A DNA stretch of 64,000 nt from a virus. Its lineage: Duplodnaviria; Heunggongvirae; Uroviricota; Caudoviricetes; Crassvirales. Shown here one piece after another: positions 1 through 64,000 of this stretch; within the stretch, counting starts at the first letter, position 1, and the number at the start of each line of letters is the position of its first letter. The stretch is from positions 14,504 through 78,503 of IMG/VR virus record IMGVR_UViG_3300031952_000007. One strand, given 5' to 3'. The notes beneath the pieces are model-generated. The model was given only the letters and a program-made list of their open reading frames with translations, made no database searches and was not told the origin of the DNA. Both the position numbers and the translations under genes were made by a program.

Positions 1-179
1 CAATTTATATCTAATACAAACGCTTTGTAATCATCTTCATCTATGTCTATACCCCAATGATCAATTAATGCTTTCCACATTACAGAATATTCTTCTAAAT
101 GTAATTTTGGAATAACATACGAATCTTGGAACATGCCATAAATAACTTTGCTTAATACATCTAAATTCTTCTGTGCCAT
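1..179 (-). CDS. hypothetical protein, N-terminal part (ATG at 179; gene continues past window start)
   Basis: Open minus-strand frame from ATG at 179 (MAQKNLDVLSKVIYGMFQDSYVIP...) running off the window edge; not in ORF track because truncated. Confidence 0.4.
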   Translation of the reverse strand, partial: MAQKNLDVLSKVIYGMFQDSYVIPKLHLEEYSVMWKALIDHWGIDIDEDDYKAFVLDIN

Positions 180-190
180 ATTACAAATTT

Positions 191-218
191 AAGAAAAAAG
201 AGGGACATTTAGTCCCCC
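191..218 (-). terminator. rho-independent terminator after GHKL ATPase gene
   Basis: Hairpin gagggac-attta-gtccccc followed on the minus strand by TTTTTTCTT, immediately 3' of the stop at 227. Confidence 0.5.
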
Positions 219-226
219 TTTTATAG

Positions 227-2500
227 TTAATTTTCTACTAATTCTTTAACAGTTTCTTCTGTTATTGCCATTGTGTTATATCTATCTAGATTTACTTTCT
301 GTTTGTGATATTTAAATAGATCACTCATTGCATCAAGAAATTCTTTAGATGGAGTGGTATATGCTGTAAATAATCCAAGCATAGTGTTTATGAACGGAAG
401 TCTTTCAAGAGTGCTCTTCACTTCTACATAAAAAGAATATATTTCTGGATCAAATAGATTTTGCTGTTCTGCTATTTCAATCATTGCTATATAAATAGCT
501 GACTCACCTCTAGTGTAATTATCATCAGCATATTTATCTAGTGTTTGTAACTTGTGATACAACTCTGAAGAAACATCTGATAATACATTCATTTTATCAA
601 ATGTTGATCTGTGCTTAGTTCTTAACTCAGCAATCAATTTACCAGTGACTATTCTTCTAAATGCTTTGTGTGTTCCGTCCATAAATTTATCTAATTTAAT
701 CCAATTGTGTACATTGATTTTTTCTAAGTTCTTAAGTTCTCTATCAGAAAACTGAACAAATCTAATTTTATCACTTTTTACAGTGGTGAACAAAAGATCC
801 ATTCTTTTAGCATCTTCTGATCCACCATAAACTGTAAGTTGTTTGGTTTTATGAAGATCCTCAAGATTATACACTTCACTCACCCATTTACAATTAGAAC
901 CAGAAACATCTCTTAACAACTTTGTAGCCTCTTTACCAATAATCTGTCCTTTCAATTTAACTCTTCTATCTTTAGATATGGAAACTTTAACTTTCTTTCT
1001 AGCATCAATAAAAGATTGAGGAACAACTAGTGCATCAAGATCTATCCATGTTTTTGTGTACATTTCTATAATAGCATGAAACTCCTTAATTGCAGCTCTC
1101 CACAAACTCTTGTTAATTTTCTCAAGTCCCAATAGAGTTACATAAGTGCTGTAATTAGATAGTCTTCTCAAACTACCAAGAGTGAAATTAGAAGATTTCT
1201 TCATAAATAATGTCTTCTTAGACCATCCCATAGGAGCTATACTCTTAGTGTATTCCTTCTTAGTTACAGGAACCCTATCAGTGTATTTGTATACAGAACT
1301 AACAGAATTATTATCCTGATACCTATCTATACTAGTTTCCCAACTACCTCTACATTCTTTGAACTTACCGTTCTCAATTTTAAAATTAACAGTGTATTCT
1401 CCCAAGATCCACTCTCTATTTCTATAGATTGTTTTCATATCAAGAATGTTAATTCCCTTAAGTTTTGGTTCTGTAAATTTAACTGTAGCATAATTATCTA
1501 TTTCTCCTGCATCAAATTTTACATCTCCAACAGTGACAAACTTCTTTTTATTAGCATAGAAGTTCATAACCGCCTGGATATCTTCTGTATCTTGAGAGAG
1601 TTCATTGTATTTATTTACAAAGAAATCAGCCACCTTTGCTATTTTATCAAGAATCAATGCTTTAGCCTCTTTGGTATATCTAATACTTTCCCTATTTGGT
1701 GTAGGAAACAATCCATCCATAAGACTAAATCTCAATGCTACAGGAAACTCTATTGTATCAATCCCAATCTTCTCGAAATCAATAGGATAGTAGACATTAT
1801 CAAGACAAAGATGTAATTTATCTGTACTAGATAATTCTGAATACTGAAAATGCTCACTTCTGAATATCTTAAATTTATTATCAACTTGACAATCAAAATA
1901 TACATTCTCGAAATAAGCAAGTTGCTCTGGTATCTTTGCATTAAAATAACTTCTATCAGAATAAGTTACAGGAACAATAACTTTAACACCATTCTCTTCA
2001 AGGGTGGTTTGTTGGTACAATAGATCAATGCTGTTTGTGTCTTCTCCTTCGTACATCATATACTTGCGTTCAACACCATCCTTACGACATACAAAATAGA
2101 AACTAGAACTATAAGCTAGAGGAGCTTTAAAGCCCAAGCCCATCATACCTAGTTCTGTGTTACTGTTACGCTTTGTACTCTTACCATACTTACTAATAAT
2201 ATTTCTAACATCATCTGCATCTAAGCCAATACCAAAATCCTCAACACTAAATTCATAATTGTCTTCTTTGTTAATACCAAATTTTACAACTATAGGTTTG
2301 TCAACCCCAGCTCTTCTATGACTATCAAGTGCATTAGATGCACATTCTCTGATAGTGGAGCCTATTGAATCTGAATAGAGATTCTTACTTAACATCTGCA
2401 TCAATATCTGAGCAGAATCTAAGTCTAATGACATTCCAATTGAATCTTGTGATGTTCCTTCCTCAAGGATGGTGGCTTCTGTTTGTTTTTCTAAAATCAT
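227..2500 (-). CDS. Hsp90/HtpG-like GHKL-family ATPase domain protein (757 aa)
   Basis: N-terminal Bergerat-fold motifs in Hsp90-like order and spacing: N-box ECASNALDS, G1 box DFGIGLD followed by ...NIISKYGKSTK, G2 box GMMGLGFKA. The remaining ~550 aa have no recognisable motifs. Confidence 0.6.
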   Translation of the reverse strand: MILEKQTEATILEEGTSQDSIGMSLDLDSAQILMQMLSKNLYSDSIGSTIRECASNALDSHRRAGVDKPIVVKFGINKEDNYEFSVEDFGIGLDADDVRNIISKYGKSTKRNSNTELGMMGLGFKAPLAYSSSFYFVCRKDGVERKYMMYEGEDTNSIDLLYQQTTLEENGVKVIVPVTYSDRSYFNAKIPEQLAYFENVYFDCQVDNKFKIFRSEHFQYSELSSTDKLHLCLDNVYYPIDFEKIGIDTIEFPVALRFSLMDGLFPTPNRESIRYTKEAKALILDKIAKVADFFVNKYNELSQDTEDIQAVMNFYANKKKFVTVGDVKFDAGEIDNYATVKFTEPKLKGINILDMKTIYRNREWILGEYTVNFKIENGKFKECRGSWETSIDRYQDNNSVSSVYKYTDRVPVTKKEYTKSIAPMGWSKKTLFMKKSSNFTLGSLRRLSNYSTYVTLLGLEKINKSLWRAAIKEFHAIIEMYTKTWIDLDALVVPQSFIDARKKVKVSISKDRRVKLKGQIIGKEATKLLRDVSGSNCKWVSEVYNLEDLHKTKQLTVYGGSEDAKRMDLLFTTVKSDKIRFVQFSDRELKNLEKINVHNWIKLDKFMDGTHKAFRRIVTGKLIAELRTKHRSTFDKMNVLSDVSSELYHKLQTLDKYADDNYTRGESAIYIAMIEIAEQQNLFDPEIYSFYVEVKSTLERLPFINTMLGLFTAYTTPSKEFLDAMSDLFKYHKQKVNLDRYNTMAITEETVKELVEN

Positions 2501-2505
2501 AATTT

Positions 2506-2853
2506 CTAGTTTTTCTTTATTAAAATAATTTGTCTGTGTTCTAAATCATAAAATCTTGTATGATTATGATCCTCTGGAGTAAATAGATAAACTGTTTCTT
2601 TGTACGTACGAGTTGCACCATTATATACGTATGTTACATTTTCTTCTTCTCTTCTTGTAGAACATTTTACAGCTTTATATATTGGTTGCTGTGTTCTCCA
2701 ATGTAATTTATCACCAGTGACTGGTTTCTTTATTACTCTCAAATATTTAAAATGAGATTGGCAGGAGATTAATATTTCATCTCCCACCTCCAAATCTTGA
2801 ATTTTTACTTCCTGCATAATTTTTAATTTTAGAATGGTAGTTTTTCTAACCAA
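2506..2853 (-). CDS. hypothetical protein
   Basis: 115-aa ORF, co-oriented, overlaps the UDG-like gene start by 25 nt. Confidence 0.4.
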   Translation of the reverse strand: MVRKTTILKLKIMQEVKIQDLEVGDEILISCQSHFKYLRVIKKPVTGDKLHWRTQQPIYKAVKCSTRREEENVTYVYNGATRTYKETVYLFTPEDHNHTRFYDLEHRQIILIKKN

Positions 2854-3545
2854 TCTATGTGAAAATTATTATTACCTTTTAAAATCTTGTTCACTTTACC
2901 AAATACACCCTCTGTATCCCATTCTGCACCTTTGTATGAAGCAGAAGCTGGATGACTTACAGCAAATGACCAACTCATTGGTTGTACATATTTCTGATAT
3001 TTAGCAGCATCTTTACCAAGAAAGATAATAGGAGCTCCTGTATATGCCAAAACTTCTTCTAATAGATATTTGGTAAATGGTTCCCAGAGATCAATATGTG
3101 AACCTGCTTTGTTTATTTCTGTTGTCAGTGCTGCATTAAGCATAAGTACACCTTGTGATGCCAAATAACTAACATTAGCACTCTTGAATGTTTCTAGAGA
3201 TAATCCTTCATACAATTCTCTTTCTATACCTCCATAAAATTGTTGTAATGATGGTTGTAATTCTCCTGTATTACTACAGCCCATTAACAATCCATCAGCT
3301 ACAGGTTCTCCATGCTTCATTGAGTGATAGGGGCACATACCCATAATAATCACTTTAACCTCATCTAGTGGTGTCGCTTTGAAACATTTATATACATTAC
3401 ATGAAAGAGGAGCAATTGTCTTGCCCCTCTTACTTTCATGCTTCAGAAATTTATAGATGTTATCACAAGCTTCACTCTCAATGAATGGCTGTATTTTATT
3501 ATGCCAGCTCTCATGAAACTGATCTTTAAACTTCTCAAAATCCAT
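2829..3545 (-). CDS. family-1 uracil-DNA glycosylase (UNG) homolog with non-canonical active-site residues
   Basis: Colinear with UNG over its whole length: VKVIIMGMCPYH vs VKVVILGQDPYH, GVLMLNAALT vs GVLLLNAVLT, IIFLGKDAAKY vs VFLLWGSYAQKK, VSHPASAS vs TAHPSPLS, FHIDW vs PIDW. Catalytic Gln-Asp is replaced by Met-Cys and the wedge Leu by Ala, while the Asn and His are kept. Confidence 0.75.
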   Translation of the reverse strand: MDFEKFKDQFHESWHNKIQPFIESEACDNIYKFLKHESKRGKTIAPLSCNVYKCFKATPLDEVKVIIMGMCPYHSMKHGEPVADGLLMGCSNTGELQPSLQQFYGGIERELYEGLSLETFKSANVSYLASQGVLMLNAALTTEINKAGSHIDLWEPFTKYLLEEVLAYTGAPIIFLGKDAAKYQKYVQPMSWSFAVSHPASASYKGAEWDTEGVFGKVNKILKGNNNFHIDWLEKLPF

Positions 3546-3546
3546 A

Positions 3547-4353
3547 TTACATTATATTTTCTTGATCAAAACTCATTTCTAATTGACTGAATCTTGATGG
3601 GTTAAAACTTATTTCTAACTCTTGTTGAGGAGAAACTAAAATACCACTCTCATTAACAAAGAATTTGTGTGCATCAATATGACTATTCATCCAGAATATA
3701 GGACTTGTATCCTTCATAGCATAGGTTGTATAGTTATACAGTTCCCATAAGCTATCTGGAGCATTGTAATCATGTGTAGGAGCTTGTAATTCTTTCTTAA
3801 CAACACTTAATTGATGAGAGTTAATAAGACCTTCTTCAATATACATTCTACCAATCAACTCTGCTCTAGTACGCTTAGTGATTTCAATCTGCTTCATTGC
3901 TTCTCTTTCACCTTGCATTCTTGTAAATGCATCACCAGCTTCTTTGATGTATTCAGAGATTGCATTAGGAGTAAATTCTTGAATACCACCCATATGCTTC
4001 TTCTTGAATGCTCCCATATCACCTGATACAGAACCATTTTGACAAATGAATATACGTGTACCAATAGCAAACTTCAATGTAAGTTTCTTATTGTAGCTAT
4101 TCTGCCAGCCAATCTGCAATTGCATTTCTTGATCAGCTACATTACCAATACTAAATCTACCATTAGCAATCTGTCCAGCATCACAAGCTGAATAAGTTTC
4201 TTTGTCTAATTTAAACCCAGCTTTCTCAATACCATTTAATGTAAGATCTATTAGCTGAGAATGGCTAATTGGTTTGTAGGTTCTTGTCTGTGTAGGAACT
4301 TCTGTTGATGTAAGTAATTCCTTAGTTGTGTTGTACGTTCTTTTTAAGTCCAT
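3547..4353 (-). CDS. hypothetical protein (268 aa)
   Basis: Long co-oriented ORF with a stop/start overlap with the next gene; no motif recognised. Confidence 0.5.
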   Translation of the reverse strand: MDLKRTYNTTKELLTSTEVPTQTRTYKPISHSQLIDLTLNGIEKAGFKLDKETYSACDAGQIANGRFSIGNVADQEMQLQIGWQNSYNKKLTLKFAIGTRIFICQNGSVSGDMGAFKKKHMGGIQEFTPNAISEYIKEAGDAFTRMQGEREAMKQIEITKRTRAELIGRMYIEEGLINSHQLSVVKKELQAPTHDYNAPDSLWELYNYTTYAMKDTSPIFWMNSHIDAHKFFVNESGILVSPQQELEISFNPSRFSQLEMSFDQENIM

Positions 4354-5351
4354 TAAATTAATTTTTTGTGTTTTAAATAATTTTCAATTGCATCCATTCC
4401 ATGAGCTTTTGCAAGATCAGCCCAATCTTTGATTCCTTCTATTAGATACTTACGGGGAACGTTAGCATAATCAAATTCAAATATCTTAGTTATTTGTTGT
4501 GAATTTGCAACACCTGTAACATCAGAATCAAAGCTTAAGATTTGTCTATTAGAGTTTGCTTTAATATAATCAACATTATCTTTAGAGAAGCAACCAATGC
4601 CTTCATTTTGAACTGCACAGGTACAAGGAAATAGCTTTTTGATCACCATATAATCCTTCTTACTCTTATTGATAAATGCTACATCACAATCTTTTATATC
4701 TGACATGCCATCCATTGTTGTGATGGGAACATTATTTGGTACCCATTTATTCTTCTTATCAGCAAATGGTCTGTAAATCTTCCAATGGCCATTGTAATAA
4801 TAACCAAATCTCAATTCATTTTCCTTTAATGCAAACAAACTCTTGTTCAAATATAGCTTCTTTATAGCATATACATTATTGTCTCTAAGATCTTGTATGT
4901 CTTGATGATAGGTATTCCAATAGGCAAGTTCTTCATTAGTAAACTTTCTTGTAATTGCTTGAATCAATGAATATCTCTTCTCTACGTTCTCTGGTTGTTT
5001 GTATTCAGCAATTATCTTCTTGTAATCCTTCTCACTACTATTTGTAAAACCCAACCCAAAATCCCTATCAATCATCTCCATAGCTTCTACAAAAGAAATA
5101 TTGTATAATAGCTGTACAAAATCAAAGCAACCACCTCTCTTGTTTGTGTCTGAGAAATCAATAAATGATATATAACCATTCTTATTACCTATAATGAAAG
5201 AAGGATTGTTTTCATTCCTGAATGGAGAATAAGTTATCCTATTCAGCTTCCAATCTTTATTAGGCATATACCATCTGAATATGTCATACTCACTAATCTT
5301 AGTGAGGATTTCTTCTGGTGAAAGTCTACATTTCTTTTTTCCTGCTATCAT
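4353..5351 (-). CDS. primase-like protein (TOPRIM-type) with degenerate CHC2 zinc-finger region
   Basis: Residues ~40-95 (ITYSPFRNENNPSFIIG...GGCFDFVQLL) are colinear with the DnaG CHC2 finger (CPFHxExTPSF...CFGCGxxGxxIDF) but lack the Zn ligands. C-terminal region has a TOPRIM-like E..G (AVQNEGIG) and DxD (ILSFDSDVTG). Confidence 0.45.
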   Translation of the reverse strand: MIAGKKKCRLSPEEILTKISEYDIFRWYMPNKDWKLNRITYSPFRNENNPSFIIGNKNGYISFIDFSDTNKRGGCFDFVQLLYNISFVEAMEMIDRDFGLGFTNSSEKDYKKIIAEYKQPENVEKRYSLIQAITRKFTNEELAYWNTYHQDIQDLRDNNVYAIKKLYLNKSLFALKENELRFGYYYNGHWKIYRPFADKKNKWVPNNVPITTMDGMSDIKDCDVAFINKSKKDYMVIKKLFPCTCAVQNEGIGCFSKDNVDYIKANSNRQILSFDSDVTGVANSQQITKIFEFDYANVPRKYLIEGIKDWADLAKAHGMDAIENYLKHKKLI

Positions 5352-5416
5352 AATTGCAAATATAAAAAATCCCCTACCAAATTAATGATAGGGGACTCAT
5401 TTATTTTTTCTCTGAA

Positions 5417-6286
5417 TTAGAAATCAGAACCATCTGTAGAAAATGTTTCATCAGATGCTACTAAATTATCTTCAGCGTTATAGTCTTTCAAGTCTTTCAG
5501 AATGTAAAACTCTTTACATCCATATTCACCTGTAATACCTTTAACAAACCTTTCTACACCTTTGAGATCTTTAGAAGTTTTGTTTTGGATTGACTTAAGA
5601 ACATTACTGTTACTGTAGTCAACCAATCTAAATTGCTTCAAGAAATAAGAAGGAAGAAAGTCTTTGTTATACACTCCCTGGTATTCTTTAATCTCATCAT
5701 CTTTTGTAACAGTTTTAATTGTTGCAAGAGCTATGAAAGTAACATCATAACCACCAGTGATTTGTTCTTTAAGATCTTTAGTGTTACCTTTCATCAACCT
5801 TTTCCAATCAAGTTCTAAAGTTGTTTCAGCATCACTGTAATCAAGACCACCTAACCATGTGCGTAAGAAGTTGTACAAATCATCTTCACCAACATGAGCT
5901 TCACGATAATCTCTTTTAGCAAACCATGTAGGTAGAGCTTCTTCATTCTCTGCCCAAGAACTTACACCAACATTATTGATGTATTGTTTCTTAGTAAGAT
6001 CTTTGTTCTTCCTAACCTTGTTCTCTAGATAGAAAGTCATCTTGAACTTATCTTTGTTCTTAACTTCTTCTAGCCAAATGTCTACACGAAGTTTTGCATC
6101 TCCTGTATCATTTGTTGTTAAATACTCAAGTGTCTTACTGTCTTCTTTCAACTCAATGTTTAGAAGATCTTTGTAATCTTCTGCATCAGGATTGATAGCA
6201 ATCACTCTGCTTTCAAACAATCCTACCTTTTTACTAAACTCAGGTAGTTGCTTACTTTCTCTTTTTTTACCTCCAATGTTACTCAT
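5417..6286 (-). CDS. hypothetical protein; possible ssDNA-binding protein
   Basis: 289-aa ORF ending in an acidic tail ...ASDETFSTDGSDF, reminiscent of SSB C-terminal acidic tails; otherwise no motif. Confidence 0.45.
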   Translation of the reverse strand: MSNIGGKKRESKQLPEFSKKVGLFESRVIAINPDAEDYKDLLNIELKEDSKTLEYLTTNDTGDAKLRVDIWLEEVKNKDKFKMTFYLENKVRKNKDLTKKQYINNVGVSSWAENEEALPTWFAKRDYREAHVGEDDLYNFLRTWLGGLDYSDAETTLELDWKRLMKGNTKDLKEQITGGYDVTFIALATIKTVTKDDEIKEYQGVYNKDFLPSYFLKQFRLVDYSNSNVLKSIQNKTSKDLKGVERFVKGITGEYGCKEFYILKDLKDYNAEDNLVASDETFSTDGSDF

Positions 6287-6306
6287 TGTTTTCTGTGTTT
6301 TAATTG

Positions 6307-6978
6307 TTAATTATAATATGCGTCAACTGTATCTACAACTAATTGTAAATTATTTGGAATTTTTACTTCTTCAAACATTCCTGAAGGACTCTTTGCTGGA
6401 AACTTTTTAAACCTGTTTGTTACAAAACTGTACGTACAAACACCATCCTTAGCTTCTTCTACAAATGTGTACAAACACACTGTAAGAAGTCCTTCTAAAA
6501 CAATCTGATTATCAATCAGCTTACCTGCTGTTTTAATCTTATATCCTACAATCTCTCCACCATCTTCAATAGTTTCAGGATGCGTAAAGTAGAACACTTT
6601 AATATCATCTCTAAGTTTACGAGCTTCTCTAAACACTCCCACAATATCTCTAGCCATAAGAGTAAATTTGGCATAACCAACCTCTGTAGCTTTAGCTATC
6701 ATGTTAAAACCCATGATGTAATTACTGTCCTCGATGATGATGTTCTTGATGTGAGGAGCATTCTTTGAAATCTTCTGAAGATGTAGAGCAATGTCAATAG
6801 CATCATCCATTTCTTTGTAATTCTTGTTCTCTTCATTATAGAGCTTTTCTGCTCCTTTGAAGGGAAGTTCTTTCTTTGCTACGTTAATAATATACGTAGT
6901 TTTTGGATCTAAATGCTTGATAGAGGTTGACTTACCTGTACCTGAAGCACCAACAATCCCAATTAATTTACTTGCCAT
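6307..6978 (-). CDS. P-loop NTPase (small Sak4/AAA_24-like recombination ATPase or nucleotide kinase)
   Basis: N-terminal Walker A IGIVGASGTGKST; Walker B-like hydrophobic stretch ending in D (IIIEDS); 223 aa. Confidence 0.55.
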   Translation of the reverse strand: MASKLIGIVGASGTGKSTSIKHLDPKTTYIINVAKKELPFKGAEKLYNEENKNYKEMDDAIDIALHLQKISKNAPHIKNIIIEDSNYIMGFNMIAKATEVGYAKFTLMARDIVGVFREARKLRDDIKVFYFTHPETIEDGGEIVGYKIKTAGKLIDNQIVLEGLLTVCLYTFVEEAKDGVCTYSFVTNRFKKFPAKSPSGMFEEVKIPNNLQLVVDTVDAYYN

Positions 6979-7000
6979 GTTTTAAATTTTAGTTTATTAT

Positions 7001-7213
7001 TTAATCCTTCGAAGATACAACAATTTTGTCAGATTTCAAAATTGTTGTCTTAGTATCCATAAGGTTTGGATCTTTAATAAGTTGCTCATAAAGATACTGC
7101 ACTTCATCAAGATTTTTACCAAAACTACTGTCAATCATCTTACCACCTATAGTGACATAATAATAAGCTGGCTCATTAAATTCTTCTCTTTTAACTAATT
7201 CAATTTTCTTCAT
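7001..7213 (-). CDS. hypothetical protein (70 aa)
   Basis: Small co-oriented ORF with a 4-nt overlap with the helicase exon. Confidence 0.4.
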   Translation of the reverse strand: MKKIELVKREEFNEPAYYYVTIGGKMIDSSFGKNLDEVQYLYEQLIKDPNLMDTKTTILKSDKIVVSSKD

Positions 7214-7983
7214 ACATACTTAATTTTTGATTGATTTAACATTGATAGACTCTCTACAATTTTCTTTAGTTCTGGTTTCTCATTCAAACATAAAATGTGC
7301 AAGTCAGCAATCTTTCCATGATAGTCTAATTTAATAGCTCTATTTAGGATTTGAGAACTCTCTTCAGCATTATATGTAAAGTTGGTGAGGATTACAGAAT
7401 CAAGATCTGGATAGGTTACACCAATCTTTCCCATTGCTGCTAATGCAAGATGATTTATCTCTCCATTCTTGAAGTCTTGAAAATTACCATCATTCTTAGA
7501 CTTACTATGATAGGAAGGACAACCAACCTCATCAGCAACCTTTGCAAGACCTGTGAACACTAACACTCGTTTATCTGACAAATCGTTTAGAAGAGCCTTT
7601 AAATAGCTCATTTTGGCAATTGATGATTGAGAGAGTCTGTTTCTAGCTAATGCTAAATGCATAAAGTTTCTACCTTCTCTTTTCAACTTTTCAATCACCC
7701 AAGAATAACCATCATATTTCTGTTTCTCTGTCTTTTCTTTACCATTCTTGTCTATTGTAACTTTCTTTGTGTCTAGATTGATAAGATGTACAGAGATTTG
7801 ATAGTCTGCTAATATACCATCCTCAATTCCTTGATCTGTGGTGTAGCTTCCTATCTCTTTAATCTCTTCCCATTGCTCAATAGTTTCTGATGATACAGTT
7901 CCTGATAGACACAATGTGTACGTACAATTATCAATTATCTCTTTACACAATTCTCTTTCATTCTCACTTGCACTGTGGAATTC
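7210..7983 (-). CDS. SF2 helicase, 3' exon (helicase C-terminal domain)
   Basis: Frame is open upstream of the annotated TTG 'start' (7950) back to 7983, giving EFHSASENERE-LCKEIID... Carries helicase motifs III (LSGT), IV (VLVFTGL) and V/VI (ILTNFTYNAEESSQILNRAIKL). Joins exon 1 to restore the DExH box. Confidence 0.65.
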   Translation of the reverse strand, partial: EFHSASENERELCKEIIDNCTYTLCLSGTVSSETIEQWEEIKEIGSYTTDQGIEDGILADYQISVHLINLDTKKVTIDKNGKEKTEKQKYDGYSWVIEKLKREGRNFMHLALARNRLSQSSIAKMSYLKALLNDLSDKRVLVFTGLAKVADEVGCPSYHSKSKNDGNFQDFKNGEINHLALAAMGKIGVTYPDLDSVILTNFTYNAEESSQILNRAIKLDYHGKIADLHILCLNEKPELKKIVESLSMLNQSKIKYV

Positions 7984-9044
7984 CGTTTATGTTAACTTTT
8001 AGTTTCCTAAAAGACCAGACTATATCTTATTACTAAATTAAAATTTTTTGTCAGACCAATAATAACCTCCACATTTACCTTTTCTTTTAATAGCCTCAAA
8101 AATTCCTGATGGATATTTACAAGGATTTATTATATTAAAAGCTTCAGTAACAGAAGAAAAAACTTGTAATAAATTTTTATTGCAATCATACATATATACA
8201 ATTTTAGATTTATTTATATAACTCTTGTTATAATTATTAGATAAATAATCTTTTTCATATAAAATTATATGATTTCCTGCAGTTATATTTGTCATCTTTT
8301 TTGAAAGAACATTGCTAATACTAGTGATTTTAACATTAAGGTTTTTAGCACACTCCCCTATAGATGAGAAAGTGTTTATATAATCATAATTTAAAGATAA
8401 TACTACAACTTTTTTTTTATGACCATCCGAAGATCTTTGTAAACTATCTTTAGTGCGATCTACTATTAATCCTTTTCCACCTTCTCTAATATTAGTTAAA
8501 TTATTATAGTTATTTATCCAGTATTTTTCTTTTTCTTCCCAATTGTTTTTATCACATTCTTCAATTAATGTAATAATAGGATACAAGTTTTGTTTTTTAA
8601 GAGTTTTTATCCAATTACAAACATGAGTTTTTACATTTTTTGTAAAAGCTGCACATTTATGTTGACTTAATCTTTGAGACAACCTTGATACTGTAACACC
8701 AACATATCTAATTTCCTTTGTTATAGGATTAGATAAACTATAAATTTTATATGTTCTTTCCATAATAGTATTATAATGAATTTCACTACAATACTACATA
8801 AATTAATTTAATAATCCAAGCGTTTCATGTTAAATAATTATTAACATTACTCTACTCCCTTTATACAAAATATTGTATAGGTTTCGATAGTCGTTGAACC
8901 TTATTCCCATTAGGAATCTTGGCTGCTGATTGTCCAATTCTTATCTCTTTTACTATAATATAGTCATTACTGCTATATGGAGTGTATAAGACTCTAAGGA
9001 GTTTCCAGTCAATTAACTTGGTTTAAAGTGAACTTATATAATCA
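7984..9044 (-). mobile_element. group I intron (IA2-like) inside the SF2 helicase gene, carrying a GIY-YIG HEG
   Basis: Minus-strand core elements: P-like AAUUGACUGGAAACUCC (+8992..9017), Q AAUCAGCAGCCAAG (+8920..8938), R GUUCAACGACUA (+8888..8903), S AAGAUAUAGUCUGG (+8010..8030). P6 and P9 hairpins present. The internal guide sequence GUUCAC can pair with the exon end GUGGAU with a U.G wobble at the 5' splice site. The 3' end is a G in ...ACG|GAAUUC. Confidence 0.7.
8038..8763 (-). CDS. GIY-YIG homing endonuclease (intron-encoded)
   Basis: N-terminal YKIYSLSNPITKEIRYVGVT (GIY...YVG), then R..H, EKYWINNY and NIREGG motifs. Lies between R and S of intron 1 (P8 position). Confidence 0.8.
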   Translation of the reverse strand: MERTYKIYSLSNPITKEIRYVGVTVSRLSQRLSQHKCAAFTKNVKTHVCNWIKTLKKQNLYPIITLIEECDKNNWEEKEKYWINNYNNLTNIREGGKGLIVDRTKDSLQRSSDGHKKKVVVLSLNYDYINTFSSIGECAKNLNVKITSISNVLSKKMTNITAGNHIILYEKDYLSNNYNKSYINKSKIVYMYDCNKNLLQVFSSVTEAFNIINPCKYPSGIFEAIKRKGKCGGYYWSDKKF

Positions 9045-9350
9045 ATCCACTATAAAGAAATCAAACTCGTATTCTGTATATTTCTTTACAGAACTAAAGT
9101 TTACATATGTAATGTTGGGATTATTATATCCCCACAGCTCACATTCATTCATCCAGGTATCTCTAAGCTTGTTGTCTGGATAGGCAATTAGTAATGTACA
9201 ATCATAATCAAACTTCTTTTTAAGAATCTCAATTGTGGTTTTACATTTACCAAACCTCATTGCAAGATTTAGATATCCAGACTTATTCTTTTTGTAGAAT
9301 GTCAATGATTTCTTTACAAATTCATCCTGCAGTTTGTCTTGTACATTCAT
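9045..9350 (-). CDS. SF2 helicase, 5' exon (motifs I-II)
   Basis: Walker A-like AMRFGKCKTT; ends ...DFFIVD immediately before the intron. Spliced product reads ...FFIVD|EFHSAS..., i.e. the DExH box is completed across the junction. Confidence 0.65.
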
Positions 9351-9610
9351 TATACGTATTTTATAACATTACCTTCTGCATCTTTTAATGCAGTTACACT
9401 AAACAAACCATCATAATGCGTCATGATATTAGCATGAATACCATTTAAATCTGCTCCTGTTTGTACTCCCCACATCTGTAAGAACATATAGAATTCCTGT
9501 TGCCCTAACATTTGTTTATGTTTAGAAGCATCAAAGTTCTCTCTATAATGTTCATAGAGAATATTCGTGGGTGCATTACCTTTTAAGTGTATATAAGTTT
9601 CTTTGTCCAT
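9350..9610 (-). CDS. hypothetical protein (86 aa)
   Basis: Co-oriented ORF; ATGA overlap with helicase exon 1. Confidence 0.45.
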   Translation of the reverse strand: MDKETYIHLKGNAPTNILYEHYRENFDASKHKQMLGQQEFYMFLQMWGVQTGADLNGIHANIMTHYDGLFSVTALKDAEGNVIKYV

Positions 9611-9782
9611 TGTTAGTTATTATAAATGTAGCTGACCAAAATAACCATTCGAAATTCACAGCAATATAATCATCCACTCTATCTATGTTGTTAAGGATGC
9701 TAATTGTTGGAATTAATACCACTTGCCAAAATTTATCATTTTTACTTGGGAGGGTATTAAATGTTCCTACTTCTAATTTCAT
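9576..9782 (-). CDS. hypothetical protein (68 aa)
   Basis: Small ORF overlapping the previous one by 35 nt; hydrophobic centre. Confidence 0.35.
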   Translation of the reverse strand: MKLEVGTFNTLPSKNDKFWQVVLIPTISILNNIDRVDDYIAVNFEWLFWSATFIITNNGQRNLYTLKR

Positions 9783-9789
9783 ATTCTTT

Positions 9790-10854
9790 TTATTTGTTTA
9801 GAAAAAATGTTTTGTTTGTTACAGATGCATAATATGAATCTGTCATGTCCTTCTTTTTAGGTAGTTCTTTGAATATACCTAGTTGACCAAGAAAACCAAG
9901 TCCCACTCTAAGATCATCTGATCCATAAGAGTTCTTAATTAGTCTTAATGAACGAAAGTATTTAGCACCGAATTCATCTCTAAGCTTGTTAAGATCATAT
10001 CCAGAAGGATCTGGAACCTTATATCTCATAGGATCAAATAGAGCTAATACAACATCTGCGTCATTTTGTGTAGAAGAACTCTCACTGAAATCCTCTAGCT
10101 GTGGTTCTACATCACCATTTTTTATCCTAATAGGATTAGATATAGATCTGTTAAACTGACTCACAACAACAGGAGTGTAACCAAAGAAATCTCTTGCATA
10201 TCTGAGCTCATCACTCATCTTATCAATAGCTTCCTTCTTAGTTGGTTGATCTTTTGTTGTTTTCAATAGACCAATGTGATCTATAACAACAATAGTAACT
10301 TCGTTCTCATTATTGGGAATATAACGTTTGTTGTATTTGTCTATCTCTTCTATACGACCATTCTGTAAAGCGTGTTCTTTTAGCTCTTTAGCTATACCTA
10401 CAGGATTCTCTGGACCATCTATTACAGTGATCACCTCTTTCATTTGATTAGCATAATCTTCATACATAAGAAATAAGTCATGTTCATCACTAGTCATCTT
10501 ATCTGTCCAACCCAACAGCTTGTTCACTGGAATAATCACACCATGATCTATAAAGATCTTACGAGATATCCACTTTGCAAGCTTATAAGTTCCACTTCTC
10601 TCCATAGAGCGATAGATGATCCTTAGCTTAACATCAGATTTATTCTTATCAGAGATGTACCAATCAAATGGATTAAGAACATAAGCATCATCAATAAAAG
10701 ATGTTTTGCCTGAACCAGTGTTACCACCTATAAGAGTGTACATACCTTTTCTAATACCTATGTGCTTATCAAGTCTATTGAATCCCATAGGAACACTATC
10801 GTTTCTACCAGCAATACCTTTTGCTACTTCTGCTTTTAATTGTTCAAAACTCAT
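9790..10854 (-). CDS. DnaB-family replicative DNA helicase (RecA-fold C-terminal domain)
   Basis: Walker A GGNTGSGKTSF, Walker B VIDHIGLL, SQFNR and DADVVLALF motifs in DnaB/T7 gp4-helicase order. Confidence 0.7.
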   Translation of the reverse strand: MSFEQLKAEVAKGIAGRNDSVPMGFNRLDKHIGIRKGMYTLIGGNTGSGKTSFIDDAYVLNPFDWYISDKNKSDVKLRIIYRSMERSGTYKLAKWISRKIFIDHGVIIPVNKLLGWTDKMTSDEHDLFLMYEDYANQMKEVITVIDGPENPVGIAKELKEHALQNGRIEEIDKYNKRYIPNNENEVTIVVIDHIGLLKTTKDQPTKKEAIDKMSDELRYARDFFGYTPVVVSQFNRSISNPIRIKNGDVEPQLEDFSESSSTQNDADVVLALFDPMRYKVPDPSGYDLNKLRDEFGAKYFRSLRLIKNSYGSDDLRVGLGFLGQLGIFKELPKKKDMTDSYYASVTNKTFFLNK

Positions 10855-10864
10855 AATGTTAATG

Positions 10865-11497
10865 TTAAATGTCTGTACTGCCTTCTATTATTTGATGTGT
10901 CTCAATTTTAACACCCTCTTTAATCAACTCAATAAATGGCTCAAAAGTTCTTTGATTAAGATAGGTGAGTGAATTCTGCATGTATGTCATTCTATTCACT
11001 CCTGTCTTTACAGAACTTTCTTTCTTCTGAACCACCTCATAAGCCAATGCTTCAACCAATTCTTCAATGGTGTATTCACCCTCTTCAAGAATCTTATCAA
11101 GTTTAATCTTACAGTCATCTTTCTTTGCTCTTAGATTTCTACTACCTGAAAATGATTTACCACTATGTACAAAAGTATCAGTGCCTGGATATGTCTTCCA
11201 CCAGAGAGAGAATGCATCATCAGTTGGTTTTTTCTTGATGATGACATCCTCTTCATCTTGTGTTTCTAGAAACTTAATAAGCTCTTTACCAGACAATGTA
11301 AGCTTTCCTTCTGTTGTAACTAACCCCTTTCTATATATTCCCTGATAGATCGCTTCTATCTTAGGAACCTCTTGACATAACACTTTTACATCTGCTTGTT
11401 CCTCAACAATCAAGTTAAGGATAAATAACATGTCTAAGGTATATCCTTTTCTTTGAATTTCTCTAAAATGGGAGAACGTTAGCTTTGATAGATCCAT
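10865..11497 (-). CDS. hypothetical protein (210 aa)
   Basis: Co-oriented ORF directly downstream of the DnaB-like gene. Confidence 0.5.
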   Translation of the reverse strand: MDLSKLTFSHFREIQRKGYTLDMLFILNLIVEEQADVKVLCQEVPKIEAIYQGIYRKGLVTTEGKLTLSGKELIKFLETQDEEDVIIKKKPTDDAFSLWWKTYPGTDTFVHSGKSFSGSRNLRAKKDDCKIKLDKILEEGEYTIEELVEALAYEVVQKKESSVKTGVNRMTYMQNSLTYLNQRTFEPFIELIKEGVKIETHQIIEGSTDI

Positions 11498-11678
11498 TTT
11501 CTAATATTTTATCCTTGTCTATTACTATAATCTTTGCAGGTTTTCTATTTATGTAATCGTAATGCTCCTGCTCAATCCTTAATTGCTCTTCTAGCAAATA
11601 CATCTCATACTTTAGGTGTTCATGTTCCCAATCTTCATTTCTCATCTTCTTTGTAATTTTCATTAAATAAATCTTCAC
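11463..11678 (-). CDS. hypothetical protein (71 aa)
   Basis: Small ORF, 35-nt overlap with the downstream gene. Confidence 0.35.
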   Translation of the reverse strand: MKIYLMKITKKMRNEDWEHEHLKYEMYLLEEQLRIEQEHYDYINRKPAKIIVIDKDKILENGSIKANVLPF

Positions 11679-11805
11679 CTTTGTAATCTGGATGTTCTTT
11701 TTGCATCTTATCTATTCCTCTTACCCATAATGCTGCTATTGGTGCTGTAATCACCACTATTATTCCTATCACTTGTAATTTGTTTAAAATTGTTAATAAC
11801 ATAAT

Positions 11806-12057
11806 TTAATCTTTTACTCTTAAACCAAACTGAAGATCGAACCAGTCGAATGTACTTCTTGCTTTGGTTTTGTTAAACTTAAATACTTTTTGTAACACAG
11901 GAATAGCATAAGCTTTGAATTGGTCATGCTGTTCCTGTGTAAGTGTCCAATTGAAGAACCACATGTCATCTTTGAGAGCTTCTGCCATAGTTTTACCAAC
12001 CATTTTTAGTTGGTATTCCATTAAATGATCTGAAACGTTTAATCTGTTAATTGCCAT
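11806..12057 (-). CDS. hypothetical protein (83 aa)
   Basis: Small co-oriented ORF. Confidence 0.45.
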   Translation of the reverse strand: MAINRLNVSDHLMEYQLKMVGKTMAEALKDDMWFFNWTLTQEQHDQFKAYAIPVLQKVFKFNKTKARSTFDWFDLQFGLRVKD

Positions 12058-12102
12058 TGTATATATATTTTATATACAAAGATACGACAATTAATTATTT
12101 TA

Positions 12103-13083
12103 TTAAAACATGGAGATTTGATTTGGATTTACAACCACTTTTCTCTTCTTACCTTCTGTCTGAATCTTACTAACTATTGTATTACACTTCTCAATGTAAT
12201 ATTCATAATTGATATTATCCATAGGATGATCTTTAGTTAAGTGGTTACAAACTGTGCACATCCACTCACCAGCTTCCACTTGTGATATTGGTGGAGCATT
12301 AGTTACACAGCTATCGTTTTTTACTTTAAGAAGCTTCACTCCTTTATTTGATACATAATAACGAATGAGTTTATTATAGATAAACTTCTCACCTGTGCCT
12401 CTAACTATACCCTCATAATGGAAATCTCTCGAAGCTTTTTGTCTTAACGCAAAGTCATAGATGTTAGAATGATTCCTAACAGTATGCTCAATAGGTATAT
12501 TATTAACAAAATATTGTTCGAGAGCCAATGGTACAATCCTGGCTGATTTGTTTTTATGTAATTCAAAATCTGTGAGGAAATCCCCTTTCTTTTTAATTTC
12601 GCCATCTGTTTTAATTGCTAAGTAGTCATTAACTGTTGAGAATATAATCTTTTGATAGTCTGTTCTTTCCAATTCATAACTTGTCAGCTCTTGCCACCAA
12701 GTATTAATTGAATTCATTAGAGCTAAGTCTGTCTTTTTAACCATTATAGTTACACCATCTGTATTAGCAGATATAACATGAATATTATTAGTTTCATACT
12801 TCTCAATCAACATCATTAGACTCAACTCACCAGTGATACAAGTGAACATTGTAAGTTGCTTATCATAAATCCAGCTCTGCATGTCAGAACTCTTGCCATA
12901 AACACTGTTTACAGCTAATTTAAGAGCACCTACAATACCCTTGATCTTCTTATCCTTCTTAGCTAATGGTTTAAGCTCCAACCTCTTATCAAACATTTGC
13001 TTGTATCCATTAAGAAACTCTTTACCTAGATGTCCTGGATATTGCTCATTGTTAATGATGATGGCTGGATAGTATGCATCCCA
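12103..13083 (-). CDS. family-B DNA polymerase, 3' exon (polymerase motifs A-part, B, C)
   Basis: KLAVNSVYGK (Kx3NSxYG, motif B) and ISANTDGVTIM (DTD-type motif C). The annotated start is a TTG; the sequence WDAYYPAIII at the exon start completes motif A. Exon boundary is approximate (+/-7 nt). Confidence 0.7.
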   Translation of the reverse strand, partial: WDAYYPAIIINNEQYPGHLGKEFLNGYKQMFDKRLELKPLAKKDKKIKGIVGALKLAVNSVYGKSSDMQSWIYDKQLTMFTCITGELSLMMLIEKYETNNIHVISANTDGVTIMVKKTDLALMNSINTWWQELTSYELERTDYQKIIFSTVNDYLAIKTDGEIKKKGDFLTDFELHKNKSARIVPLALEQYFVNNIPIEHTVRNHSNIYDFALRQKASRDFHYEGIVRGTGEKFIYNKLIRYYVSNKGVKLLKVKNDSCVTNAPPISQVEAGEWMCTVCNHLTKDHPMDNINYEYYIEKCNTIVSKIQTEGKKRKVVVNPNQISMF

Positions 13084-14041
13084 GCCTCTGTAATCTTTCA
13101 ATTACAGCTGGACTATATCATCATTTAACTTTTAATTCTTTTTCCCAAATAAACCCATACATTGAAGGTTTGTTACCTGAACACACTGAATATATTTGTT
13201 GCCATTTATAAGAAGGATTTATTTCAGTTATTTCTTTTACTGAACCCCATTTTCTTATAAACTGTCTATCTTTTGTGTACTGATTGATATAATATTTAAC
13301 AGTTGCTTCTGAAACTTTTTTTGCCATTTCTTTAGTAGCCTCTGGATTATCTTTCCAATAAGTATGACTAACTTTTAGTCTTTCTTTTGGATCTTTATAT
13401 CTATTAATCTGAGCTTCACTGAGTTTTTTTCTTGTTTCTTTTGAAACAATGCAACTAGTTTCTGAATCTAATCTAATATTATATCCTTTGTCTCTATTAG
13501 TACATTTATAAACTCTTTGCCAATATAATTCTCGTTCCTTTAACTGGTCTAATTGTACAAATTCTATTACAAAATATTCAAAGTTTTCTCTTCCGTATTT
13601 ATGCCAAGCATTTATAAAATGGTCATTTTCATCTTTACTTCTTTTATTAAGAAGATTAATGTGTTGTCTGATTCTTCTATAAATACATTTAGCTTTTCCA
13701 ATATAAACTTTGCTATTTGTTTTATTTCTTATACAATATATTCCACTTTGGTCTAAATGTTCTTTTCTATTCAATTTCATGCTACAAATATATGTAATTA
13801 CATGGATAGAACCAAGACACTTATATTAATTAATTGTTAAATGTTCCCTGTTTAGTCTCTGAACCTTGATCTATTTCACTATAGACCCTTGGCTGCGGAT
13901 TGTCCAATCTTAATCTTTTTTACCATACCTGAGTAATTACTTCAGCCATTATATGTATTTCTACTATAACTTGGTAGATTAAGCTCTAAGGAGATCCCCG
14001 TCAATTTAAGGAATTTTAGTTACGCCATAGTATTAACGAAA
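13084..14041 (-). mobile_element. group I intron inside the DNA polymerase gene, carrying a GIY-YIG HEG
   Basis: Minus-strand P AAAUUGACGGGGAUCUCC (+13985..14010), Q AAUCCGCAGCCAAGGG, R GUUCAGAGACUA, S GAUGAUAUAGUCCAG (+13110..13123) and a P9 hairpin (+13088..13107). The heptamer TGGGATG occurs at both exon edges, so the exact splice point is ambiguous within 7 nt. Confidence 0.65.
13121..13780 (-). CDS. GIY-YIG homing endonuclease (intron-encoded)
   Basis: SGIYCIRNKTNSKVYIGKA (GIY...YIG), then R..H, FEYFVIE and ELYW motifs. The stop codon overlaps the S element of intron 2. Confidence 0.8.
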   Translation of the reverse strand: MKLNRKEHLDQSGIYCIRNKTNSKVYIGKAKCIYRRIRQHINLLNKRSKDENDHFINAWHKYGRENFEYFVIEFVQLDQLKERELYWQRVYKCTNRDKGYNIRLDSETSCIVSKETRKKLSEAQINRYKDPKERLKVSHTYWKDNPEATKEMAKKVSEATVKYYINQYTKDRQFIRKWGSVKEITEINPSYKWQQIYSVCSGNKPSMYGFIWEKELKVK

Positions 14042-15020
14042 CATCCCAATCAATGATTTCATACTCATCATCAGCATCAAATGTTTTAGGCTTGTTCTCT
14101 GTATGAAGACCACCTTTCATGAAAGAATACACATTATTATAAAAGTTTATGCTCTCTTTAAAATCATCCATCATCTTAAGCTTAACCTTCTTAATCTTTT
14201 TCAAGAAGTCTTTTAGCTGTGGAGTTTCAAACACTACATAATCAGCAATACAATGTCTAACGAAGATTTCCTTCCTGAACTTACCTTTTTTTGGTAATTG
14301 ACTGTATTTGATGTTCCTCTCTTGACAATAGAACTTCTTAATCATCTCATCACCAATCTTACTGTCAGAATAATTCAAACATGGAATATTAAACTCTTCT
14401 TGAATGTCCTGTCTAAGTTGTATCTGATTGTTTCCTTTGTATAAAGGATGTTCACAGTCACCAATAGTAATCTTGTAGAACTCATAAGTGGCCATAACAT
14501 CATTCCTACAATAGTCTTTAGTCATTTGAATTTCTTCATCTGTCATATCAACCTTTGTATGATGAATAGGCATCTCTTCAATGTTCTCAAGATCCATCTC
14601 AAACTCCAGTCTCTTTAGACTCACCATACGATTCTTATTATCGTAGTGGTTCACCTTGAATACATCAATTTGTTTAAGACTAAGATCAGCTTCTCTGTAT
14701 TTAGGCATTACATCATAATTAGCATCATGAATAACATCTCCTGCATTAACAGCAATCTTAGCACAAATATCAAGATAGCTTAAAGAACCCCATTCTTCAT
14801 AGCTTTTAAGGATGAATTCAATCACTTGACTGTCAAACCTAAGATTGTTATACCCAACCCAATAATGGTCCTTATAAGCCTCTGTGAACCTCACAAAGCT
14901 ATCAAGATTATTAGCAAGCTTACTCACTTCAAACTCAAAATATATGTCTGTTTTTACATCATAAACTCCTACAAGAAATAGTTCTTGCATAGTTTCTATG
15001 TCAAATATTAATACTTTCAT
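14042..15020 (-). CDS. family-B DNA polymerase, 5' exon (3'-5' exonuclease domain)
   Basis: Exo I LIFDIET, Exo II YNNLRFDSQVIEF, Exo III YCRNDVMATYEFY. Ends ...YEIIDW(D) at the intron; inferred spliced junction is ...EIIDWDAYYPAIII (motif A, DxxSLYPSII-like). Confidence 0.7.
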
Positions 15021-15213
15021 AACTTTTCTTACTTGGGTCTACAAAGGTAACACCTTTTGTGATAATTTCAACTAATGTTGAGTATTCTTTTGAACGTAAA
15101 ACACCTTCTAAATTCTCGTTATTCCAATAGTCTACATAAAGTTCTCTTGGAATCGCATTCCATAATCCCTTATAGAAATTATAATGAAATACATAGCCAT
15201 ACAATTTATCCAT
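15001..15213 (-). CDS. hypothetical protein (70 aa)
   Basis: Small co-oriented ORF. Confidence 0.4.
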   Translation of the reverse strand: MDKLYGYVFHYNFYKGLWNAIPRELYVDYWNNENLEGVLRSKEYSTLVEIITKGVTFVDPSKKSYESINI

Positions 15214-15224
15214 ATTAATTTGTT

Positions 15225-15527
15225 TTATAAAGTTTCCTTATTTGGAAACTCTTTTTTATAATCTACTTCCCAAACATTTGCTTTTTGTACAGTTGGAATA
15301 CCTTCCAAACCCATAAAACTCTTAACTTCATATGAAATTGTTCCAACAAAATCACTGCCTCCATATTTATGTTCATAAGGCTTCCATTCTAATCTTTTAC
15401 CAGTGTTATTGTATTCTATTGTTGCTCCATAATAATTATCAGTGATGTAAAACACACCTTCTAATGTATCTGCTGCACCTATTGGTTGATTATCATCAGC
15501 ATCTGTAATTACATATACTACTTGCAT
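15225..15527 (-). CDS. hypothetical protein (100 aa)
   Basis: Co-oriented ORF. Confidence 0.5.
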   Translation of the reverse strand: MQVVYVITDADDNQPIGAADTLEGVFYITDNYYGATIEYNNTGKRLEWKPYEHKYGGSDFVGTISYEVKSFMGLEGIPTVQKANVWEVDYKKEFPNKETL

Positions 15528-15546
15528 TATTTCTTGTTTTTGTTAA

Positions 15547-15879
15547 TTATAATTTTCTTTCTGATTCCCATTCTGATATAACAAATTCTAATTTAAGCTT
15601 TGCCAAATTCCATTTCTTAGTTCTCCATGCTTGAGCTTGAAATCCACCACTACCAGAAATCCATCCTATATCTGCATGTTCTGTGTTGTCTGGATCTGTA
15701 GCTTGTTCAATAGCACTGTGTAAGTTACGAGTGGCACATTGTACTAATTCTTTACGAGTGGGTGTGTCTTTACTTCCAGCCCATCTCCAATTTAAATCAT
15801 ACATTACTTTTACCACCTTATCAAAATCAAAATTCTCAATGATTTGATCTATCATTTCTTGCTGTGTGTATTTCTTCAT
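15547..15879 (-). CDS. hypothetical protein (110 aa)
   Basis: Co-oriented ORF. Confidence 0.5.
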   Translation of the reverse strand: MKKYTQQEMIDQIIENFDFDKVVKVMYDLNWRWAGSKDTPTRKELVQCATRNLHSAIEQATDPDNTEHADIGWISGSGGFQAQAWRTKKWNLAKLKLEFVISEWESERKL

Positions 15880-16070
15880 AAGTTTTCTATCTCTTGTTTT
15901 ACATCAAACCAATAATCATCATTAATAACATAACCACTCTCTGGAATTGCTTTTATTATCTCATCTATTGCTATCAATACACAATCTTTGGCTTTTCTCT
16001 TGCTTTCTATGTATGTAAGAAGCTCATCGTATTTTATTAATAGTTCTACTGCTTTCTCTTTTGCTGTCAT
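15876..16070 (-). CDS. hypothetical protein (64 aa)
   Basis: ATGA overlap with the upstream gene. Confidence 0.45.
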   Translation of the reverse strand: MTAKEKAVELLIKYDELLTYIESKRKAKDCVLIAIDEIIKAIPESGYVINDDYWFDVKQEIENL

Positions 16071-16072
16071 AA

Positions 16073-16312
16073 CTAATCTTTTTTAAATGTTTCTTGATAA
16101 AACTGTTCTCCACAATTTTCTTCATCAATCATTGGAGATTGATTAATATATCCATTATACCAAGCATTTATTATCTCTTGATTGTGCATTACTTTTGCTT
16201 GCTCAAATATATTAAATTGAACTATTGTGCTTTTTCTTTCTATATCTTTAATAAGACGGTAATAGTGTATTGATTTTTTTAATTCATTTTCTAACCATTC
16301 TACTGATGTCAT
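16073..16312 (-). CDS. hypothetical protein (79 aa), paralog of 16309..16488
   Basis: N-terminus MTSVEWLENELKK matches the neighbouring small ORF (MTAIEWLEEQL). Confidence 0.5.
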   Translation of the reverse strand: MTSVEWLENELKKSIHYYRLIKDIERKSTIVQFNIFEQAKVMHNQEIINAWYNGYINQSPMIDEENCGEQFYQETFKKD

Positions 16313-16488
16313 AATTCTTTTTTATATTTCAGTTTATAATATTGTTCACCTGTTTCTGCTAAAAATCCCCATGTAGCAGCATCTGTTATCTGTTCTTTTT
16401 CTTTCTCTTTAGCTTCTTTGATTTCACTGTACATACTATTCTTAATACGTATAGGTAATTGTTCTTCTAACCATTCAATTGCTGTCAT
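16309..16488 (-). CDS. hypothetical protein (59 aa), tandem paralog
   Basis: Unlisted ORF (below the 60-aa cutoff): ATG at 16488, MTAIEWLEEQLPIRIKNSMYSEIKEAKEKEKEQITDAATWGFLAETGEQYYKLKYKKEL, stop overlapping the ATG of 16312 (ATGA). Confidence 0.4.
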   Translation of the reverse strand: MTAIEWLEEQLPIRIKNSMYSEIKEAKEKEKEQITDAATWGFLAETGEQYYKLKYKKEL

Positions 16489-16507
16489 GTTTTTATATTT
16501 TAATTTT

Positions 16508-16551
16508 AACTTGGTCCCAACTTAGTCCCAACTTGGTGCCAACTTAGTGCT
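16508..16551. repeat. four tandem 11-bp direct repeats AACTT(G/A)GT(C/G)CC
   Basis: aacttggtccc / aacttagtccc / aacttggtgcc / aacttagtgc read directly in the sequence, in the intergenic region between 16488 and 16647. Confidence 0.8.
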
Positions 16552-16646
16552 TTATACTTCATAGTAAGAATGTAAGATTGAAACTAACTGGAAGTATAGA
16601 AAACCATACTAACACTTAAAGGCTTAAGTGAAAATATAACTGGTAA

Positions 16647-16847
16647 TTAGCTACTCAAATTGTCTTGTTTTGCTACTTTTAAAGAACAATCTTCACAATA
16701 TTGTGGATCTAGATGTCCATTACCTCTTGCAAAATTAGCTTCTTCATCTGTAAATTCAAACCCCACCTTAATTATCTTACTGCATTTTATGTTGGAGCAT
16801 AAAATTGCTAAATGTCCACTATTCCATTTCACTCTTGCTTTCTCCAT
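16647..16847 (-). CDS. small zinc-ribbon protein (66 aa)
   Basis: Two Cys pairs, CSNIKC and CEDC, in a 66-aa ORF. Confidence 0.45.
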   Translation of the reverse strand: MEKARVKWNSGHLAILCSNIKCSKIIKVGFEFTDEEANFARGNGHLDPQYCEDCSLKVAKQDNLSS

Positions 16848-16932
16848 AACTTATAAGTTTAAAATGTTAATTAATTAGTTAACCCAAAAGATAACAAAAA
16901 TGGGTTACATCTTTACGATATAACTTAAAATG

Positions 16933-17002
16933 CAGTTAGGATGTGAATCGAACACACTATCTCCCTTATGATCAGTTGCATTATCCAACATGCTCCCTAA
17001 CT
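16933..17002 (-). ncRNA. tRNA-like element (possible degenerate tRNA)
   Basis: Minus strand has a perfect 7-bp acceptor pairing (AGUUAGG / CCUAACU), a D-arm GCAU-GUUGGAUA-AUGC, and a canonical T-arm GUGUG-UUCGAUU-CACAU. No canonical anticodon stem could be built by eye. Confidence 0.2.
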
Positions 17003-17144
17003 ATATGCAACTAATACCCCTGTAGTTGCCACATGCTAACTTACGATTTAGCGAGATAAGTGTGCTTCGTAATCCTTTTTGATTAGCTATCTCAAGGCAA
17101 TTAGAGAGGCATTCTCTGTCTTTCGATCCTCTGGCCAATAGAGG

Positions 17145-17405
17145 CTAATTTATTCCAAATAGAAACTTAAAACATGATTTATAAATAAACCATTTACCTT
17201 TTAATGGTTTATCCCAATTGTAATTTCTATCTAGCTTATGATATGATGTTTCTAAGAAATCATCTTCCCATGCTTCTTTAGAAACAGCAAAATCTATAAA
17301 TGCCATTTCTAATATTACTTCATAATGGAAATAATATCCCAAAAACCATCCTTCAGCTTCATAAGGAGATTCAACAGTTGGTTTTTTTCTCCAATATATA
17401 ATCAT
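17145..17405 (-). CDS. hypothetical protein (86 aa)
   Basis: Co-oriented ORF, ATGA overlap with the upstream ORF. Confidence 0.45.
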   Translation of the reverse strand: MIIYWRKKPTVESPYEAEGWFLGYYFHYEVILEMAFIDFAVSKEAWEDDFLETSYHKLDRNYNWDKPLKGKWFIYKSCFKFLFGIN

Positions 17406-17680
17406 TTTGTTTCTTTTACAAATCTGAATGCAACAAGTCTATTGTTGTATTCAAATCTACGTTTATTAATAGGGTTTAAACTGTTCATCATCACTTCATA
17501 ACTAACCTTTACAGTTTTCATAGCTGAAGTGATAGATGGTAGGACAATCTCCTCTTTAGTATCTATAAAGATCATTCTGATCTCTCTAGAATTGTCATAA
17601 GTCACTTTGTTCATTGCTTCTAGTTTTAAATTAATAATGTGGAGGTGCAGGGAGTCGCATAATGTGGATATCTTAAACAA
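17402..17680 (-). CDS. hypothetical protein; probably the 3' exon of an intron-interrupted gene
   Basis: Annotated start is TTG. The frame stays open upstream to 17716, immediately after the S element of intron 3. Confidence 0.4.
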   Translation of the reverse strand: MFKISTLCDSLHLHIINLKLEAMNKVTYDNSREIRMIFIDTKEEIVLPSITSAMKTVKVSYEVMMNSLNPINKRRFEYNNRLVAFRFVKETK

Positions 17681-17716
17681 ACTTACAAAGAACCACTGCC
17701 CATGTTGCCATGAGGA

Positions 17717-17880
17717 TTAGACTATATCATCACCTGTTCTAGGTGCTGGACGCTTATTCCTGTTATTAAGAAGACTTTACTTCTCAGGTAGTCGTTGAAC
17801 CTTCTTAGAATGTATTCTAAGCTTGGCTGCTGATTGTCCTAACTTCACTGTTAGGAGTTCCAGCAATTCATCCAGTTTTT
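17717..17880 (-). mobile_element. group I intron core (third copy), no homing-endonuclease ORF
   Basis: Minus-strand P GAUGAAUUGCUGGAACUCC (+17854..17873), Q AAUCAGCAGCCAAGC (+17822..17839), P6 hairpin cuuagaaugcauucuaag, R GUUCAACGACUAC (+17789..17804), S GAUGAUAUAGUCUAAUC (+17720..17732). Elements are in the same order and near-identical in sequence to introns 1 and 2. Confidence 0.5.
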
Positions 17881-17966
17881 AATTAAGTATTCCTACTTAA
17901 TGGGTCCAATTCCCAAACCCTGGTCTTTTCAAGACCCAATAAATCCATTTTTACAAGCTTAGATCT

Positions 17967-17994
17967 TGTCACAATTATTTTAAAAATTGTGACA
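17967..17994. repeat. perfect 10-bp inverted repeat TGTCACAATT-n8-AATTGTGACA
   Basis: Read directly in the sequence; AT-only 8-bp spacer attttaaa; sits in the ~700-bp noncoding stretch between intron 3 and the terminator at 18346. Confidence 0.8.
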
Positions 17995-18345
17995 TAATCA
18001 GTAAGGGAAACTAACCAGTGGTATAAAAGCCACCAGCTCCACCATCTAGTTTATGAACTAGAAAACTAACTTTCTTTTTACACCATATAGTCTTAGGTGG
18101 TAGAATTCTCAAGATGTCTCAAGCTCTTACGATTGTAACTATTATGTTCCTTGGACAGTTACCATCCAGAGAACTACGCTGCTACAGCAACATTAGCAAA
18201 AGCCATGTTGATGATCATTGCACCTTCGTTCTGACGTACTAACTTAGAGTTGTCGTTTGATTGTTAATCAGTGTCTTTGAGTACTGACTGCCTCTTGCTT
18301 GTGAACCTACCTGATACATGAAAATCAAATGCCATACCACCCCCA

Positions 18346-18380
18346 TTTGAAAAAATATTTGCAGAGAATTTCTCCTCTGC
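18346..18380 (-). terminator. rho-independent terminator
   Basis: Minus strand: TTGCAGAG-gagaaatt-CTCTGCAA followed by atATTTTTTC, directly 3' of the stop at 18401. Confidence 0.6.
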
Positions 18381-18400
18381 AAATATAATCATTCTTGTTA

Positions 18401-18613
18401 TTACTTTCTAACAAATTTATGTCTAACAAAAATATTCTTAAATTCTCCTGATGGAGAATAATAATATCTGTTATTAGATATAACTATGCGTTCTTCTTTT
18501 GATGGAGCAAATATAGCTTCCATCAATTTCCTACAATTGTCATTAGGTGTATACACCTGAATGTGTTCCCTTGAGTGCATTCTTGATGAATACACTAATG
18601 TGTAATTTGCCAT
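18401..18613 (-). CDS. hypothetical protein (70 aa)
   Basis: Co-oriented ORF followed by a terminator. Confidence 0.45.
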   Translation of the reverse strand: MANYTLVYSSRMHSREHIQVYTPNDNCRKLMEAIFAPSKEERIVISNNRYYYSPSGEFKNIFVRHKFVRK

Positions 18614-18633
18614 TTGTGTGTGGTTTTTGATTG

Positions 18634-19047
18634 TTAGAAATATAATTTGATGTGATCGTTAAACATTTCTGCTTTTGTAGGCTTAAAATCAAATGAGAAA
18701 CCTTGTGGAAATGAAATAGATTCTTTCTTTACAATATCTATATCAACTCTTTTCTCAATGTTGTCCTTTGGGGCAACTCTATCACTTATTTTTACATAAC
18801 AAGAAGTTTTTTTAACAATCCAAACAATTTCATTATTGTCAATTATAACTTCATTATTCTTAATACTATACATTCTACTTCTAACATTGCTAAATGATCT
18901 ATTTAGTTTAGGAGCTAAATATTCTGCTGCTTTATATATGGTGCTAAATTTTTCCATACATGTAATTGCTGCTTTCATTTCTGATACTGTCCAAAATTTA
19001 AATGCTCTCATAATTTTTTTTTTAAAATGATTAGTTAATTTTTGCAA
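18634..19047 (-). CDS. hypothetical protein (137 aa)
   Basis: Co-oriented ORF. Confidence 0.5.
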   Translation of the reverse strand: MQKLTNHFKKKIMRAFKFWTVSEMKAAITCMEKFSTIYKAAEYLAPKLNRSFSNVRSRMYSIKNNEVIIDNNEIVWIVKKTSCYVKISDRVAPKDNIEKRVDIDIVKKESISFPQGFSFDFKPTKAEMFNDHIKLYF

Positions 19048-19648
19048 TACAACACATACACGATGTGTCTTTGTAATTTAAATAAATGTACTCGTTACCC
19101 TTGTCTGTGTGATAAACTTTATACTCTCTAGGAGAGAATTTAGTTACCACTGATACAATCTCTTCTCCTTTTGCTTTAAAGAACGTTGATATTGTTTCAA
19201 TGTCTTTAATTCTTCTAGAGAATGTCATTATAAAGTTCTTATTAAACTTCTTGATATGTTCTTTCATATATCTAACTGTAGAACAATAATCAAGATCGTA
19301 GAGAACATCATCTCTATCAGCATCAGCACTTAATATGTTTCCATATCTTAATGCAACAGTAGAATCTACTTCTCTCATTTGTTTCATTAGAACACCCATG
19401 TCTGATTCAAAGATTTCAAAATGATTAAAACCTTTCGATTTACAATATTGTAAATAGGCTTTAATATCTGGACCAGCTAGTCCTATGATTTTATTAAATT
19501 GCTTTAACACAAAGAAAGAGAACAAGAACTCTCTCACTGCTCTCTTTTCAGGTGAATCTTCATAACTTACTTTTGTTGCCATGATTTCTAGTTTTGAATT
19601 ATTGTATATCTGATTTATCGTTATCAATAAAATATCTATATAATACAT
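19031..19648 (-). CDS. hypothetical protein (true start probably the internal Met at 19582)
   Basis: The ORF's first 22 codons overlap the upstream secreted-protein gene; MATKVSYED... is the likely start. No reliable motif. Confidence 0.45.
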   Translation of the reverse strand: MYYIDILLITINQIYNNSKLEIMATKVSYEDSPEKRAVREFLFSFFVLKQFNKIIGLAGPDIKAYLQYCKSKGFNHFEIFESDMGVLMKQMREVDSTVALRYGNILSADADRDDVLYDLDYCSTVRYMKEHIKKFNKNFIMTFSRRIKDIETISTFFKAKGEEIVSVVTKFSPREYKVYHTDKGNEYIYLNYKDTSCMCCIAKIN

Positions 19649-20000
19649 TTTTATATATCACACAGAACACTCTTGACTTATCGTCATCATCCATTGTTAT
19701 GATGGCTATATTACATTTTCTACCTTTTTCATCCTTTACTACATCATAATGTAATGTTGAATAATCACTTCCATACTCAATTTTTCCTTTTCCATAAATT
19801 CTATATCTTGAATATGCTCTATCAGTAACATAAAAGTTTACACCATCAAACACAATTCTAACATTGAGATCATAAAGTTGACCATATGTCCATTTATTTG
19901 ATACTAATATACCTTTTTGACCATAGTCAGCTATTAAGACTTGTGCATTAACGCACACAGATGTAATAACAATTGTTATCACTAATAATAATTTTTTCAT
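19599..20000 (-). CDS. secreted protein with N-terminal signal peptide (133 aa)
   Basis: MKKLLLVITIVITSVCVNAQ is a typical Bacteroidetes signal peptide. Confidence 0.55.
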   Translation of the reverse strand: MKKLLLVITIVITSVCVNAQVLIADYGQKGILVSNKWTYGQLYDLNVRIVFDGVNFYVTDRAYSRYRIYGKGKIEYGSDYSTLHYDVVKDEKGRKCNIAIITMDDDDKSRVFCVIYKNVLYRYFIDNDKSDIQ

Positions 20001-20007
20001 ATAAGTT

Positions 20008-20619
20008 TTATTTAAAATTAATTACGCATATATAATACCCAAGGTTGTGCTTTTGTATTGATACTCCAGCTTGTGTATAATTTGGTGATGTTATAGCTAA
20101 TCTATGGCCATATTTGGGATTGCCTATATCAATAAGAAAATCCATAATAATATCTACAGCTTCATAGCTGTCATAAGATATAACCTCACACAAATACGAC
20201 ATTCCTTGAATATCCTCTTTTGTAACTCTATCGTGTCCAAATTTATTATAACTTGCAAAAGCATGTACTAATGCACTATTGTAAGCTATAGCATCTGGAT
20301 ATATGAGTCCTAATGGTTGAACAGTTTGCATATAAGGAATTAGATTTTTATACTCTATTGTATTCCTTACAGTCTTCCATCTCTTAGGAAAATCATATTG
20401 CTTAATAACTGTATTTCTAAATAGATTAGGACTTGTACGCATACAATTTAACACCCATATAACATCTCTTTCTCTTTGTGTCATGTACAAATCATCTTTA
20501 GCTGTATTACATGTATTATATTTAACATCATCCCATTGAGCGTCATAAAGACTCAATGGATTCTGAGCAGATGTATATAATGAAACAATAAGAGCACATA
20601 ACAATAAACGGTATTTCAT
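20008..20619 (-). CDS. secreted CAP/SCP/PR-1-superfamily protein
   Basis: Signal peptide MKYRLLLCALIVSLYTSAQ. C-terminal GHRLAITSPNYTQAGVS...YYICVINF resembles the CAP signatures GHYTQVVW and YYVCNY. Confidence 0.55.
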   Translation of the reverse strand: MKYRLLLCALIVSLYTSAQNPLSLYDAQWDDVKYNTCNTAKDDLYMTQRERDVIWVLNCMRTSPNLFRNTVIKQYDFPKRWKTVRNTIEYKNLIPYMQTVQPLGLIYPDAIAYNSALVHAFASYNKFGHDRVTKEDIQGMSYLCEVISYDSYEAVDIIMDFLIDIGNPKYGHRLAITSPNYTQAGVSIQKHNLGYYICVINFK

Positions 20620-20635
20620 AAAATTGGGTTTAATA

Positions 20636-20671
20636 ATTAAAAATAGCCTCTAACAAATTAATGTTAGAGGC
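20636..20671 (-). terminator. rho-independent terminator
   Basis: Perfect 10-bp stem gcctctaaca / tgttagaggc with loop aattaa; on the minus strand it is followed by TATTTTTAA. Confidence 0.5.
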
Positions 20672-20702
20672 TCATTTCCAAATCCACACACCTGAATTAG
20701 CT

Positions 20703-20876
20703 CATGTGAACAATACGCCTGTCGTACATCATGCTCACTCTAAATTCTCTACACCATTCTTCGTAGGTTATATTTTCATTTGGTCTCACAGTTTTAAACC
20801 TGCAAGTTATTCTGTCTCTTGATACTTCGTTTCTGAGAACAAAAGCGTTAATCTTTTCAATAATGCTCATATAAAA
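20703..20876 (-). CDS. small hypothetical protein (57 aa)
   Basis: Unlisted ORF MSIIEKINAFVLRNEVSRDRITCRFKTVRPNENITYEEWCREFRVSMMYDRRIVHMS, lying between two terminator hairpins. Confidence 0.25.
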
Positions 20877-20882
20877 TAGTTT

Positions 20883-21458
20883 TTAATCATAATCAAAATC
20901 ATCACCTGAACTTTTAGCTTCACCAGATCCTCCACAACTCATGCATCTTGTATGAGGAAAAGGTCCTTCACCTGTTCCACTGCACAAACTGCACATGTTT
21001 TCATCACTCTCCTCTTCATTCTCCTCATTATCAAAACTTGCATTTTTTACAAGTTTCGCTATTTCAGATCTAATTACAACTTTGTTATTATATAATAAAG
21101 GCTCTATTCCCTCATCATCAAATTCAACCTCAATGTCTCCATCATCAGCTAGAATTTTATTGATTTGGCCAATAGTGATGTCTGATAGTTCTTCATGCTC
21201 ATCACCTTCATCAAACCAACCTATTTGATCATGAAGAGCAACTTCCTCCATCTCATCAAGATTAGGATTACCTTCCCATATAATGTTCAAGTGAACAGGA
21301 AATCCATTATCAACTATATAACCTCTTTGATCATTAGAAACCTTATTTAATTCATACACCTGATGTGCATCATTTACAATCCTACTAAACAACATACCAA
21401 CAATGAGCTCATCATCAGGCATATAGTTCTTTAGAACTAGTTTACAATCTATAAACAT
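20883..21458 (-). CDS. highly acidic protein with C-terminal DnaJ-type zinc finger (2x CxxCxGxG)
   Basis: C-terminus CSLCSGTGEGP...CMSCGGSGE; long Asp/Glu-rich stretches (DEGDEHEELSD, DNEENEEESDEN). Confidence 0.55.
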   Translation of the reverse strand: MFIDCKLVLKNYMPDDELIVGMLFSRIVNDAHQVYELNKVSNDQRGYIVDNGFPVHLNIIWEGNPNLDEMEEVALHDQIGWFDEGDEHEELSDITIGQINKILADDGDIEVEFDDEGIEPLLYNNKVVIRSEIAKLVKNASFDNEENEEESDENMCSLCSGTGEGPFPHTRCMSCGGSGEAKSSGDDFDYD

Positions 21459-21479
21459 ATAATTATTTTTTAATGTTAA

Positions 21480-21692
21480 TTAAGATTTTTTTAATTTAGC
21501 AAGCAATCTATCTTTTACACTAGATTCATCATTATAGAAATTATAATTTAAATTAGAAGCTTCAACAATATATGAATATATCAATTCTCCATAAGAAGAA
21601 TAAAATTGTTTTAATGCTTCTACTTTGTTATCAGCTTCTATTATTGCTGTATTAGATCCATTTTCTCCTTCGTAACCTATTCTGTATACCAT
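21480..21692 (-). CDS. hypothetical protein (70 aa)
   Basis: Co-oriented small ORF. Confidence 0.4.
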   Translation of the reverse strand: MVYRIGYEGENGSNTAIIEADNKVEALKQFYSSYGELIYSYIVEASNLNYNFYNDESSVKDRLLAKLKKS

Positions 21693-21712
21693 AATAATTA
21701 TTTTTGTGTGTG

Positions 21713-21745
21713 TGGAAAAAGAGCTCTCTAATTAAAGAGAGCTCT
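21713..21745 (-). terminator. rho-independent terminator
   Basis: Perfect stem agagctctct / agagagctct with loop aattaa; T-run on the minus strand (ttttt). Confidence 0.5.
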
Positions 21746-21910
21746 ATGTTGGTTGGTTTTTCAATAGCCTAAAGCGGCTAAATCATCTGTAGAAGCTGTA
21801 ACAAATACAACTCCTATTTTAATGTAGTAATCAAAAAAGAAATTGCTAATATCTTTAAACATTACAAATTCTATTGGTGTCATTGTTATTTCTGACATGG
21901 TTTCTAGTTT

Positions 21911-22276
21911 TTAATTATTAAAATAATATTTGTTCAATTCATATTGCTCATAGTCCCTACTAATACCCCAGATATATTCAGGATTAAGAATGCACACATT
22001 AAGTTGTACATATCCTGAAAATACTACCTCGTCTGTTAATGTTACAATATCATTAACTAATAGAAAATGAAGAACACCTTCATTCTCTGCATAGTCTTTG
22101 ATTAACACTTCATCCATCTTAATATCTATTTCAGGCATATTTACAGTGCATACAGTAAATAGCAAATCTGAATCAACTTGAATCAGTTCAATACAATGCC
22201 TACAATTTTCATATTGTGTAATTTTAACACGTACTTCATAGCTTCTATTGTCTTCGGTAATAATGAATGTTTTCAT
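21911..22276 (-). CDS. hypothetical protein (121 aa)
   Basis: Co-oriented ORF. Confidence 0.5.
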   Translation of the reverse strand: MKTFIITEDNRSYEVRVKITQYENCRHCIELIQVDSDLLFTVCTVNMPEIDIKMDEVLIKDYAENEGVLHFLLVNDIVTLTDEVVFSGYVQLNVCILNPEYIWGISRDYEQYELNKYYFNN

Positions 22277-22299
22277 TTTAATTTTTTTGTGTGTGAATA

Positions 22300-22340
22300 A
22301 TAATAAAATAAAATAGGCTCATGTATAGAAATACACGAGC
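22300..22340 (-). terminator. rho-independent terminator
   Basis: Stem gctcgtgta / tacatgagc (one mismatch), followed on the minus strand by a T-rich run tattttattttatt. Confidence 0.45.
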
Positions 22341-22358
22341 TCTGTCCCTAAACCCTAA

Positions 22359-22520
22359 TTATTTTCTAACATTACCAAAACTAAATCTTGTTGTTCCAGC
22401 TTGTTTGTACCAAAAATCTTTTTCTTGAGCTGGACAGCCCATTCCTCTTGATGAAGCACAAGAGGTGAATAAAATAGCAACCATAGCTACTAATACGATT
22501 GATAAGAATGTTTTTTTCAT
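22359..22520 (-). CDS. small lipoprotein (53 aa)
   Basis: Unlisted ORF MKKTFLSIVLVAMVAILFTSCASSRGMGCP... with signal peptide plus lipobox-like FTSC; followed by a terminator. Confidence 0.4.
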   Translation of the reverse strand: MKKTFLSIVLVAMVAILFTSCASSRGMGCPAQEKDFWYKQAGTTRFSFGNVRK

Positions 22521-22533
22521 TGTGTGTGGTTTT

Positions 22534-22752
22534 TTATTTGTTTCTGTAATAATTATCTATAAATATCCATGCTACCATATATCCAACGAAGGATATTGCT
22601 GATAATAGAATGGCATTATTTGTGGATGGTGGAAGATAAACAATCACTAACCACAATAACAATGTGGTTAGTAATATCATTATTATTCCAAATCCTAAGC
22701 TGATTATATTCCTCATAGTTTTATTTTTTATAAGATGATGAATTAAAATCAT
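22534..22752 (-). CDS. small membrane protein (2 TM helices)
   Basis: Two long hydrophobic segments in 72 aa. Confidence 0.5.
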   Translation of the reverse strand: MILIHHLIKNKTMRNIISLGFGIIMILLTTLLLWLVIVYLPPSTNNAILLSAISFVGYMVAWIFIDNYYRNK

Positions 22753-22927
22753 CTACTATATAACCACATAAAATACCACCAAACATCATGTACATAACGT
22801 CCCATCCTACACAACTCACTACTTCATTCCATGATACAGGGAATATTAGCACTATAAGAGAAGTGAGGATTGTATATAGTCCAAAGAATGAACCTATATA
22901 TAACAAAATTGATTTAATAAACATCAT
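22721..22927 (-). CDS. small membrane protein (2 TM helices)
   Basis: Two hydrophobic segments in 68 aa; overlaps the downstream TM-protein gene. Confidence 0.5.
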   Translation of the reverse strand: MMFIKSILLYIGSFFGLYTILTSLIVLIFPVSWNEVVSCVGWDVMYMMFGGILCGYIVDDFNSSSYKK

Positions 22928-23207
22928 AATAAATAGTTTTTAATTGTTTAACATATAAATTACCAAATAAGTACTTGCTGCAAGCATTACAAGAATGCCA
23001 TAAATTTTAATTGCTATTTCTTTTTTCATTTTTTAAGTTTTAAATATTGATTAATAATAATATAACACATACATAAGAAGATGATTGGCTCAATAATACA
23101 AAAGATCCATACATTAATTTCTTTATATGTTATGTTAAATGAATTGGCTAATTGTTCTAACGTTAATTCACATTTATAGAATACAACGTTTGCAAATTCT
23201 TTCATAG

Positions 23208-23450
23208 TTATTGATTATCTGAAATGATGAGACTATCTAATTGATTTTGTCTCACTGTACCAACTAAATGATAAGCTTTATCAAACACACCATATACTAA
23301 TCCATTAGGAGTGTCAATCACTATAAATACATATTCATAATCATGTATTATCATAACTTTCTTTGTTGGTTCAGAATTACAAGATGATAGAGCAATGACG
23401 ATTAATGCTATTACCAACACTACAATTTTAATCTTTAATAACTGTTTCAT
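23208..23450 (-). CDS. small lipoprotein (80 aa)
   Basis: Signal peptide followed by LSSC lipobox (MKQLLKIKIVVLVIALIVIALSSCNSE). Confidence 0.5.
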   Translation of the reverse strand: MKQLLKIKIVVLVIALIVIALSSCNSEPTKKVMIIHDYEYVFIVIDTPNGLVYGVFDKAYHLVGTVRQNQLDSLIISDNQ

Positions 23451-24008
23451 TTTAATTTGTTTTAGGTGTGTAAAGAAATAAAAAATAAGCAGTTTAATGA
23501 CATGTTCAGGTCTTTGGCCTAATTCATTGCATCAGAGTACAATGAACCATAATGGCCTGGGGATGGAATACATTCATCTTTAACCATATAGGTATAAATC
23601 CAGACAAAGATCCTTAAATGAAAGGCTTGGTTACCCTCTCTCACCGTTTAGCAGGTTGAAGCTGAAGATTATTTCATATCTACAAATATATTAGAGCATA
23701 CGTTCCCTAATAATGTTGTTTTATCCCTTCTGCATTTAAACCATAATAGAAAAGTCAAAAACTATTATAAATTTAATTATCCCTTAGGAGAATAAAATGA
23801 TGCATTAGATAATACAATTACACTTTATGCCATATATATTGCATGAATATACAATTACAGCTGTTAAAAATTAACGTAATAATCCAAAGAGGGTTACACA
23901 CCATCTCTCAAATCATTGTAAATCAATTAGTTCTACAATATTTCCCACCCCAAAGAAGCAAATGCATCCCACCCATATATATACAATGCAATTAAACGCA
24001 CTGTAACA

Positions 24009-24048
24009 ATAAGAAAAGACTCTCCCCTATTGTAAGGAGAGAGTCTTT
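24009..24048 (-). terminator. rho-independent terminator
   Basis: Stem aaagactctcc / ggagagagtcttt; on the minus strand followed by TTTTCTT. Lies 5 nt after the stop of 24053..24451. Confidence 0.55.
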
Positions 24049-24052
24049 AGTG

Positions 24053-24451
24053 TTAAGCAAGCTCTAACAAGCTGTTAATAGCAGCCTCGTTTAAACCAGC
24101 AGCAGTAGCACTGGTCTTGATTGCAGCTTTAATCTCAATGTCTAAGGTTGCTGTGTCTACATGCGCAGCAGTGATTGCTTCTTTGGTAGCAAACACGCTC
24201 AATGCTGACAATCGCTGAGTTTCTACGAGTGTACCATCCGCGTTAAGCTGTGGTTTACCCTCAGCATCGTAAGGATTGATTGTTTTTAAATCACCAATGA
24301 TGTAGAATGGGAATGCAGGCATTGCACCATCCTCAAGGTTTAAGCCAGCCATTTGAGCTTTACCAATAAAGATTTTCTCGCCTAATGCAGTGTAAGCTGT
24401 AAAGTTACCTGCTTTGCTAAAAGAGCCTGAGTTGATTGAATAATTCTTCAT
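24053..24451 (-). CDS. hypothetical protein (132 aa); compositionally atypical, probably highly expressed
   Basis: GC- and Ala/Gly-rich codon usage (gct, gca, ggt), unlike its neighbours. GC-rich leader directly upstream and a strong terminator downstream. Confidence 0.55.
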   Translation of the reverse strand: MKNYSINSGSFSKAGNFTAYTALGEKIFIGKAQMAGLNLEDGAMPAFPFYIIGDLKTINPYDAEGKPQLNADGTLVETQRLSALSVFATKEAITAAHVDTATLDIEIKAAIKTSATAAGLNEAAINSLLELA

Positions 24452-24764
24452 AACGTAGTATTTAATAATGAGGTTGTGCGTTACATCGAATGGGGAGTAC
24501 CCCCAACCGCACCAACTCCCGTAGGGGATTCAGCATGGAGTAACCTCCCCCCTCATCTATATAAAAAATTTTTCAATCACCATAGATAGCACACCCCCTA
24601 GTTTTGGAAAAAAATTTTATTGTTCCACATGAAACAATTTCCCCTCTTACAGCTTAATTTATTCACACATGTTAATATGTATTTTTGTTGTATGTTATTT
24701 ATCCCTATCTTTAGGGCGTGTGGGTGGGGAAGGACTAATACACATTTCAATATAAATCGTTCAT

Positions 24765-25004
24765 ATGGTAGAATCAATATTGTTCTTTATAGGTTTCTTG
24801 ATTGGATTTAATATCTATTGGGGTTTTAGAAGATGTGATGAATTACACATAGTGTTTGAATGGAATTTGCTCACTAGTCCATTTTATAATATAGGACCAT
24901 CGTTCAATCTATACAAAAACCCAGATGGTAGTATAGAAGAAGAATTAAAAATTGGTTTATTCTTTCTTACAGTGATGTTCATATTCTGGAAAGAAAATGA
25001 ATAA
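24765..25004 (+). CDS. small membrane protein (79 aa)
   Basis: Two hydrophobic segments; first rightward ORF after the divergent intergenic region. Confidence 0.3.
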   Translation: MVESILFFIGFLIGFNIYWGFRRCDELHIVFEWNLLTSPFYNIGPSFNLYKNPDGSIEEELKIGLFFLTVMFIFWKENE

Positions 25005-25085
25005 ATTGCATAATATAGCAATGTATTAAATAAAGGTATTTGTGTATATTGTTATTATATATATCTTTGCTCTAATTAACTAAAT

Positions 25086-25433
25086 ATGGAAAAGACTATT
25101 GTTCAAAAACTTAAACGTCCAGAGAAGGATAATTATGCTGTAGCTGAGAAGTATTACAGTGTGCTTTCTGCTATTAATAATTTGAAGCTTACACAGAGAG
25201 AGATTCAGCTTGTAGCATTTACAGCTATTAAGGGTAATATTTCTTATGCTAATAATAGAGATGAATTTTGTACAAAGTATAAAACCACGTCTCCTACAAT
25301 TAATAATATTATTAGTAAGCTTAAGAAGATTGGGGTGTTTATTAAGGATGGTAGTAAGGTGAAAGTTAATCCTGTTATTATTCTTCCATTTGAGAATGAT
25401 GTACAGTTACAAATAAACATAGTACATGGATAA
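25086..25433 (+). CDS. hypothetical protein (115 aa)
   Basis: Co-oriented ORF overlapping the next gene by 8 nt. Confidence 0.5.
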   Translation: MEKTIVQKLKRPEKDNYAVAEKYYSVLSAINNLKLTQREIQLVAFTAIKGNISYANNRDEFCTKYKTTSPTINNIISKLKKIGVFIKDGSKVKVNPVIILPFENDVQLQINIVHG

Positions 25434-25788
25434 GCCACAATCAATGTCCATTAAGGACTATTTAATTAGGCTGCTTGCTATAAAGATGCTTACAAGTGAA
25501 AAGACAATTGAGGCTGTTGTTAATCATCAGTTTAATTCTGCTAATGATGCTCTTAAACAAAATTATAGTGTAGAGCTGGCAGGGTTTGGAAAGTTTTATT
25601 TTAATTACAAGAAGGCTGCTAAGAGATTGGCTGCTTATACAAATAATTTAAAGGATCTTAATGAAGCAATATTAGACCCTTCTATTACAGAAGCTAAAAG
25701 AAGCAAACTGGAAGAGAAGATATATAACGTTACACAAGCTATTTTAGAATTAAAACCAAGAGTAGATGAATTTCAAGCAAATTTATGA
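25426..25788 (+). CDS. HU/IHF-like DNA-binding protein
   Basis: SIKDYLIRLLAIKMLTSEKTIEAVVNHQFNSANDALKQNYSVELAGFGKFY is colinear with the HU fold (dimerisation helices, then V.L.GFG.F at the start of the beta-arm). Confidence 0.6.
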   Translation: MDKPQSMSIKDYLIRLLAIKMLTSEKTIEAVVNHQFNSANDALKQNYSVELAGFGKFYFNYKKAAKRLAAYTNNLKDLNEAILDPSITEAKRSKLEEKIYNVTQAILELKPRVDEFQANL

Positions 25789-26065
25789 AGGTTGGAGAAA
25801 CAATTTAGTTCCTCCTGCTCATATGAAAGAAGCAATTGAAACAGTTTCCAAAGAAAGAATGGACATATGCAGAAATTGTGTATGGTTCTCTGGGAATAGA
25901 AAGCTTATAGATGGATATAAGTCTATGAGACCTGATGAGCATTGTACGGATTGTGGATGTACATTGTCAGCTAAAACAAAATGCCTATCTTGCAGTTGTC
26001 CTAAAAGCAAATGGCTTGAGATAGCAGAAGATAGTATTGATGACGAGTTAAATGATTTAAAATGA
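25766..26065 (+). CDS. Cys-rich zinc-binding protein (99 aa)
   Basis: Cys clusters CRNC...HC, CTDCGC and CLSCSC. Confidence 0.45.
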   Translation: MNFKQIYEGWRNNLVPPAHMKEAIETVSKERMDICRNCVWFSGNRKLIDGYKSMRPDEHCTDCGCTLSAKTKCLSCSCPKSKWLEIAEDSIDDELNDLK

Positions 26066-26319
26066 TACATTCAGAAGGCAAGAACGAAGTAAGACTTCAA
26101 AAAATTCCCATTGGTGTTTTATTAGAAACTTTACAGGAGTTTTATGATAATGGCCTTGAGTATGTGGATATTATAGGAGTTCCTGGACAAGATCAAGATG
26201 TAATAGGTTTAGCCTTTACAGAAGATTATATGATGAAGGAAGAAGATATGCTTGAAGAAGAAGAAGATGATAATATAAACCCCGATTTGTCTGATGAAGA
26301 CTTAAACCAACTATTATGA
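26062..26319 (+). CDS. acidic hypothetical protein (85 aa)
   Basis: ATGA overlap; acidic C-terminus EEDMLEEEEDDNINPDLSDEDL. Confidence 0.45.
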   Translation: MIHSEGKNEVRLQKIPIGVLLETLQEFYDNGLEYVDIIGVPGQDQDVIGLAFTEDYMMKEEDMLEEEEDDNINPDLSDEDLNQLL

Positions 26320-26504
26320 ACCCAAACCAAACAACACAAGACGCATTTATGACAATTGAAAGGCTTGCTGCCTTATGTGCCACTCCTGGAATTACAGAAG
26401 ATACACAAGCAATTGCCAATACACAAATTCAAGCTCTCCTATCATCTGTGATAAAAGGAGCTGTAACAAAACTAACAGCAGCAGGAGCTGGAATTATTTC
26501 TTAA
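26316..26504 (+). CDS. hypothetical protein (62 aa)
   Basis: Small ORF, ATGA overlap. Confidence 0.35.
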   Translation: MNPNQTTQDAFMTIERLAALCATPGITEDTQAIANTQIQALLSSVIKGAVTKLTAAGAGIIS

Positions 26505-26514
26505 ATAGAAGAGA

Positions 26515-26796
26515 ATGAAGAGTACACATTATAATCAGGTGATACATATTCTCAATGAACTAAATAAAGCCTATCCTACATATAATGTAGGTAGACATTT
26601 ATCAACAGCATTGGATGGATATGGAGATGTATGGGGAATGACTAACAAAGAATTAGTATTTGCTTTAACAAAATATAAAAGTCAATTAGATGCAGATATT
26701 CCCCATAATGATGAATCTGATATAGATGATATTATTAAACAAGGAATGGATCTTGATAATATATTAAAGGAGGAGGATACAGATGGCTACAGCTAA
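26515..26796 (+). CDS. hypothetical protein (93 aa)
   Basis: Co-oriented ORF. Confidence 0.45.
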   Translation: MKSTHYNQVIHILNELNKAYPTYNVGRHLSTALDGYGDVWGMTNKELVFALTKYKSQLDADIPHNDESDIDDIIKQGMDLDNILKEEDTDGYS

Positions 26797-27115
26797 AAAA
26801 ACTACATACATTAATACAGAGCTTGATTGGGCAGAAGAACAATTGACATCATGGAGAGCATATGTCACTGCTAATCAACTACATGAATTAAAAGATAGGA
26901 TTGAATGGAAACCTACAGCTAAAGGAGGAATGCTTCCAATGGTGATAGCTTCTATTGAGTCTCAAGGTAAGTTTGTACAGGAAACAATGAAGAACTATCT
27001 ATCACTATTAGAAGTGGTGGAAAAGCTCAGAAGCTTAGAAGAGGCTAAAGTGGAGATTAGAGGTAAGGGAGAGATGAGCTCTATGGCTGAAGATTTCCTT
27101 AAAAACAGAAAATGA
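26783..27115 (+). CDS. hypothetical protein; possible small terminase subunit
   Basis: 110-aa ORF immediately upstream of, and translationally coupled (ATGA) to, the large terminase gene. Assigned by position only. Confidence 0.4.
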   Translation: MATAKKTTYINTELDWAEEQLTSWRAYVTANQLHELKDRIEWKPTAKGGMLPMVIASIESQGKFVQETMKNYLSLLEVVEKLRSLEEAKVEIRGKGEMSSMAEDFLKNRK

Positions 27116-29151
27116 TAGAACTACAAAGTATAGATTACAAGGATTGGTTTATAAATCAAAAGCGTATTCCTGACAAGGAAAGCCAAGAGCATAAACAATT
27201 CTTTGATTTTCATAAAGACCTGTGTATGAATGGGGCTATGATGGATGGGGTGTATATTAACCCTTTCCTATATTGGCATTTAAACATATGGCATACAGAG
27301 GTGGATATTATAGATGATAGGGGAAGGATTAATCAGAAGTATGCCAATCCCTATCTTAGAGATAATGAATGGGTGGTAACAAATGAAATTGACAGGGCAC
27401 AACAAGAAAGAAAAGGTTTAGTTATTCTTGGTATACGAAGGTTTGCTAAGAGTGTTATTGAAGCATCTTATATAGGACTTGGGGCAACATTTGATGAGAA
27501 CTCCCAGAACATCATTGCAGGCTTAAATGCGCCCGATATTAAGTTGATTACAGATAAGATCGATAAGGGATTAAACTTTCTTCCTGAGGCTTGGAGGTGG
27601 CAAAGAATTGAAGATAACTGGAAGAACCAGGTTACATTAGGAATTAAGACAAGAGCAGGTGAAAGGATTCCCTTTTCACAGATTCTAATACGAAATTTAG
27701 ACGAGGGTAATAATGAAGAGGCTATCGCAGGTACCAAGCCTCGTAGGCTTATTATAGATGAGATCGGTAAGGGTAACTTTTTAAGAGGTTTACAAGCTGC
27801 CACTCCAGGTTTTACCACACCATTTGGATGGGGTTGTTCTCCAATCCTTACAGGTACAGGTGGTGATATGAAGAAGTTTATGGATGCAAAGAGCTTGATG
27901 TTCGATGTGGACAACTTTAACTTTCTTACATATAATAATGAGAAGGATGATAAGAGAATCCATGGACTGTTTATATCACATAAATATAGAATGGAAGCTA
28001 AAGAATCTTCCACTCTTGGAGCGTTCCTAGACAAGCCGAAAGATTCTGATCTACATAATATAGCAATGCTTGTTAGTAATCAGGAAAAAGCTGATAAAAT
28101 AACAAATGAGAACCTGGCCAGACTTAAAAAAGCTGGAGATAGAGTGGCTTATTTAAAAGAGAAGATGTACTACCCACAAGAGGTAGATGATATCTTCTTG
28201 AACGAAGACACAAACATCTTTGATATAGAATCTGCCAAGAGACAGAAAACAAGGCTCTTACAGCAGGAAAGAACAGGCACACCTGTTATTCTATTTCATG
28301 ATGGTGAAAAGATCTCTCATGAGTTTACAGATAAACAAGCTATATCAAACTTCCCTTTAAAAAATAGTGATCTTAAAGATGCTCCTGTAATTGTATATGA
28401 ATTCCCTGTAGAAAATCCTCCTTATGGATTGTATGTAGCTGGAGTCGATCCTTACAGACAAGGTAAGGCTGCATATAGTTCTTCATTAGGATCTGTATAT
28501 GTATATAAGAGAATGCATGATCTCACTGGTGAGAAATATCAAGATATGTTTGTAGCTTCTTATTGTGCAAGACCTGATAAGAAGGAAGTGTGGGAAGAAC
28601 AAGCTAGATTTCTTATTAAGTTCTTTAATGCTAGAACACTTTGTGAGAATGATGATATATCCTTTATTGAATATATGAAAGCTAAGGGTGATGCGCATTA
28701 TCTTGAGAAACAACCTCAATGGCTAATGGAGATTGTTCCCAACACCACTGTAAAAAGAGAATATGGTGTACATAGAAGTTCTTCCAAGATAATTGATTAT
28801 CTTCACAACTGTTTGAAGAAGTATATGGAGGAAATTATATATACAGAGAAGGATGATGCTGGTAATATTATAAGAGAACAAGCAGGAGTGAGTAAGATAT
28901 TTGATCCTGTACTACTTGAAGAGATTATACAATATAACGATTCAGGTAACTTTGATAGAATTGTAGCAGCAGAACTAGCTATTGCTCAAGCACTTAGGAT
29001 GGACCCTATTATGGGTAGAGTTGGAGGAAGTGGGGATGATAGAGTGACATCCTTATATTCAGGTAAACGAAAAGGTAATACACTATTTTCTGAATCATCA
29101 ACAGGTTTGTTTGGTGGAAATAATAAACAAAAAAGTAAACTTTTTTTATAA
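27112..29151 (+). CDS. terminase large subunit
   Basis: Deviant Walker A GLVILGIRRFAKSV, Walker B RRLIIDEIG, and a C-terminal RNase H-like nuclease region (VAGVDPYRQGKAAYSSSLGSVYVY); 679 aa. Confidence 0.65.
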   Translation: MIELQSIDYKDWFINQKRIPDKESQEHKQFFDFHKDLCMNGAMMDGVYINPFLYWHLNIWHTEVDIIDDRGRINQKYANPYLRDNEWVVTNEIDRAQQERKGLVILGIRRFAKSVIEASYIGLGATFDENSQNIIAGLNAPDIKLITDKIDKGLNFLPEAWRWQRIEDNWKNQVTLGIKTRAGERIPFSQILIRNLDEGNNEEAIAGTKPRRLIIDEIGKGNFLRGLQAATPGFTTPFGWGCSPILTGTGGDMKKFMDAKSLMFDVDNFNFLTYNNEKDDKRIHGLFISHKYRMEAKESSTLGAFLDKPKDSDLHNIAMLVSNQEKADKITNENLARLKKAGDRVAYLKEKMYYPQEVDDIFLNEDTNIFDIESAKRQKTRLLQQERTGTPVILFHDGEKISHEFTDKQAISNFPLKNSDLKDAPVIVYEFPVENPPYGLYVAGVDPYRQGKAAYSSSLGSVYVYKRMHDLTGEKYQDMFVASYCARPDKKEVWEEQARFLIKFFNARTLCENDDISFIEYMKAKGDAHYLEKQPQWLMEIVPNTTVKREYGVHRSSSKIIDYLHNCLKKYMEEIIYTEKDDAGNIIREQAGVSKIFDPVLLEEIIQYNDSGNFDRIVAAELAIAQALRMDPIMGRVGGSGDDRVTSLYSGKRKGNTLFSESSTGLFGGNNKQKSKLFL

Positions 29152-31739
29152 TGGCAATAATTAGATATACAAAAGATGCTACGATACGGTATGCCTACCT
29201 TAACATCTTTCCAGATCAATTCAAAACTGATAAAGAAAAACAAGATGAGAGTTGGGTTAAGAATACAATGGATTATTTTGCGAATAAAGCTTATGCTGAA
29301 TATGTAAAGAGTAGAGATACGTTTGTAAAAAACTATGATCTTGTGAAAGGTATTCTTCGTATGGAGGATTTCTATCAAGAGCCACAGGTTAAGAGTTTTA
29401 CACAAATGCTAGAAACTGATCTTAAGCTTCCAGCTCACGTCAAACATTATTCTATTCTCACTACCCCTATTAATGAATTAGTAGGAGAGATATCCAAAAG
29501 ACCTGATGCATTTAGAGTGAAAGCTTTTGATGATGATAGTCAAGCTGAAGAGTTACAGTTTAAGACAGAACTCTTACAGAAATACGTATTACAAGAAGCC
29601 AAAGAAAAGATATTACAGAAAGCTGCAATGGATGGTCAGGAAATTTCTGAAGAGGATTTGCAGAAGATGACTATGGAAGAAGTGAAGGATGAATTAGATG
29701 ATTATACATCTGTAGCTGAAAAATGGGCTAATCATATCCTTACATGTCAAAAAGCTGAATTTAATTTAAAAGAAAAAAGTGAAGATGCCTTCAGAGATAT
29801 GCTAATCTCTGCAAGAGAATTTTATCATATATATGAAGACAACTCAAAACTTGGATTTAACATCGAAGTTGCTAATCCAAAGAATACATGGTTTCTCACA
29901 ACTCCTGATAGAAAGTACATCTCTGATCCTACAGGTAGAGCTCAAGGAGCCTATGCAGCTGGTACAGTGCAAGTTATGGAACTTTCAGAAATCATTGAAA
30001 GCATTCCAGACCTCTCAAAAGAAGAAATAGATCATCTTAGATCTTCACTTCAAGATTATGGATTGATTAATGTACGTGAATCTAATCTTGGTAATCCAGA
30101 TGTTACTCCTGGTAATGACTCTGTACAATATGACACTTTTGATCCTCTTGTGTTACAGACACGTATGATTATTGAAAGTGAAATGAAAAATAACGATGAT
30201 GGTCTTCAAGATTTCTTGGGATTAACATCTAACGTTTCTTCTTTTGGTTATAAGTATGTAGTGGTAAGATGTTATTGGATTTCTAAGAAGAAGATTGGTA
30301 AACTCATTTACATAGATGAAATGGGTAATGAACAATCTCTTATTGTAGATGAAACATATAAGTCTAATACAATCCCTACACAACAATCATTAGAATGGGG
30401 ATGGGTTAATGAATGGTATCAAGGAACAAAGATTGGTCCAGACATCTACTTTATCAAACCATATAAATTATTAAACTATTGCCCTATTATAGGCATTACA
30501 CATGAGATTAAGAATACAGAAGCTAAGTCTTTGGTAGATCTTATGAAACCTTTCCAAGTGTTGTATAATGTTTGTATGAATCAACTTTATAAATTACTTG
30601 AGAAAGAAGTTGGTAAGGTTTATCTTACATCTATCAGACACATTCCTATTCCTAAAGATGGTGATTCACAAGATGCATTAGATGTATGGGAAATGGAAGC
30701 ACGTAACAGAGGTGTGATGTTTATTGATGACTCTCCAGAGAATCTTAAGAGTCCTTCTTCATTTAACCAGTTTAGAGATATTGATCTTACAAGAACCCAA
30801 GAAATTCAATCTCGTTATCAATTAGCTATGCAATTGAAGAATGAGTGTTGGGAATTAGTTGGTATGTCTAAGCAAAGAATGGGATCTGTATCAGCTAGTG
30901 AGTCTGCTACAGGAACAAATACAGCAATACAACAAAGTTATTCTCAAACAGAACCTTTGTTTGTTGCTCACGAATATGTATTAGGCCAGCTCTATCAAGC
31001 AATTATTGATGCTGCTTTATATACAGAAAGTAAAAAACCACAATCAACTTTGTCTTATATTACAAACGCAGGAGAATCTGCATTTGTACAAGTGAATGGT
31101 GATGATCTTAAGTTTAGAGATCTTAAAGTGTTCTTAACTAATAGACCAGAAGATAAGAAAGCATTTGATGAAATCAGAGCTCTGTCACAAGCTGTTATTC
31201 AAAATGGTGGAAGTCTTCATGATGTTATTGAATTGTATTCTACAAACTCTATTAGACAAATGAAGAAAGTGTTTAAGACACTTAAAGAAAGACAAGAGGA
31301 AATGCAAGAGAGACAACAGCAAATGCAAGAACAACAGCAACAAGCTGCTCAAGAGCAACAACAACAACAAATTGCCCAAGCTCAACAAATACATGAACAA
31401 CAACTAGCTCATGATGATTACCAAGCAGAGCTTGACAGAATTAATAAAAAAGAGATTGCTCTTATTAATGCTGAATCAAAAGGTGTAGGTCTTCCTGATG
31501 TTGATCAGAATGCTGTACCAGATGTTTTAGAAATGACAAAGATTTCTAATGATCAATCTAAAGCTGCCAAGGATTATCAAATGAAGATGATGGATATTCA
31601 ATCTAAGAGCAAACAAGCTATGGATAAAATGTCATTAGAAAGAGAAAAGTTACAAGTGGCTAGAGAGAATCAAGCTAATGATCTTGCTGTTGCTAAAGAG
31701 AATGCCAAAGGGCGTAATTCATCTAAAAAATCTAAATAA
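29151..31739 (+). CDS. putative portal protein (862 aa) with Gln-rich coiled-coil C-terminus
   Basis: Follows the large terminase with a TAATG overlap. C-terminus reads QEEMQERQQQMQEQQQQAAQEQQQQQIAQAQQIHEQQ. Assigned by position and size only. Confidence 0.45.
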   Translation: MAIIRYTKDATIRYAYLNIFPDQFKTDKEKQDESWVKNTMDYFANKAYAEYVKSRDTFVKNYDLVKGILRMEDFYQEPQVKSFTQMLETDLKLPAHVKHYSILTTPINELVGEISKRPDAFRVKAFDDDSQAEELQFKTELLQKYVLQEAKEKILQKAAMDGQEISEEDLQKMTMEEVKDELDDYTSVAEKWANHILTCQKAEFNLKEKSEDAFRDMLISAREFYHIYEDNSKLGFNIEVANPKNTWFLTTPDRKYISDPTGRAQGAYAAGTVQVMELSEIIESIPDLSKEEIDHLRSSLQDYGLINVRESNLGNPDVTPGNDSVQYDTFDPLVLQTRMIIESEMKNNDDGLQDFLGLTSNVSSFGYKYVVVRCYWISKKKIGKLIYIDEMGNEQSLIVDETYKSNTIPTQQSLEWGWVNEWYQGTKIGPDIYFIKPYKLLNYCPIIGITHEIKNTEAKSLVDLMKPFQVLYNVCMNQLYKLLEKEVGKVYLTSIRHIPIPKDGDSQDALDVWEMEARNRGVMFIDDSPENLKSPSSFNQFRDIDLTRTQEIQSRYQLAMQLKNECWELVGMSKQRMGSVSASESATGTNTAIQQSYSQTEPLFVAHEYVLGQLYQAIIDAALYTESKKPQSTLSYITNAGESAFVQVNGDDLKFRDLKVFLTNRPEDKKAFDEIRALSQAVIQNGGSLHDVIELYSTNSIRQMKKVFKTLKERQEEMQERQQQMQEQQQQAAQEQQQQQIAQAQQIHEQQLAHDDYQAELDRINKKEIALINAESKGVGLPDVDQNAVPDVLEMTKISNDQSKAAKDYQMKMMDIQSKSKQAMDKMSLEREKLQVARENQANDLAVAKENAKGRNSSKKSK

Positions 31740-32269
31740 TGTTTGATAAGCTAATTGATTTTATAATAAAGTTTTGGGAAGATCTTCTCCCTGTCATAAT
31801 TATTCCTTCTTATGAGGAAGCAGTTATGCTTAGGTGTGGAAAATTTAAAAAAATCTTATATTCAGGAATGCATTTCAAAGCTCCCTTTGTAGATGAGATT
31901 ATAAGACAACATGTTGTAACTACAACACTTAGTCTTCCTTCACAATCTTTATATACAATTGATAAACAAAACATTGTAGTAAAAGGGGTTATTAAATATA
32001 AGATTGCTGATGTTAAAACATTTCTATTGGAAGTATTTGATGCTACAGATGCTTTATCAGACATGACAACAAGCATTATAAAAAATGTTATTATGTCTAA
32101 ATCTCTTGAAGATTGTGTAGATCCAGATATAGATAACCTTCTTACAAAAAAAGTTAGAGTGGAAGCAAGGAAATGGGGAGTGGATGTTCAACAGTTAACG
32201 CTTACAGATATTGCACCAATTAGGACATATAGACTGATTAGTGACTATTATAATAACCTTCTTGGTTAA
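31739..32269 (+). CDS. hypothetical protein (176 aa)
   Basis: TAATG-coupled to the portal candidate. Confidence 0.5.
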   Translation: MFDKLIDFIIKFWEDLLPVIIIPSYEEAVMLRCGKFKKILYSGMHFKAPFVDEIIRQHVVTTTLSLPSQSLYTIDKQNIVVKGVIKYKIADVKTFLLEVFDATDALSDMTTSIIKNVIMSKSLEDCVDPDIDNLLTKKVRVEARKWGVDVQQLTLTDIAPIRTYRLISDYYNNLLG

Positions 32270-32392
32270 TGTAGGAAATGTTAATGCTATATTATCCACA
32301 ATATTAGACTATATAGTGCATTATCTCTTTGCTAGTAATATATTATAATATACTTTTACACCACTAATAAACCAATAAAAATACAACTACAT

Positions 32393-33631
32393 ATGGCTGA
32401 CAATTTAGAAACTCCATCATTTGGAAACTTTAGTATTGAAAATACTATGGGAATGGGAAGCTCAGAACTACTAAGTGATCTGATGTCTCCTGAAACTTCA
32501 ACAAGTAGTCCTGAAGATATTAAAGATTTAACACCAGAAGATAAAGCTCCAAAAGCTGAATCTAAGAAAGCTCCTATAGCTTCTGAAGAAGAAACTGAAA
32601 AAGCTGAACCTACTTTATCTATTCAAGATTTTTTATCAGGTGGTGCAGATGATGATGATGAAGAAGAGGAAACAATAACTCCTACTAAAACAAAAACTCC
32701 AACTGCTGAACAACAATCTTCTGATAATGAAGAAGAAGAAGTTGAAGTTAGTAGATTTGAAGCTCTTTCAAATGATTTATTTAAACTTGGAGTTTTCTCT
32801 AAGGATGAAGATGATGAGGATGAAGTAGCAATCACTACCCCTGAAGAGTTTCTAGAAAGATTTAATGCTGAGAAGAAGAAGGGAGCAATTGAAGTGGTAA
32901 ATAACTTCATTGGTCAATTTGGAGAAGATTATCAACAAGCATTTGATGCCATATTTGTAAAAGGAGTTGATCCAAAAGAATATTTTGGTACATACAATAA
33001 TATAGAAAGCTTTACAAACCTTGATCTTTCTGAAGAGAATAATCAAGTGGCAATTTTAAAGCAAGCATTAACAGATCAAGGTTTTGATCCAGAAGATGTA
33101 ACAACTGAAATTGAAAGACTTAAGAACTACGGTGATCTTGAAAGTGTAGCTGCTAAACATCATAAAGTTCTAATTAAGAAAGAAGCTGCAAAGCTTCAGA
33201 AATTAGAACAAGATAATGAAAAAGCATTGCAACAAAAAGCAGCCATTAAGAACCAATACGTAAGTAATGTTCAAAATGTTCTTCAAGAAAAATTAAAGAC
33301 AAAAGAATTTGATGGTATTCCCATCAATCCAAAATTAGCTAGTGAGTTACAAGATTTTTTACTAGTTGATAAATATAAAACACCATCAGGTGAAACACTT
33401 ACAGACTTTGATAGAACTATTTTAGATCTTAAAAGACCTGAGAATCACGAATCAAAAGTAAAGGTTGCTTTACTATTGAAGATTTTAGAAAAAGATCCTA
33501 CACTTTCTACTATACAGAAAACAGGACTCTCTAAAAAATCTAATGATTTATTTAGTGAAGTAGCAAGACAAGTAAGTAAAAGTTCAAACAAGTCAGGAGG
33601 TAAGTCTCAACCTACTTCTTGGTTCTCATAA
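32393..33631 (+). CDS. acidic protein, probable scaffolding protein
   Basis: Very acidic with low-complexity N-terminal half (GGADDDDEEEETITP..., DNEEEEVEV) and Lys/Glu-rich helical C-terminal half; sits immediately upstream of the capsid gene. Confidence 0.45.
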   Translation: MADNLETPSFGNFSIENTMGMGSSELLSDLMSPETSTSSPEDIKDLTPEDKAPKAESKKAPIASEEETEKAEPTLSIQDFLSGGADDDDEEEETITPTKTKTPTAEQQSSDNEEEEVEVSRFEALSNDLFKLGVFSKDEDDEDEVAITTPEEFLERFNAEKKKGAIEVVNNFIGQFGEDYQQAFDAIFVKGVDPKEYFGTYNNIESFTNLDLSEENNQVAILKQALTDQGFDPEDVTTEIERLKNYGDLESVAAKHHKVLIKKEAAKLQKLEQDNEKALQQKAAIKNQYVSNVQNVLQEKLKTKEFDGIPINPKLASELQDFLLVDKYKTPSGETLTDFDRTILDLKRPENHESKVKVALLLKILEKDPTLSTIQKTGLSKKSNDLFSEVARQVSKSSNKSGGKSQPTSWFS

Positions 33632-33663
33632 ACATTTAAATAATAATTTAAACTATAACAAAA

Positions 33664-35217
33664 ATGGCAATTCAAACAGTTCCAGGTTTAACTGGATTTA
33701 CCTATGCAAGGGTAGCATCTATGGACAAACGTGCTGTAGGTAAGTTGACTGATTCCAATCACTTGGAAAGCTTTCACTCTACTGAACCAGCAGATTATGA
33801 TAAGAAAATTATCAGTCTATATACCCAAAGTTCTTTGTACAGCAATGACTTCTTGGACATGATTAACAAGAGCACTCCTTATTACATTGATAATAATAGT
33901 GACGCTTGGAAATGGCAAGTTGCAGTTCCTTACAAATTTCCTAAGATTATTGACATTCCTAACACTACTATTGCTTTGAACAAGCCTGGTATTGATGGTC
34001 AAGAGTTTTCTCTTGTTCTTGATACTAACGAGTTCTCTAAGAATGCAATTGTTTCTGTAGGTTCTCGTCAATACGGTCCTCGTTTTTATGTAATTAAAGA
34101 TCCTCAACCTTGGAATGCAGGTTTCTTGTATACCTTCACTTTAGTTACTGATAACCCCACTGTTGATTTCGTAAGTTCTACTTTCTTACAACATGGTATT
34201 GAATTAGAATTAGTTGATGCTGCTATTGGTGAATTCGATCAAGATCTTTTGGGTCTTCCTCGTTTGGGTGAACAAATCACAATGTTTGAATCTTTGGGTT
34301 CTGCATATGGTTATGAGCACAAGATCACTGAATGGGCTGATGATAAAATGATGGTTGATGCTTCTGGCAAACCTCTTGATATTTTGGTATATGCTCCTCA
34401 ACGTAGAGGTCAATTACCTTTAACTCGTAATGATGTTAAATGGGAACCATTCATTGAGTTCTGGATGCGTAAATCAATGTTGGAATTAAAAGTTAAACGT
34501 ATGATCTGGAGTAAACCAGGTACCGTTAAAACTAATGGTGGTAAACAAGAATTGAAGCGTACATCTGCTGGTGTTTACCACAGAATGCGTAACAATGGTA
34601 ACTTGGTACAATACAATCGTGGTGAGTTCTCTGCTAACTTGATTCGTTCTGTATTTGGTGATCTTTTCTATCGCAGGGTAGATGTTAAAGATCGTAAGGT
34701 TAAAATGTACACTAATGAAGCTGGGTTTGATGTATTTCAACAAGCTTTGAAGAATGATGCATTGAACAGTGGTCTTACTTTCATGGCTGATTCTGGTAAT
34801 CGTTACATGCAAGGTGAAGGTCAACATATTACTTATAACTTTGCATTTGATGCAATGGTTACTCGTGAGACTGGTCGTGTTGAATTGATTCACTTGAAAG
34901 AGTTGGATCTTCCACAATCAAATCTTGAATTTGGTCAAAACAAAAAATCAACTCCAGTATTTATGGTGTTTGATGTTAGTCCAATGAGTGATGGTTCAAT
35001 GATCAACAACATTCGTGAAGTAAGAATGAAAGGTGCTCCTTCAATGACTTGGGGTTATATTGATGGTACTCGTCATCACTTAGGTTTTGCTAAATCTCAA
35101 GGTATGTCTAGTGCTAACAAATTCCCTGGATATGAAATTTGGATGAAAGATCGTTGTGATGTATTCATCGAAGATTTATCTCGCACAGTTTTGATCGAAG
35201 AGATTCCTCAATTCTAA
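33664..35217 (+). CDS. major capsid protein (517 aa)
   Basis: Strongly biased codon usage (cgt, ggt, gct, tct, act) unlike its neighbours, as for a very highly expressed gene; follows the scaffold-like gene; strong terminator directly downstream. Confidence 0.55.
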   Translation: MAIQTVPGLTGFTYARVASMDKRAVGKLTDSNHLESFHSTEPADYDKKIISLYTQSSLYSNDFLDMINKSTPYYIDNNSDAWKWQVAVPYKFPKIIDIPNTTIALNKPGIDGQEFSLVLDTNEFSKNAIVSVGSRQYGPRFYVIKDPQPWNAGFLYTFTLVTDNPTVDFVSSTFLQHGIELELVDAAIGEFDQDLLGLPRLGEQITMFESLGSAYGYEHKITEWADDKMMVDASGKPLDILVYAPQRRGQLPLTRNDVKWEPFIEFWMRKSMLELKVKRMIWSKPGTVKTNGGKQELKRTSAGVYHRMRNNGNLVQYNRGEFSANLIRSVFGDLFYRRVDVKDRKVKMYTNEAGFDVFQQALKNDALNSGLTFMADSGNRYMQGEGQHITYNFAFDAMVTRETGRVELIHLKELDLPQSNLEFGQNKKSTPVFMVFDVSPMSDGSMINNIREVRMKGAPSMTWGYIDGTRHHLGFAKSQGMSSANKFPGYEIWMKDRCDVFIEDLSRTVLIEEIPQF

Positions 35218-35232
35218 TAACAAAATCCTACC

Positions 35233-35280
35233 AAGAAGGGCTTCCTTTATCTCCTACCTTAGGAAGCCCTTCTTAAATTA
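35233..35280 (+). terminator. strong stem-loop terminator after the capsid gene
   Basis: Perfect 13-bp stem aagaagggcttcc / ggaagcccttctt followed by an A/T-rich run. Confidence 0.6.
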
Positions 35281-35370
35281 TACCTACAGATGATTGGATT
35301 GGGGTGTCTCCCAATTGCTGGTCTTTCAATAGACATTCATCTGCTAATAAAACCAAAAAAATAACTACAT

Positions 35371-36339
35371 ATGGGCAAGCTTGGAAAAATTTCCACATTA
35401 AAGAAAGAGTATAATAACTCTCAGTTACAAACTATGCAAGGTGGACTTGCAACTAAAGGTTTAACTAGAATTCCTGGTACAGGTGTATTTAAATATCCAT
35501 ATAAAGAATTGGATGGTCAATACAGGACTGGATTAGATCCTCATGCTAATTATATTAGAAGAATTCAAGATCCTCTTGAAAAAGAAATGGAAATTGAAAG
35601 GGTTACAGAATTACGTAAGAAACTTGAATATGCTCTTGGAGGAGTTGATCTTGGACCACGTTCTTTATTTTGGAACTATGGTTTATCTAAATCAACAGAT
35701 GATCAAATGCATGTACAACCAGTTAAATTATTAGATGGTGATAACTACTTTGATTTAGCTATTCCTTTTCAAGAATTAGCTTTTGCATGGCTTAGGGTAA
35801 ATCCAACAATTGCATCTTCCTATCAAGCATGGGAAAGAGGTGATTTTCCTGCAGATACTCAATTCTATGTAGCAGATGATGAAATTGAAAATGCAGTTAT
35901 ATTTAAAAAGAAACAATTGATCAATAAAGCAATTAGCAAATTTGATTCAATGACACCAGAGAAGAAGAAAAAAGTTGCAAGACTTTTAGGTCTTCCTGTT
36001 ACAGATAATAGTAAAGAAGAAGTTGTTTACAATTTAGTAGATAACATGCTTAAAGAAACTGAATTTAAAGGTGGTAAATACCAAGGTCTTTCAACTGTAG
36101 AAGTATTTAATAGATTTGCAGACATGAAAGAAAACTTGCTCCATATTAAAGATCTTGTTAAACAAGCAATTACACATTCTGTATATAGAGTAAAACCAAA
36201 TGGTAGAATCTATGAAGGTGAATTTGAAATTGCTGTTGATGAAGATGCATTAATTAAGTTCCTTGCTGATGATGATAACCAAGATGAATTATTAACATTA
36301 GAAGGAAAATTGAAAACTAAAAAAATTGCTTCTGTATGA
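35371..36339 (+). CDS. structural-module hypothetical protein (322 aa)
   Basis: Co-oriented ORF; its start context AACTACATATG is shared with 32393. Confidence 0.55.
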   Translation: MGKLGKISTLKKEYNNSQLQTMQGGLATKGLTRIPGTGVFKYPYKELDGQYRTGLDPHANYIRRIQDPLEKEMEIERVTELRKKLEYALGGVDLGPRSLFWNYGLSKSTDDQMHVQPVKLLDGDNYFDLAIPFQELAFAWLRVNPTIASSYQAWERGDFPADTQFYVADDEIENAVIFKKKQLINKAISKFDSMTPEKKKKVARLLGLPVTDNSKEEVVYNLVDNMLKETEFKGGKYQGLSTVEVFNRFADMKENLLHIKDLVKQAITHSVYRVKPNGRIYEGEFEIAVDEDALIKFLADDDNQDELLTLEGKLKTKKIASV

Positions 36340-37067
36340 TACCCGTAGATAGTTTGTTATATAAGATCGATCAGAAATTAAATAAACTATCAACTAACGA
36401 ACATCAACAAATTCAATTAGAAGACAAAATCTTAGCCCTTAATGAAGCTCAGATAAAGTTGATAAAGCAAAAAATTGATGGTTCAAATACAGTTTCTGGA
36501 TTAGGTCTTGATGCTTTTAAAAAGAGATATGAAGATTTACAAAGTCTTGTTGTAAACTATGCTCATCAACCTTTGGATTTAACTTTAAAGAATACACAGT
36601 TAAATCAATGGTTTGCATATTTAGATGAGTTAGATCCCAAATACATGTTCTATATAGATAGTTATGTATTGGCTGATAAAGGTAGATGTAAAGATAGAAA
36701 GTTATGGATTAATCAAGAGCTGGCAAAACATGGGGATCTTCAATTTCTATTTAACAACACCCATTATGCTCCTTCTTTTGAATACCAAGAAACATTCAAC
36801 TTTATTTCATCTGATGAAATAAGTATATTTACAGATGGAACATTTACACCAACTAAACTCTATCTATCATACATGAGATATCCTGTATATATAGATAAGG
36901 TTGGATATATAAAGTTTGATGGTACAGAATCAATAGATCAAGATTGCGAACTAGCAACTTATCTAGAAGATGAAATTTTAGATCTTGCTGTACAAAATCT
37001 TGCAATGTATACAGAAAATGCTACTGCTGTTCAAAATGCAGCATATAGAATAAAAACAAACGAATAA
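36336..37067 (+). CDS. structural-module hypothetical protein (243 aa)
   Basis: ATGA overlap with the upstream gene. Confidence 0.55.
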   Translation: MIPVDSLLYKIDQKLNKLSTNEHQQIQLEDKILALNEAQIKLIKQKIDGSNTVSGLGLDAFKKRYEDLQSLVVNYAHQPLDLTLKNTQLNQWFAYLDELDPKYMFYIDSYVLADKGRCKDRKLWINQELAKHGDLQFLFNNTHYAPSFEYQETFNFISSDEISIFTDGTFTPTKLYLSYMRYPVYIDKVGYIKFDGTESIDQDCELATYLEDEILDLAVQNLAMYTENATAVQNAAYRIKTNE

Positions 37068-37094
37068 ATTACGTAACAATTAAATTTAAATAAA

Positions 37095-38270
37095 ATGGCT
37101 GATTTTTCATTAACTACCCTATTTGTAGTACCATCCACGCAAAGTGCTTTGCCTGCTGGTAGCTCTACAGATTCGTTGACTGCTGGTCAATTTGGTATTT
37201 TCACAAGTGCCTATGTTGCAAGTGCAACTGCTGCAACCCTCTCTGCTTCACCTTATATTTACTTTGCTCAAGGAAGAACAAACACCTACTTACAAGGTAG
37301 TAAACGTTCTGACAAAGTCTCTGGTAAAAATAATGCTGGTGCAGGAAGTAATGTAACTGAATGGTATAAAGTTGTAGGCTCTGCTACTGCTGCTACTCAA
37401 GTAACCGATGTTTCTGCTTTTCATGTAAAAGCTGGTGATGTTATTACATTAACCTTACGTGCTCACTCTTCTTACATTGACACTTTGTATTTCAATGGTT
37501 TTACACGTAGTGTAACTGTTGTTGCTCCTTGTCTTGCTTGTGGTGGTGATCCATGTGCTGAAGTTGATGTTCCTGCATTAATTGATAGCTTAATTGCTAA
37601 ATTGCAAACTCAATCTCCAGGCATTAACCCTGACAATATTAGCTTGAACAATTTTTATCAATTCCAAAGAGTTGGTACTGATGAGAATGCAATCTTGCGT
37701 ATTTCTGGTAAGGCTTTAACTAGATATGGTCAACCATGTGATGTTGCTGCTTTCCCTTATGAATATGACAGAATGTACTTCCGTACTTTTGTTTATTCTG
37801 GTCCTGCAACCACTGCTGACTTTATTGTTGCTGATTCTTGTAACATTGTTGCTACTGCTACCATCACTCAACGTGCTTCTTATGTTGCAGGTTCTTCTGA
37901 TGAGATTAAGCAATTAGAAAAGAATTTCTATAGCTACCAAGCTGGTTATTTGAAGCATCTTTACAGAATGGTTGGTTATAACGGAAACTTTGAAAGTTGG
38001 GTTAATGATGGTTCTACTTACAGCACCTACTATGTTAAATTTAATGATTATGATAAATCTGCTTATCAGTGGGGTGATTATATTTATGAAGATAGCACAG
38101 TGATTATTGCTGCTGTTACTGATAGTGCAATTGATACAGCTATTTCAGCTGCATTAGTTTCAACAGGTCCATTAGGAAATCCTATTGATAATAGTGCTCC
38201 AGCTAACACTACAACTTCTACAACAACCGTAGTTTACACAACTACTACCACTTCTACTTTAATTCCTTAA
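37095..38270 (+). CDS. abundant structural protein (391 aa) with Ser/Thr-rich C-terminus
   Basis: Same highly biased codon usage as the capsid gene; C-terminal TTTSTTTVVYTTTTTSTLIP; terminator downstream. Confidence 0.55.
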   Translation: MADFSLTTLFVVPSTQSALPAGSSTDSLTAGQFGIFTSAYVASATAATLSASPYIYFAQGRTNTYLQGSKRSDKVSGKNNAGAGSNVTEWYKVVGSATAATQVTDVSAFHVKAGDVITLTLRAHSSYIDTLYFNGFTRSVTVVAPCLACGGDPCAEVDVPALIDSLIAKLQTQSPGINPDNISLNNFYQFQRVGTDENAILRISGKALTRYGQPCDVAAFPYEYDRMYFRTFVYSGPATTADFIVADSCNIVATATITQRASYVAGSSDEIKQLEKNFYSYQAGYLKHLYRMVGYNGNFESWVNDGSTYSTYYVKFNDYDKSAYQWGDYIYEDSTVIIAAVTDSAIDTAISAALVSTGPLGNPIDNSAPANTTTSTTTVVYTTTTTSTLIP

Positions 38271-38302
38271 TTGAATAGAGGTAAATAATATCATATAACC
38301 TA

Positions 38303-38348
38303 TGCCAGAGGGTGAGAGGATTCTCAAGTCCTCTGGCATTTTTATTTT
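38303..38348 (+). terminator. rho-independent terminator
   Basis: Stem tgccagagg / cctctggca followed by TTTTTATTTT; overlaps the ORF-track start at 38302. Confidence 0.55.
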
Positions 38349-38355
38349 AATAAAC

Positions 38356-38919
38356 ATGGCAGATCTTAAATTAGACATATTAGTAATTCCTACTTATAAT
38401 TCTTTAACATTAGGTATTGCTGATGCATCAACATATCCTGATAGTCCTGCTGTAGAATCACCAACAATTGAAATTGATGTTCCAGGATTTGGTGTGGTTT
38501 TTCTTCCATTCAATATAAATGATTTTAATATTTTTAATTCTACATCATTAGGGATTACAAGTGTTGGAGATAATTTATTACCTTTACCAGATGGTGTATA
38601 TTCTTTGAAGTACACTGTAGCACCTGCTTATTTAAACTTTGTAGATAAATCAATTATTCGAGTTGAGCAACTTCAAGAAAAGTTTGATAATGCTTTTATG
38701 CAATTAGATATGATGCAATGTGATCTTGCAATTAAAAGGCAAAGCAAGGTTGAATTAAATAGCATATATTATTTTATACAAGGAGCAATTGCTGCAGCAA
38801 ATAATTGTGCTGTAGACACCGCTAATAAATTGTATAATCAAGCAAACAAAATGTTAACTAATTTTATAAACCAAGGATGTGGTTGTTCTGGTAATAATTA
38901 CATCAATAATAATTATTAA
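38356..38919 (+). CDS. hypothetical structural protein (start re-assigned to ATG at 38356)
   Basis: The ORF-track start at 38302 lies inside the terminator hairpin; MADLKLDILVIPTYNS... begins just after the T-run. Confidence 0.5.
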   Translation: MADLKLDILVIPTYNSLTLGIADASTYPDSPAVESPTIEIDVPGFGVVFLPFNINDFNIFNSTSLGITSVGDNLLPLPDGVYSLKYTVAPAYLNFVDKSIIRVEQLQEKFDNAFMQLDMMQCDLAIKRQSKVELNSIYYFIQGAIAAANNCAVDTANKLYNQANKMLTNFINQGCGCSGNNYINNNY

Positions 38920-38976
38920 TTATGGCTAGTTGTTCAAGTTGTAATGTTAATGTTGGCTGTGGATGCCAATTAACTA

Positions 38977-39300
38977 ATGGACTTTGTGCATATTGTTACG
39001 GTCTTACTAAACAAGCAAAACAAAAACTTTATCATGTTATCACCCAGACTTACAAATTGTGTAGATTGTTCTAGTATTCCTGCATTATTAAATGATATTG
39101 ACTGTAGGCTTACAACATTAGCAAACAATCAATTTAATAATATTGTATTCTCATTAAACAAAAATACATCTAATGATGTAATAGGTGATCTTTTAAACTA
39201 TAAAAGAATACTCACTTATAAATACTGCAATGCAGATTATACTTCTAGATATAGTGTACAAATGATTGCTAGTAGAATCAAAATTTTAATTCATAAATAA
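38977..39300 (+). CDS. hypothetical protein (107 aa)
   Basis: Co-oriented ORF. Confidence 0.4.
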   Translation: MDFVHIVTVLLNKQNKNFIMLSPRLTNCVDCSSIPALLNDIDCRLTTLANNQFNNIVFSLNKNTSNDVIGDLLNYKRILTYKYCNADYTSRYSVQMIASRIKILIHK

Positions 39301-39308
39301 TAAATATA

Positions 39309-40409
39309 ATGTCACAATCTTGTTCTAATTGTTTCAATGGATGTGCTGAAATTGTTTCAGATAAATGTGTAAGATATACAGGAATTGATATTCCTTTATT
39401 AGGTATTCAAAGTGGAGATTCTCTTTCATATGTTGAACAGACATTGATAGGATTTTTATCATCTACACTTGATGGAACTGGAATTAAAATCACTCTTCCT
39501 GCAGGAACTTATTGTACTTTAGTTAATACATATCTTCCTACGTGTGGAGATATTACAGTGGTTGATATTCTTACAGCAGTTGTTAAATCTGCATGTGATT
39601 TACAAACACAAGTTGATGCAATTAATGCAACTCTAACAACTCTTAATGCAGATTACACTATTGGATGTTTAACTGGTGTTACAGCTTCCACTGATACACA
39701 TGCAATGTTGCAAGCAGTTATAACAAAACTTTGTGCTGTAGATAGTACATTAACGTTATTAGCAAACAGTCTTCCTATTACATATGTAAAACGTGCTGAT
39801 CTTAATTCTCTCATTGCTGCTTATTTAGCATCACAAGCTCCAGTAATTACACAGCAGTATCAAAAAATGGTTCCTTATACAGTGGTTGAATATTATGGAT
39901 CTTTAACTAATTTTAGTGCTACAACAGGTATAGGTAAACCAGAGTTAGGTTGGGATAAAGTTTATTTATGCAATGGTGCTAATGGCACCCCAGATAAAAG
40001 AGGAAGAGTTGCGGTAGGAGCTATATTAGATGTTCCTGGTGGTCCAGCATTAAATTCTGCAGTGAACCCTTCTTCAAACCCACTTAATAAAAACTATGCT
40101 TTAAATCAAATTTATGGAACTAACTCAGTTGCACTAACCACATTAGAAATACCTTCTCATAATCATAGTGCTCTTTCAGTAGTAAATGAACATGGTGGTC
40201 ATTTCCATAACTTACTTGCAATTACTAGTATTGGAGGATCGGTAAATGGATATGAACATATTAATACTGGAACAGTAACTACTTTACCAACTAGTACAAA
40301 TCTTACAGGTATAACTGTAGATACAACTATTGGACAAACTGGTCAAGGAGTAGAACATACAAATACTCAACCTGTTCTTGCTTGTTATTATATTATGTAC
40401 ATCCCTTAA
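39309..40409 (+). CDS. tail fibre protein with C-terminal phage tail-collar domain
   Basis: C-terminal EIPSHNHS...GGHFHNL...HTNTQPVLACYYIMYIP matches the tail-collar pattern (HxH...NxQP..yyI.y). Confidence 0.6.
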   Translation: MSQSCSNCFNGCAEIVSDKCVRYTGIDIPLLGIQSGDSLSYVEQTLIGFLSSTLDGTGIKITLPAGTYCTLVNTYLPTCGDITVVDILTAVVKSACDLQTQVDAINATLTTLNADYTIGCLTGVTASTDTHAMLQAVITKLCAVDSTLTLLANSLPITYVKRADLNSLIAAYLASQAPVITQQYQKMVPYTVVEYYGSLTNFSATTGIGKPELGWDKVYLCNGANGTPDKRGRVAVGAILDVPGGPALNSAVNPSSNPLNKNYALNQIYGTNSVALTTLEIPSHNHSALSVVNEHGGHFHNLLAITSIGGSVNGYEHINTGTVTTLPTSTNLTGITVDTTIGQTGQGVEHTNTQPVLACYYIMYIP

Positions 40410-40420
40410 TTAATATTTAT

Positions 40421-40705
40421 ATGTCTTGTCTTCCAGGAATGCCTTGTTATACAACAATCACCTATCCATCAACTTGCGGTGTAAATCGTGCGTTTTATGG
40501 ATATCCTATTACATCTGATTTATTATGTTATAGTGGGCCTACATTACCAAATACAGGTATTGCTTCATCAAATAGTATAACTCTATCATTACAAAAAATA
40601 GATGCTAAATTAAGCCCTACAGCATTGCTAGAGGCTATTGTATTAGCATTAGATAATAACCCCACACTCAAAGCAGCTTTATGCAGTGCTTTAAGTGATT
40701 GTTAA
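40421..40705 (+). CDS. hypothetical protein (start re-assigned to ATG at 40421)
   Basis: The listed ORF start overlaps the fibre gene; the internal Met (MSCLPGMPCY...) follows its stop. Confidence 0.4.
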   Translation: MSCLPGMPCYTTITYPSTCGVNRAFYGYPITSDLLCYSGPTLPNTGIASSNSITLSLQKIDAKLSPTALLEAIVLALDNNPTLKAALCSALSDC

Positions 40706-41595
40706 TAATAAAACCAAAACCAATGACCGTATTAATTACATTAACAAGTGCAGGAGCTGATACAGGAAACTTTGATTTATATTCCGATGTAGATGGATAT
40801 ACTACACCATTTGAAACTGGAATTCCTAAATACAATTTAGTAAGTGGATATATAAGTACTATAGTTCCATTAGGAACTACAATTGTAAGAGTTAAATCAA
40901 ATACCACTTACGACTCTACATGTACAAATTATACAAATATTCAAGTTGTATTAACTACTAGTTCATCAACAACTCTTCCTCCTGATCCAGCAACGTCTAC
41001 ATTATCATTTACTTATAGTGCAGGGGTATTTACATTTAGTTTATCTAATGCTATTCCATCGACAGATATTAGAATACTTAGTGCTACAGTAAATGGTAGC
41101 ACTAGTAGTGGTGCATGCGCATCTAATACTTTTATACAAAGTGATACATTAACAGACTTAGTGATTATTGGAGGAACTACCACTAATTCTGCAAGAGGAA
41201 TTTCTCCAATGACTTGTAATGTAACTGATTGGAAAAGAGAAGATGGTATTTTACTTCTTGGACGTGGTACACTTTATAATGGTAATGTTATTACAATAGG
41301 AAGCACCACAGTTACTATATCTATACCTTCAACTTGTGTAAGCTCTTATGTTTGTACTCCTGGTGATGCAATTGTAATATCTGGTGGTGCATTATTGGTA
41401 GATGCTTGCGGTATAGGTGTAGTTATGTTTACTCAATTAGGAGCAGATATTATAACAGGAACTATAATATATACAAATAATACATTAACTACTCCAATCA
41501 CTGGATGGAATTATGTATCAGATAATGCTGGACAAATCTACAATATAGATAGTGTTACAGGAGTTATAGGAATCTACACAGGATCAAATTGTTAA
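40699..41595 (+). CDS. fibre-like protein, paralog A of a three-member family (likely start at Met 40723)
   Basis: N-terminal domain MTVLITLTSAGADTGNFDLYSDVDGYTTPFETGIPKYNLVSGYISTIVPLGTTIVRVKSNTTYDSTC is shared with 50556..51344 and 54043..54912; Ser/Thr-rich linker. Confidence 0.55.
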   Translation: MLIIKPKPMTVLITLTSAGADTGNFDLYSDVDGYTTPFETGIPKYNLVSGYISTIVPLGTTIVRVKSNTTYDSTCTNYTNIQVVLTTSSSTTLPPDPATSTLSFTYSAGVFTFSLSNAIPSTDIRILSATVNGSTSSGACASNTFIQSDTLTDLVIIGGTTTNSARGISPMTCNVTDWKREDGILLLGRGTLYNGNVITIGSTTVTISIPSTCVSSYVCTPGDAIVISGGALLVDACGIGVVMFTQLGADIITGTIIYTNNTLTTPITGWNYVSDNAGQIYNIDSVTGVIGIYTGSNC

Positions 41596-41636
41596 CTTTA
41601 TAAAAAATCCTGTTTTGTTGGTTTTACAGGGTGTGT

Positions 41637-41668
41637 CCCCAAGTATTTCTATACTTGGGGTTTTTTAT
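41637..41668 (+). terminator. rho-independent terminator
   Basis: Stem ccccaagtat / atacttgggg with loop ttct, followed by TTTTTT. Confidence 0.65.
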
Positions 41669-41771
41669 AACCAATCTAGTTAAACTATATAATTAAAAAA
41701 GTTAAATTAATTTGGTAAATATAAAACTAAAGTATTATCTTTACAGCAATTTTAACTAAATCAAGCCAACT

Positions 41772-43007
41772 ATGTCAGAAAATCAATCGTTGTTACAACA
41801 ACTTGAAGTACTATTGGGATGGAAAAAAAGTAAAAGTTTCTACGCTAAGAAACTAGGAATTACAGAATTTGAAGTAGATGATCTTTTAAAAGAATTAAAA
41901 GAATCAAAAGATATTAGAAATGAAGCAGAAGTTGCTACATACATTGGAGAACTAGAACAATGTCTTATTGAAATTAACAATGACAAGGGTACGTTAAAAT
42001 CTACATTAGAATCTACCTTTGAACCTAAGAGTGATATAGAATTAGCTAAGCTACATAAGATTGATTTAAACAAATACAAAATCTCTACTTATTGGAGCAA
42101 GTTAAAATCTAATGGTAAGTTTACATCTTCTGTATTCTGTATGTTAAAGAAACCTACAGATTATACAATGGAAGATTTCTCAAAGTTCTTAAACAGCTAT
42201 GTTCCAAAGACTTTACCCATTGCAAACATTCTAACACATGATGAGAATGAAGAGCTTGTAGATGTTGAAATATCAATCTCTGATTTTCATTTAGCTAAAA
42301 AAACTTTAGAGAAAGAATCAATCTTAGATAAAAAGATACAGTACATTCAAACGATTGATCAATTACTAAGTAGAGTTACAAGAACATTTGATATAAATAA
42401 AATTGTATTTCCAATATCAAATGATTTCTTTCATACAGATAATTACCAAAATCAAACAACAGCAGGTACACCACAAGATGTGTTAATATCTTATGATAAT
42501 GAATATGAAGAAGGGTTTGATCTTTTAGTTGAAGCTATTCGTATTTTGAAATCAGTGTGTAATGTTGTAGAAGTTGTATTAGTTCAAGGTAACCATGATA
42601 GAACTAAATCATTTTATTTAGCACATGCATTAGAAGTGTTCTTCAAGAATGATAAATCAATCATATTTCAAAGAGAACATTCTTCTACAAAAACTGTAGT
42701 GTTGGGAAATACATTTATTGGTTACCATCATGGGAACTGTAAAATAGAAACCCTACCATTATTATTTGCTACAGGAAAAAACAGCATTGATTTTGGTAAT
42801 GCTAAATACAGAGAAATCCATACAGGCGATAAACATCACTACATGGCTAAAGAAATTAAAGGTGTTAGAATTCAACAGATGCCTTCTCTTTCTGGTACAG
42901 ATAGATGGCATGAAGATAATCTTTATGTAAACAATATAAGAGCAGGACTTGCATTAGTTTATCATTATATAGATGGTAAGATTGCAGAGTACGAAAGTCG
43001 CATATGA
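41772..43007 (+). CDS. calcineurin-like metallophosphoesterase
   Basis: SDFH (DxH), LVQGNHDRT (GNHD), GYHHGN (GH) and HTGDKHH motifs in metallophosphatase order. Confidence 0.5.
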   Translation: MSENQSLLQQLEVLLGWKKSKSFYAKKLGITEFEVDDLLKELKESKDIRNEAEVATYIGELEQCLIEINNDKGTLKSTLESTFEPKSDIELAKLHKIDLNKYKISTYWSKLKSNGKFTSSVFCMLKKPTDYTMEDFSKFLNSYVPKTLPIANILTHDENEELVDVEISISDFHLAKKTLEKESILDKKIQYIQTIDQLLSRVTRTFDINKIVFPISNDFFHTDNYQNQTTAGTPQDVLISYDNEYEEGFDLLVEAIRILKSVCNVVEVVLVQGNHDRTKSFYLAHALEVFFKNDKSIIFQREHSSTKTVVLGNTFIGYHHGNCKIETLPLLFATGKNSIDFGNAKYREIHTGDKHHYMAKEIKGVRIQQMPSLSGTDRWHEDNLYVNNIRAGLALVYHYIDGKIAEYESRI

Positions 43008-43636
43008 AAAAATATTACTTATATAGACACATCAGACTTGATAAAAATGAACCTTTTTACATTGGTATAGGTAAAGTTTTAACTGAAGTAAAAGATTATT
43101 CAATAGATTCAGAACATTATAGAAGAGCATATTCTAAAAGAAATAGAAATAAATATTGGAACCATGTAGTAAATTTAACTAAATATTCTATAGAAATTTT
43201 ATTTGAATCGAATAATAAAAATTTAATAATACAAAAAGAAATTGAGTTTATAAAATTATATGGTAGAAAAGATTTAAAGTTAGGAACTTTAGTTAATATG
43301 ACAGACGGTGGAGAAGGAATAGAAGGAAATGTAAGATCAGAAGCTACGAAATTAAAACAATCTATTTCTGCAAAAATTGGTATGGTTGGTAAAAGAAAAG
43401 AAGAATGTATCAAAAGGTTAAGTGATTATCATTCTACAAAAGGAAGATTTGGTAAAGATCATCCTAGAACTTTTATGATTTATCAATATGATTTACAAAA
43501 TAATTTTATAAAAGAATGGGAAAGTTTATCTGATGTAAAAAGAATTTTAAATTATAATATACCTCATATATCTAATTGTATAAACAATAAAAGAAAAACA
43601 GCCTTTGGATTTAAGTGGTATAAAGAAAGAATATAA
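43004..43636 (+). CDS. free-standing GIY-YIG homing endonuclease
   Basis: YYLYRHIRLDKNEPFYIGIG (GIY...YIG), then R..Y and NMTDGGEG motifs, and a C-terminal AFGFKWY DNA-binding-like tail; ATGA overlap with the upstream gene. Confidence 0.75.
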   Translation: MKKYYLYRHIRLDKNEPFYIGIGKVLTEVKDYSIDSEHYRRAYSKRNRNKYWNHVVNLTKYSIEILFESNNKNLIIQKEIEFIKLYGRKDLKLGTLVNMTDGGEGIEGNVRSEATKLKQSISAKIGMVGKRKEECIKRLSDYHSTKGRFGKDHPRTFMIYQYDLQNNFIKEWESLSDVKRILNYNIPHISNCINNKRKTAFGFKWYKERI

Positions 43637-43641
43637 ATAAC

Positions 43642-44358
43642 ATGGCAACATTAAGAAAATTAGTTTCAGACGTTAGATCAATGCACAAGCTATTGTCTAC
43701 AGATAACCTTATCACTGATAGGGTTGTTGCTGCTGAAATTAGAAACAATACATTATTACTAGTTAAGAGAGAAACTAATCTTAGAAAGCTCTGGGCTACT
43801 GATACAGTGTTTACTACTATTCCATGTTTAGAAATGGAAGAGGTAAGTATTTCTGAATGTTGTGATTATGTAGATCCTTGTACTATTGGTAGAACTAAAT
43901 ATAAACTTCCACGCATATGCGAGGGTAACTACCAATATCTTATACAAGGTGTGTATTCAATTAATGCATTGAGTGGAACAGGTAAGAAGTTTAAAGAAAT
44001 TACCATCAATAGATATGTAAATCTTTTAAAACTTCCTGTTATAAAAAATGAGGAATATTATTGGATTCAAAATGGATATTTATATATTAACAATCCATTA
44101 ATACAAGCAATTAGAATATCTGCATTTTTTGAAGAAGATATTCCTAATGAGATTATGTTTCCATCTTGTGGTTGTGGAGGAGTAGAATATACAGATGATG
44201 AGTATTGTAAAAATCCATTAGATAAAAACTATGGTCTTCCTGGATATTTACAAAGTCAAGTTTTAACACTAACTTCTCAAAAATTAATATCTACTTATTT
44301 TAAAATTGATGATGATAAAACTTCCGACAATAAAGATGATCAAGTAAGTAAAGTATAA
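43642..44358 (+). CDS. structural-module hypothetical protein (238 aa)
   Basis: Co-oriented ORF. Confidence 0.5.
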   Translation: MATLRKLVSDVRSMHKLLSTDNLITDRVVAAEIRNNTLLLVKRETNLRKLWATDTVFTTIPCLEMEEVSISECCDYVDPCTIGRTKYKLPRICEGNYQYLIQGVYSINALSGTGKKFKEITINRYVNLLKLPVIKNEEYYWIQNGYLYINNPLIQAIRISAFFEEDIPNEIMFPSCGCGGVEYTDDEYCKNPLDKNYGLPGYLQSQVLTLTSQKLISTYFKIDDDKTSDNKDDQVSKV

Positions 44359-44359
44359 C

Positions 44360-44839
44360 ATGAGTAGGACTAAAATAGACTGGAGAAGTTCCAGCAAAGA
44401 AAACTATATAAACTTTTGCAAAAAGAATCCATCAGTTAAATTAACATTTGATGAGTGGAAAAATATTGTTTATTCTTTTAATGAGTCCTATAAAAATTAT
44501 ATATTAGAAACTGGAGAGAAAGCAAAACTTCCTTTTGGATTTGGAGAATTTTCAATTAATAAAAAGAAGAGAAGAAAGATAAAAGGAATAAATGGTCAAG
44601 AGTTCATAAATCTTCCAATAGATTGGCCAAAGACAAAATTAAAAGGAAAAGTTATTTACAACTTTAACTATCATACAGAAGGATACTTTTTTGGATGGGT
44701 TTGGTTTAAAGATACAGCAAGACTAAAACATTCAGACTTTTGGTACTTCAAACCTACTAGAATAACTTCAAGACTACTAGCACACTACCTCAAAACCAAT
44801 GACAAATATCAACATATTTATCATGAATGGATTAAATAA
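44360..44839 (+). CDS. hypothetical protein (159 aa)
   Basis: Co-oriented ORF. Confidence 0.5.
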   Translation: MSRTKIDWRSSSKENYINFCKKNPSVKLTFDEWKNIVYSFNESYKNYILETGEKAKLPFGFGEFSINKKKRRKIKGINGQEFINLPIDWPKTKLKGKVIYNFNYHTEGYFFGWVWFKDTARLKHSDFWYFKPTRITSRLLAHYLKTNDKYQHIYHEWIK

Positions 44840-44844
44840 TTAAA

Positions 44845-45813
44845 ATGTCATACTACTACAAGTACAATTTTACATCCCCAGAAATAGTTTATTCTACCAT
44901 AAAGGAAGAACTCAAAAGCTATTTTGATACAGGTGCTGTGGATGACTTAATGTTTCCTACTTATACAGATAAGTGTTTAAGGAAGTTAGGTAGAAGTTCT
45001 TATGTTATTACAGAAGCAATTTTACATATTGAAGATTTTCAAGCAAGACTTCCAGACAATTTTTTTGCTGTAAGAGAAGCTTGGCTTTGTGCTGAGATGC
45101 CTCAACATCCTTATCAAACAGCTAATTCATTTTATTCTCAAGCAGCTTCTGAAACAACTATACAAGTTAGTCCTGTAATTTCTGGTGGAGTTCCTTGTAC
45201 AAATGCTGAATGTACAACAGGTTGTCCTTCATGTATGCCTGAATTAATTCAGTCTGTATATAAAACAAATAACTCTGTAGCAAGATCTTATGAAAATTCA
45301 TATCTTCTTAAGCCAGGAAATATATCTGTAAGATCACATTGTGATGTTAACTATAACGATAACTCAGAATTTTATGGATATGATGGAGTAGCTAATGGAT
45401 TATCAAATCCTCGTTCTTCTTCTTACGATAGTTTTGATATTAGAGATAATAAATTTGTTACAAACTTTAGAAGAGGTGTGGTAAGATTAATATTCTATGT
45501 TATAGAATATGATGGAGGTGGTAATCAAATGATTCCTGATAATTATCGTATAAGAGAATTTATTGAAGCATTCATTAAGTTTAAAGTATTTGAAACTTTG
45601 GCTAATCAAGTGAATGATGAAACATTCCAACAATTACAACAGAAGTTAGTTTATTATAAACAGCTATCTGAAGAAGCCTTTATTATGGCTGATATTGAAG
45701 TGAAGAAACAAGATGTCTATACCAAGCAAAGAAGAATTACACAAGACTTGAATAGATTAAACATGTACGAATTACCAAATAGAACTAATAGATATGGCAG
45801 GAGAGGATACTAA
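44845..45813 (+). CDS. structural-module hypothetical protein (322 aa)
   Basis: Co-oriented ORF overlapping the next gene by 20 nt. Confidence 0.5.
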   Translation: MSYYYKYNFTSPEIVYSTIKEELKSYFDTGAVDDLMFPTYTDKCLRKLGRSSYVITEAILHIEDFQARLPDNFFAVREAWLCAEMPQHPYQTANSFYSQAASETTIQVSPVISGGVPCTNAECTTGCPSCMPELIQSVYKTNNSVARSYENSYLLKPGNISVRSHCDVNYNDNSEFYGYDGVANGLSNPRSSSYDSFDIRDNKFVTNFRRGVVRLIFYVIEYDGGGNQMIPDNYRIREFIEAFIKFKVFETLANQVNDETFQQLQQKLVYYKQLSEEAFIMADIEVKKQDVYTKQRRITQDLNRLNMYELPNRTNRYGRRGY

Positions 45814-48800
45814 CCAAGGTGGTAATGTAAAACCAGAATATAATGTTGCACAAGCAGGTTTAAATTTAGATCAATCTATAGCACAGATTCCTAAAGGTAA
45901 ACTCACTTATGCATTAAATGCTGTTTTAGAAAACTTTGACTCAAATTCTATAAGTTATCAGAATGAGCAGGGTAATGAGTTATGCTTACAATTTCCTGTA
46001 GATCATCATTTGATTGGAACACATTTTATTCCTGAAAAAAATAAACATGTATTCTTCTTAACCAACCCCAACACTGGAGCTTCTCAAATTGGGTATATGG
46101 ACAATAATGATTGTGTTTATCGTACTTATATAGAAGCAACATGTCTTAATTTTAATATAGACAATCCAATACATAAAGTTGTACATAAAATTACAAATTG
46201 TACTACAGAGATTTATTGGACAGATGGTTTAAATTCTAGAAGATATTTAGATCTTAATCCTGAAAATCTTCCTCTTGTAGTAAAACCTGGAACAGATGTT
46301 TGTGACAATGAAACAATTAATGTAATTGATTGTAACAAATTAAAAATACAACCTGATTTCCAAATTCCAAGTCTTACTGTTAGTGATATAACAACAGGTG
46401 GGGCACTTAAAGCTGGAACCTATCAATTTGCAATTCAATACTGTGATGCATCTGGAGATGGATATACATCGTATTATTCTGTAACAAATCCTACACCAAT
46501 ATCTGATAAACGTGTAACTACTCTTAATTTTGATTATGAGGTGGGTAAATCTATTGTTGTAAATATTGACAATATTGATATTACAGGATATTTTAGTTAC
46601 TATAACATTGCTGTAATTAAATCAATCAATGCAATTACATCTGTTGAGTTGATTGGTACATTTTCTATTGATAAAAGATTTAAACAAGTCACCTATACAG
46701 GTCAGAATGAAACACAAATCAAACTGACAATCAATGATATATTTGAAAAGTTTCCCTATTATGATGTAGCTAAAGATCTTACATCAGTTCAAGACATTCT
46801 TGTATGGGATAACCTCATCTCTATAGATAGAATTAACTATCAACAAATTGCCAATCAAATTCAACTTCAGTGGCAAACCTATAAAATACCTTCTACAGAA
46901 AATTATTCAGATGAATTAAATGCTACAAATCTAAGAGGTTATCTTAGAGATGAAGTGTATGCATTTGAGATTGTATTTCTATTAAAGAATGGTAAACAAA
47001 CAGATGGTTTTCATATTCCAGGTAGAGAAATCAGTTTACAAGATTTACAATATTCAGATGTTCCTGATACAAATCCAGATTTTATTGGCGTACCAAAATA
47101 TGTGGACACTGTAACAGGAATAGGATATAGTCCTTATTGGAAAATATATAATACAGCTACAGTTATTGGTAATGGTGATGGATATCCTATTAATAATGCT
47201 GTTCCTTATAAATATGGAGATTTTGCATATTGGGAATCTACAGAAGTATATCCTTGTAATACAGATGTATGGGGAGAACTATCGAATACACCAATTAGGC
47301 ATCATAAATTTCCAGATGTATTAGTTAGTCCTATATTTGAAACTCCTACAATACTATATTCAAATAATCAAATTGCACCAGTGATGCAAAATGATGCTGT
47401 ATTTCCTATTGGTGTAAAAATAGATTCTTCAAGAGTTGCACAATTAATAAAAAATTCAAATCTTACAACAGATCAAAAAGATAACATTGCTGCATTTAAA
47501 ATTGTAAGAGGTGATAGAAGTACAAATAAATCAATTGTAGCAAAAGGTATTCTTAGGAATGTTGGTAAATATGAAAAGGAAGGGACAAGTTACTACTACC
47601 CAAATTATCCATATAATGATCTTAAAGCAGATCCCTTTATCTTAAGTAAAAATAATGCATATACAGTTGATACCAATATTGATTCTGTAGACGGTGCTTG
47701 TAGAAAATTTAAGGTAACAGTTTATATATCAGGAACCATAGAATATGTAGATTGTTTTACAAATGTAACAGCAACGTATACAACGACTGCTGGGGTAGAT
47801 CTTAGTTTTTGTGCATTAGGAATTCCTAAAGTTTTAACAGGCAGCGCATTTGTACAATCTTTAACTTATAAAACATACTCATTAACATTAAATGATTTAA
47901 CTCCGTATGTTTTTGTTAAAGTAAAATATGTTGCTCCAGGTGGATGTTTTCCAGGAACAAATGCAAGCTGTAGAAAAGGATATGATCCTGGACCTGTATG
48001 TGCAACTAGTAGCACTCCAAGTAATTATACTTGTTTAACTGGAAATTATGCTACTAGACAAGTATTACTTATAGCAACACCAAGAACACTAACATTTACT
48101 TCTATTATTGTACCAATTTTTGTTAGTGGTAGTACAAATTATGAATTAAAAGAAATAAGTTCTAGTGGATATGATTCTACTTGTATAGCATTACCATTAG
48201 AAGGATTTACAAAAAATAATGGGGCTAATTACAGACAAGTATTTAATTCTCCAGAAACTTCTTTTGGACAACCCTTTTTAGGAGATGTTATTAAATTAGA
48301 AAGTGCAATATTTGGTGCAGGAAAAGCACATTTTACACAAGTAAAGAAAAATGCTTTTTATAAATTATTATCCAAAGAGGCACAACAAGATGCATTTAAA
48401 TCTAGTTCTGATTTAGGAAGTATCACTGCTCCTTATAATGCAGCAGCAATGATGGCAGCTTACCAAGCATATTTAACTATTTATGTGAACGGTATTACAA
48501 GAAGAAACTATGCTTATTCATTTAATTCTATAGCTAGTTATGATTATGCTTCTAGTATAGATAACAATATTCAAAAGAAACAAAGAAGTCTTGATATTGC
48601 ACAATATCTTATTCCTGGAGTACAGTCAGTAGGAGAATCTGAAGGAATAAATGTAAATAACTATCAAAGAGAATCTTCTGTTTATTTAAAGACAAAAGAA
48701 AGTTACACACCTCTTCCCTTTCCTAATGAAACTCCAAGTCTTACTCCTGGAGGAACTAGTATTATTTCTGATACTTCAAGATTTTTAATATCTGAAAATT

Positions 48801-50551
48801 TAAATTGTAATAATCCTGGACAAAATAGAAATATAAGTGTTGTTTCATATTATGCATCATTAAAAAATACATTTGTTAATCAATGGGGACAAATATATTC
48901 ATATGATACGATTGATACAGGATTTCAAAGAAATATTGAACAAGCAAATTTATCAAACAATCAACTTTCTTCAGTAGCAACAGTTTTTGGTGGAGATACA
49001 TTTATATCAAGATTTGCATTTAAAACAAAACTTCCTTTCTTTATAGACAATCGTGTGGGTGCTCCAGATGATTCTGATATATTTTATGATGAAATTGGTA
49101 ATGTTGCCTATCCACGATATTGGCATTCATCAAGATCTATATTAAGTAATGCTACTGCTCAATCAAAGACTCTTATAAATTTTATATCATTCAAAGCTCA
49201 TAATTTTGATTGTCCAAATAGTCAAGGAACATCTTCAAATAATCCTGGAAGAACTTTTTATGATGGTAAATTTTATTTATTTGCATATGGAATTCCTTCA
49301 TTTTATTGTGAGTCTTCTATAAATACAGATCTTAGACAAGCATTTAATAATAAAGAAGGAGATTTTTGGCCTCACGTGAGCACAGGTATTCCTGATGATT
49401 GGTTTCAAGAAAGTTATGTTTCAATAGCATTTGATAATACTTATCATTACAATGTAAGTTTCTCTAAACAAAATAGAGAAAACTTTTTTACTCATCTTCC
49501 TGTAGATTGGCAAGCACAACTTTGTTTTACAAACTTTCCATTTAGAGCAATTTATTCTGATGCTCAACAAAGTTTTAGTGATAATAGAATTAACAGTTGG
49601 TTGATCTATCGTCCAATATCCAATTTTGATTTTCCTCAAAATTATGGTAAGTTGGTGTCATTAGATGGTATTCAGAATAAGGCCATTCTAGCCAGATTTG
49701 AGAACAAATCTTTGTTATACAATACAATGCTCACTATTAATACAAGTAACCCACAAGCGGCTTATTTGGGCAATAGCACACTGTTTAAATCAGCACCTCC
49801 AATTGATTTTGCTGAAACAGATCTTGGTTATGTAGGAAGTCAAAATAAGTTCTTATTAAAAATACCTCAAGGACAAATCACTGTAGATGCTAAGAGAGGA
49901 CAAGTATTTTTAATATCTGGAGGTCAAGCACAAGATCTTTCTGCTTTTGGATCTGGAATGAACAGATTCTTTACAGATCATTTAGCATTTGAAATTCTTA
50001 GATACTTTTCAAATGTTGACATAGATAATCATTTTAGTGGTGTGGGACTGCATGGTGTATATGATTCTAAATTTGATAGGGTGATTATAACAAAACTTGA
50101 TTATATTCCACTTTTTGATAATATTAAATATGAAGAATCAACCAGAGAGTTTTATTATATTGACACACTTGGTATAAGAAGAAATATCTTACTTACAGAT
50201 CCTGAATTTTTCTGTAGTAAATCATGGACTCTTTCTTATAATGTAAATACACAAAGCTGGACAAGTTTTCATAGTTATATTCCTAATTTTTATATTGCTG
50301 AAAACAATTTCTTTTACTCAGGATTAAATGATGGATGTGATTTTGATGCAGCAATTGCAGCTTATTTAATTCCTACACCATCAACATCAAGTACATCAAC
50401 AACTATACGTCCACCAGATCCTACAACTACTAGTACAACAACTACGTTATATTGTGATTTTACAGTGGTTACATTAGCACTTGGATGTGAATTAGATGGG
50501 GAAGCTACAGAAAAATATTGTCAAATAATAGGAACAGCAACTGAACAATAA
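45794..50551 (+). CDS. very large virion/tail protein (1585 aa)
   Basis: Uninterrupted 4.76-kb ORF ending in a Ser/Thr-rich linker (PTPSTSSTSTTIRPPDPTTTSTTTTLY) of the kind seen in the fibre proteins. Confidence 0.6.
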   Translation: MAGEDTNQGGNVKPEYNVAQAGLNLDQSIAQIPKGKLTYALNAVLENFDSNSISYQNEQGNELCLQFPVDHHLIGTHFIPEKNKHVFFLTNPNTGASQIGYMDNNDCVYRTYIEATCLNFNIDNPIHKVVHKITNCTTEIYWTDGLNSRRYLDLNPENLPLVVKPGTDVCDNETINVIDCNKLKIQPDFQIPSLTVSDITTGGALKAGTYQFAIQYCDASGDGYTSYYSVTNPTPISDKRVTTLNFDYEVGKSIVVNIDNIDITGYFSYYNIAVIKSINAITSVELIGTFSIDKRFKQVTYTGQNETQIKLTINDIFEKFPYYDVAKDLTSVQDILVWDNLISIDRINYQQIANQIQLQWQTYKIPSTENYSDELNATNLRGYLRDEVYAFEIVFLLKNGKQTDGFHIPGREISLQDLQYSDVPDTNPDFIGVPKYVDTVTGIGYSPYWKIYNTATVIGNGDGYPINNAVPYKYGDFAYWESTEVYPCNTDVWGELSNTPIRHHKFPDVLVSPIFETPTILYSNNQIAPVMQNDAVFPIGVKIDSSRVAQLIKNSNLTTDQKDNIAAFKIVRGDRSTNKSIVAKGILRNVGKYEKEGTSYYYPNYPYNDLKADPFILSKNNAYTVDTNIDSVDGACRKFKVTVYISGTIEYVDCFTNVTATYTTTAGVDLSFCALGIPKVLTGSAFVQSLTYKTYSLTLNDLTPYVFVKVKYVAPGGCFPGTNASCRKGYDPGPVCATSSTPSNYTCLTGNYATRQVLLIATPRTLTFTSIIVPIFVSGSTNYELKEISSSGYDSTCIALPLEGFTKNNGANYRQVFNSPETSFGQPFLGDVIKLESAIFGAGKAHFTQVKKNAFYKLLSKEAQQDAFKSSSDLGSITAPYNAAAMMAAYQAYLTIYVNGITRRNYAYSFNSIASYDYASSIDNNIQKKQRSLDIAQYLIPGVQSVGESEGINVNNYQRESSVYLKTKESYTPLPFPNETPSLTPGGTSIISDTSRFLISENLNCNNPGQNRNISVVSYYASLKNTFVNQWGQIYSYDTIDTGFQRNIEQANLSNNQLSSVATVFGGDTFISRFAFKTKLPFFIDNRVGAPDDSDIFYDEIGNVAYPRYWHSSRSILSNATAQSKTLINFISFKAHNFDCPNSQGTSSNNPGRTFYDGKFYLFAYGIPSFYCESSINTDLRQAFNNKEGDFWPHVSTGIPDDWFQESYVSIAFDNTYHYNVSFSKQNRENFFTHLPVDWQAQLCFTNFPFRAIYSDAQQSFSDNRINSWLIYRPISNFDFPQNYGKLVSLDGIQNKAILARFENKSLLYNTMLTINTSNPQAAYLGNSTLFKSAPPIDFAETDLGYVGSQNKFLLKIPQGQITVDAKRGQVFLISGGQAQDLSAFGSGMNRFFTDHLAFEILRYFSNVDIDNHFSGVGLHGVYDSKFDRVIITKLDYIPLFDNIKYEESTREFYYIDTLGIRRNILLTDPEFFCSKSWTLSYNVNTQSWTSFHSYIPNFYIAENNFFYSGLNDGCDFDAAIAAYLIPTPSTSSTSTTIRPPDPTTTSTTTTLYCDFTVVTLALGCELDGEATEKYCQIIGTATEQ

Positions 50552-50555
50552 TATC

Positions 50556-51344
50556 ATGGCAAAAACAGTAAAAATAACAACATCATCAGTGGGGGCAGAT
50601 TCTGGTCCTTATAATTTATTTTCAGATGCAACAGGATTTACATCAGCATTTGAAACTAATATTTCTAAGGCTGCATTAATAGCAGGATTTGTATCATACA
50701 ATGTTCCAGATGCTACAACAATAATTCGTGTGCGTTCTCTTGCTCCATGTAATAATTATGTTGATTCAACAGTTCCAGTTGTATTAGCTGGAACATGGTA
50801 TAGTATGCAAGAACAACCTGGATTTGCAATTACATATACATCAGGTACATGTGGTGGTGAATACAGACCTTCTATAACACTTACTATTAATAGTATTGCT
50901 ATAAATCAAGTAGAAAAAATAATAGGAGCTCCTTATACCAAAACATTTACTCATGATTCAATGAATATTATTCCTGCAGATAATACAGTACCTCTAACTT
51001 GTTTATTAGGTGCTCCCACAGGATATACATATACAGATTTTGTAGATCTTTTAAATGAAGCTTTTACAGATCTTGGACTTACACAATATAAGGCACAAGT
51101 ATCATTAATAGATAAACCAGGACCATTTACCATCACTCCAATTGAACCTGCTTACGGATTTTATATAGTAAGACCTAGAACAGATGTTTTTAGTATTAAG
51201 ACCACTACAAATGGAGGAATAGCAAACTTAATATATACTAATAATTATTTAACAAAGTGGGATGGTACTGTAAACCCTTATAAAGGAATAACAGAATCAG
51301 GAATCACTATTGTTGGAGGAGTTGTAATAGAACCTACACCATAA
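50556..51344 (+). CDS. fibre-like protein, paralog B
   Basis: N-terminus VKITTSSVGADSGPYNLFSDATGFTSAFETNISKAALIAGFVSYNVPDATTIIRVRSLAPCNNY matches paralogs A and C. Confidence 0.55.
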   Translation: MAKTVKITTSSVGADSGPYNLFSDATGFTSAFETNISKAALIAGFVSYNVPDATTIIRVRSLAPCNNYVDSTVPVVLAGTWYSMQEQPGFAITYTSGTCGGEYRPSITLTINSIAINQVEKIIGAPYTKTFTHDSMNIIPADNTVPLTCLLGAPTGYTYTDFVDLLNEAFTDLGLTQYKAQVSLIDKPGPFTITPIEPAYGFYIVRPRTDVFSIKTTTNGGIANLIYTNNYLTKWDGTVNPYKGITESGITIVGGVVIEPTP

Positions 51345-51664
51345 TGGAATATGAACAAATAGTTTGGAAGAGAAGAATAAGAAATAAAAGAGGTTCATTA
51401 AAATCTTTTGAAGATCTTCCTATAAAAGCACAAGAAGATTTTAAAAGTATTAAAAAGTTTTTAGAAATAAGTTTTAATAAACCTGTACAAGCATATGTTT
51501 TTGGAAGTTATTTACATGGTTTTTGGGATGAATTTTCTGATTACGATGTTATAATAAATGAAATGTGTGGAAGAAGAAAACTAGATGAATTAATTTTAGA
51601 AAGATTAAATTTAAAAGTAAATATACTTTGTGTAGAAGAAGTAGGTAAAATATCAATCCCTTAA
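51344..51664 (+). CDS. minimal nucleotidyltransferase (Pol-beta-like fold) domain protein (106 aa)
   Basis: VFGSYLHGFWDEFSDYDVII fits the hG[GS]x9-13DhDh nucleotidyltransferase signature; TAATG-coupled to paralog B. Confidence 0.45.
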   Translation: MEYEQIVWKRRIRNKRGSLKSFEDLPIKAQEDFKSIKKFLEISFNKPVQAYVFGSYLHGFWDEFSDYDVIINEMCGRRKLDELILERLNLKVNILCVEEVGKISIP

Positions 51665-51673
51665 AATAAAAAT

Positions 51674-54028
51674 ATGGCAGCAACATTAGCAAGTGTAACA
51701 ACAGGACTCATCACCCCAATTGATGCAACATTAACAGGTAATTTATTTTCAGTCACGTGCGAAGGTGCTGTAACAAACATTGGTGGATCTGCTGTTACAG
51801 AACGTGGTGTATGTTATGGAACTATAGCAAATCCTACTATTACAAATAGTAAAGTTGCAACAGGATCTGGAATAGGATCTTTTAGCACTACAATAACATC
51901 ATTGGCTCCAAATGTAATATATTATATTAGAGCATATGCCACTAATAGTTTTGGAACTTTTTATGGAATTGGTAAAACTTATAAAAGAGTAGTCACTGCT
52001 CCAAAAGTTACTACTCCTACATTAATTAATTTTTCAAAAACTGGTGATTTAATATCTGTAACAATTAATAACACTATCACCAATGATGGTGGTAGCACAT
52101 TATTAACAAAAGGAATATGTTGGGCAACAACCCTTAGTCCAACTATTGCTAATAATAATTTACCAAGCACTGGAAATTCTAATACTTTTATTTTTGAATT
52201 ACAAAATTTACTTCCAAATACAAATTATTATATTAGGACATACGCTTCTAACTTTTTTGGAATAACTTATAGCACTGCATTTATTTATAAAAATACAGTG
52301 GAACTCCCACAAATAAATACTTCTAAAACATATAGTTATAGAAATATTGAGTGCACTGGAGTATTTTCAATTCCTGGAGGATTACAAATTATACAAAAAG
52401 GATTTGTTATATCAACACTTAAATCTCCAACATTTGCTACAGCACTAAGCACAACTGTAAATGGTCCTGGAACTTCTGATTTTACTTCAACTATTTCTGC
52501 ACTTACTCCAAACACTACATATTATATAAGACCATACTTTACTACTGTTTTAGGAACAAGTTATGGTACAGGAATTGCAACTAAAACAAAAACATTAGCT
52601 GCTCCTACACTATCTCCTATTACAATTACTCCAATACATAATGTTGGAATTAATAATCAAATAGAACATTTTGAAGTGAGTGCCACTATTACTAGTAATG
52701 GAGGTGCTCCTATTTACGAAGCTGGTATTATATGGGCTCCTGAGTGGATGCCAAATCAAGGTAGTCCAGGTCAATTTATTACACTAACATCTGATGTTCC
52801 TGTGGGAGTAACCACTGACCAAGATTCACCAGGATTATTAAATGGAACTGTTGTCACTGGAAAAATTGCTGCAACAAAAGCATTTACCAATTGGTATAAT
52901 GAAAATGTTTCAGATGAAGGATATACTAATCCAGTTATTCCAGGAGTTTTTAATGAACTAGATGATAATGAAGGAAGTATTTATGCAAAAGTTTATGCAA
53001 AAAATTATGTTGGTGTAGGATATAGTTCAGAAACATATTGGCAAAGAACTCCTTTAGCATATAAAATAGGTATACAACCTGCAACAAGTTTTGTTACAGT
53101 GGTAAATTCTACTAACTGTACTGTTAAAACTAAAATGAAATATCATAGCTCACATACAATTTTAAATAAAGGAGTTTGTTGGAGTCTTAATTATAATCCT
53201 ACAACTAGTGATTCTTATACAAATGTAAGAACTAAACCAACTATAACTACATCTCCTACTGCAGGAGGTTGGAGTTTTGCAGAAGATACATATAACATCA
53301 CTGGAATAATTGAAGGACTCAATTATTATGTTAGATCTTATGTTGTAGATCAATTTGGAATTAGTTATGGCACAACATGTTCTGGTTTTAATACCAGTGT
53401 TTCAACATTGCAAGAAGTTACAATAGGGACTATGAAATGGGCAGATAAAGATCTTGATGTATCTACTTATAAAAATGGAAACATTATTCCTCAAGTGCAA
53501 GATGAAGATGCGTTTAAATATATTCAATATGGAGCTTGGTGTTATGTTAATAACGACCCTCTTTTAGGAAAACTTTATAATGGATATGCAATAACTGATT
53601 CTAGGGGATTGGCTCCTACAGGCTGGAGAATTCCTACAGATGCTGATTGGACAAAATTAGGAACAGCATTAGGAGGCAACGCAGTTGCTGGAGGTAAAAT
53701 GAAACATACTGGAACTAGAATAGTTAATGGTAAATCTGGTAATGTTTCTACTTATTGGCTTAGTCCTAATACTGGTGCTACAAATAGTTCTGGTCTTGGT
53801 GTAAGAGGTTTACCAAAACCAGGAAGAGGACCAGAGTTTTGGAAAGAGTTATATTATACAAATACATACAAAAATTATGCATCTTCCACTAAGTCTACAA
53901 AAACAATTATGGTGGAGATAACTAGGACTTCTTATTTATGGAGTAGATCTTTAGCTTATAATAGTGCAGCACTAACTGTTTCTGACATCCAATTTAATTG
54001 TGGATTTTCAGTAAGATGTATTAAATAA
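51674..54028 (+). CDS. tail/receptor-binding protein with repeated ~90-aa domains and a C-terminal FISUMP-like domain
   Basis: At least four repeats of the pattern G.CW...P.......G.G.F...I..L.PNT.YYIR.Y..N..G..YG. C-terminal region ...YNGYAITDSRGLAPTGWRIPTDADWTKLGTALGGNAVAGGKMK resembles the Fibrobacter succinogenes major paralogous domain consensus. Confidence 0.55.
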   Translation: MAATLASVTTGLITPIDATLTGNLFSVTCEGAVTNIGGSAVTERGVCYGTIANPTITNSKVATGSGIGSFSTTITSLAPNVIYYIRAYATNSFGTFYGIGKTYKRVVTAPKVTTPTLINFSKTGDLISVTINNTITNDGGSTLLTKGICWATTLSPTIANNNLPSTGNSNTFIFELQNLLPNTNYYIRTYASNFFGITYSTAFIYKNTVELPQINTSKTYSYRNIECTGVFSIPGGLQIIQKGFVISTLKSPTFATALSTTVNGPGTSDFTSTISALTPNTTYYIRPYFTTVLGTSYGTGIATKTKTLAAPTLSPITITPIHNVGINNQIEHFEVSATITSNGGAPIYEAGIIWAPEWMPNQGSPGQFITLTSDVPVGVTTDQDSPGLLNGTVVTGKIAATKAFTNWYNENVSDEGYTNPVIPGVFNELDDNEGSIYAKVYAKNYVGVGYSSETYWQRTPLAYKIGIQPATSFVTVVNSTNCTVKTKMKYHSSHTILNKGVCWSLNYNPTTSDSYTNVRTKPTITTSPTAGGWSFAEDTYNITGIIEGLNYYVRSYVVDQFGISYGTTCSGFNTSVSTLQEVTIGTMKWADKDLDVSTYKNGNIIPQVQDEDAFKYIQYGAWCYVNNDPLLGKLYNGYAITDSRGLAPTGWRIPTDADWTKLGTALGGNAVAGGKMKHTGTRIVNGKSGNVSTYWLSPNTGATNSSGLGVRGLPKPGRGPEFWKELYYTNTYKNYASSTKSTKTIMVEITRTSYLWSRSLAYNSAALTVSDIQFNCGFSVRCIK

Positions 54029-54042
54029 TAAATTCAACAAGA

Positions 54043-54912
54043 ATGTCAAAAGCAATAGTAATAAAATTAACAAAGATTGGTAGTAGGGTTACAGGACCAT
54101 TTGTTATAAAAGATAATTTTGAAACTGTCTTGGGAACTAATGTTTCCAAGGCAGCTCTTGTTTCTGGAACATCATATATAGTTAATGATGCTGCTACATC
54201 TATTATTATTGAATCGAAAGGTAGATGTAATGTTATAAAAACAATTCTTATTACAGAAATTACTATAGAACAACTAGCAGCAACTACTCTTCAATATTCT
54301 GATACATCTTCTCTATGGAGACATTTAACAAATATACAATTATATAATAATTATTATGGAACTACAGAACCATACGTAATTGAATATCCATTCTCTTATC
54401 AATTCCAAGATGAGATTTTACAAAATGTAAAAGACTATACAAAAGCATTTAAATATCTTTCTATACCAGATGGTGTATTTAATTATAACACTAGAATAGA
54501 AACAGACGATGTGTGGTTTAATAAAGCTATTGTATATAATGGACAACAAAACTCTGGTCTTCTAGAACTGGTTCCAAAGCCTCTTAATAACTTAAGAGAC
54601 TATATGAAATATCCAATATATAATGTTGACAGTAAAACCATTACCTTTACAAAATCTGATAACTTCTATCAATACAATACATTCTGGAGCTTGTTAAAAA
54701 ATAAACAACAAGTGATGTTTAATACATCATGTGAAAGTCTTTCTATTGATAGAGTGTTAAATCAATCTAATATGGATTATGGAAAGAGATCTTTCAAGAA
54801 AGAACCTCTGAGGGCTAAAGATTTAAAAGTGAGACATATATTAGATAATAGAAGCGATAGTCACTTAGTAAGTCAATTTATTTTAACACCTGCTCAAATA
54901 TCTTATAAATAA
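54043..54912 (+). CDS. fibre-like protein, paralog C
   Basis: N-terminus IVIKLTKIGSRVTGPFVIKDNFETVLGTNVSKAALVSGTSYIVNDAATSIIIESKGRCN matches paralogs A and B. Confidence 0.55.
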   Translation: MSKAIVIKLTKIGSRVTGPFVIKDNFETVLGTNVSKAALVSGTSYIVNDAATSIIIESKGRCNVIKTILITEITIEQLAATTLQYSDTSSLWRHLTNIQLYNNYYGTTEPYVIEYPFSYQFQDEILQNVKDYTKAFKYLSIPDGVFNYNTRIETDDVWFNKAIVYNGQQNSGLLELVPKPLNNLRDYMKYPIYNVDSKTITFTKSDNFYQYNTFWSLLKNKQQVMFNTSCESLSIDRVLNQSNMDYGKRSFKKEPLRAKDLKVRHILDNRSDSHLVSQFILTPAQISYK

Positions 54913-57557
54913 TGAAAGGTAAAGTAACATGTTCTAGTTGTGGTCATTCATGGGATAAATCTGATTCCAGTAAAAAAGATGTGTACGTATGTCACAACTG
55001 TGGAAAAGACAACACTATGAAAGATGGAGGTTGGTTAGATAAGTATGATGGTGGTGGAATGCAAGAATACCAAGAAAACTATAATGATGCATCAGCATCC
55101 TATCCTCCAGGATTTGTAGGAATGGGATATGATATAACAGGCAGAGATTATTCTCCAGCATGGGGAGGACAATTTAAAGATGGTGGTAAAAAGAAAAAGA
55201 AAAAAGAAACTAAAACAATTGATACAAGTAACACTGTTGTTGTAGATGGAAAAAAATATGACAGATCAACTGAAGAATATAAAGATCTTTATAGATTTGG
55301 ACCAGGTTCTAAAGGTGCTGTAGGATTTATGTACGCGCGTACGCAGGGAATTCCTTCTAATGGAAAATATGCAAAGAAAACATTGGCCTCTGCACAGAAT
55401 GGACAAGAGATGTCCTACTACCAACATGGACTTGATTTCAAGACAAAGGGAATGAAAAATGGTGGATGGTTAGATAAATATGAAACTCCACAAGCACAGC
55501 CTGGAATTAACGTAGATGAAGCTCAAAAAGGAAAAAAGGTTAAAGGAAAAGTTAATAACACAACTACAAACACCACAACTAAAGCACCTTCATTTTCTAT
55601 TTATAAACCATATGCACCCAACTTTGTAACAAATCCAGTTTCTTCTACACATGTTAAGAAACCAGCAACTCCACTTTCTGATGTACAGATAAGTAAAAAT
55701 AAATTTAATAATCAAGCACGTAGAGCTAAGTCAAAAGATATATTACCTATTGTAGGAAATGCTATATTGAATCCTGTACAAACTTTGGCTAATCAAGAAT
55801 TAAAAACTCTTGCAAAAAATTTAGATCCATATCAATATAGCACTATGGATTCAGAAGGAAATTTAGTTTCACCATTTAAACGAATACTTAATGCAGGAAT
55901 TTTTGGTAATAAAGAAGGATCAAGATTAGGTGTAGATGATGACATTCGTAATAATGTTAAAAGCGAGAAGGCATTAAGAAGTGATCTTTTACAGTTATAC
56001 GCAGGGTTACCTCAACAAGGTAATTCAGTAGAACCATCTGATTATGTTCCTACAACTGGACATAAAAGAGGAAATCAATATGTTAAATCTAAACATATAG
56101 AAGATTATATAATTAACAAATATTTAAACCCTGGTGATCAATACGCCACTCAACCAAATATTCGTAATCAAGCAGATGCTCAAAAGTACATTGAAGGGTT
56201 AACTGATTTAATAGAAGGAAAAGGTAAGAAAACTAATTCGGTAATGGGCTACTTACCAGCATTAGGAACATCAACAATAAGTGCAGGTGATGACAATGGT
56301 ATGCCATACATTAGTTATAATGATACTTGGGATCTTAATCCATTTACAGGAATTAATGCTACTGTTTCTGAAGATCAACAATCTTCAACTTTTAATAATA
56401 TAAAGAAATCATTAGTTGATGTTGCAACAGGATTTGCTGGTGCTGCTCCTCCAAAAGTATATGGAAGAGTTTATTTTGATCCTAAAACAGGACAGCCTAT
56501 TAAAAAGAAACAAGGTGGAGTTGTAAAAGATGATATGGGTTATTGGAATCCTGGCAATCATGGAAAGGTTGTAGAGATAGGCAGTAATGATATTACAATG
56601 CAAGGAGTAGATCAAGACTTGATAGGAATCTCTGATCAAGGTGATATGCAATACATGACTCCTGGTAATGATTATAAATTCAAAGGAAAGAAGGTGAGAG
56701 AATATCCTGTAGCAGATGAAGGAACTAGTATTACTCAAACAACTACAGCAACAGAAACTACAAAGCCACTTACAAAACCAATTAAGAAAAAAGTTGTTCC
56801 ATATGACATGGATTCAGAAATTCCATTGGTTATGAAAGCAACTTCTGAATTTGATGAAGGCAGAAGTTTTAATGAGATAACTAAACGTGCAGCACAAAGA
56901 GGTGGTATAGATCCTAAATTATTATTCTCTTCATCAATGCAAGAGGGAATGAATAAAGCAGCACTTAAGCAAGATGAGATTGGCGAAGAGTATGGTAAGG
57001 TTTATAATGAGAAATTTCCTATAGATGGATTCTTAAACTATGGTCTTGATACATTTAGTGACATAGCTCCAAACTTAATTGAGAAGGGTTATTTACCAAA
57101 AGACTTTTCATATAATCCATATAACGCAACTAATGAAAAGTATAAAAAAGTACACACAGCATCATTTGCAAATAATGAAGATGCTATGGTTGCTAAAGCT
57201 GCAATGTTGAGAAATGAAAGTGATACTGTTAGTGATTATGCAAAAAAGAATAATATAGAATTAACTCCAGAGCTTAATAATTATTTTACAATGGCATCCT
57301 ACAATAGTGGGTTTGGCAATGCTAAAATGATGATGAATGATTATTTAAAATCTAAAGCCTCAGGCCAAGATTTTATAAGTAAAGGAATGACTACAAGAAA
57401 AGGAGTTCATAAAAATGTACTTCCAAGATACAATAGAATGAGTAAGCTTTCTAGTTATTTCAAATCTGGTGGACAATTGGAGAAATTAGATCAATTAACT
57501 AACTTTACAAATTACAATAAACCAACATCTGGTGGATGGCTGGATAAATACAATTAA
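54912..57557 (+). CDS. large virion protein (881 aa) with N-terminal zinc ribbon and three GGWLDKY repeats
   Basis: CSSCGHSW...CHNCG, then KDGGWLDKYD (~res 39), NGGWLDKYE (~res 183) and the C-terminal SGGWLDKYN*; poly-Lys stretch. Confidence 0.6.
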   Translation: MKGKVTCSSCGHSWDKSDSSKKDVYVCHNCGKDNTMKDGGWLDKYDGGGMQEYQENYNDASASYPPGFVGMGYDITGRDYSPAWGGQFKDGGKKKKKKETKTIDTSNTVVVDGKKYDRSTEEYKDLYRFGPGSKGAVGFMYARTQGIPSNGKYAKKTLASAQNGQEMSYYQHGLDFKTKGMKNGGWLDKYETPQAQPGINVDEAQKGKKVKGKVNNTTTNTTTKAPSFSIYKPYAPNFVTNPVSSTHVKKPATPLSDVQISKNKFNNQARRAKSKDILPIVGNAILNPVQTLANQELKTLAKNLDPYQYSTMDSEGNLVSPFKRILNAGIFGNKEGSRLGVDDDIRNNVKSEKALRSDLLQLYAGLPQQGNSVEPSDYVPTTGHKRGNQYVKSKHIEDYIINKYLNPGDQYATQPNIRNQADAQKYIEGLTDLIEGKGKKTNSVMGYLPALGTSTISAGDDNGMPYISYNDTWDLNPFTGINATVSEDQQSSTFNNIKKSLVDVATGFAGAAPPKVYGRVYFDPKTGQPIKKKQGGVVKDDMGYWNPGNHGKVVEIGSNDITMQGVDQDLIGISDQGDMQYMTPGNDYKFKGKKVREYPVADEGTSITQTTTATETTKPLTKPIKKKVVPYDMDSEIPLVMKATSEFDEGRSFNEITKRAAQRGGIDPKLLFSSSMQEGMNKAALKQDEIGEEYGKVYNEKFPIDGFLNYGLDTFSDIAPNLIEKGYLPKDFSYNPYNATNEKYKKVHTASFANNEDAMVAKAAMLRNESDTVSDYAKKNNIELTPELNNYFTMASYNSGFGNAKMMMNDYLKSKASGQDFISKGMTTRKGVHKNVLPRYNRMSKLSSYFKSGGQLEKLDQLTNFTNYNKPTSGGWLDKYN

Positions 57558-57567
57558 AATTTAAAAG

Positions 57568-60366
57568 ATGAAAGATAAGATTTTAAAAATTGCAGGAGTT
57601 AAAAGCGAAACTGCTTTCTACAAAAAGTTCCCAACAGAAGAAGCTTTCATAAAAGCTCATGGTAAAGAGTTGAAGAAAGCTAAATTGGGTGATGCTATTC
57701 CTAAAGCCCAAACTGGAACATATAGTTTTGATCCAAGTCTAACCAAATTAAAATCATTTGGAGGAGGGACAAAACCTACTTTACAAGGTAAAATTAATGT
57801 AGGTCAAGGAGGAGCACAAGGTGGTGCATCTGCTGCAGCAGGAGGGGCTGGTAAACTTGGTGGGTATATGGATGCTGCTGGTGGAGTTATTGAAGGTATT
57901 GGTATGTTACAAGAAGCTGGAAAAGCACAAGATCTTGCTGAACAACAATCTAAGGTTACAGATGTACAAAGAAGAGCTGCTGAATCTACACCTAAAGATA
58001 GAGCTCGTCATATGTACGACATGCCTTGGGATAATCCAGTTAATCCTGGTGAATTAGGTTCTCCACAAGGACAAGGTACAAATTACCTATCTGCAGAATA
58101 CGGAACTTCAATTGGAGGTAACCCTACAGAAATACAAAATACATTTGCTCCTAATGATATTTATACAGATGGAGGATATGAACCATTAGAGGATAGTGAA
58201 ATGGTTAAGCAATATAAAAGAGGTGGATATATTCCACAGGCGCAAGCTGGATTTGGTGGAGGAGGATATAGTAAAATAGGAAGTTCATTAGGTGGACTAT
58301 TAGGACCAGTTGGTGGTGTTGCTGGATCAGTTTTAGGAGGTATGGCTGATGAAATTGCTGGTGCTAAAACTAGAGGATTTCAAGACATAACTAATAGAAA
58401 TGTGTCAGCAATACAAGGACAATTAGCTGGACAAAATATTCAATCACAGAATGCTAATGTAATGAGAGAAGGTGGGCTTATACAATATGAAGAAGGTGGA
58501 TGGATGAATCCTAACTATAATCCACAACTTATTACAAAGTTTGGTGATATGGATGTAACTGATATGCATAACTTTGCTAGTGAAGGAATGGATGTGTTGA
58601 GAGCAGGTGGTCATGTTAAGAATTACAGAAATCCAAGTGAACGTTCATTGCAAACATATGTTATGGGTGGTGAATTGCAAACCACTTGGGGTGGACATGC
58701 TGAATCTATTTCTAAAAATCCATATCTTCCAGGTACAGGAGAAACTGTAATGTTTAGAGGAAAGAGTCATGAGGAAGGTGATGGTAATGGACATACAGGA
58801 ATTGGTGTTACGTATGGTAAGAGTTCTCCAGACTCATATACAGATTATGCTGAATATGGAACACAAGAAGCTGATGCTGATGTAGAAGTTGAAAGAGGTG
58901 AACCAGCTACAGAATTAAATGATGAGAATGGAGAAAAGAGTTTAGTAGTATATGGTAATTTAAAAATATCTAAAGATGCTGCAAAACATATAGGTGATGC
59001 AAAAGCTATGAATATGAAATATAAAAACTATATAAACAGTAAAAGCAAAGAAGAAGCTAGACAAAATAAAATTATAGAGAAAGCATTAGAGGCTATTGAT
59101 AGTAATGAGGATGATAATACAGTGATGGGTAAAATGAATTTAACAACTAATCAAGCAATACTTGATGGTGCTAATATGAAATTAAAACAAATAGCTGATA
59201 TAAAAATTAAAGCTTCTCAATATCAAAATGCTGTTAATGATACAGCAGCTGAATATGGTGTAGATGCTGATGCATTAGCTAAAGGAAAGATTAAGATTGA
59301 TAAGCAGAACAATGAGATGGCTAAGTTTGGTAAAAATCTTAAGAAAGAACAATATGGCGTAGAGAAAGACGCTTCTTCATATTTTACAGAATACGATAAA
59401 GAAGATCCATTTGGATTAGCAGCTAAACTTTATGATTTGCAAACATCACGTCCATCTGATGTAAAGATTCCTTATGATCCTAATAATATAAATTCTCCTA
59501 GGAATTTAAAATCAGTTACAGTAAAATCTAAAAAAGAAAAACAAGCTGGTCCAAAATCTATTGCAAGTGCTGAACCAACAGAGAAAGAAGAAAAAAAGAA
59601 AAAGAAACTTAGTATTAAAGATTTAATGATGGCATATAATGAAATTCTTCCTTATATCAGACCAAGTGACCAAGAAGAACTTGACCCTAGTCAACTCTAT
59701 CCTGAATTGATGGCAGCTGGGATGAATCAACAAGAACCTGTACAAGCACAATTGTTTAATCCACAATTAGGCGGTACATATAATATTTCTTTACAAGATC
59801 AATTAAATGCTAACCAAGCTGACTTTAATGCATTGCAAAGACAAACAGGATATAATCCTGAAGCACAATCAATGTTGGCTGCTCAGAAGTATTCTGCTAA
59901 TAGCAAAGTCTTAGGAGATCAATTTAAAATGAATCAAGCTAATGAGGCTGATACATATGCTAAGAATAGACAAGCTCTAGATCAAGCTAAATTAACTAAT
60001 ATGGGTATATTAGATAAGCAATACGAAAGACAAGAAACAGCTAAATCTAAAACTAAACAACAAGCTATTGAGATTGCTAAATCAATGGTTGATAAAGTTG
60101 CTCAAAATAAATTGGAAAATAGAAAGCTTGGTATTATGGAAAATATGTATAACTACAGATTTGATGATAAGGGTAGAGCTGTTAATATGAATCCTTTAGC
60201 TATGTTTAATGTAGATGGTTCTGGTGATGGAGCAACAAGTGAGTTAGAAGCTTATGAAAAAGCAATGGATCTTGTTGATGATTACAAAGACAAAAGAAAA
60301 GCAGCTAGAAAAACTAAGACTACATCTAGAAACGGTTCAATTGTTAAAGCAATCAAAAATTTATAA
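57568..60366 (+). CDS. large virion protein (932 aa), Gly-rich (tape-measure/ejection-protein-like)
   Basis: Gly-rich segments (GGAQGGASAAAGGAGKLGG, GFGGGGY) and Lys/Glu-rich coiled regions. Confidence 0.55.
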   Translation: MKDKILKIAGVKSETAFYKKFPTEEAFIKAHGKELKKAKLGDAIPKAQTGTYSFDPSLTKLKSFGGGTKPTLQGKINVGQGGAQGGASAAAGGAGKLGGYMDAAGGVIEGIGMLQEAGKAQDLAEQQSKVTDVQRRAAESTPKDRARHMYDMPWDNPVNPGELGSPQGQGTNYLSAEYGTSIGGNPTEIQNTFAPNDIYTDGGYEPLEDSEMVKQYKRGGYIPQAQAGFGGGGYSKIGSSLGGLLGPVGGVAGSVLGGMADEIAGAKTRGFQDITNRNVSAIQGQLAGQNIQSQNANVMREGGLIQYEEGGWMNPNYNPQLITKFGDMDVTDMHNFASEGMDVLRAGGHVKNYRNPSERSLQTYVMGGELQTTWGGHAESISKNPYLPGTGETVMFRGKSHEEGDGNGHTGIGVTYGKSSPDSYTDYAEYGTQEADADVEVERGEPATELNDENGEKSLVVYGNLKISKDAAKHIGDAKAMNMKYKNYINSKSKEEARQNKIIEKALEAIDSNEDDNTVMGKMNLTTNQAILDGANMKLKQIADIKIKASQYQNAVNDTAAEYGVDADALAKGKIKIDKQNNEMAKFGKNLKKEQYGVEKDASSYFTEYDKEDPFGLAAKLYDLQTSRPSDVKIPYDPNNINSPRNLKSVTVKSKKEKQAGPKSIASAEPTEKEEKKKKKLSIKDLMMAYNEILPYIRPSDQEELDPSQLYPELMAAGMNQQEPVQAQLFNPQLGGTYNISLQDQLNANQADFNALQRQTGYNPEAQSMLAAQKYSANSKVLGDQFKMNQANEADTYAKNRQALDQAKLTNMGILDKQYERQETAKSKTKQQAIEIAKSMVDKVAQNKLENRKLGIMENMYNYRFDDKGRAVNMNPLAMFNVDGSGDGATSELEAYEKAMDLVDDYKDKRKAARKTKTTSRNGSIVKAIKNL

Positions 60367-60453
60367 CTAATCATATTATAGCAGATTACTAAAAATCATT
60401 AGATGTTTTGGTTGTTATAATATATTCAATTACATTTGCTAACTTAATTTACT

Positions 60454-63039
60454 ATGGCAAGTTTTACAGACGCAATATCAACATTCAATCCTTACGTAGC
60501 TCAACTCCCCGTTGAGCTCATGGCCCAAGTGGGTATGCAGAAGCAAGCTCAATATGATGCTGGTGTACAAAAAATCCAAACCAATATAGATAATATTGCT
60601 GGTTTGGATATTATGAAAGATGTTGATAAAACATATTTAAAATCAAAACTTAATCAACTAGGTTCCAATTTAACAAAAGTAGCAGCAGCAGATTTCTCTA
60701 ATGCCCAATTAGTTAACTCTGTTGGTGGTATGGCTACACAGATTGGTAAAGATTCTTCAATACAATCTGCTGTAGGTTCCACTGCTTGGTATAGAAAACA
60801 AGCAGCTGAAATGGAAAAGGCTAGAACAGAAGGAAAATCCTCTGAAGCAAATGTTTATGATTTTAATCGAAAAGCAAATGCGTGGATGGAATCAGATAAA
60901 GTTGGTGAAAAGTTTGATGGTAGATATGTTCCATATACAGATGTAAAGAAAAAAGCAATGGAAGCAATTAAAGGATTGCATCCAAATTTACAACAGTATG
61001 ATATCCCTTTTGAAATAAAAGATGGTAAAATAGATCAAACAAAAATTGCTGATGCACTAAAACGTTATAAAATAGAAGGTGTTGATGAAGGACAAATTGG
61101 TGCTGCTATCACTGCATCTTTATCTTCAGAAGATCTTAATCAATTATCTATTGAGGGAAATTATCAATTTAGAGGAGTTTCTTCAGAGCAGCTTGTAGGT
61201 ATAGCTCAAACTAATTATAAAAATGATAAAGATGAAGCTATTACAACTCTTAAATTTTTAACAGAGAAAAAAGCAATTACAGTAGATCCCACTCTAAGTG
61301 CTAAAATAGATGAACGAATTGAGGCTGTACAGAAACAAATAGGTGATGATAAAGTTCCTGGTACATTAGATTCTCAATTAAAAGACGCTATAGAATTAGC
61401 AACTAAAAATCCAGAACAAGTTAAAGCCTCTTTGTATAAAGATGGATTTATAAAAGAATTTGCAAATGCCTTCACTTGGAAAAACCAAGAAGAAAGTTAT
61501 GAAACCAATCCTCTTAAAGAGCAAGAGAATTTTAGAACAGAGATGGTACATAAACAACAAGTAGAAAATAGACAACGTTACGAGTTTGGTGTTACTACAA
61601 ATTTAAGAAGACAAGAAATTGCAATGTCAGCAGAAACTCTATTGCTTAAAAAACAAGAACTTGCATTAAAAAATGCAGAGCTTTATGGAGTAGATGCTCC
61701 TTGGATAACTTTAGGAAATGAAACAGATGATAAGTTACATGCAAATGATAAATTTGTAGATCATGTCTCTTCTGTTCTAGGTGGTATTAATGGAAATGTT
61801 CAAAGACTAATGAATGCTGGATATACTAAAGAACAAGTAAACATGATGTTGACTAAAAAATTAGATATCCCAGCAAAAGCAGCAGGCACTATTCAAGCAA
61901 TATTAAAAGATCAAAATTATTTAAAATCATTACAATCAAAAGAAGCTACACTAAGAGCTGAATCAGATAAAGAAGCAGGTGTTACTGGTTTGAAAGCACA
62001 GCTATTAACAAACAAGCCTGGATTAGATATAACATTTAAAGGTACTAAATTACAATTAAGTCCTGAAGAAATATTAGGAATACAATCAGCAACAAAAACA
62101 ACTACACAAGCTTCAAAAGGAGGAAACAGACGTACAGTGACAGTTGACACTCAAGGATTTAACCAAAGACAATTAAATTTTGTAAATTCAATGAAGGGTG
62201 TAATGTATGGTAGTTTTGAACCAGGTCCAAAACCTGCTGGTTATGATGCTGTTATAGGACAAGTTAATGCAGTAACTGGACAATATGCTAATGCTGTTAC
62301 TAAATTATCATCTGCAGTACGTAAGTCGGGTGAGATATATAATCAAAAACTTGCACCTCTTGTTACAGCATTTGTTCCACAAATTAAAGCTTTGGGATCA
62401 GATAAGAATGGTTCTCCAACAGCTACTACATTAGGTCAAGTTAGCGGACTTATAACTGCTACTATTGCAAGAGGAGTTAAAGCTGATAATGTATATGATC
62501 CTCCTGTTGCTTCTGAAATGTTACTAGAAAAAAATTCAAAAGACACAAGAATATTTATACAACAGTCTGGAGATAATTTTGAAGTGATTCTTAAAAGTGA
62601 ATCAGATCCTTCAAAGCTTCAAAGAATCAAAGCTACAAAAGAAGAAGTGGTGGCTAACTTTGGTGCTAAGTATGTAAATAATAATACTCAAGAATCAACA
62701 AGACTTAAACTTGGTAGAGGAAATACAAATATTACTGGAAATGCAGAAAACTCAATGATGCAAAAATCATTTGGCGATTTCCCAGGAATTACAAAAATGA
62801 ATATAACTGCTGATCTTGATCAAGATATTAGTAATCCAGATTTATATGTTCCTATGATTAACGTAATGAAGAAAAATGGAAGATGGCAAACTTTTGCTCT
62901 TTCTGGAACAAATAGTTTATCAAGAGTTGGATTTGATCAAGGTAAAACAAATTTAAATGCATTAACAAATGATGTTTTATTAAAAGCTTTAAAAAGAGAA
63001 TACCCAAATTACGATTACTCTCAATTAGATATTAAATAA
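60454..63039 (+). CDS. large virion protein (861 aa)
   Basis: Uninterrupted 2.6-kb co-oriented ORF. Confidence 0.6.
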   Translation: MASFTDAISTFNPYVAQLPVELMAQVGMQKQAQYDAGVQKIQTNIDNIAGLDIMKDVDKTYLKSKLNQLGSNLTKVAAADFSNAQLVNSVGGMATQIGKDSSIQSAVGSTAWYRKQAAEMEKARTEGKSSEANVYDFNRKANAWMESDKVGEKFDGRYVPYTDVKKKAMEAIKGLHPNLQQYDIPFEIKDGKIDQTKIADALKRYKIEGVDEGQIGAAITASLSSEDLNQLSIEGNYQFRGVSSEQLVGIAQTNYKNDKDEAITTLKFLTEKKAITVDPTLSAKIDERIEAVQKQIGDDKVPGTLDSQLKDAIELATKNPEQVKASLYKDGFIKEFANAFTWKNQEESYETNPLKEQENFRTEMVHKQQVENRQRYEFGVTTNLRRQEIAMSAETLLLKKQELALKNAELYGVDAPWITLGNETDDKLHANDKFVDHVSSVLGGINGNVQRLMNAGYTKEQVNMMLTKKLDIPAKAAGTIQAILKDQNYLKSLQSKEATLRAESDKEAGVTGLKAQLLTNKPGLDITFKGTKLQLSPEEILGIQSATKTTTQASKGGNRRTVTVDTQGFNQRQLNFVNSMKGVMYGSFEPGPKPAGYDAVIGQVNAVTGQYANAVTKLSSAVRKSGEIYNQKLAPLVTAFVPQIKALGSDKNGSPTATTLGQVSGLITATIARGVKADNVYDPPVASEMLLEKNSKDTRIFIQQSGDNFEVILKSESDPSKLQRIKATKEEVVANFGAKYVNNNTQESTRLKLGRGNTNITGNAENSMMQKSFGDFPGITKMNITADLDQDISNPDLYVPMINVMKKNGRWQTFALSGTNSLSRVGFDQGKTNLNALTNDVLLKALKREYPNYDYSQLDIK

Positions 63040-63046
63040 TAATATT

Positions 63047-64000
63047 ATGCCAGATTTTGATAAAGATCTAAATCCAATTTTTAGAAATGCTGAAAAAGGT
63101 AAAACACCTAATTTAGATAATCCATCAAATCGTACTCCTAATAATTATGCTCCTTTAACTGATGGTGGAGGTGGTGATGGTAATTTAATGAGAGCTAGTT
63201 CAGATCCTATTTTTGGAAATGGACCTGTTGTATCAAAAATGTTACCCACTGTAACTGCAGGAGAATTATATGATAATAGAAGATACAAAACATATGATGC
63301 TAATATTGTAGACATCGAGGATCAAAAAGCTTATGCTCAATCTAATTGGGACAAAGCTGCTAATGGAGTTTTAAAAGGATTGAATCTTGCAGGTACAACA
63401 ATTGCTGGAAGTTTTGCAATGTTAGGAGGAATAGCAGTTGCTGCTACTACAGGAAGACTTGCTGATATATGGGATAACCAAGCTACACAAGATTTAGATG
63501 AATGGAATAATAAAGTAGATAATGAATATCTTCCAAACTATTACACTAATGTAGAAAAAAATGCAAGATGGTATTCAACAGATAACTGGTTTAAAACAAA
63601 TTTCTTATTTGATAAATTAGTTAAAAATTCTGGATTTGCTGTAGGCGCAATGGTTACAGGTAATATTGCTAATGCAGGATTATTAAGAGCTGGTGCAGCT
63701 ATTGGTGAAGCTGTAATGGCAGGAGCTACTGCTGCAGAAGCATCTGAAGCGTTTAGATTATTTACACCATTACTAAGAAATACAGCCAGAGCATTTTCTG
63801 CTGGTAAGAATATAGAAGTTGCTAATATATTAGAAACAGAACTTTCATCAATTGCTGATGTAACTGCAAAGTCATCAAAGATTGCAGACCTTGCAAAATC
63901 TAGAGTTGGATTTGCAAACTTTGGAGATGAGGCTAGGAGAACAATTGTTGCTACATATTCATCTGCTGGAGAAGCTTCATTTGAAGCTCTTAGTACAGGT
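63047..64000 (+). CDS. large virion protein, 5' part (runs off window end); Gly/Ala-rich hydrophobic segments
   Basis: ATG at 63047 (MPDFDKDLNPIFRNAEKG...) open to the window end; AGTTIAGSFAMLGGIAVAATTG and VGAMVTGNIANAGLLRAGAAIGEAVMAGATAAEA look membrane-inserting. Confidence 0.5.
   Translation, partial: MPDFDKDLNPIFRNAEKGKTPNLDNPSNRTPNNYAPLTDGGGGDGNLMRASSDPIFGNGPVVSKMLPTVTAGELYDNRRYKTYDANIVDIEDQKAYAQSNWDKAANGVLKGLNLAGTTIAGSFAMLGGIAVAATTGRLADIWDNQATQDLDEWNNKVDNEYLPNYYTNVEKNARWYSTDNWFKTNFLFDKLVKNSGFAVGAMVTGNIANAGLLRAGAAIGEAVMAGATAAEASEAFRLFTPLLRNTARAFSAGKNIEVANILETELSSIADVTAKSSKIADLAKSRVGFANFGDEARRTIVATYSSAGEASFEALSTG

Follow-up and report, generated by a model that had tools for sequence, protein, structure and literature searches.

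A phage homologue of family-1 uracil-DNA glycosylases carries cysteine at the general-base position, in a family in which this position varies

The DNA analysed here (the window: 64,000 nucleotides of a Crassvirales genome, positions 14,504 to 78,503 of IMG/VR record IMGVR_UViG_3300031952_000007) belongs to a tailed phage with 32% G+C and has a plus-strand half with the terminase, portal and major head genes. On the minus strand lies a block that encodes, in transcription order, a family-B DNA polymerase (12103–15020; PHROG 1252), a 210-aa protein, a DnaB-like helicase, an SF2 helicase whose gene is interrupted, a Sak4-like ATPase, a 289-aa protein (5417–6286), a DnaG-type primase (4353–5351; PHROG 12622 DNA primase, E = 3.7e-34), a DUF932 protein (268 aa, 3547–4353; Pfam DUF932, E = 1.9e-7), the UNG-like protein that is the subject of this study (2829–3545), a 103-aa protein (2506–2817, from the ATG at 2817) and an rIIA-like GHKL ATPase (227–2500; PHROG 612, E = 1.3e-53, with HATPase_c matches). 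The polymerase gene is interrupted by an insert carrying a homing endonuclease (13121–13780), the split being seen against the uninterrupted L021 gene; its assignment to family B is based on the motifs FDIET, KLAVNSVYG and NTDG in the translation and on tblastn matches to annotated polymerase B genes, and its C-terminal half had no match in PDB or Pfam. The primase additionally showed a Zn_ribbon_DnaG match (E = 1.3e-4) that lies under the Pfam gathering score (22.1 vs 24.9 bits), and the 103-aa ORF, which is weakly conserved in relatives, had no family match in Pfam or PHROG. The adjacent primase module with its family-B polymerase confirms an earlier note on this DNA, which had placed the UNG-like gene within the replication block, and the polymerase is, from this gene order, a candidate partner of the UNG-like protein. 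No second UDG and no tRNA were found in the window, and Pfam and PHROG scans, including about 20 small early ORFs, revealed no dUTPase, thymidylate synthase, deaminase or base-modification enzyme.

The arrangement of the block is shared by related phages. The order polymerase, DnaB, helicase, Sak4, primase, (DUF932), UDG-like protein and rIIA recurs, over whatever stretch each one covers, in two MAG contigs and in the related IMG/VR loci, and a similar placement was found in Flavobacterium phage FpV4, whose protein keeps the catalytic Asp, and in a Cys-type relative at 48% identity. Next in the block of relatives come genes for rIIB, for ribonucleotide reductase and for a PD-(D/E)XK exonuclease, which crAss-like phages show as well. 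The DUF932 stop codon lies 1 nt before the ATG of the UNG-like gene in the window, and DUF932 is present in 15 of the 17 related IMG/VR loci covering the flank from the primase to the UDG-like gene, while in the two loci that lack it the primase abuts the UNG-like gene, the same arrangement as in FpV4. The primase is the constant neighbour of the UNG-like gene in the close clade, FpV4 and L038. The AlphaFold2 model of the DUF932 protein was poor (pLDDT 59).

The UNG-like ORF (238 aa, minus strand, ATG to TAA) is a member of PHROG 12143 (E = 2e-32; residues 8–232 cover positions 4–227 of the 227-position profile), and translation of the same interval on the plus strand showed stops throughout. 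The protein matches the Pfam UDG family (PF03167, E = 4e-7) above the gathering score, and a phmmer search of the PDB returned 46 distinct family-1 UNG chains (top E ~3e-18), several of the alignments spanning almost the entire window protein (e.g. residues 8–233 with residues 3–221 of B. subtilis UDG). End-to-end identity to the E. coli Ung/human UNG2 family is about 25–30%. An AlphaFold2 model built with 46 homologues as input had a mean pLDDT of 85.9, falling to 57–61 over residues 71–90, and matched UNG crystal structures with TM scores of 0.72–0.79 (Foldseek). Pfam, the PDB alignments and the predicted UNG fold thus bear out the end-to-end alignment with family-1 UDGs described in the earlier note, and all sequence and structure matches (PDB phmmer, Foldseek) are family-1 UNGs. 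The protein falls under the cut-offs of all five NCBIfam ung equivalogs (e.g. NF003592, 129.4 against 162 bits; TIGR00628, 104.2 against 185.75), as does crAss001 gp74, while FpV4 gp54 passes two. Its homology to family-1 UNG is genuine although the general-base Asp is missing; given the absence of the canonical Asp and Leu and the scores under the equivalog thresholds, classification as an ung orthologue would be wrong.

Among DNA-repair enzymes, family-1 UNG is counted with the best conserved, and its GQDPYH motif is regarded as nearly invariant. Residue correspondences were obtained by aligning the UNG-like protein to E. coli Ung. Motif A (G69-M70-C71-P72-Y73-H74; 3324–3341, minus strand, codons GGT ATG TGC CCC TAT CAC) aligns with G62-Q63-D64-P65-Y66-H67 of the E. 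coli enzyme, which puts Cys71 (3333–3335) at the position of the water-activating Asp64. Met88 (3282–3284, minus strand) occupies the position of the uracil-stacking Phe (F77), Asn137 (3135–3137, minus strand; in LMLNAALT) corresponds to the uracil-recognition residue N123, and motif B (H198-P199-A200-S201-A202-S203; 2937–2954, minus strand) corresponds to H187-P188-S189-P190-L191-S192, so that HPASAS replaces HPSPLS with the leaving-group His198 kept and Ala202 in place of the Leu191 wedge. The earlier note had read these same substitutions (GMCPYH for GQDPYH, Met for Phe, Ala for Leu) and the same retained pocket Asn and catalytic His, and all are correct by the alignment; the strand, which that note leaves unstated, is minus. 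Like family-1 UNGs, the protein has the UNG fold, Pro-Tyr-His in motif A, His-Pro in motif B and the Asn in the pocket. It differs from them in having Cys for the Asp, Met for the Gln, Met for the stacking Phe and Ala for the Leu wedge, in a four-residue insert after PYH and in its scores below the cut-offs. Within the uracil pocket, Tyr73 and Asn137 are kept and the Phe is changed to Met88. Directly after motif B lies Tyr204, which is invariant in the close clade.

Three explanations of individual residues were considered and rejected. Asp84 is unlikely to be a relocated catalytic acid, as its occurrence follows the four-residue insert and is unrelated to whether Asp71 is lost. Nor do the alignments fit a disulfide or a metal site formed by Cys71 with Cys27, Cys54 or Cys90, since Cys90 is conserved family-wide regardless of residue 71 and Cys27 and Cys54 show no co-variation. 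A phage genome containing uracil or 5hmU lacks supporting genes, and Tyr73, which is kept, favours specificity for ordinary uracil.

The active site was compared among the 120 closest metagenomic homologues (68–99% identity). Motif A reads GMCPYH in 112 of them, GLCPYH in one, GMAPYH in six and GMSPYH in one, so that Cys71 is present in 113 of 120 proteins; its conservation across the clade shows that the Cys is not a sequencing or strain oddity. Motif B is HPASAS or HPASAA in 119 of the 120, and His74 is found in every one, including those with Ala71 or Ser71. Across the 17 related IMG/VR loci the Cys71 codon is either TGC or TGT, and the use of both codons indicates that Cys is held at residue 71 by selection. 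The gene as a whole is under purifying selection, with 67–74% identity to the window protein across these loci, compared with 64–73% for the primase, 74–79% for DnaB and 47–52% for rIIA. The six Ala71 clusters form one diversified sub-lineage (81–92% identical among themselves) nested within the Cys clade, the nearest Cys-type protein being 81–86% identical; one cluster has 177 member sequences, another lies on a 114-kb contig, and the sub-lineage retains His74, Asn137 and His198. As these proteins are otherwise intact, a thiol is favoured at position 71, yet not indispensable.

This pattern bears on the suggestion of the earlier note that a thiol might trap the abasic sugar. Here, Cys71, activated by His74, would attack C1' after uracil has left, giving a covalent thioglycosyl enzyme–DNA adduct that would be either a suicide trap like that of UdgX or a covalent intermediate. 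Its attractions are that the Cys aligns with the UNG Asp position beneath C1', that it is conserved in the clade with both synonymous codons in use, that 46 of 150 representatives of the wider family (described below) have either Cys or Ser, usually with His at +3, and that UdgX, cited in PMC10201439, is a precedent for a UDG-fold protein trapping DNA covalently. The otherwise intact Ala71 sub-lineage speaks against it, as does the tolerance of Gly, Asn and Lys at the Asp site in the wider family. We therefore consider this chemistry highly improbable for the window protein, and give the same low standing to the broader version, in which Cys/Ser71 with His74 would replace the Asp-activated water in a sizeable branch of the family through a covalent (thio)glycosyl intermediate or self-trapping on the abasic sugar; the thiol trap is disfavoured by the Ala71 sub-lineage together with sister lineages carrying Ser, Glu, Gly or Asn. 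The mycobacterial protein itself resembles ours as a UDG-fold protein that binds uracil DNA without turnover, a property that is only predicted for the window protein, but UdgX is family-4-like and cross-links via a His on a dedicated loop, whereas the window protein lacks this loop and its candidate nucleophile can be replaced by Ala. Were the covalent reading true, the protein would be a family-1 counterpart of UdgX with which the replisome tags or blocks uracil sites.

HMMER, run exhaustively against 1.84 billion cluster representatives, yielded 143 relatives at E ≤ 1e-30, and a family alignment was made from the best 150 representatives (31–59% identical to the query), 133 of which are full-length. 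All 81 sampled members (the window protein and 80 metagenomic representatives) matched PHROG 12143, labelled "unknown function", and no other PHROG at 1e-5. The family includes relatives of crAss-like gut phages. Among the 150 representatives, the Asp site is occupied by D (61), C (24), S (22), E (16), A (5), G (5), N (4), K (3) and others, while in the 133 full-length proteins Pro72 is conserved in 97%, Tyr73 in 98%, Asn137 in 95% and His198 in 87%; over the whole set Asn137 is kept in 140 of 150. On a neighbour-joining tree built without motif A, which is rough and makes the change counts indicative, the Asp site requires at least 48 state changes, compared with 3–6 for Pro72, Tyr73 and Asn137 and 15 for His198. 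The stacking-Phe position is F in 75 representatives, M in 38 and L in 31. At the Leu-wedge position, Ala is the most frequent residue (90 of 150), also among the members that keep Asp (47 of 60), so that the Leu to Ala change is no mark of inactivation peculiar to the window protein. The position of Tyr204 (canonical Leu +2) is Tyr, Arg or His in most family members, and its residue is perhaps a substitute wedge.

The family has cultured members. crAss001 gp74, DAC15, cr111_1, cr108_1 and FpV4 combine GQDPYP with an HPA-type motif B, and in g042 of Cellulophaga phage phi14:2 motif A contains Glu and the His of motif B is replaced by Asp. Three of these proteins (crAss001 gp74, FpV4 gp54 and phi14:2 g042) are annotated "uracil-DNA glycosylase" and align with the window protein. 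Cultured phages and window share the HPA-type motif B and the placement among replication and recombination genes; they differ in that the cultured phages have Asp (GQDPYP), or Glu in phi14:2, and the clade of the window GMCPYH. Weak evidence on the host of the window phage comes from the cultured phages carrying family members, which infect Bacteroidota, and from one close homologue on a 112-kb contig binned with Sediminibacterium. Literature searches within the library covered found no biochemistry for any PHROG 12143 member and no mention of the variable Asp. Single-protein IMG/VR scans with Ser-type, Glu-type and LQDPYP-type representatives gave no matches, and the genomic context of Ser- and Glu-type members rests on few short contigs.

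The variation at the Asp site is not independent of the rest of motif A, which shifts as a unit, with GQDPYP in most Asp-keepers as opposed to G[LM][CS]PYH[TS]. An acidic residue at 71 is anticorrelated with His74 (Fisher p = 2.6e-8, ignoring phylogeny), a hint that His74 may take over water activation. The protein may accordingly be a working uracil-DNA glycosylase serving ordinary uracil repair of phage DNA, in which His74 would position the water with help from Cys/Ser71 and His198 would stabilise the uracil leaving group, the motif being a remodelled and not a disabled active site. We regard this as the main rival of the reading preferred below, a serious if doubtful possibility. It would account for the invariance of His74 among the 120 close homologues, those with Ala71 or Ser71 included, for the concerted changes in motif A, and for the retention of at least one of D/E70, D/E71 and H74 in 112 of the 133 representatives; conserved His198, Asn137, Tyr73 and His74 are equally expected of a cutting enzyme, and the Asp-keeping crAss001 gp74 and FpV4 gp54 are encoded in comparable replication/repair blocks. 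Base excision is also carried out by UDG families 2, 3 and 5, which have Asn or Ala where UNG has the Asp, and the speed of wild-type UNG is such that turnover on a scale of minutes would survive a 10^3–10^4-fold loss. However, 21 of the 133 representatives have neither an acid nor a His at positions 70, 71 and 74 and most of these retain Asn137 and His198, the anticorrelation of acid-71 and His74 may merely reflect shared ancestry, and the window protein combines three substitutions of catalytic or base-flipping residues (Asp to Cys, Phe to Met, Leu to Ala). In E. coli and human UNG, the change of Asp to Asn lowers activity by three to four orders of magnitude. The verdict of the earlier note that the protein is unlikely to be a normal glycosylase is fair, but His198, His74 and the pocket residues Tyr73 and Asn137 are all conserved, and activity need not be lost altogether.

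Judging from alignment and gene order, selection in this family acts on the fold and on the uracil pocket, at a constant position in the replication module, and not on the general base. The human UNG double mutant D145N/H268N binds U-DNA with wild-type specificity and does not excise (PMC4756853), and together with the conservation of pocket and fold this leads us to favour, tentatively and at somewhat less than even confidence, a replisome-linked reader of uracil in DNA with strongly slowed hydrolysis, that is, a tight binder or a slow single-turnover glycosylase. The reading also draws on the purifying selection, the constant synteny, the persistence of the Ala71 sub-lineage, the scores under the equivalog cut-offs and the precedents of UDG modules joined to viral replicases, some of which lack catalytic residues (PMC10201439; bioRxiv 10.1101/2025.03.26.645540). 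The protein would be a virus-specific offshoot of family-1 UNG and part of the family-B-polymerase replication machinery of the phage. Deoxyuridine would still be flipped from the DNA into a uracil-specific pocket formed by Tyr73, Asn137 and His198, and the gap in the helix would be filled by a non-canonical residue, perhaps Tyr204. With Cys for Asp at the water-activating site, the hydrolytic step would be slowed by orders of magnitude, and the protein would act by staying long on uracil-DNA, or by cutting slowly in a single turnover, and not as a fast repair enzyme. At the fork or in front of it, such a reader would flag uracil sites, hold on to them or shield them, its likely partners being the nearby family-B polymerase and the primase, by analogy with the UDG–polymerase complexes of pox- and herpesviruses and with UDG-PolA fusions; the physical link with the polymerase we infer from gene order.

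Poxvirus D4 and E4, the herpesvirus UDGs UL2 and BKRF3 and likewise UDG-PolA fusions inspect the template in front of the polymerase (bioRxiv 10.1101/2025.03.26.645540). As in pox- and herpesviruses, the window encodes a family-1-type UDG in trans beside a family-B DNA polymerase, although here the likeness consists of co-encoding only. The location in the replication module and the nearby family-B polymerase make the comparison with poxvirus D4 and herpesvirus UDGs reasonable, and to this extent the D4-like accessory role suggested in the earlier note is plausible; a close relationship to D4 in sequence or structure was not seen. The best structural matches in BFVD were giant-virus and herpesvirus UNGs, and an entomopoxvirus protein reached a TM score of 0.75, but the UDG of salmon gill poxvirus, a chordopoxvirus D4 homologue, reached only 0.48, and no A20-like bridging protein was identified for the window phage. 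Poxvirus D4/E4 and herpesvirus UDGs keep the catalytic Asp and are active enzymes. The window protein may work like these UDGs, while membership in their group is not supported.

The module context is also what a purely architectural subunit of the replisome would predict, i.e. a factor that confers processivity or bridges other subunits, as vaccinia D4 does apart from its enzymatic function, and for which base recognition would be irrelevant. Besides the fixed position beside the primase and the presence of the family-B polymerase in the same module, such a role has a precedent in the N-terminal UDG domain of N4-like PolA, which lacks the canonical catalytic residues and for which a non-enzymatic role has been proposed and a function in processivity speculated (PMC10201439). 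This domain resembles the window protein as a replication-associated UDG-fold module of phages without canonical catalytic residues, but it belongs to family 4, is fused to a family-A polymerase and has lost its pocket elements wholesale, whereas the window protein belongs to family 1, is free-standing (238 aa), has lost the Asp alone and has a family-B polymerase in its module. An unused pocket should drift as in the N4-like domains, while Tyr73, Asn137, His198 and Pro72 are among the most conserved columns of the family, and we hold an architectural role without base recognition to be unlikely.

Binding without cutting could also serve a different end, namely counter-defence. The protein would coat uracils in phage DNA, arising by dUTP misincorporation or from a host deaminase, and so block fragmentation of the genome by host UNG, or, in a variant of this reading, would handle another damaged base within an anti-defence repair kit. 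NADAR proteins are a family of DNA de-ADP-ribosylases/N-glycosidases. One relative in the family (P0139) is fused to a NADAR domain (Pfam NADAR, E = 1.3e-14), and a giant-virus NADAR protein found in BFVD also has a UNG fold; moreover, engineered inactive UNG binds U-DNA tightly (PMC4756853). The fusion is, however, known from a single 1.3-kb contig, no UNG-inhibitor, deaminase or dUTP-related genes were recognised in the window, and the constant neighbours are replication genes and not defence-related ones, so that a counter-defence function seems improbable to us.

A large and environmentally abundant phage family keeps the uracil pocket and lets the general-base position vary (D/C/S/E/A/G/N), and the annotation "uracil-DNA glycosylase" is consequently not safe for these phage genes. 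A variable general base combined with a kept pocket points, on the evidence of the alignments, to uracil recognition at the replication fork and not to fast excision. If this is confirmed, phage proteins encoded in trans would join the UDGs of pox- and herpesviruses and the UDG-PolA fusions as cases of a partnership between UDG and replicase, and the family would provide natural uracil-sensor scaffolds as well as natural active-site variants for dissecting UNG catalysis.

In many members of the phage UNG-like family, the stretch that follows the Pro-Tyr-His motif (PYH; residues 75-90 of the window's UNG-like protein, window ~3276-3323, minus strand) differs from that of cellular UNG in three respects: a 4-residue insert after PYH, which is predicted to form a beta-hairpin, an Asp84 that belongs to an "ADG", and Cys90; all three are missing from cellular UNG. 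AF2 modelled residues 75-90 with low confidence. Directly upstream on the same strand lies the gene for a DUF932 protein (window 3547-4353), the stop codon of which is 1 nt from the UNG-like ATG, and judged from this spacing the two genes appear to be translationally coupled. The DUF932 gene was found in 15 of the 17 related IMG/VR loci that include this flank, and the protein has more than 1300 metagenomic homologues; its AF2 model (pLDDT 59) was too poor for fold assignment. Downstream, the UNG-like gene is followed by a 103-aa ORF and then by a gene for an rIIA-like GHKL ATPase (window 227-2500, minus strand), after which relatives (L012, 13455-14921) carry an rIIB-like gene and then genes for an HNH protein, a PD-(D/E)XK exonuclease and ribonucleotide reductase, a series similar in order to the replication/repair block of crAss-like phages.

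Two genes of the window's replication block are interrupted. When the family-B DNA polymerase gene (window 12103-15020, minus strand) is aligned with the uninterrupted one of a relative (L021), the first part of the L021 protein (residues 1-328) falls at 15020-14037 and the second (residues 325-649) at 13083-12106; the insert of ~950 nt contains a homing-endonuclease ORF (13121-13780), the break point adjoins a DxxSLYP-like motif, and Rfam at gathering threshold detected no intron in this gene. The SF2 helicase gene (7213-9362, minus strand) is split into segments 9362-9015 and 7983-7213 relative to the uninterrupted L012 gene, with an insert of ~1 kb containing a GIY-YIG endonuclease ORF (8038-8763). 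At 17698-17972 on the minus strand, surrounded by small unannotated early ORFs, Rfam identifies a group I catalytic intron over its full length (RF00028, 96 bits, E=6e-24). Another early-region ORF (20008-20619, minus strand) matches the CAP (cysteine-rich secretory protein) domain (E=2.9e-5), which seems odd content for a phage early gene.

Outside the window, genes of this UNG-like family repeatedly adjoin DUF2201/"metalloprotease" genes, in some cases together with a ThiF-like gene (L025, crAss001 gp74-77; L027; L005, FpV4 gp50-54; L038; L040). In other phages (L006, phi14:2; L028, cr108_1) their neighbours are clustered genes for amidoligase, glutamine amidotransferase and COOH-NH2 ligase. 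The window contains neither of these clusters. On a short contig (L037, 46-1203), a single ORF encodes a fusion of NADAR (Pfam E=1.3e-14) and a Ser-type UNG-like domain with the motif GLSPYH (protein P0139), and a UNG fold is likewise part of a Marseillevirus protein of 723 aa named "NADAR domain protein" (BFVD match, TM 0.78). This pairing may tie the UNG-like family to the reversal of DNA base modification.

Follow-up and report, generated by a model that had tools for sequence, protein, structure and literature searches.

A probable mobile group I intron carrying a GIY-YIG-family endonuclease gene interrupts motif II of an SF2 helicase gene in a Crassvirales phage

The SF2 helicase gene described here is interrupted in motif II (DEFH), where what is very probably a mobile group I intron of the phage 'T4-like' IA type separates the D codon from the E codon. 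The gene lies in a 64,000-nucleotide stretch of Crassvirales DNA (the window: positions 14,504 to 78,503 of IMG/VR record IMGVR_UViG_3300031952_000007). Coordinates are window positions, and all features described are on the minus strand. The intron is a textbook kind of selfish element: it is a new example, and no new mechanism is implied.

Exon 1 of the helicase (9045..9350; 102 codons, ending ...YEFDFFIVD) and exon 2 (7210..7983; 257 codons plus stop, starting EFHSAS) were aligned with nucleotides 1-306 and 307-1080, respectively, of two intron-less metagenomic alleles (L026 and L027). Exon 1 carries motif I (RFGKCKT) and, of motif II, the first residue (D); the remainder of motif II lies in exon 2, as do motif III (SGT) and the Helicase_C domain. 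The last codon of exon 1 is GAT (D), immediately followed by UGA (9044..9042), and the exon 2 frame stays open upstream of its listed TTG start, with EFHSAS read from position 7983; the exon ends, the stop and the open frame had all been described in an earlier reading of the sequence alone (the sequence-only reading) and were found on the minus strand as described. By its profile matches the host gene is an SF2 helicase (ResIII/Helicase_C), which was also the identity first assigned to it: the joined exons scored above the Pfam cut-offs for Helicase_C (26.8 bits; cut-off 23.5) and ResIII (24.0 bits; cut-off 22.5), and the ResIII match (residues 90-132 of the joined protein) spans the exon junction. 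The GKC/T, DEFH and SGT motifs are conserved across the helicase family. Among the best 120 homologues, 119 were uninterrupted proteins of 356-371 aa (at least 99% query coverage), and the remaining one (P0120, 328 aa) had 92% query coverage. The joined-exon product (359 aa) is 99% identical to P0001 and 96% identical to P0002. The nearest cultured relatives of the helicase are in Flavobacterium and Bacteroides phages (27% protein identity); near-identical DNA was not found in cultured phages, and a PDB sequence search with the helicase gave no match at E <= 0.01. Gene callers annotate the split gene as 102-aa and 234-aa products, plus a 'hypothetical protein'.

The intron occupies positions 7984..9044 (1061 nt), as placed by its insertion relative to L026 and L027 and by partial matches to the Rfam model RF00028. 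It opens with UGA, the in-frame stop for exon 1, and closes with a G (omega-G, 7984) that directly precedes GAATTC of exon 2; the length and the final G originally proposed were exact. The joined exons align without gaps to L026 and L027 (97.7% and 95.9% DNA identity, respectively), which fixes the junction as GAU|GAA (D|EFH), and the insertion point cannot be moved by even one base in this alignment. The predicted spliced junction reads ...AUAGUGGAU|GAAUUCCAC... (30-mer across the junction: TTTCTTTATAGTGGAT|GAATTCCACAGTGC), and the L026-type intron-less sequence around the insertion site reads TTCATTATAGAT|GAATTCCACAGTGC. That joining the exons restores motif II was borne out base for base by the intron-less alleles, and the DEFH so rebuilt is that of more than 100 uninterrupted homologues, 356-362 aa in length. 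The G+C content is 25% in the intron versus 31-34% in the exons. Within 50 nt of the junction, the exons differ from the intron-less alleles at four positions only (-10, -7, -6 and -4), and all four differences add pairs to the P1 helix. The corresponding L026 exon sequence is AUUAUAGAU, and the calculated P1 duplex energy is -7.5 kcal/mol in the window versus -0.1 kcal/mol for the intron-less exon. Judging from these differences, the exon beside the junction is changed so as to pair with the internal guide. In IMG/VR, no DNA allele was found that joins the exons as in the spliced product and also has the P1-adapted exon (TATAGTGGATGAATTCCACAG).

All of P1, P3-P9, P7.1 and P7.2 can be drawn for the intron RNA. 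In P1 (9027..9051), the exon segment AGUGGAU (9051..9045) pairs with GUUCACU (9033..9027) around the loop UGAUUAUAUAA; within this helix, the exon end GUGGAU (9050..9045) faces the guide GUUCAC (9033..9028), and the U9045.G9033 pair marks the 5' splice site. Only UUUAAA lies between P1 and P3, which leaves no room for P2. The 5' strand of P3 (CCAAGU, 9016..9021) pairs with its 3' strand (GCUUGG, 8816..8821), and P3 and P7 together form the P3/P7 pseudoknot. The segment 8881..9015 (RF00028 positions 56-151) contains P4-P5(a,c)-P6(a), J6/7 and the 5' strand of P7, and includes the P (AAUUGaCUGG), Q (AAUCAGCAGCC) and R (GUUCAACGACUA, 8899..8888) elements. Between P7 and the 3' strand of P3, folding of the ORF-deleted intron gave two hairpins, P7.1 (8858..8881) and P7.2 (8827..8847), and relatives have the matching layout 'AUCGAAA-hairpin-GAGUAGAGUA-hairpin-GAAAcG'. 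The 5' strand of P8 (AUUAUUAAAUUAA, 8803..8815) pairs across the ORF with the 3' strand (UUAAUUUAGUAAU, 8029..8041), which was assigned from the ORF-deleted fold and from the comparison of five introns described below. The S element (AAGAUAUAGUC, 8018..8028) holds the 3' strand of P7 (UAGUC, 8022..8018), and P9 (CUUUUAG-GAAA-CUAAAAG, 7996..8013) is followed by a 12-nt tail, UUAACAUAAACG, which ends in omega-G and is conserved in the four sister introns. P9.1 and P9.2 are absent from the short 3' region, P10 is weak (at best 4 bp, not consistently supported in the sister introns) and the intron RNA is very A+U-rich. The T4-like IA2 class originally assigned stands in part: the P7.1/P7.2 extension, typical of subgroup IA, is the one feature that points to it, and of the full peripheral set P2 and P9.1/P9.2 are lacking.

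Four homologous introns, each bearing an endonuclease gene, were found at the matching D|ExH site of other helicases, in divergent phages (loci L160, L161, L164 and L166). The host helicases of L160, L161 and L166 are only 32-42% identical to the window helicase, and all four genes splice in silico to complete helicases. The P1 exon/guide pairs are GUGGAU/GUUCAC in the window, GUGGAU/GUCCAC in L160, UUGGAU/GUUCAA in L161 and L166, and AUGGAU/GUCCAU in L164; the guide pairing proposed for the window, including the U.G at the splice site, is thus present in the sequence and covaries across the five introns. A MAFFT alignment of the five mini-introns was too poor from P7.1 to P8, so a script counted the pairs on strands anchored by hand. 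In the variable helices, 239/240 cells were paired, versus 36-43% with the 3' strand slid and 73% with strands combined from different introns; the strands were hand-picked relative to invariant anchors, which inflates the percentage paired and does not create compensatory changes. Both sides changed at 29 positions, including positions in P1 (exon/guide), in the P3 pseudoknot strand and in P8 across the ORF. Compensatory changes were present in P1, P3 (three positions, a pattern also seen in the wider family), P5, P5a, P5c, P6a, P8 (7/8 compared positions changed on both sides) and P9 (five positions); P4, P6 and P7 are invariant across the five introns and therefore uninformative on covariation. 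P7.1 and P7.2 form in all five introns, from differing sequences.

A search with RF00028, which had been suggested as a check, gave a divided result. No single match reached the gathering threshold (curated score 50 bits), and the whole-window Rfam scan does not report the intron. In a 1.2-kb search, two partial matches were obtained, at 8881-9015 (model 56-151, 33.7 bits, E = 1.4e-6) and 7998-8028 (model 221-251, 24.4 bits, E = 9e-4), the model giving only these two half-matches because the ORF splits the core. They are on the right strand, in the right order and flank the ORF, lie about 850 nt apart (including the 726-nt ORF), and have a rough sum of 58 bits. Together with the covariation, they support the order of group I core elements read from the sequence. 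Pooled Rfam scans of many loci missed the intron, even at loci with the identical intron, and negative cmscan results on ORF-bearing introns are therefore uninformative. Given the gapless intron-less alleles, the unshiftable insertion point and the two flanking RF00028 matches, the arrangement read from the sequence is more than chance. A candidate third intron at 61798 was rejected because it is enclosed in an intact 861-aa ORF and gave no Rfam match.

The ORF in the P8 loop (8038..8763; 241 aa) lies between R and S, the position first given for it, with the P8 strands pairing across it. Its stop codon (8040..8038) is inside the 3' strand of P8; in the sister introns the 3' end of the ORF overlaps P7 and P9 too. 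By sequence and model, the ORF encodes a GIY-YIG/NUMOD1 homing endonuclease, with a GIY-YIG domain at the N-terminus and DNA-binding NUMOD1 repeats at the C-terminus, for which DNA cleavage is predicted. The family had been named from the translation, and the product matches phrog_5123 ('homing endonuclease with GIY-YIG motif', E = 8e-6) and NUMOD1. With Pfam PF01541, the window protein did not reach E = 0.1, and 12/24 aligned homologues matched (best E = 7.6e-7). KIY (6-8) and YVG (20-22) correspond to the GIY...YIG signature, and Y8, Y20, G22, R31, H35, E79 and N91 are invariant in the family. For the AlphaFold model (pLDDT 87), structural matches were the catalytic domain of I-TevI (1ln0; target TM-score 0.73, rmsd 2.5 A), UvrC and T4 EndoII, and the C-terminal half, by model and profile, matches the DNA-binding region of I-HmuI (1u3e). 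A PDB sequence search with the endonuclease alone gave nothing useful.

A leader hairpin (8765..8797; 15 bp, -14.6 kcal/mol) ends 1 nt before the endonuclease AUG and contains the conserved element TTGTAGTGAAATTCATTA; such a hairpin is present upstream of intron-borne and free-standing copies of the endonuclease alike. Two other roles for the upstream sequence were considered and rejected. The conserved leader occurs only once in the window, which does not suit a general phage promoter, and a sigma-70-type scan showed no enrichment (14 sites versus 12.9 expected). For an autorepression operator of the I-TevI style, the best match to the homing site in the 67 nt upstream of the ORF was 13/20, a score reached by 243/300 shuffles.

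The identical intron allele is present on at least 8 contigs from several samples, and the six contigs with the allele that were fetched are 100% or 99.9% identical. None of 25 related IMG/VR loci carries the intron, nor do the best 80 of 243 helicase loci; this distribution, like the G+C difference from the exons, is what a mobile element would be expected to show. When this intron was sought by exact pattern, both with the ORF and without it, IMG/VR gave no match and the JGI metagenomes only the already known contig; no ORF-less intron was found at the helicase site. A phage about 97% identical lacks the helicase intron and carries a different intron elsewhere, which indicates recent gain or loss.

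The closest relatives of the endonuclease are free-standing genes situated just upstream of intact orthologous helicases. Free-standing copies adjoin the helicase in L034, L035-L038, L163 and the P0123 locus, in a slot immediately upstream of the helicase gene and overlapping its start, and phages with such copies have uninterrupted helicases; intron-embedded copies lie within the helicase in the window, L160, L161, L164 and L166. In a neighbour-joining (NJ) tree, free-standing and intron-borne endonucleases are intermixed. We tentatively propose, as a reading with somewhat less than even chances, that this GIY-YIG lineage moved repeatedly between the free-standing slot and the intron P8 loop at the DExH codons, with its conserved leader hairpin alongside in either position. 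Should the free-standing enzymes cut the DExH site as well, these phages would retain the two ends of the route proposed for the fusion of a free-standing endonuclease with an intron into a composite mobile intron, and the intron guide and the flanking exon would be co-converted as one unit.

The element would operate as follows. The helicase transcript would run through the intron, and translation of exon 1 would halt at the UGA with which the intron begins. The RNA would fold into the P1-P9 core, in which exogenous G would attack after U9045, held in the U.G pair of P1. The 3'-OH of exon 1 would then attack after omega-G 7984, joining GAU to GAA and giving the 359-aa helicase with DEFH intact. 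The endonuclease in the P8 loop would be made separately, and the hairpin before its AUG probably limits translation. In mixed infections, the endonuclease would cut intron-less helicase alleles near the motif II codons, and homing, by repair from the intron-bearing genome, would copy the intron along with no fewer than the final 10 nt of exon 1, which P1 requires.

Three other explanations were weighed. The gene might be fractured, i.e. split by insertion of an endonuclease cassette, with the helicase made as two polypeptides without splicing (compare T4 gene 39/60 and Aeh1 nrdA/mobE), an arrangement suggested by the stop codon that ends exon 1, by a TTG 11 codons into exon 2 that could be a start, and by the 102-aa and 234-aa products of the gene callers. 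This is highly improbable: in five independent lineages the ORF is enclosed by about 280 nt of ribozyme core that is conserved and covaries, the boundaries follow the U/G rules and rebuild the exact DEFH, the junction-proximal exon is altered to pair with the guide, and a split would part D from EFH inside one catalytic motif. Alternatively, the intron may be real, with splicing that needs a protein cofactor (either the endonuclease as maturase or an RNA chaperone of the host or the phage) and no efficient self-splicing. The lack of P2, the weak P10, the short 3' peripheral region and the 25% G+C all favour such a need, as does the overlap of the 3' end of the ORF with the 3' strand of P8 (and with P7 and P9 in the sister introns); from the same features (no P2, short 3' region, weak P10, A+U-richness), efficient self-splicing without protein help is not certain. 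We nevertheless regard protein-dependent splicing as distinctly unlikely, as the core helices are complete and well paired, P9 has a GAAA tetraloop, P7.1/P7.2 are stabilising, and self-splicing in vitro is known for related IA2 introns of phages (T4 td, Twort); to our knowledge, no GIY-YIG maturase has been described, which counts against the endonuclease in that role.

The remaining alternative concerns mobility: the intron may splice and no longer be mobile, its endonuclease being inactive or retargeted and its inheritance vertical. The six near-identical contigs that carry the allele (out of at least 8 that have the endonuclease) could represent a single clonal phage, and the window protein falls below the Pfam GIY-YIG threshold. 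Against this, the ORF is intact with all family catalytic residues kept, the approximately 97% identical intron-less phage indicates recent gain or loss, and the intron/endonuclease pair recurs in helicases only 32-42% identical. Loss of mobility is accordingly rather unlikely, with a small but real chance, and a mobile group I intron is the preferred reading.

For annotation, the gain is that the true product is predicted to be one 359-aa helicase, plus a homing endonuclease, and not fragments. The intron adds a well-documented mobile element to a poorly studied freshwater phage lineage, which probably infects Bacteroidota. Comparison sets are provided by near-identical genomes that have or lack the intron, by the four sister introns, and by free-standing endonuclease relatives beside the same gene; together they form a natural series for testing the origin of composite mobile introns and the co-evolution of exon and guide.

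Compared with the IA2 intron td of phage T4 and its endonuclease I-TevI, the window intron likewise interrupts a phage DNA-metabolism gene in a conserved catalytic region, shares the core motifs AAUUG.CUGG, CAGCAGCC, GUUCAAC.GACUA and AAGAUAUAGUC as well as P7.1/P7.2, joins a GIY-YIG catalytic domain to a separate DNA-binding region, and has a hairpin directly before the endonuclease start codon. It differs in the position of the ORF, which is in P8 here and in the P6 loop in td, in having neither P2 nor P9.1/P9.2, in its DNA-binding part (I-HmuI-like NUMOD1 repeats), and in that no operator resembling the homing site was found ahead of the ORF. The regulation of I-TevI by the hairpin before its start codon has been reviewed (PMC2988022). 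Group I introns that interrupt phage helicase genes are cited for the staphylococcal myoviruses K, G1 and Romulus/Remus in PMC5526547; the likeness to the window is one of intron class and host-gene type, and the phage lineage is different (nearest cultured helicases in Flavobacterium and Bacteroides phages). As in the collaborative or trans homing of the cyanophage S-PM2 psbA intron with F-CphI and of T4 mobE with I-TevIII, one endonuclease lineage exists in two states, here free-standing beside the helicase gene or intron-embedded in it, with a leader common to both; unlike in those systems, no ORF-less intron was found at the helicase site, and the phages with free-standing copies have uninterrupted helicases. 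Finally, the SPO1 DNA polymerase intron with I-HmuI resembles the window intron in interrupting a phage replication gene and in its NUMOD-type DNA-binding modules, and differs in its nuclease domain, which is HNH in I-HmuI and GIY-YIG in the window endonuclease.

The SF2 helicase gene of the window is split into two ORFs. The exon 1 ORF (9350..9042 on the minus strand, the coding strand for genes in the helicase and intron part of the window) ends ...YEFDFFIVD, with its stop codon UGA at 9044..9042. The exon 2 ORF (minus strand) is listed as 7950..7210 from a TTG codon, but its frame is open upstream and reads EFHSASENEREL from 7983. The intervening stretch (9044..7984, minus strand) is exactly 1061 nt long, starts with UGA and ends with G, and its G+C content is 25% (31-34% in the flanking exons). 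The coordinates and sequence statements of the sequence-only reading (ORF ends, open frame from 7983, 1061 nt) were all correct.

Joining of 9045 to 7983 yielded a 359-aa protein, which was assigned to DNA helicase in PHROGs and was matched by the Pfam models Helicase_C (26.8 bits, cut-off 23.5) and ResIII (24.0 bits, cut-off 22.5); the ResIII match (residues 90-132) spans the exon junction at residues 102/103. In a database of 5.8 billion proteins, two uninterrupted 359-aa homologues, P0001 and P0002, were 99% and 96% identical to the joined protein, and >100 further full-length uninterrupted homologues (356-371 aa) were 66-75% identical. At the corresponding DNA loci, L026 and L027, the helicase genes measure 1080 nt, the length of the joined exons, and align to them without gaps (97.7% and 95.9% identity), which bears out the proposed split at motif II. 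The junction reading, GAT followed by GAATTCCACAG, is common to the window, L026 and L027. The intron starts with T and exon 2 with G, whereas exon 1 ends in T and the intron in G, so that no other placement of the insertion point fits, not even a shift of 1 nt. The helicase was also uninterrupted in 25 related IMG/VR loci and in the best 80 of 243 loci from a family-alignment search, and IDEFHS is near-invariant across the close helicase family. Taken together, the uninterrupted homologues, gap-free alleles and fixed junction indicate that these 1061 nt were inserted into motif II, between its D and E codons; their exact removal restores a conserved gene.

The insertion had been read as a group I intron. 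At its gathering threshold, the Rfam model RF00028 did not find the helicase intron, the sole match being another intron at 17698-17972. When the search was narrowed to 7900-9120, two partial matches were obtained: 8881-9015 (minus strand; model 56-151, covering P3'-side, P4, P5, P6, J6/7 and P7 5'; 33.7 bits, E = 1.4e-6) and 7998-8028 (minus strand; model 221-251, P7 3' and P9; 24.4 bits, E = 9e-4). The RF00028 check proposed earlier gave split matches only, both below the gathering threshold, on either side of the ORF and ordered as expected. Split matches are the expected outcome for a core divided by a large P8 insertion.

The structure was drawn by hand and by folding of an ORF-deleted construct (minus strand). 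In P1, the exon sequence AGUGGAU pairs with the guide sequence GUUCACU, the splice-site pair being U9045.G9033; P1 is followed by J1/3 (UUUAAA), P3 (CCAAGU/GCUUGG), P4 (UGaCUGG/UCAGCA), P5 with the extensions P5a (UCUUAU/AUAAGA) and P5c (AUAUAG/CUAUAU), P6/P6a and P7 (GACUA/UAGUC). P7.1 and P7.2 are located between P7 and P3'. P8 (AUUAUUAAAUUAA/UUAAUUUAGUAAU) closes the loop holding the ORF, and P9 (CUUUUAG-GAAA-CUAAAAG) precedes a 3' tail of 12 nt, the last base of which is omega-G.

The core motif CAGCAGCCAAG-N(5-35)-GGTTCAACGACTA was present in >120 IMG/VR contigs among the matches listed (loci L039-L158), at least 100 of these listed contigs carrying compact introns. In an alignment with 24 compact relatives, the layout was the same as in the helicase intron, and P3, P8 and P9 varied in compensatory fashion. 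Introns of one sub-family, whose P4 has a bulged A (TTAATTGACTGG.....CCTTAGAG), occupy at least four different host genes. The second group I intron of the window (17698-17972, minus strand; RF00028 96.1 bits, E = 1.5e-23) is compact and ORF-less, and shares the core sequences CAAUCAGCAGCCAAG and AAGGUUCAACGACUA with the helicase intron. No long ORF was found in its flank (17973-18400), and its matches in cultured phages were confined to the core (e.g. the S-PM2 psbA intron).

Through endonuclease homologues, four sister introns were reached that share the helicase insertion site of the window intron: L160 (=L170), L161/L162, L164/L165 (=L167, L178) and L166. The host helicases of L160, L161 and L166 are only 32-42% identical to that of the window. 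In silico splicing of all five introns after the D of DE[FIVC]H gave complete helicases of 344-394 aa. Across the five introns, standard pairs occupied 352 of 353 hand-anchored pair cells, with helix strands picked by us relative to invariant anchors, a procedure that favours a high percentage paired and cannot create compensatory substitutions. Two-sided changes occurred at 29 positions (P1 1, P3 3, P5 1, P5a 4, P5c 6, P6a 2, P8 7, P9 5). In control counts, a shift of the 3' strands by 1-3 nt reduced variable-helix pairing from 239/240 to 36-43%, and hybrid helices with 5' and 3' strands taken from different introns were 73% paired. The ordered RF00028 matches and the covarying helices support the predicted group I intron, and the sequence-only reading as a whole is supported in all essentials.

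The intron ORF (8763..8038, minus strand, 241 aa) is situated entirely in the P8 loop, with R on one side and S on the other. Residues 8-90 match phrog_5123 ('homing endonuclease with GIY-YIG motif', E = 8e-6), and two NUMOD1 repeats were matched; the window protein alone was below the reach of the Pfam GIY-YIG model. Among its homologues (n=25, E 1e-86 to 1e-11), one bears the source name 'group I intron endonuclease', and PF01541 matched 12 of the 24 aligned members. Seven residues (Y8, Y20, G22, R31, H35, E79 and N91) do not vary within the family and correspond to the GIY-YIG catalytic signature of I-TevI. In an AlphaFold model built from the family alignment (mean pLDDT 87), the N-terminal domain matches the catalytic domain of I-TevI (1ln0; rmsd 2.5 A, target TM-score 0.73), as well as UvrC and T4 EndoII, and the C-terminal part superposes on the I-HmuI DNA-binding region. 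The phrog_5123 match and the 1ln0-like model agree with the GIY-YIG assignment of the sequence-only reading, which also placed the ORF in P8. The stop codon lies inside the P8 3' strand in the window, and in L160 and L164 the ORF extends into P7 and P9. For two homologues, P0140 and P0145, the called ORFs begin upstream and translate '...QSAAK...'; as this is a reading of the core CAATCAGCAGCCAAG, they are also intron-embedded, fused in frame to the core.

Within 50 nt of the junction on either side, the window differs from both L026 and L027 at four positions only (-10, -7, -6 and -4), all among the 3'-terminal 10 nt of exon 1 (TTTATAGTGGAT vs TTCATTATAGAT); two L027-only differences lie downstream (+14 and +34/+36). 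One of the four changes the protein (I to V), and each adds pairing with GUUCACUUUAAA, the guide region. Duplex energies were predicted at -7.5 kcal/mol with the window exon vs -0.1 kcal/mol with the intron-less exon. Exon and guide also co-vary in the sister introns (GUGGAU/GUCCAC, UUGGAU/GUUCAA, AUGGAU/GUCCAU). We infer that the intron carries along a short co-converted exon stretch needed for P1; alternatively or additionally, the exon changes may guard the allele against re-cleavage. Away from the splice site, the comparison with L026 showed another close group of four substitutions (9194-9183, minus strand; exon 1 nt 157-168), three of them common to L027; this group may mark a patch of recombination or the border of a co-converted tract.

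At least eight contigs carry the identical endonuclease, and the split helicase was found at 100% or 99.9% identity in six loci from different samples. L026 represents the same kind of phage as the window (94-97% identical over 10.8 kb) and lacks the helicase intron. Its gene orthologous to window ORF 227..2500 (minus strand, 757 aa) has a 1002-nt insertion (L026 7659-8660) at the point corresponding to window position 2136/2139, and this insertion contains a LAGLIDADG ORF (L026 7772-8533) as well as R, S and P9-like motifs of group I type. Mobile introns produce reciprocal presence/absence polymorphism of this kind.

Beyond its own cluster (P0121), the homologues closest in identity to the window endonuclease, P0122 (56%) and P0123 (57%), and the more distant P0125 (51%), P0127 (50%) and P0133 (47%), are outside introns: their genes (L034, L035/L036, L037/L038, L163 and the P0123 locus) lie directly upstream of an intact orthologous helicase and overlap its start. 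The three adjacent helicases aligned (L034, L035, L037) are 28-47% identical to that of the window. In a neighbour-joining tree (without bootstrap), intron-borne and free-standing copies were intermixed. More distant free-standing members of this GIY-YIG family (hmmsearch E 1e-23 to 1e-35) were seen no more than a few hundred bases from an intact helicase, upstream (L233, L245, L255/L256) or downstream (L237-L239).

A conserved leader is common to both kinds of copy. Its window form is TTGTAGTGAAATTCATTA, a core kept between copies with only ~50% identical proteins. In the window it is contained in a 15-bp hairpin (8797..8765, minus strand, -14.6 kcal/mol) that stops 1 base before the AUG. Most of nine copies were predicted to form a hairpin immediately ahead of the start codon, sometimes with quite different sequence; its distance to the AUG was 1-7 nt in the window, L034 (2476-2491), L035 (2479-2494), L160, L166, L161 and L163. 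It is weak in L164 and L034 (about -3 kcal/mol), and in L037 each arm has a matched one-base deletion. As the window has just one copy of the element, a general phage promoter was ruled out; no similarity between the element and the homing site was found. In T4, start-masking hairpins of I-TevI, I-TevII, I-TevIII, segB and mobE delay translation and protect intron folding (PMC2988022), and by analogy the window hairpin may have a like role. The presence of one endonuclease lineage in two locations would fit the published endonuclease-gene invasion and collaborative homing models of mobile-intron formation (PMC3984707). No ORF-less intron was found at the helicase DExH site.

The T4 td intron with I-TevI is the textbook combination of a GIY-YIG endonuclease and a group I intron in a phage DNA-metabolism gene. 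Helicase-gene group I introns are on record for staphylococcal myoviruses (PMC5526547). The cultured-phage helicases most similar to that of the window are from Flavobacterium and Bacteroides phages (27% identity). The earlier IA2 label is a putative one, based on the presence of P7.1 and P7.2. The helicase intron differs from classical T4 introns in its lack of P2 and its short 3' end. It differs from them also in the position of its ORF in P8 and in the NUMOD1-type DNA binding of its endonuclease. The helicase intron is a further case of an established element type, now in an uncultured phage.

Follow-up and report, generated by a model that had tools for sequence, protein, structure and literature searches.

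The replication module of a crAss-like phage holds three group I introns, one of them in a predicted tmRNA gene

Dense intron loads are an established trait of crAss-like phages, for which as many as 14 introns per genome are reported; the intron-dense members were assigned to the Delta and Zeta groups by Yutin et al. 2021 (PMC7886860). In these phages, core genes such as that for the polymerase contain group I introns, and homing endonucleases are numerous; the introns were found via endonuclease domains, and tmRNA is not mentioned in that study. In bacteria, tmRNA genes can carry group I introns in the T-loop, first seen in Clostridium botulinum and now known from 883 unique sequences at four subsites (PMC11915505). 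They interrupt the 7-nt loop itself, follow a U and end in a terminal G, and their splicing rebuilds the T-arm. The literature searched contained no mention of intron-bearing tmRNA genes in phages. IA-type introns in conserved motifs of DNA-metabolism genes are exemplified by the td intron of T4 with I-TevI and by similar GIY-YIG-bearing introns, as in Twort-like Staphylococcus phages and Bacillus phage polymerase genes; in systems of the td type, a GIY-YIG endonuclease with a DNA-binding module is encoded in a peripheral loop, only some relatives carry the intron, and its sequence is better conserved than that of the exons.

We analyzed a stretch of 64,000 nt (the window) that encodes crAss capsid, muzzle and tail-ring proteins (crAss-specific Pfam families). 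Judged by these proteins, its source is a crAss-like phage of the same order as the intron-dense groups and an environmental relative. Three group I introns were found in its replication module, all on the minus strand (Table 1). Very probably they are of subgroup IA type and were acquired independently, each at a highly conserved and critical sequence of its host gene. A preliminary description of this DNA had listed three introns together with two intron-borne and one free-standing GIY-YIG gene, and core matches, motifs and ORF searches confirm that inventory, including the positions of the three ORFs and their membership in the GIY-YIG/NUMOD family. The range it gave for the introns, 7984-17880, is right at the intron 1 end, but position 17880 falls inside intron 3. 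The load, which had been called unusually high, is not unusual for crAss-like phages (PMC7886860).

Table 1. Introns, exons, endonuclease genes and RNA elements in the window
Feature	Position	Strand	Description
Helicase exon 2	7210..7983	-	starts EFHSASENE...
Group I intron 1	7984..9044	-	1061 nt, in SF2 helicase gene
Intron-1 ORF	8038..8763	-	241 aa, divergent GIY-YIG homing endonuclease with NUMOD1 DNA-binding modules
Helicase exon 1	9045..9350	-	ends ...FFIVD
DNA polymerase exon 2	12103..13076	-	starts (S)YYPAIIIN...
Group I intron 2	13077..14035	-	959 nt, in DNA polymerase gene
Intron-2 ORF	13121..13780	-	219 aa, I-TevI-like GIY-YIG homing endonuclease
DNA polymerase exon 1	14036..15020	-	ends ...DWDVS + first base of next Ser codon
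Predicted tmRNA 3' exon	17640..17657	-	CGACU (T-loop rest), CCCUG (T-stem 3' strand), CACCUCC (acceptor 3' strand), discriminator A
Group I intron 3	17658..17915	-	258 nt, no ORF, in predicted tmRNA T-loop (UU/CGACU)
Predicted tmRNA (ssrA) 5' exon	17916..18344	-	acceptor 5' strand GGGGGUG, pseudoknot and tag region, T-stem 5' strand CAGGG + UU
Predicted tmRNA tag reading frame	18174..18221	-	GCA AUG AUC ... GCA GCG UAG, encodes AMIINMAFANVAVAA and stop
Hairpin and U-run	18350..18380	-	GCAGAGGAGAAAUUCUCUGC AAAUAUUUUUU; closes upstream gene, 5 nt before tmRNA 5' end; sequence reading
Free-standing GIY-YIG/NUMOD1 homing endonuclease gene	43004..43636	+	210 aa, N-terminus YLYRH...PFYIGIG

In a motif search of the 64 kb, co-occurrence of GGTTCARMGACTA, GATATAGTC and GCAGCCAAG was restricted to the three intron sites. 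Intron-less alleles of all three host genes in related phages, a comparison that had been proposed earlier, place the junctions with single-nucleotide precision. In each case the 5' exon ends in U and the intron in G, and in introns 2 and 3 P10 adjoins P1 (hand-read pairings). A whole-window Rfam scan missed introns 1 and 2, which stay below the gathering score because their ORFs split the core; the 5' halves scanned alone matched the group I model with 33.7 bits (E 3e-7) and 39.9 bits (E 4e-9), respectively, and their P1, P10, P8 and P7.1/P7.2 pairings were read from the sequence by hand. After transcription, each ribozyme would fold, P1 would present the U.G pair at the 5' splice site, and the intron would excise itself via its terminal G, which would restore the helicase and polymerase reading frames. 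All three introns are predicted to be active in splicing.

Intron 1 is inserted within the helicase motif II (D/EFH). Its P1 is GUGGAU/GUUCAC with the U.G pair at U9045, its terminal G is at 7984, and a 12-bp P8 carries the ORF in its loop; no convincing P10 was found in this intron. The spliced helicase of 359 aa matches Helicase_C, ResIII, DEAD and PHROG DNA helicase families. An uninterrupted helicase with DEFHS(A/V)SENE, identical to the product spliced in silico, occurs in two relatives; the intron-less alleles L007 and L003 are collinear with the spliced protein and contiguous exactly between 9045 and 7983.

Intron 2 lies inside the polymerase motif DWDVS/SYYP, with P1 (CGU/GCG, U.G pair at U14036), an adjoining P10 (CAUA/UAUG) and the terminal G at 13077; its ORF occupies the loop of an 8-bp P8, and the stop codon of the ORF overlaps the 3' strand of P8. 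The spliced polymerase matches the DNA polymerase family PHROG 1252 (2e-133), not the Pfam PolA or PolB families. Uninterrupted polymerases in seven relatives have DWDVSSYYPAIIIN, identical to the product spliced in silico, and the intron is absent from L003-L009. A homologous intron occurs at the same site in L153-L155, in which the core is 92-95% and the ORF 84-86% identical, whereas the flanking exons are only 71-78% identical. This greater conservation of the core is a signature of recent horizontal homing.

Both intron-borne endonuclease genes are placed in loop L8. By analogy with I-TevI, the two enzymes would cut intron-less alleles in coinfecting relatives and so drive homing; the endonuclease activity of the proteins is a prediction. 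The intron-2 ORF matches Pfam GIY-YIG (1.8e-10), PHROG 314 (4e-25) and, remotely, the I-TevI catalytic domain (1mk0, 1ln0; E 2e-6). It has at least 196 homologues, with PF01541 in those listed; "group I intron endonuclease" is their name in some sources. The intron-1 ORF matches Pfam NUMOD1 (3.6e-6) and PHROG 5123, "GIY-YIG homing endonuclease" (8e-6), has no direct match to I-TevI, and has full-length homologues (46-53% identity) with PF01541 and PF07453. The product of the free-standing gene matches PHROG 314 (2.8e-11), aligning to the part of this profile that the intron-2 enzyme also covers, and Pfam NUMOD1 (1.9e-4). That this gene is free-standing, as described before, is borne out by its complete neighbors, an exonuclease (phrog_704, 11-380/390) and a virion protein (phrog_9863, 1-232/236), and the motif search of the 64 kb found no intron motifs near it. 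Compared with the td-type systems, the host genes and insertion sites are different, and the ORFs are in L8. In four relatives, the intron-1 endonuclease family is free-standing and abuts an intact helicase gene, whereas it is intron-borne in this phage. Comparable are F-CphI, a free-standing endonuclease beside the ORF-less psbA intron of cyanophage S-PM2, and the Bonocora-Shub route, by which free-standing endonucleases reportedly give rise to mobile introns; here, the move may have gone in either direction, into the intron or out of it. Intron 3 itself is 79% identical to the S-PM2 intron over ~160 nt.

Judged by homology, intron 3 interrupts not a protein gene but a previously unrecognized, phage-encoded tmRNA gene. 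Its match to Rfam RF00028 (96.1 bits; 17698..17972) overruns 57 nt into the 5' exon and ends 40 nt before the 3' splice site; the exon borders were taken from tmRNA homology. An nhmmer profile built from L008 (Rfam RF00023, 83 bits) and L009 (66 bits), phage tmRNAs without an intron, matched end to end from 18344 to 17916 (E 1.2e-8) and stopped exactly at the 5' splice site. The 3' ends of both tmRNAs align with the 3' exon, the position of the gene relative to the polymerase is that of the L009 tmRNA, and the tag (AMIINMAFANVAVAA) aligns with the homologous L008 tag (ASIIAMAFASEVALAA), each followed by a stop. The spliced T-arm would read CAGGG-UUCGACU-CCCUG and the acceptor GGGGGUG/CACCUCC with G3.U70; CCA is incompletely encoded (ACA). 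The intron has P1 (GGGUU/GACCC, U.G pair at U17916), P10 (CGA/UUG), P2, P3-P9, P9.1 and a terminal G at 17658, and its minimum-free-energy fold (z = -3.1) reproduced P1, P2, P3, P4-P6, P7.1/7.2, P8, P9 and P9.1. The hairpin at 18350..18380 is the strongest helix in the fold of the region upstream. Excision would rebuild the T-arm, which a working, alanine-chargeable tmRNA needs; the function of this tmRNA is predicted. A scan of 62 ORFs of the window revealed no SmpB gene. The insertion position is like that of the bacterial tmRNA introns, and the subsite used here (UU/CGACU, internucleotide position 3), with nine bacterial examples, is reported from class Bacteroidia only, in the host phylum of crAss-like phages; the gene is, however, that of a phage, whereas the described examples are from bacterial chromosomes (PMC11915505).

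The introns had been described as closely related and as a product of recent spread within the genome or of repeated homing from one source. They do have IA-type core strings in common, including an identical 18-nt run (GGACAATCAGCAGCCAAG) in introns 1 and 3, and a large P5 extension and an L8-borne ORF (placement read by hand) are found in both intron 1 and intron 2. However, the identical strings that had been called long reach at most these 18 nt, 11 nt between introns 1 and 2 and 10 nt between introns 2 and 3; all common strings lie within the universally conserved P4'/P6, J6/7-P7 and J8/7-P7' segments and are generic group I core. The best HSPs among the three introns span 24-54 nt (31-49 bits), whereas alignments of 139-169 nt (111-133 bits) link each of them to an intron from an unrelated phage (FpV4, Bacillus, Staphylococcus and S-PM2 introns). 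Introns of Flavobacterium, Bacillus, Staphylococcus and Synechococcus phages are at least as near to the three cores as these are to one another, which refutes a single family; on these alignments, close relatedness is absent. Also, P7.1 and P7.2 hairpins are present in intron 1, whereas hand reading found none in intron 2, and the intron ORFs are ~25% identical across ~100 residues (E 1.4). Alignment of all three endonucleases, likewise proposed in the preliminary description, gave 23-28% pairwise identity over partial stretches. Since 92-95% identical copies of intron 2 occur in other phages, its source is external. A common recent origin is thus very improbable.

Even less credible is that intron 3 interrupts a small protein gene (17402..17680) or sits in its 5' leader, with the GC-richer 430 nt upstream being an unrelated structured leader, in one version a riboswitch plus ribozyme modeled on the c-di-GMP-controlled intron of Clostridioides difficile. 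A manual reading from a GTG at 17972, with U17963 joined to 17685, is in frame with the downstream ORF, the Rfam alignment places a helix there, and the upstream region has a more stable fold than its shuffled versions (z = -2.8). But the stretch taken for a P1/P2 helix in this reading (17972..17916) has its homologue in the 3' part of intron-less tmRNAs, and the tmRNA homology spans 18344 to exactly 17916. Moreover, gene calls in the homologues P0002-P0004 start the downstream gene at its ATG (70 aa), L010 has the tmRNA 3' exon and downstream ORF without the upstream part, and searches against riboswitch families gave no match. Decay of one or more introns, or of the tmRNA itself, to a relic that no longer splices or works is unlikely, although intron 3 carries no endonuclease gene, intron 1 has no clear P10, CCA is not encoded in the tmRNA, and neither ARAGORN (in-silico spliced construct) nor the Rfam tmRNA model (5' exon scanned alone) gave a match. 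The ARAGORN miss may reflect a weakness of that program with tmRNAs of ~450 nt, since the Rfam-positive L008 was missed as well. The helicase and polymerase are core replication genes with frames intact on both sides and perfectly conserved junction motifs, so that failure to splice should be lethal, and the intron 3 core scores 96 bits. Compared with L011/L012, the first T-stem pair, which spans the intron, has undergone a compensatory C:G to G:C change, and the tag differs solely by a synonymous Ala codon and another stop codon, changes that point to purifying selection on the spliced tmRNA.

Pfam detected the Crassvirus major capsid protein, the muzzle protein and tail ring proteins 1, 2 and 3/4 among the ORFs of the window, which was therefore assigned to a crAss-like phage; by these proteins, it is a crAss-like phage genome, with a G+C content of ~31% and a strand switch near 24 kb. 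No near relative was found among the deposited phage genomes, and L003-L009 are metagenomic relatives whose polymerases are ~74% identical to that of the window. With Rfam at the gathering threshold (a score of 50 for RF00028), the window gave a single group I intron (17972..17698, 96.1 bits). Introns 1 and 2, each of which houses a 0.7-kb ORF, remained undetected in this whole-window scan. When their 5' halves were scanned alone, RF00028 was matched from P3 to P7 at 9015..8881 in intron 1 (33.7 bits, E = 3e-7) and at 14016..13843 in intron 2 (39.9 bits, E = 4e-9); these matches are only partial because the ORF splits the model. The 3' elements of both introns (GAUAUAGUC and the P9 hairpin) were located by pattern search. 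Moreover, GGTTCARMGACTA (J6/7-P7), GATATAGTC (J8/7-P7') and GCAGCCAAG (P4'-P6) were found with zero mismatches at all three intron sites and together at no other place in the window. The core motifs and the partial or full RF00028 matches thus show that the three introns are real, as stated in the preliminary description, whose inventory of three introns, two intron-borne GIY-YIG genes and one free-standing GIY-YIG gene was correct.

All three introns are on the minus strand and lie in the replication module. The 5' splice-site U and the terminal G are U9045/G7984 in intron 1, U14036/G13077 in intron 2 and U17916/G17658 in intron 3, and, as read from the sequence, this U pairs with a G in P1 in each of them (GUGGAU/GUUCAC, CGU/GCG and GGGUU/GACCC, respectively). 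P10 adjoins P1 in introns 2 and 3, and intron 1 is without such a P10. All three would be self-splicing. Comparison with related phages that lack the insertions had been proposed as a check, and the intron-less alleles in L003-L009 were found to be contiguous exactly at the intron junctions of the window.

Coordinates of the introns, the tmRNA genes and the predicted GIY-YIG genes
Feature	Position	Strand	Remarks
Intron 1 (SF2 helicase gene)	9044..7984	minus	1061 nt; junction from intron-less L007 and L003
Intron 2 (DNA polymerase gene)	14035..13077	minus	959 nt; junction from seven intron-less relatives
Intron 3 (tmRNA T-loop)	17915..17658	minus	258 nt
tmRNA gene	17640-18344	minus	~447 nt once spliced; tag AMIINMAFANVAVAA, followed by a stop; CCA not fully encoded
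GIY-YIG ORF in intron 1	8038..8763		NUMOD1 3.6e-6; phrog_5123 8e-6
GIY-YIG ORF in intron 2	13121..13780		Pfam GIY-YIG PF01541 1.8e-10; I-TevI catalytic domain 1mk0 2e-6
Candidate GIY-YIG ORF, free-standing	43004..43636		NUMOD1 1.9e-4 (just below curated cut-off); phrog_314 2.8e-11; YLY...YIGIG motif
LR756501.1 tmRNA + intron (L156)	717476-719043, locus positions ~296-915		Intron similarity and ARAGORN

The three introns had been described as closely related, with long identical strings in their cores, and this was read as recent intragenomic spread or repeated homing from one source. The best HSPs between them covered 54 nt at 80% (49 bits) for introns 1 and 2, 51 nt at 78% (42 bits) for introns 1 and 3 and 24 nt at 88% (31 bits) for introns 2 and 3, whereas introns of other phages gave 111 to 133 bits. 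For intron 1, 155 nt aligned with an intron in Flavobacterium phage FpV4 (133 bits), and a polymerase intron of Bacillus Bequatrovirus scored 111 bits; intron 2 matched an endolysin intron of Twortvirinae over 169 nt (118 bits), and intron 3 matched the psbA intron of S-PM2 over 163 nt (123 bits). The longest exact strings common to the intron pairs are 18, 11 and 10 nt, and all of them are in the generic group I core. P7.1/P7.2 were read from the sequence in introns 1 and 3 but not in intron 2, and the three endonucleases could be aligned with each other only over partial stretches, with 23 to 28% identity. Global pairwise intron identities of 75 to 80% were discarded because they were inflated by permissive gap penalties. 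With a shared core that is generic and introns outside the window that are closer, the claim of a single, recently spreading family had to be abandoned, since this is the outcome that the preliminary description itself had named as its refutation: by these alignments, the three introns are not one family, and the picture is corrected to one of three independent invasions, each at a conserved site of its own, which is the usual way in which homing introns accumulate in phages. Nor is the load of elements unusually high, as had been supposed, but ordinary for crAss-like phages, for which up to 14 introns per genome have been reported (PMC7886860). A search with the core motifs revealed no extra intron elsewhere in the window or in L003-L009, and no other homing-endonuclease family was found among the 62 further ORFs scanned.

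Intron 1 splits the helicase between FFIVD and EFHSASENE, within the DExH Walker B motif. The helicases of L007 and L003 are unbroken at this point (...(I/V)IDEFHS(A/V)SENE), and the spliced helicase of 359 aa matches Helicase_C, ResIII and DEAD. The host gene of intron 2 encodes a DNA polymerase (phrog_1252, E = 2e-133). The true junction of this intron differs from the ORF ends visible in the preliminary description; in the alignment with polymerases of Rheinheimera and Acinetobacter phages, the window reading had ~12 surplus residues. All seven intron-less relatives read DWDVSSYYPAIIIN, and the window is identical once U14036 is joined to C13076. Copies of intron 2, with the endonuclease gene and at the same polymerase site, were found in three metagenomic phages (L153-L155). 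Their nucleotide identity to the window is 92 to 95% in the ribozyme core and 84 to 86% in the ORF but 71 to 78% in the flanking polymerase exons. Since core and ORF are more conserved than the exons and since the equally diverged relatives L003-L009 are without intron 2, the pattern seen in these sequences is the signature of horizontal homing.

The GIY-YIG assignments differ in strength. ORF 13121-13780 had no NUMOD match. ORF 8038-8763 had no direct Pfam GIY-YIG match, and its full-length homologues (46 to 53% identity) carry PF01541. Direct PDB sequence searches with ORFs 8038-8763 and 43004-43636 returned no GIY-YIG match. The latter ORF also had no direct Pfam GIY-YIG match and is the weakest assignment of the three; its phrog_314 match covers the part of the profile that ORF 13121-13780 matches too. 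It is free-standing, as had been described, because it is flanked by complete exonuclease and virion-protein genes. By analogy with I-TevI, the two intron-borne enzymes would cleave intron-less alleles site-specifically.

The copies of intron 1 that were found were all identical. Homologues of its endonuclease (50 to 57% identity) are free-standing in four relatives (L148, L150, L151 and L152), and in all four they directly precede an intact helicase gene and overlap with it. Over its full length, the helicase at the L148 locus (2501-4370) shares 37.5% identity with that of the window, and intron motifs are absent from it. In L003 (locus 6363-8326), a LAGLIDADG gene abuts the intact helicase gene at the same spot. 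Free-standing endonucleases can reportedly move into introns at their target genes, and the arrangement of the intron-1 endonuclease and the helicase in these sequences fits this idea, with either direction possible. Among the relatives, the position directly preceding the helicase gene is an endonuclease-gene hot spot. Within the region, similarity to deposited phages at the DNA level is confined to 7063-7293, which spans the 3' end of the helicase gene and ORF 7001-7213 and is 76% identical to Flavobacterium psychrophilum phages, where the annotation is a hypothetical protein or a homing endonuclease.

No ORF lies upstream of intron 3. In 17973..18345, the G+C content is higher (~42%, by eye), and the fold is better than that of shuffled sequence (z = -2.8). 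ARAGORN predicted a tmRNA in L009 at the same position relative to the polymerase, which was confirmed by Rfam (66 bits), and Rfam found a second tmRNA in L008 (83 bits). Positions 1-446 of an nhmmer profile built from these two tmRNAs matched 18344 to 17916 of the window (E = 1.2e-8), and the spliced tmRNA of the window aligns with both. The 5' exon terminates in CAGGG-UU, and G17658 is followed by CGACU-CCCUG-CACCUCC-A; removal of 17915..17658 in silico gives the canonical T-arm CAGGG / UUCGACU / CCCUG. The acceptor of the RNA spliced in silico is a 7-bp helix (GGGGGUG/CACCUCC) with G3.U70, a pair that is a mark of alanine identity. The tag frame (18221..18174; GCA AUG ... GCA GCG UAG), whose peptide has a hydrophobic end with AA before the stop, aligns with that of L008 (ASIIAMAFASEVALAA, followed by a stop). 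Two contigs that are 92 to 94% identical, L011 and L012, carry this tmRNA with its intron as well. In both, the first T-stem pair is G:C versus C:G in the window, which is a compensatory change across the 258-nt intron, and a synonymous Ala codon and another stop codon are the only differences between their tag and that of the window. From the tmRNA homology, the rebuilt T-arm and the covariation in L011 and L012, the true intron 3 is 17915..17658. Its P1 and P10 (CGA/UUG) use exon bases of the T-arm, and an energy fold recovers P1, P2, P3, P4-P6, P7.1/7.2, P8, P9 and P9.1. The spliced RNA would presumably function as a tmRNA; an SmpB gene was not seen among the window ORFs scanned.

The Rfam intron match is longer at its 5' end because it took in 57 nt of the tmRNA exon as P1/P2, and the same 57 nt align with intron-less tmRNAs. 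A location of intron 3 in a protein gene, with an exon starting at GTG 17972 in frame with a downstream 92-aa ORF, was displaced by the tmRNA homology. A riboswitch or other known RNA upstream of the intron was also considered, but Rfam gave only noise there. The tmRNA of the window was not detected by ARAGORN or the Rfam tmRNA model because intron 3 splits the T-loop. The Rfam tmRNA model did not match the 5' exon alone either, and ARAGORN was negative throughout on the spliced tmRNA, including versions with repaired CCA and shifted junctions. Since ARAGORN also missed the 467-nt tmRNA of L008 (821-1287; 83 bits in Rfam), its failure probably reflects a weakness of the tool with long tmRNAs, and those of this phage group seem to go unnoticed by it.

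In a short contig, L010 (20-571 minus; 599-898), ~20 nt from the 3' end of intron 3 are present together with the 3' exon of the tmRNA and the downstream ORF of 70 aa; upstream of these, an EndoVII/HNH-type gene lies on the other strand (phrog_3322, 3.5e-24). The contig may represent an endonuclease-bearing variant of intron 3, in which the insertion would be in P9.1. In the window, the tmRNA is directly followed by two small overlapping ORFs of 70 and 86 aa (17402-17614 and 17145-17405), which are 78 to 100% conserved in several metagenomic contigs and have no family match. CCACATTAT is present as a direct repeat (17667-17659 and 17642-17634) that extends over the 3' ends of the intron and the tmRNA. 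At 18031-18110, inside the tmRNA pseudoknot region, Rfam gave a weak match to the wcaG RNA motif (18.7 bits versus a threshold of 42), which is most likely due to chance. In L011 (93% identical; 232-399, 2102-3221), the tmRNA-intron locus is surrounded by six tRNA genes, of which two are directly upstream; at the site of these two, the window has a 70-aa ORF and a terminator hairpin instead, and no tRNA gene was found in the whole window.

Group I introns in the T-loop of tmRNA are a recognised gene form in bacteria, and a survey in 2025 listed 883 unique sequences at four T-loop subsites, of which subsite 3 was found only in the class Bacteroidia, with 9 sequences in Bacteroidota (PMC11915505). 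The window has a T-loop intron likewise (UU|intron|CGACU), at subsite 3, and resembles the intron-form tmRNA genes in the U before the 5' splice site, the terminal G and the rebuilt loop (PMC11915505). In the literature searched, tmRNA genes with an intron were not mentioned for phages. A 735-kb "uncultured phage" (LR756501) has a 229-nt group I intron in its tmRNA T-loop that is 78% identical to intron 3, located between CAGGGTT and CGAATCCCTG-CGGGTCC-A. There, ARAGORN called a 387-nt tmRNA only once 229 nt had been removed in silico; the predicted 3' exon is preceded by A, not G, so the junction is tentative, and the tmRNA-plus-intron arrangement is present but unannotated. Two scans of viral contigs with exact exon-intron junction patterns gave 0 matches, and the junction-pattern scan of metagenomes returned only a near-identical contig. 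GTDB genomes gave 6 matches, to the 19-mer only, with ~9 expected by chance by our own estimate, and a looser T-arm pattern matched >120 viral contigs and was uninformative.

Hosts of crAss-like phages are Bacteroidota (PMC7886860). It is conceivable, though as a whole we consider it rather doubtful, that Bacteroidota phages hold their own lineage of subsite-3 tmRNA introns, and are therefore a possible reservoir or vector of the subsite-3 introns of Bacteroidia, that ARAGORN-based phage annotation would systematically miss such genes, and, separately, that the helicase intron is the "after" state of a free-standing GIY-YIG endonuclease entering an intron at its own target gene. What is added to the phage annotation is a previously unrecognised, putative tmRNA gene with an intron-split T-loop that is missed by standard tools. 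Should such genes be widespread in phages, tmRNAs are undercounted in viromes, and it becomes possible to test where the T-loop subsite restricted to Bacteroidia originated. Together with its relatives, the window offers matched intron-plus and intron-minus alleles for three genes as substrates for homing experiments, as well as a free-standing and an intron-borne pair within one endonuclease family.

Finally, an ORF-free gap between small early-region genes (16489-16646) contains an 11-nt unit (AACTTGGTCCC and variants) that is repeated in tandem 3.5 times at 16508-16548; these repeats could be iterons or an operator.

Follow-up and report, generated by a model that had tools for sequence, protein, structure and literature searches.

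A group I intron encoding a GIY-YIG endonuclease in motif A of a divergent family-B-type phage DNA polymerase

A phage DNA polymerase gene that codes for a compact enzyme of family-B type (652 aa) is, with a probability of about 0.88, interrupted in the Ser codon of motif A (D-V-S-S/Y-Y-P, the slash marking the junction) by a mobile group I intron of 959 nt. The intron occupies positions 13077..14035 of the window, by which we mean the whole 64-kb stretch of DNA that was analysed, and like the polymerase exons and the features within it, it lies on the minus strand. It is recognised from partial Rfam matches, 14 other copies and covariation, and its anatomy, junction, conservation and covariation are directly observed. 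A sequence-only reading of this DNA had already proposed a second group I intron with its own GIY-YIG homing endonuclease gene (HEG), interrupting motif A of a family-B-type polymerase. This much holds: a first intron is found at 17972..17698 (Rfam, 96 bits), the intron described here has partial Rfam matches and a Pfam PF01541 domain, and homologous polymerases are ungapped across the join.

The two polymerase open reading frames of that reading are also present with the motifs quoted, on the minus strand. Exon 1 (14036..15020, 985 nt, from the ORF list) encodes residues 1-328, reaches one base into the Ser329 codon, carries the 3'-5' exonuclease motifs, and ends in ...GAU GUU UCG U. Exon 2 (12103..13076) starts CA UAC UAU CCA..., that is (S)YYPAIII, and contains the 3' part of motif A, motif B (KLAVNSVYG) and motif C (SANTDG). 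Unspliced, the exon 1 frame runs over 15020..14016 in the ORF list and includes FDIET, YNNLRFD and YCRND; it is closed by an in-frame UAA stop (14016..14018), six codons into the intron, so that the read-through product terminates as ...DWDVSLILWRN. The unspliced exon 2 frame (..13101..12103) includes KLAVNSVYGK and NTDG. Conceptual splicing yields ...IIDWDVSSYYPAIII..., a protein of 652 aa in which DVSSYYPAII, KLAVNSVYG and SANTDG stand together with FDIET, YNNLRFD and YCRND.

This polymerase is a divergent branch of family B. It has no Pfam family at E <= 0.01, the DNA_pol_B and DNA_pol_B_exo models being unmatched, and a single-sequence phmmer search against PDB gives at best E 0.15, to Pol alpha. 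The link to PDB therefore required a profile: a profile search reaches E 5.7e-4 for archaeal PolB chains (depositor names KOD/9N/Tgo), and motifs A-C align. Here D-V-S-S-Y-Y-P-A-I-I is aligned to D-F-R-S-L-Y-P-S-I-I, which places the predicted catalytic Asp of motif A at the second D of DWD and not at the first, correcting the earlier placement. The protein further matches PHROG 1252 'DNA polymerase' at E 5.9e-138. The fold was assessed by proxy, using an AF2 model of homologue P0007, which is 79% identical to the spliced polymerase (pLDDT 71, moderate confidence). Its top 50 Foldseek matches in PDB are exclusively family B polymerases, with a best E of 2.7e-14 and a TM of about 0.5.

Next, we consider the junction. 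The intron starts UAAUACUAUGGCG... and ends ...GGCUGGGAUG, with the omega-G at 13077. The 5' exon terminates in U14036, which is paired to a G in P1, and the last intron base is G13077. When U14036 is joined to C13076 the result is DWDVSSYYPAIII in a product of 652 aa. This can be compared with the best 120 uninterrupted homologues (75-80% identity, 650-673 aa): the motif stretch is ungapped in 120/120, DWDVSSYYPAIII itself is found exactly in 113/120, and the form DWD[VA][ST]SYYPAIII describes all 120. In seven intron-less viral loci the DNA is uninterrupted across the insertion site. The U before the 5' splice site, the U.G pair in P1 and the terminal G are found in 15/15 distinct copies of the intron, and the terminal G also in those copies from distant hosts where the 3' junction was read (L014, L030, L037, L042, L045, L084 and L106). 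Moving the 5' splice site past the next U (U14035, which can form a U.G pair too) was rejected, because the intron would then have to end in C and the resulting DWDVSLYYP occurs in no homologue.

The sequence-only reading had placed the junction elsewhere, joining the exons across one copy of the heptamer TGGGATG to give DWDAYYPAIII, with boundaries that were non-canonical or could not be determined. We regard this as almost certainly wrong. Both heptamer copies do exist, at 14048..14042 and 13083..13077, the join is in frame, the 650-aa product has a string resembling motif A, and some homologues are 650 aa long. However, the two residues that this junction loses are missing in 0/120 uninterrupted homologues; since all 120 keep both, the 650-aa homologues must differ in length elsewhere. 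The first heptamer (14042..14048) is ordinary coding sequence of exon 1 (W-D-V), with the true 5' splice site 6 nt farther downstream, and it reads TGGGA[TC]G in most intron-less homologues. The second is part of the 11-nt tail of the intron and varies or is missing in most of the 14 other copies, whose 3' ends read GGCAGGAAUG, GGCUGGAAUG, GGUUAAG, AUUAAG or GGGUAAG. Sharing a 7-mer is moreover within what chance gives: for random pairs of stretches drawn from the 64-kb window the frequency is 6% at a length of 30 nt, 12% at 40 nt and 27% at 60 nt. The heptamer thus neither marks nor masks the junction, and its interpretation as a homing or duplication scar was discarded because the 3' copy is not conserved.

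It had further been argued that no single cut within the heptamer gives both the U and the G. Arithmetically this is true, but it has no bearing on the splice sites, as the real cuts lie outside the heptamer. Nor do the boundaries have to await experiment: a junction whose 5' site is 6 nt further downstream follows the canonical U/G rule that the heptamer junction breaks, and it has P10 pairing as well as the U.G wobble of P1. The two junctions predict different molecules. Our model gives a spliced RNA of ...GAUGUUUCGU-CAUACUAUCC..., or ...GAUGUUUCGUCAUACUAU... as cDNA, and a junction-spanning read of ...GAUUGGGAUGUUUCGU/CAUACUAUCCAGCC...; the heptamer junction would give ...GAUUGGGAUG/CAUAC..., or ...GAUUGGGAUGCAUAC... 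as cDNA.

The ribozyme itself is detected in two pieces. Rfam Intron_gpI (RF00028) matches 14016..13843 at 39.9 bits (E 2.5e-8) and 13235..13089 at 23.6 bits (E 0.0019), in E-value mode on a short stretch only. Neither half reaches the gathering score of 50 bits, because the 660-nt ORF splits the model, and a gathering-score scan of the whole window reports the other intron (17972..17698) alone. Introns without an ORF that occupy this position in distant polymerases do exceed the gathering score, at 93.7 bits in L037 and 79.7 bits in L084.

From the 5' end, the P1 hairpin (14019..14042) is formed by the 5' exon GUUUCGU and the intron UA (14042..14034) pairing with UGGCGUAAC (14027..14019), and is 97.8% paired. 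In its loop UAUG pairs with CAUA of exon 2 as P10, and only UAAAA separates P1 from P3. The 5' core (13863..14013), supported by the Rfam alignment and many compensatory pairs, comprises the P3 5' strand (14013..14009), P4 (14003..13997 with 13899..13894), P5 (13992..13990 with 13905..13903) and P6/P6a (13893..13863), together with a three-way domain resembling P5abc (13983..13909), in which there is a GAAA loop and the A-rich GGUAUGGUAAAAAAG. The P, Q, R and S core sequences that had been proposed are all there. The R element, P7 5' strand and P3 3' strand fill 13844..13864: R is GUUCAGAGACUA at 13864..13853, the P7 5' strand with its bulged A is at 13859..13853, and the P3 3' strand at 13848..13844. 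The P8 5' strand CAUUUAAC (13836..13843) is 100% paired, with double changes in 2 pairs. On the far side of the ORF, the S element (13110..13129) consists of the P8 3' strand GUUAAAUG (13129..13122), J8/7 and the P7 3' strand UAGUCC (13115..13110). As had been noticed, the HEG stop lies in this element: the UGA at 13123..13121 is made of the last two P8 3' bases and the first J8/7 base, and directly precedes UGAUAUAGUCC. The P9 hairpin (13107..13088) is CUGUAAUU-GAAA-GAUUACAG with 3 pairs showing double changes, so both P5b and P9 have GNRA loops. The 11-nt tail AGGCUGGGAUG, ending in the omega-G at 13077, is variable among relatives.

The comparison of copies supports this fold. Over 15 distinct copies the 78 pairs proposed for P1-P9 are 98.8% paired, while slid controls reach 30-40%. 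Changes on both sides are seen in 21 pairs, a number matched by 0/500 shuffles; in P3, for instance, two sequences have a double change from U-A to C-G. The P3/P7 pseudoknot and the bulged base in P7 are present; P7 and P4 are invariant and therefore uninformative, but intact. In an ORF-deleted construct the minimum free energy fold, however, recovers only 47/72 nested pairs (z = -3.0, mononucleotide shuffle). In distant hosts P1 co-varies with the exon (AUUGUGU with GCACAAU, AUUGCGU with GCGCAAU, GUUGGAU with GUCCAAC, GUUUCCU with GGGAAAC), as does P10 (CAAUGU with ACAUUG, CGAUGU with ACAUCG). Within the close family the P10 covariation is not significant, and the 4-bp P10 core is invariant there.

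At position -4 of P1 the window copy has a U-U mismatch, shared with two other distinct copies, which could lower splicing efficiency. The base on the guide side is U14022, where 12 of 15 have an A that would restore a U-A pair. The mismatch is one of the observations that would fit an intron that has lost splicing in this phage, with the exonuclease and polymerase parts made as two polypeptides that function jointly as a split polymerase. Gene callers and GenBank records do call such pieces as separate genes, and the similar arrangement in Flavobacterium phage FpV1 is annotated so in public records. However, exon 2 lacks a conserved start, the sole in-frame one being a TTG at 13101 inside P9, and the break falls within a codon in the middle of catalytic motif A. 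Conservation extends over the entire ribozyme core in 15 copies, with compensatory changes, and this would not be expected of a dead intron; the two other copies with the same mismatch keep full-length HEGs (218 aa). We therefore find a split polymerase quite unlikely.

The weakened P1 also bears on whether splicing depends on a protein (from the host or the phage, or the HEG in a maturase role), in which case the intron would not be self-splicing in the strict sense. Protein cofactors are required in vivo by many group I introns, and the present one is without P2 and without P9 extensions. On the other hand, its full P5abc-like domain, of a stabilising kind, and the GNRA loops of P5b and P9 are traits of ribozymes that are self-sufficient. 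Since ORF-less relatives exist at this site, the family as a whole cannot require the HEG as a maturase. Dependence on a protein is in our judgement about as improbable as the split polymerase. By its anatomy the intron appears to be of the ordinary self-splicing group I type, with splice points that follow the textbook rules.

Based on what is known of the family, splicing, endonuclease activity and homing would proceed as follows. The transcribed intron would fold into the standard group I core of P1 and P3-P9 with the P3/P7 pseudoknot, and the P7 helix with its bulged A would form the guanosine site. An external guanosine would attack after U14036, held in the U.G wobble of P1, and the freed exon 1 would in turn attack after the terminal G13077, with exon 2 aligned via P10 (CAUA with UAUG). 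Joining of the exons as ...GAUGUUUCGU-CAUACUAUCC... would restore a single reading frame, and ribosomes on unspliced RNA would be halted at the early UAA. The endonuclease encoded in the P8 loop would cut intron-less polymerase alleles of co-infecting related phages, and repair of the cut allele would copy the intron in.

The HEG (13121..13780, 219 aa and a stop) belongs to the GIY-YIG family according to Pfam. It matches PF01541 at E 1.8e-10 (41.4 bits, cut-off 22.6) and PHROG homing endonuclease families at E 4e-25, and the motif residues GIY (13-15), YIG (26-28), Arg35/36, Glu83 and Asn101 are readable. The C-terminal half has no Pfam match. Against 11 relatives the dN/dS is 0.15-0.29.

In total 15 distinct copies of the intron are found at this same site, 14 of them in other sequences from viral contigs, and both intron-plus and intron-minus alleles exist. 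Most other copies have 90-95% nucleotide identity to the window copy in the ribozyme core and 82-86% in the HEG, and the three most divergent have 73-85% and 60-82%. In the polymerase exons on either side the identity is mostly 66-78% (54% in one exon-2 comparison). The intron and HEG are thus closer between copies than the exons are. In a megablast comparison with 50,697 phage genomes the locus has no close relative, the sole match being a 219-nt piece of the HEG in the FpV phages. In the literature that we searched, neither this intron nor the FpV polymerase intron is described.

The usual phage type of group I intron is IA2, with an extra P7.1/P7.2 between P7 and P3' as well as P2. The sequence-only reading leaned towards IA2, but on its predicted structure the intron is not of this subgroup. 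P7 5' and P3 3' strands are separated by 4 nt (AACA), which leaves no room for P7.1/P7.2, there is no P2, and a large P5abc-like domain is present. The window's other intron (17972..17698) does carry an insert between P7 and P3'. A likeness to the Tetrahymena LSU intron (IC1) may be drawn as a lead only: the two share the three-way P5a/b/c, the GAAA loop on P5b and the A-rich GGUAUGGUAA(A/U)AAG, and R (GUUCA.AGACUAAA) and S (AAGAUAUAGUC) are nearly equal. They differ in that the window intron lacks P2/P2.1 and P9.1/P9.2, lies in a phage protein gene and has its ORF in P8.

The host polymerases of SPO1/SP82, Bastille, the T7-like phages and Pf-WMP3 belong to family A (Pol I-like), and the nicking enzyme I-HmuI is of the HNH type. 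HEG-carrying group I introns are described in the DNA polymerase genes of all these phages, with I-HmuI in SPO1/SP82, I-BasI in Bastille and I-PfoP3I in cyanophage Pf-WMP3 (PMC3984707, PMC3428280, PMC11878797). PMC3428280 assigns the Pf-WMP3 intron to IA2 and describes its endonuclease as an HNH enzyme that nicks DNA; a title cited in PMC3984707 gives I-BasI as a nicking endonuclease. Common to these systems and the present one is an intron of self-splicing type with an internal HEG in a highly conserved catalytic region of an essential polymerase, and as in the SPO1-type group, intron-plus and intron-minus alleles occur among relatives. In contrast to these systems, the host here is of family-B type, the HEG is GIY-YIG, and the ribozyme has a P5abc-like domain and lacks P7.1/P7.2 and P2. 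The T4 td intron, an IA2 intron in the thymidylate synthase gene, has the GIY-YIG enzyme I-TevI in a peripheral loop; as in the window intron, the end of the ORF abuts a core pairing and an early in-frame stop follows the 5' splice site. The host gene is however different, and the similarity of the HEG is at domain level only.

The Flavobacterium psychrophilum phages FpV1/FpV2/FpV20 (Fipvunavirus) have the order polymerase gp70 / HEG gp69 / polymerase gp68 (NC_031914), recorded as two polymerase CDSs and no intron. Their polymerase is homologous to that of the window (25-29% identity) and is also split at motif A, and their HEG is related to the GIY-YIG HEG found here (76% nucleotide identity over 219 nt). 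A 1-kb E-value scan of the splitting element in FpV1 gives group I core matches of 45.8 and 31.3 Rfam bits; the same kind of scan over 6 kb of FpV1 gives no match. By our reading the FpV insertion is 5 nt upstream of the window's, GAUGU/U, giving DIDV/AGYYPSM, and unlike the window intron it has a long, IA-like insert between P7 and P3'.

Phage polymerase introns with a HEG are already well known; the intron described here is another example of this kind, and no current view is challenged by it. Its practical value is in correct annotation, since gene callers and GenBank split the polymerase into two 'polymerase' genes and an endonuclease. With the exact junction, the 652-aa enzyme can be rebuilt for this phage as well as for dozens of related contigs from metagenomes, and the list of phage polymerase introns gains a family-B-type host and a non-IA2 ribozyme architecture. 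With one site in polymerases that are 21-80% identical, with or without HEG and with P1/P10 retuned per host, it also provides a natural data set on HEG retargeting.

More tentatively, and with less than even odds, the copies may belong to a lineage of phage group I introns that is widespread but undescribed, not of type IA2, without P2 and with a P5abc like that of Tetrahymena. Such a lineage would have colonised one exact position (phase 1, in the Ser codon of DxxS/xYP) in family-B-type polymerases only 21-30% identical, in many uncultured aquatic phages probably infecting Bacteroidota. An intron HEG of PhiPA3 is reported to be a weapon between co-infecting phages (PMC11620839). If the lineage is real, its endonucleases might be such weapons as well, and the polymerase, which has further introns nearby (5 nt away, and in motif B), would be a multi-intron hot spot.

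Three consecutive ORFs lie on the minus strand of the window (32% G+C): a 334-aa polymerase ORF with FDIET, YNNLRFD and YCRND (15020..14016), a 219-aa GIY-YIG nuclease ORF (13780..13121) and a polymerase ORF with KLAVNSVYGK and SANTDG that ends at 12103. The outer two are as the sequence-only reading had described them. The middle ORF matches Pfam PF01541, GIY-YIG (E 1.8e-10, 41.4 bits, cut-off 22.6), and PHROG homing endonuclease families (E 4e-25), confirming that the intron has its own GIY-YIG homing endonuclease gene (HEG). Among 50,697 phage genomes no close relative of the locus was found; the sole match, in Flavobacterium psychrophilum phages, covers 219 nt of the HEG at 76%.

The exact 219-aa protein is also found on contigs of several metagenomes (loci L145-L148; ENA ERZ27247916 and ERZ27247700, JGI 3300032053 and 3300031746), where automatic gene calling breaks the region into three unrelated genes: the 334-aa product of exon 1, the HEG and the rest. 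Five nt upstream of the HEG ATG stands TATATTTG, with cTTG another 20 nt upstream (13781-13820, minus strand). Both are kept in most intron copies and resemble the Bacteroidota promoter consensus (TTTG ... TAnnTTTG); such a candidate promoter would be in keeping with a Bacteroidota host and with HEG expression that is independent and nearly leaderless.

An Rfam gathering scan of the whole window picks up only another intron (17972..17698, 96 bits) and not the 959-nt intron of the polymerase gene (14035..13077, minus strand). When short stretches are scanned, Intron_gpI matches 14016..13843, covering P3-P6, R and P3' (39.9 bits, E 2.5e-8), and 13235..13089, covering P8', S/P7' and P9 (23.6 bits, E 0.0019); each half stays below 50 bits because the model is broken in two by the 660-nt ORF inside the P8 loop. 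Distant polymerases have, at this very site, ORF-less introns that share the core and exceed the gathering score (93.7 bits in locus L037, 79.7 in L084).

Using scans of IMG/VR for HEG relatives and for the core pattern, we gathered 14 further distinct copies, every one of them at the identical position of a homologous polymerase gene. The structure was written out from the window sequence and counted on an alignment of the 15 copies. It comprises P1, P3, P4, P5, P6/P6a, P5a/b/c arranged as a three-way domain, a P7 containing a bulged A, a P8 around the ORF, and P9; GAAA loops are present in P9 and in the P5a/b/c domain. In this alignment 98.8% of the cells of the 78 proposed pairs are paired, against 30-40% in slid controls, and 21 pairs have changes on both sides, a number reached by 0 of 500 shuffles. 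P4, P6 and P7 are invariant over the 15 copies, that is, intact and uninformative on covariation. Of the 72 nested pairs, a minimum free energy fold of an ORF-deleted construct recovers just 47 (z = -3.0). Judged by its sequence, we regard the RNA as a true group I intron: the Rfam halves, fold counts and ORF-less relatives uphold the earlier central idea that such an intron interrupts the polymerase.

No Pfam family matches the protein predicted from the joined exons; it matches PHROG 1252, 'DNA polymerase', at E 5.9e-138. Further, a profile of 24 homologues matches archaeal family B polymerases (KOD/9N/Tgo in the depositors' names; E 5.7e-4) and places DWDVSSYYPAIII opposite their YLDFRSLYPSIII, and therefore the catalytic Asp is the second D. 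A homologue with 79% identity was represented by an AF2 model (pLDDT 71), and its 50 top listed Foldseek matches are family B polymerases only (best E 2.7e-14). The host protein is a compact polymerase of family-B type, and a divergent one.

A second insertion, inside motif B at residue 389/390 (between KLAVNSVYG and KSSDMQ), occurs in loci L128 (4854-5139) and L129, which both carry the motif-A intron, and at the same residue in L136, L137, L078 and L083, relatives with that intron. In L128/L129 it measures about 285 nt and in L136/L137 about 1.1 kb; the shorter insert has a U just before it, ends in G and matches no Rfam family at E <= 1. In L130, L134, L142 and L050, residues 329-652 of the polymerase match by tblastn over 1140 nt instead of about 972 nt, suggesting that exon 2 holds either an extra domain or another in-frame insertion, of about 170 nt.

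P1 consists of GUUUCGU and the following UA, paired with UGGCGUAAC. Its U.G wobble involves U14036, which lies 6 nt to the 3' side of the heptamer TGGGATG, and the intron ends at G13077. The exons (15020..14036 and 13076..12103) would then join GAUGUUUCGU to CAUACUAUCC in frame, giving 1959 nt and 652 aa, with DWDVSSYYPAIII as the protein sequence at the junction. The sequence-only reading had instead kept one heptamer copy (DWDAYYPAIII), a junction at odds with the homologues: DWD[VA][ST]SYYPAIII is ungapped in 120/120 best uninterrupted homologues (75-80% identical), and the two-residue loss is seen in none of them. Its statement that no cut within the heptamer gives both U and G is correct as arithmetic; the premise fails, as U14036 lies outside the heptamer. 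Taking the U.G one base further on as the 5' site would leave C as the last intron base and introduce a Leu absent from all homologues.

In seven intron-less viral loci the DNA is continuous across the insertion point. All 15 copies have GUUUCGU before the splice site and a terminal G; P1 is perfect (GUUUCGU/GCGAAAC) in 12, while the window copy and two other distinct copies have a U-U mismatch at position -4. In hosts further away the guide sequence has changed to match the local exon: AUUGUGU/GCACAAU (L084), AUUGCGU/GCGCAAU (L014), GUUGGAU/GUCCAAC (L045) and GUUUCCU/GGGAAAC (L030). P10 likewise tracks exon 2, with CAAUGU/ACAUUG in L030 and CGAUGU/ACAUCG in L037. Wherever both junctions are readable the predicted spliced product is D-x-x-S-x-Y-P. 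A second shared 7-mer, ATACTAT, lies in the P1 loop/guide region (14031-14025) and at the start of exon 2 (13075-13069, minus strand); it overlaps the near-palindromic P10 pairing (CAUA/UAUG) and is probably a by-product of it.

The heptamer does occur at 14048..14042 and 13083..13077, but it does not mask the splice point in the way proposed earlier. The 5' copy simply encodes W-D-V, as it does in intron-less genes, and the 3' copy sits in a variable tail after P9 that reads GGCAGGAAUG, GGCUGGAAUG, GGUUAAG, AUUAAG or GGGUAAG in other intron copies. Some 7-mer is common to 6-27% of random like-sized window pairs, and the heptamer is unremarkable.

P5 is extended by a 75-nt three-way domain that has a GNRA loop and an A-rich segment; its apparent resemblance to the Tetrahymena P5abc domain is a lead. 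Only AACA separates the P7 5' strand from P3', and therefore there is no P7.1/P7.2; only UAAAA separates P1 from P3, and therefore there is no P2. On this reading of the structure the intron is not IA2, the type traditionally linked with phages (PMC11878797) and the one favoured earlier.

The window's other group I intron (17698-17972, minus strand) has no ORF; an insert lies between its P7 and P3'. No coding exons were found beside it (flanks 17380-18640): all three upstream frames (18400..17973) contain stops, and the next ORF begins about 18-85 nt downstream. No tRNA is predicted nearby in the scanned 16500..19000. Elsewhere, one viral contig (L029, IMGVR_UViG_3300034096_001425, 1588-8163) has five separate matches to the core pattern (AATCCGCAGCCAAG...AAGGTTCAGAGACTAAA) in about 7 kb, and several giant-virus (GVMAG) contigs also match it.

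The closest database relatives are the cultured Flavobacterium phages FpV1/2/20, whose split polymerase is recorded as two polymerase CDSs with a homing endonuclease between them (in FpV1 gp70, gp69 and gp68; L144, NC_031914 76388-82606, locus 2530-3433, minus strand). In FpV1, Rfam group I half-matches flank the HEG (45.8 and 31.3 bits), and the intron appears to be unannotated. If P1 there is read as GAUGU/GCAUC, its splice site falls 5 nt upstream of that in the window, and DIDV is joined to AGYYPSM. Our literature searches found no published description of either polymerase intron. The interrupted polymerases of SPO1, Bastille, T7-like phages and Pf-WMP3 belong to family A, typically with HNH enzymes and IA2 ribozymes. 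HEG-bearing group I introns in phage DNA polymerase genes are classic from these phages (PMC3984707, PMC3428280, PMC11878797).

Measured against the window copy, nucleotide identity of the ribozyme core is 90-95% in 11 of the 14 other copies and 73-85% in the remaining three; for the HEG it is 82-86% and 60-82%. Beyond 60 nt from the insertion point, the polymerase exons are mostly 66-78% identical (54% in one exon-2 comparison). The HEG, whose endonuclease activity and cut site we infer, has a dN/dS of 0.15-0.29. It is shortened in two copies that keep the ribozyme core (L141, 119 aa; L082, 162 aa; versus about 219 aa), which looks like HEG decay inside an otherwise intact intron, and ORF-less versions exist. 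Together, these sequence patterns would be the ordinary life cycle of homing introns. The element is real but ordinary, one more case of a well-known kind.
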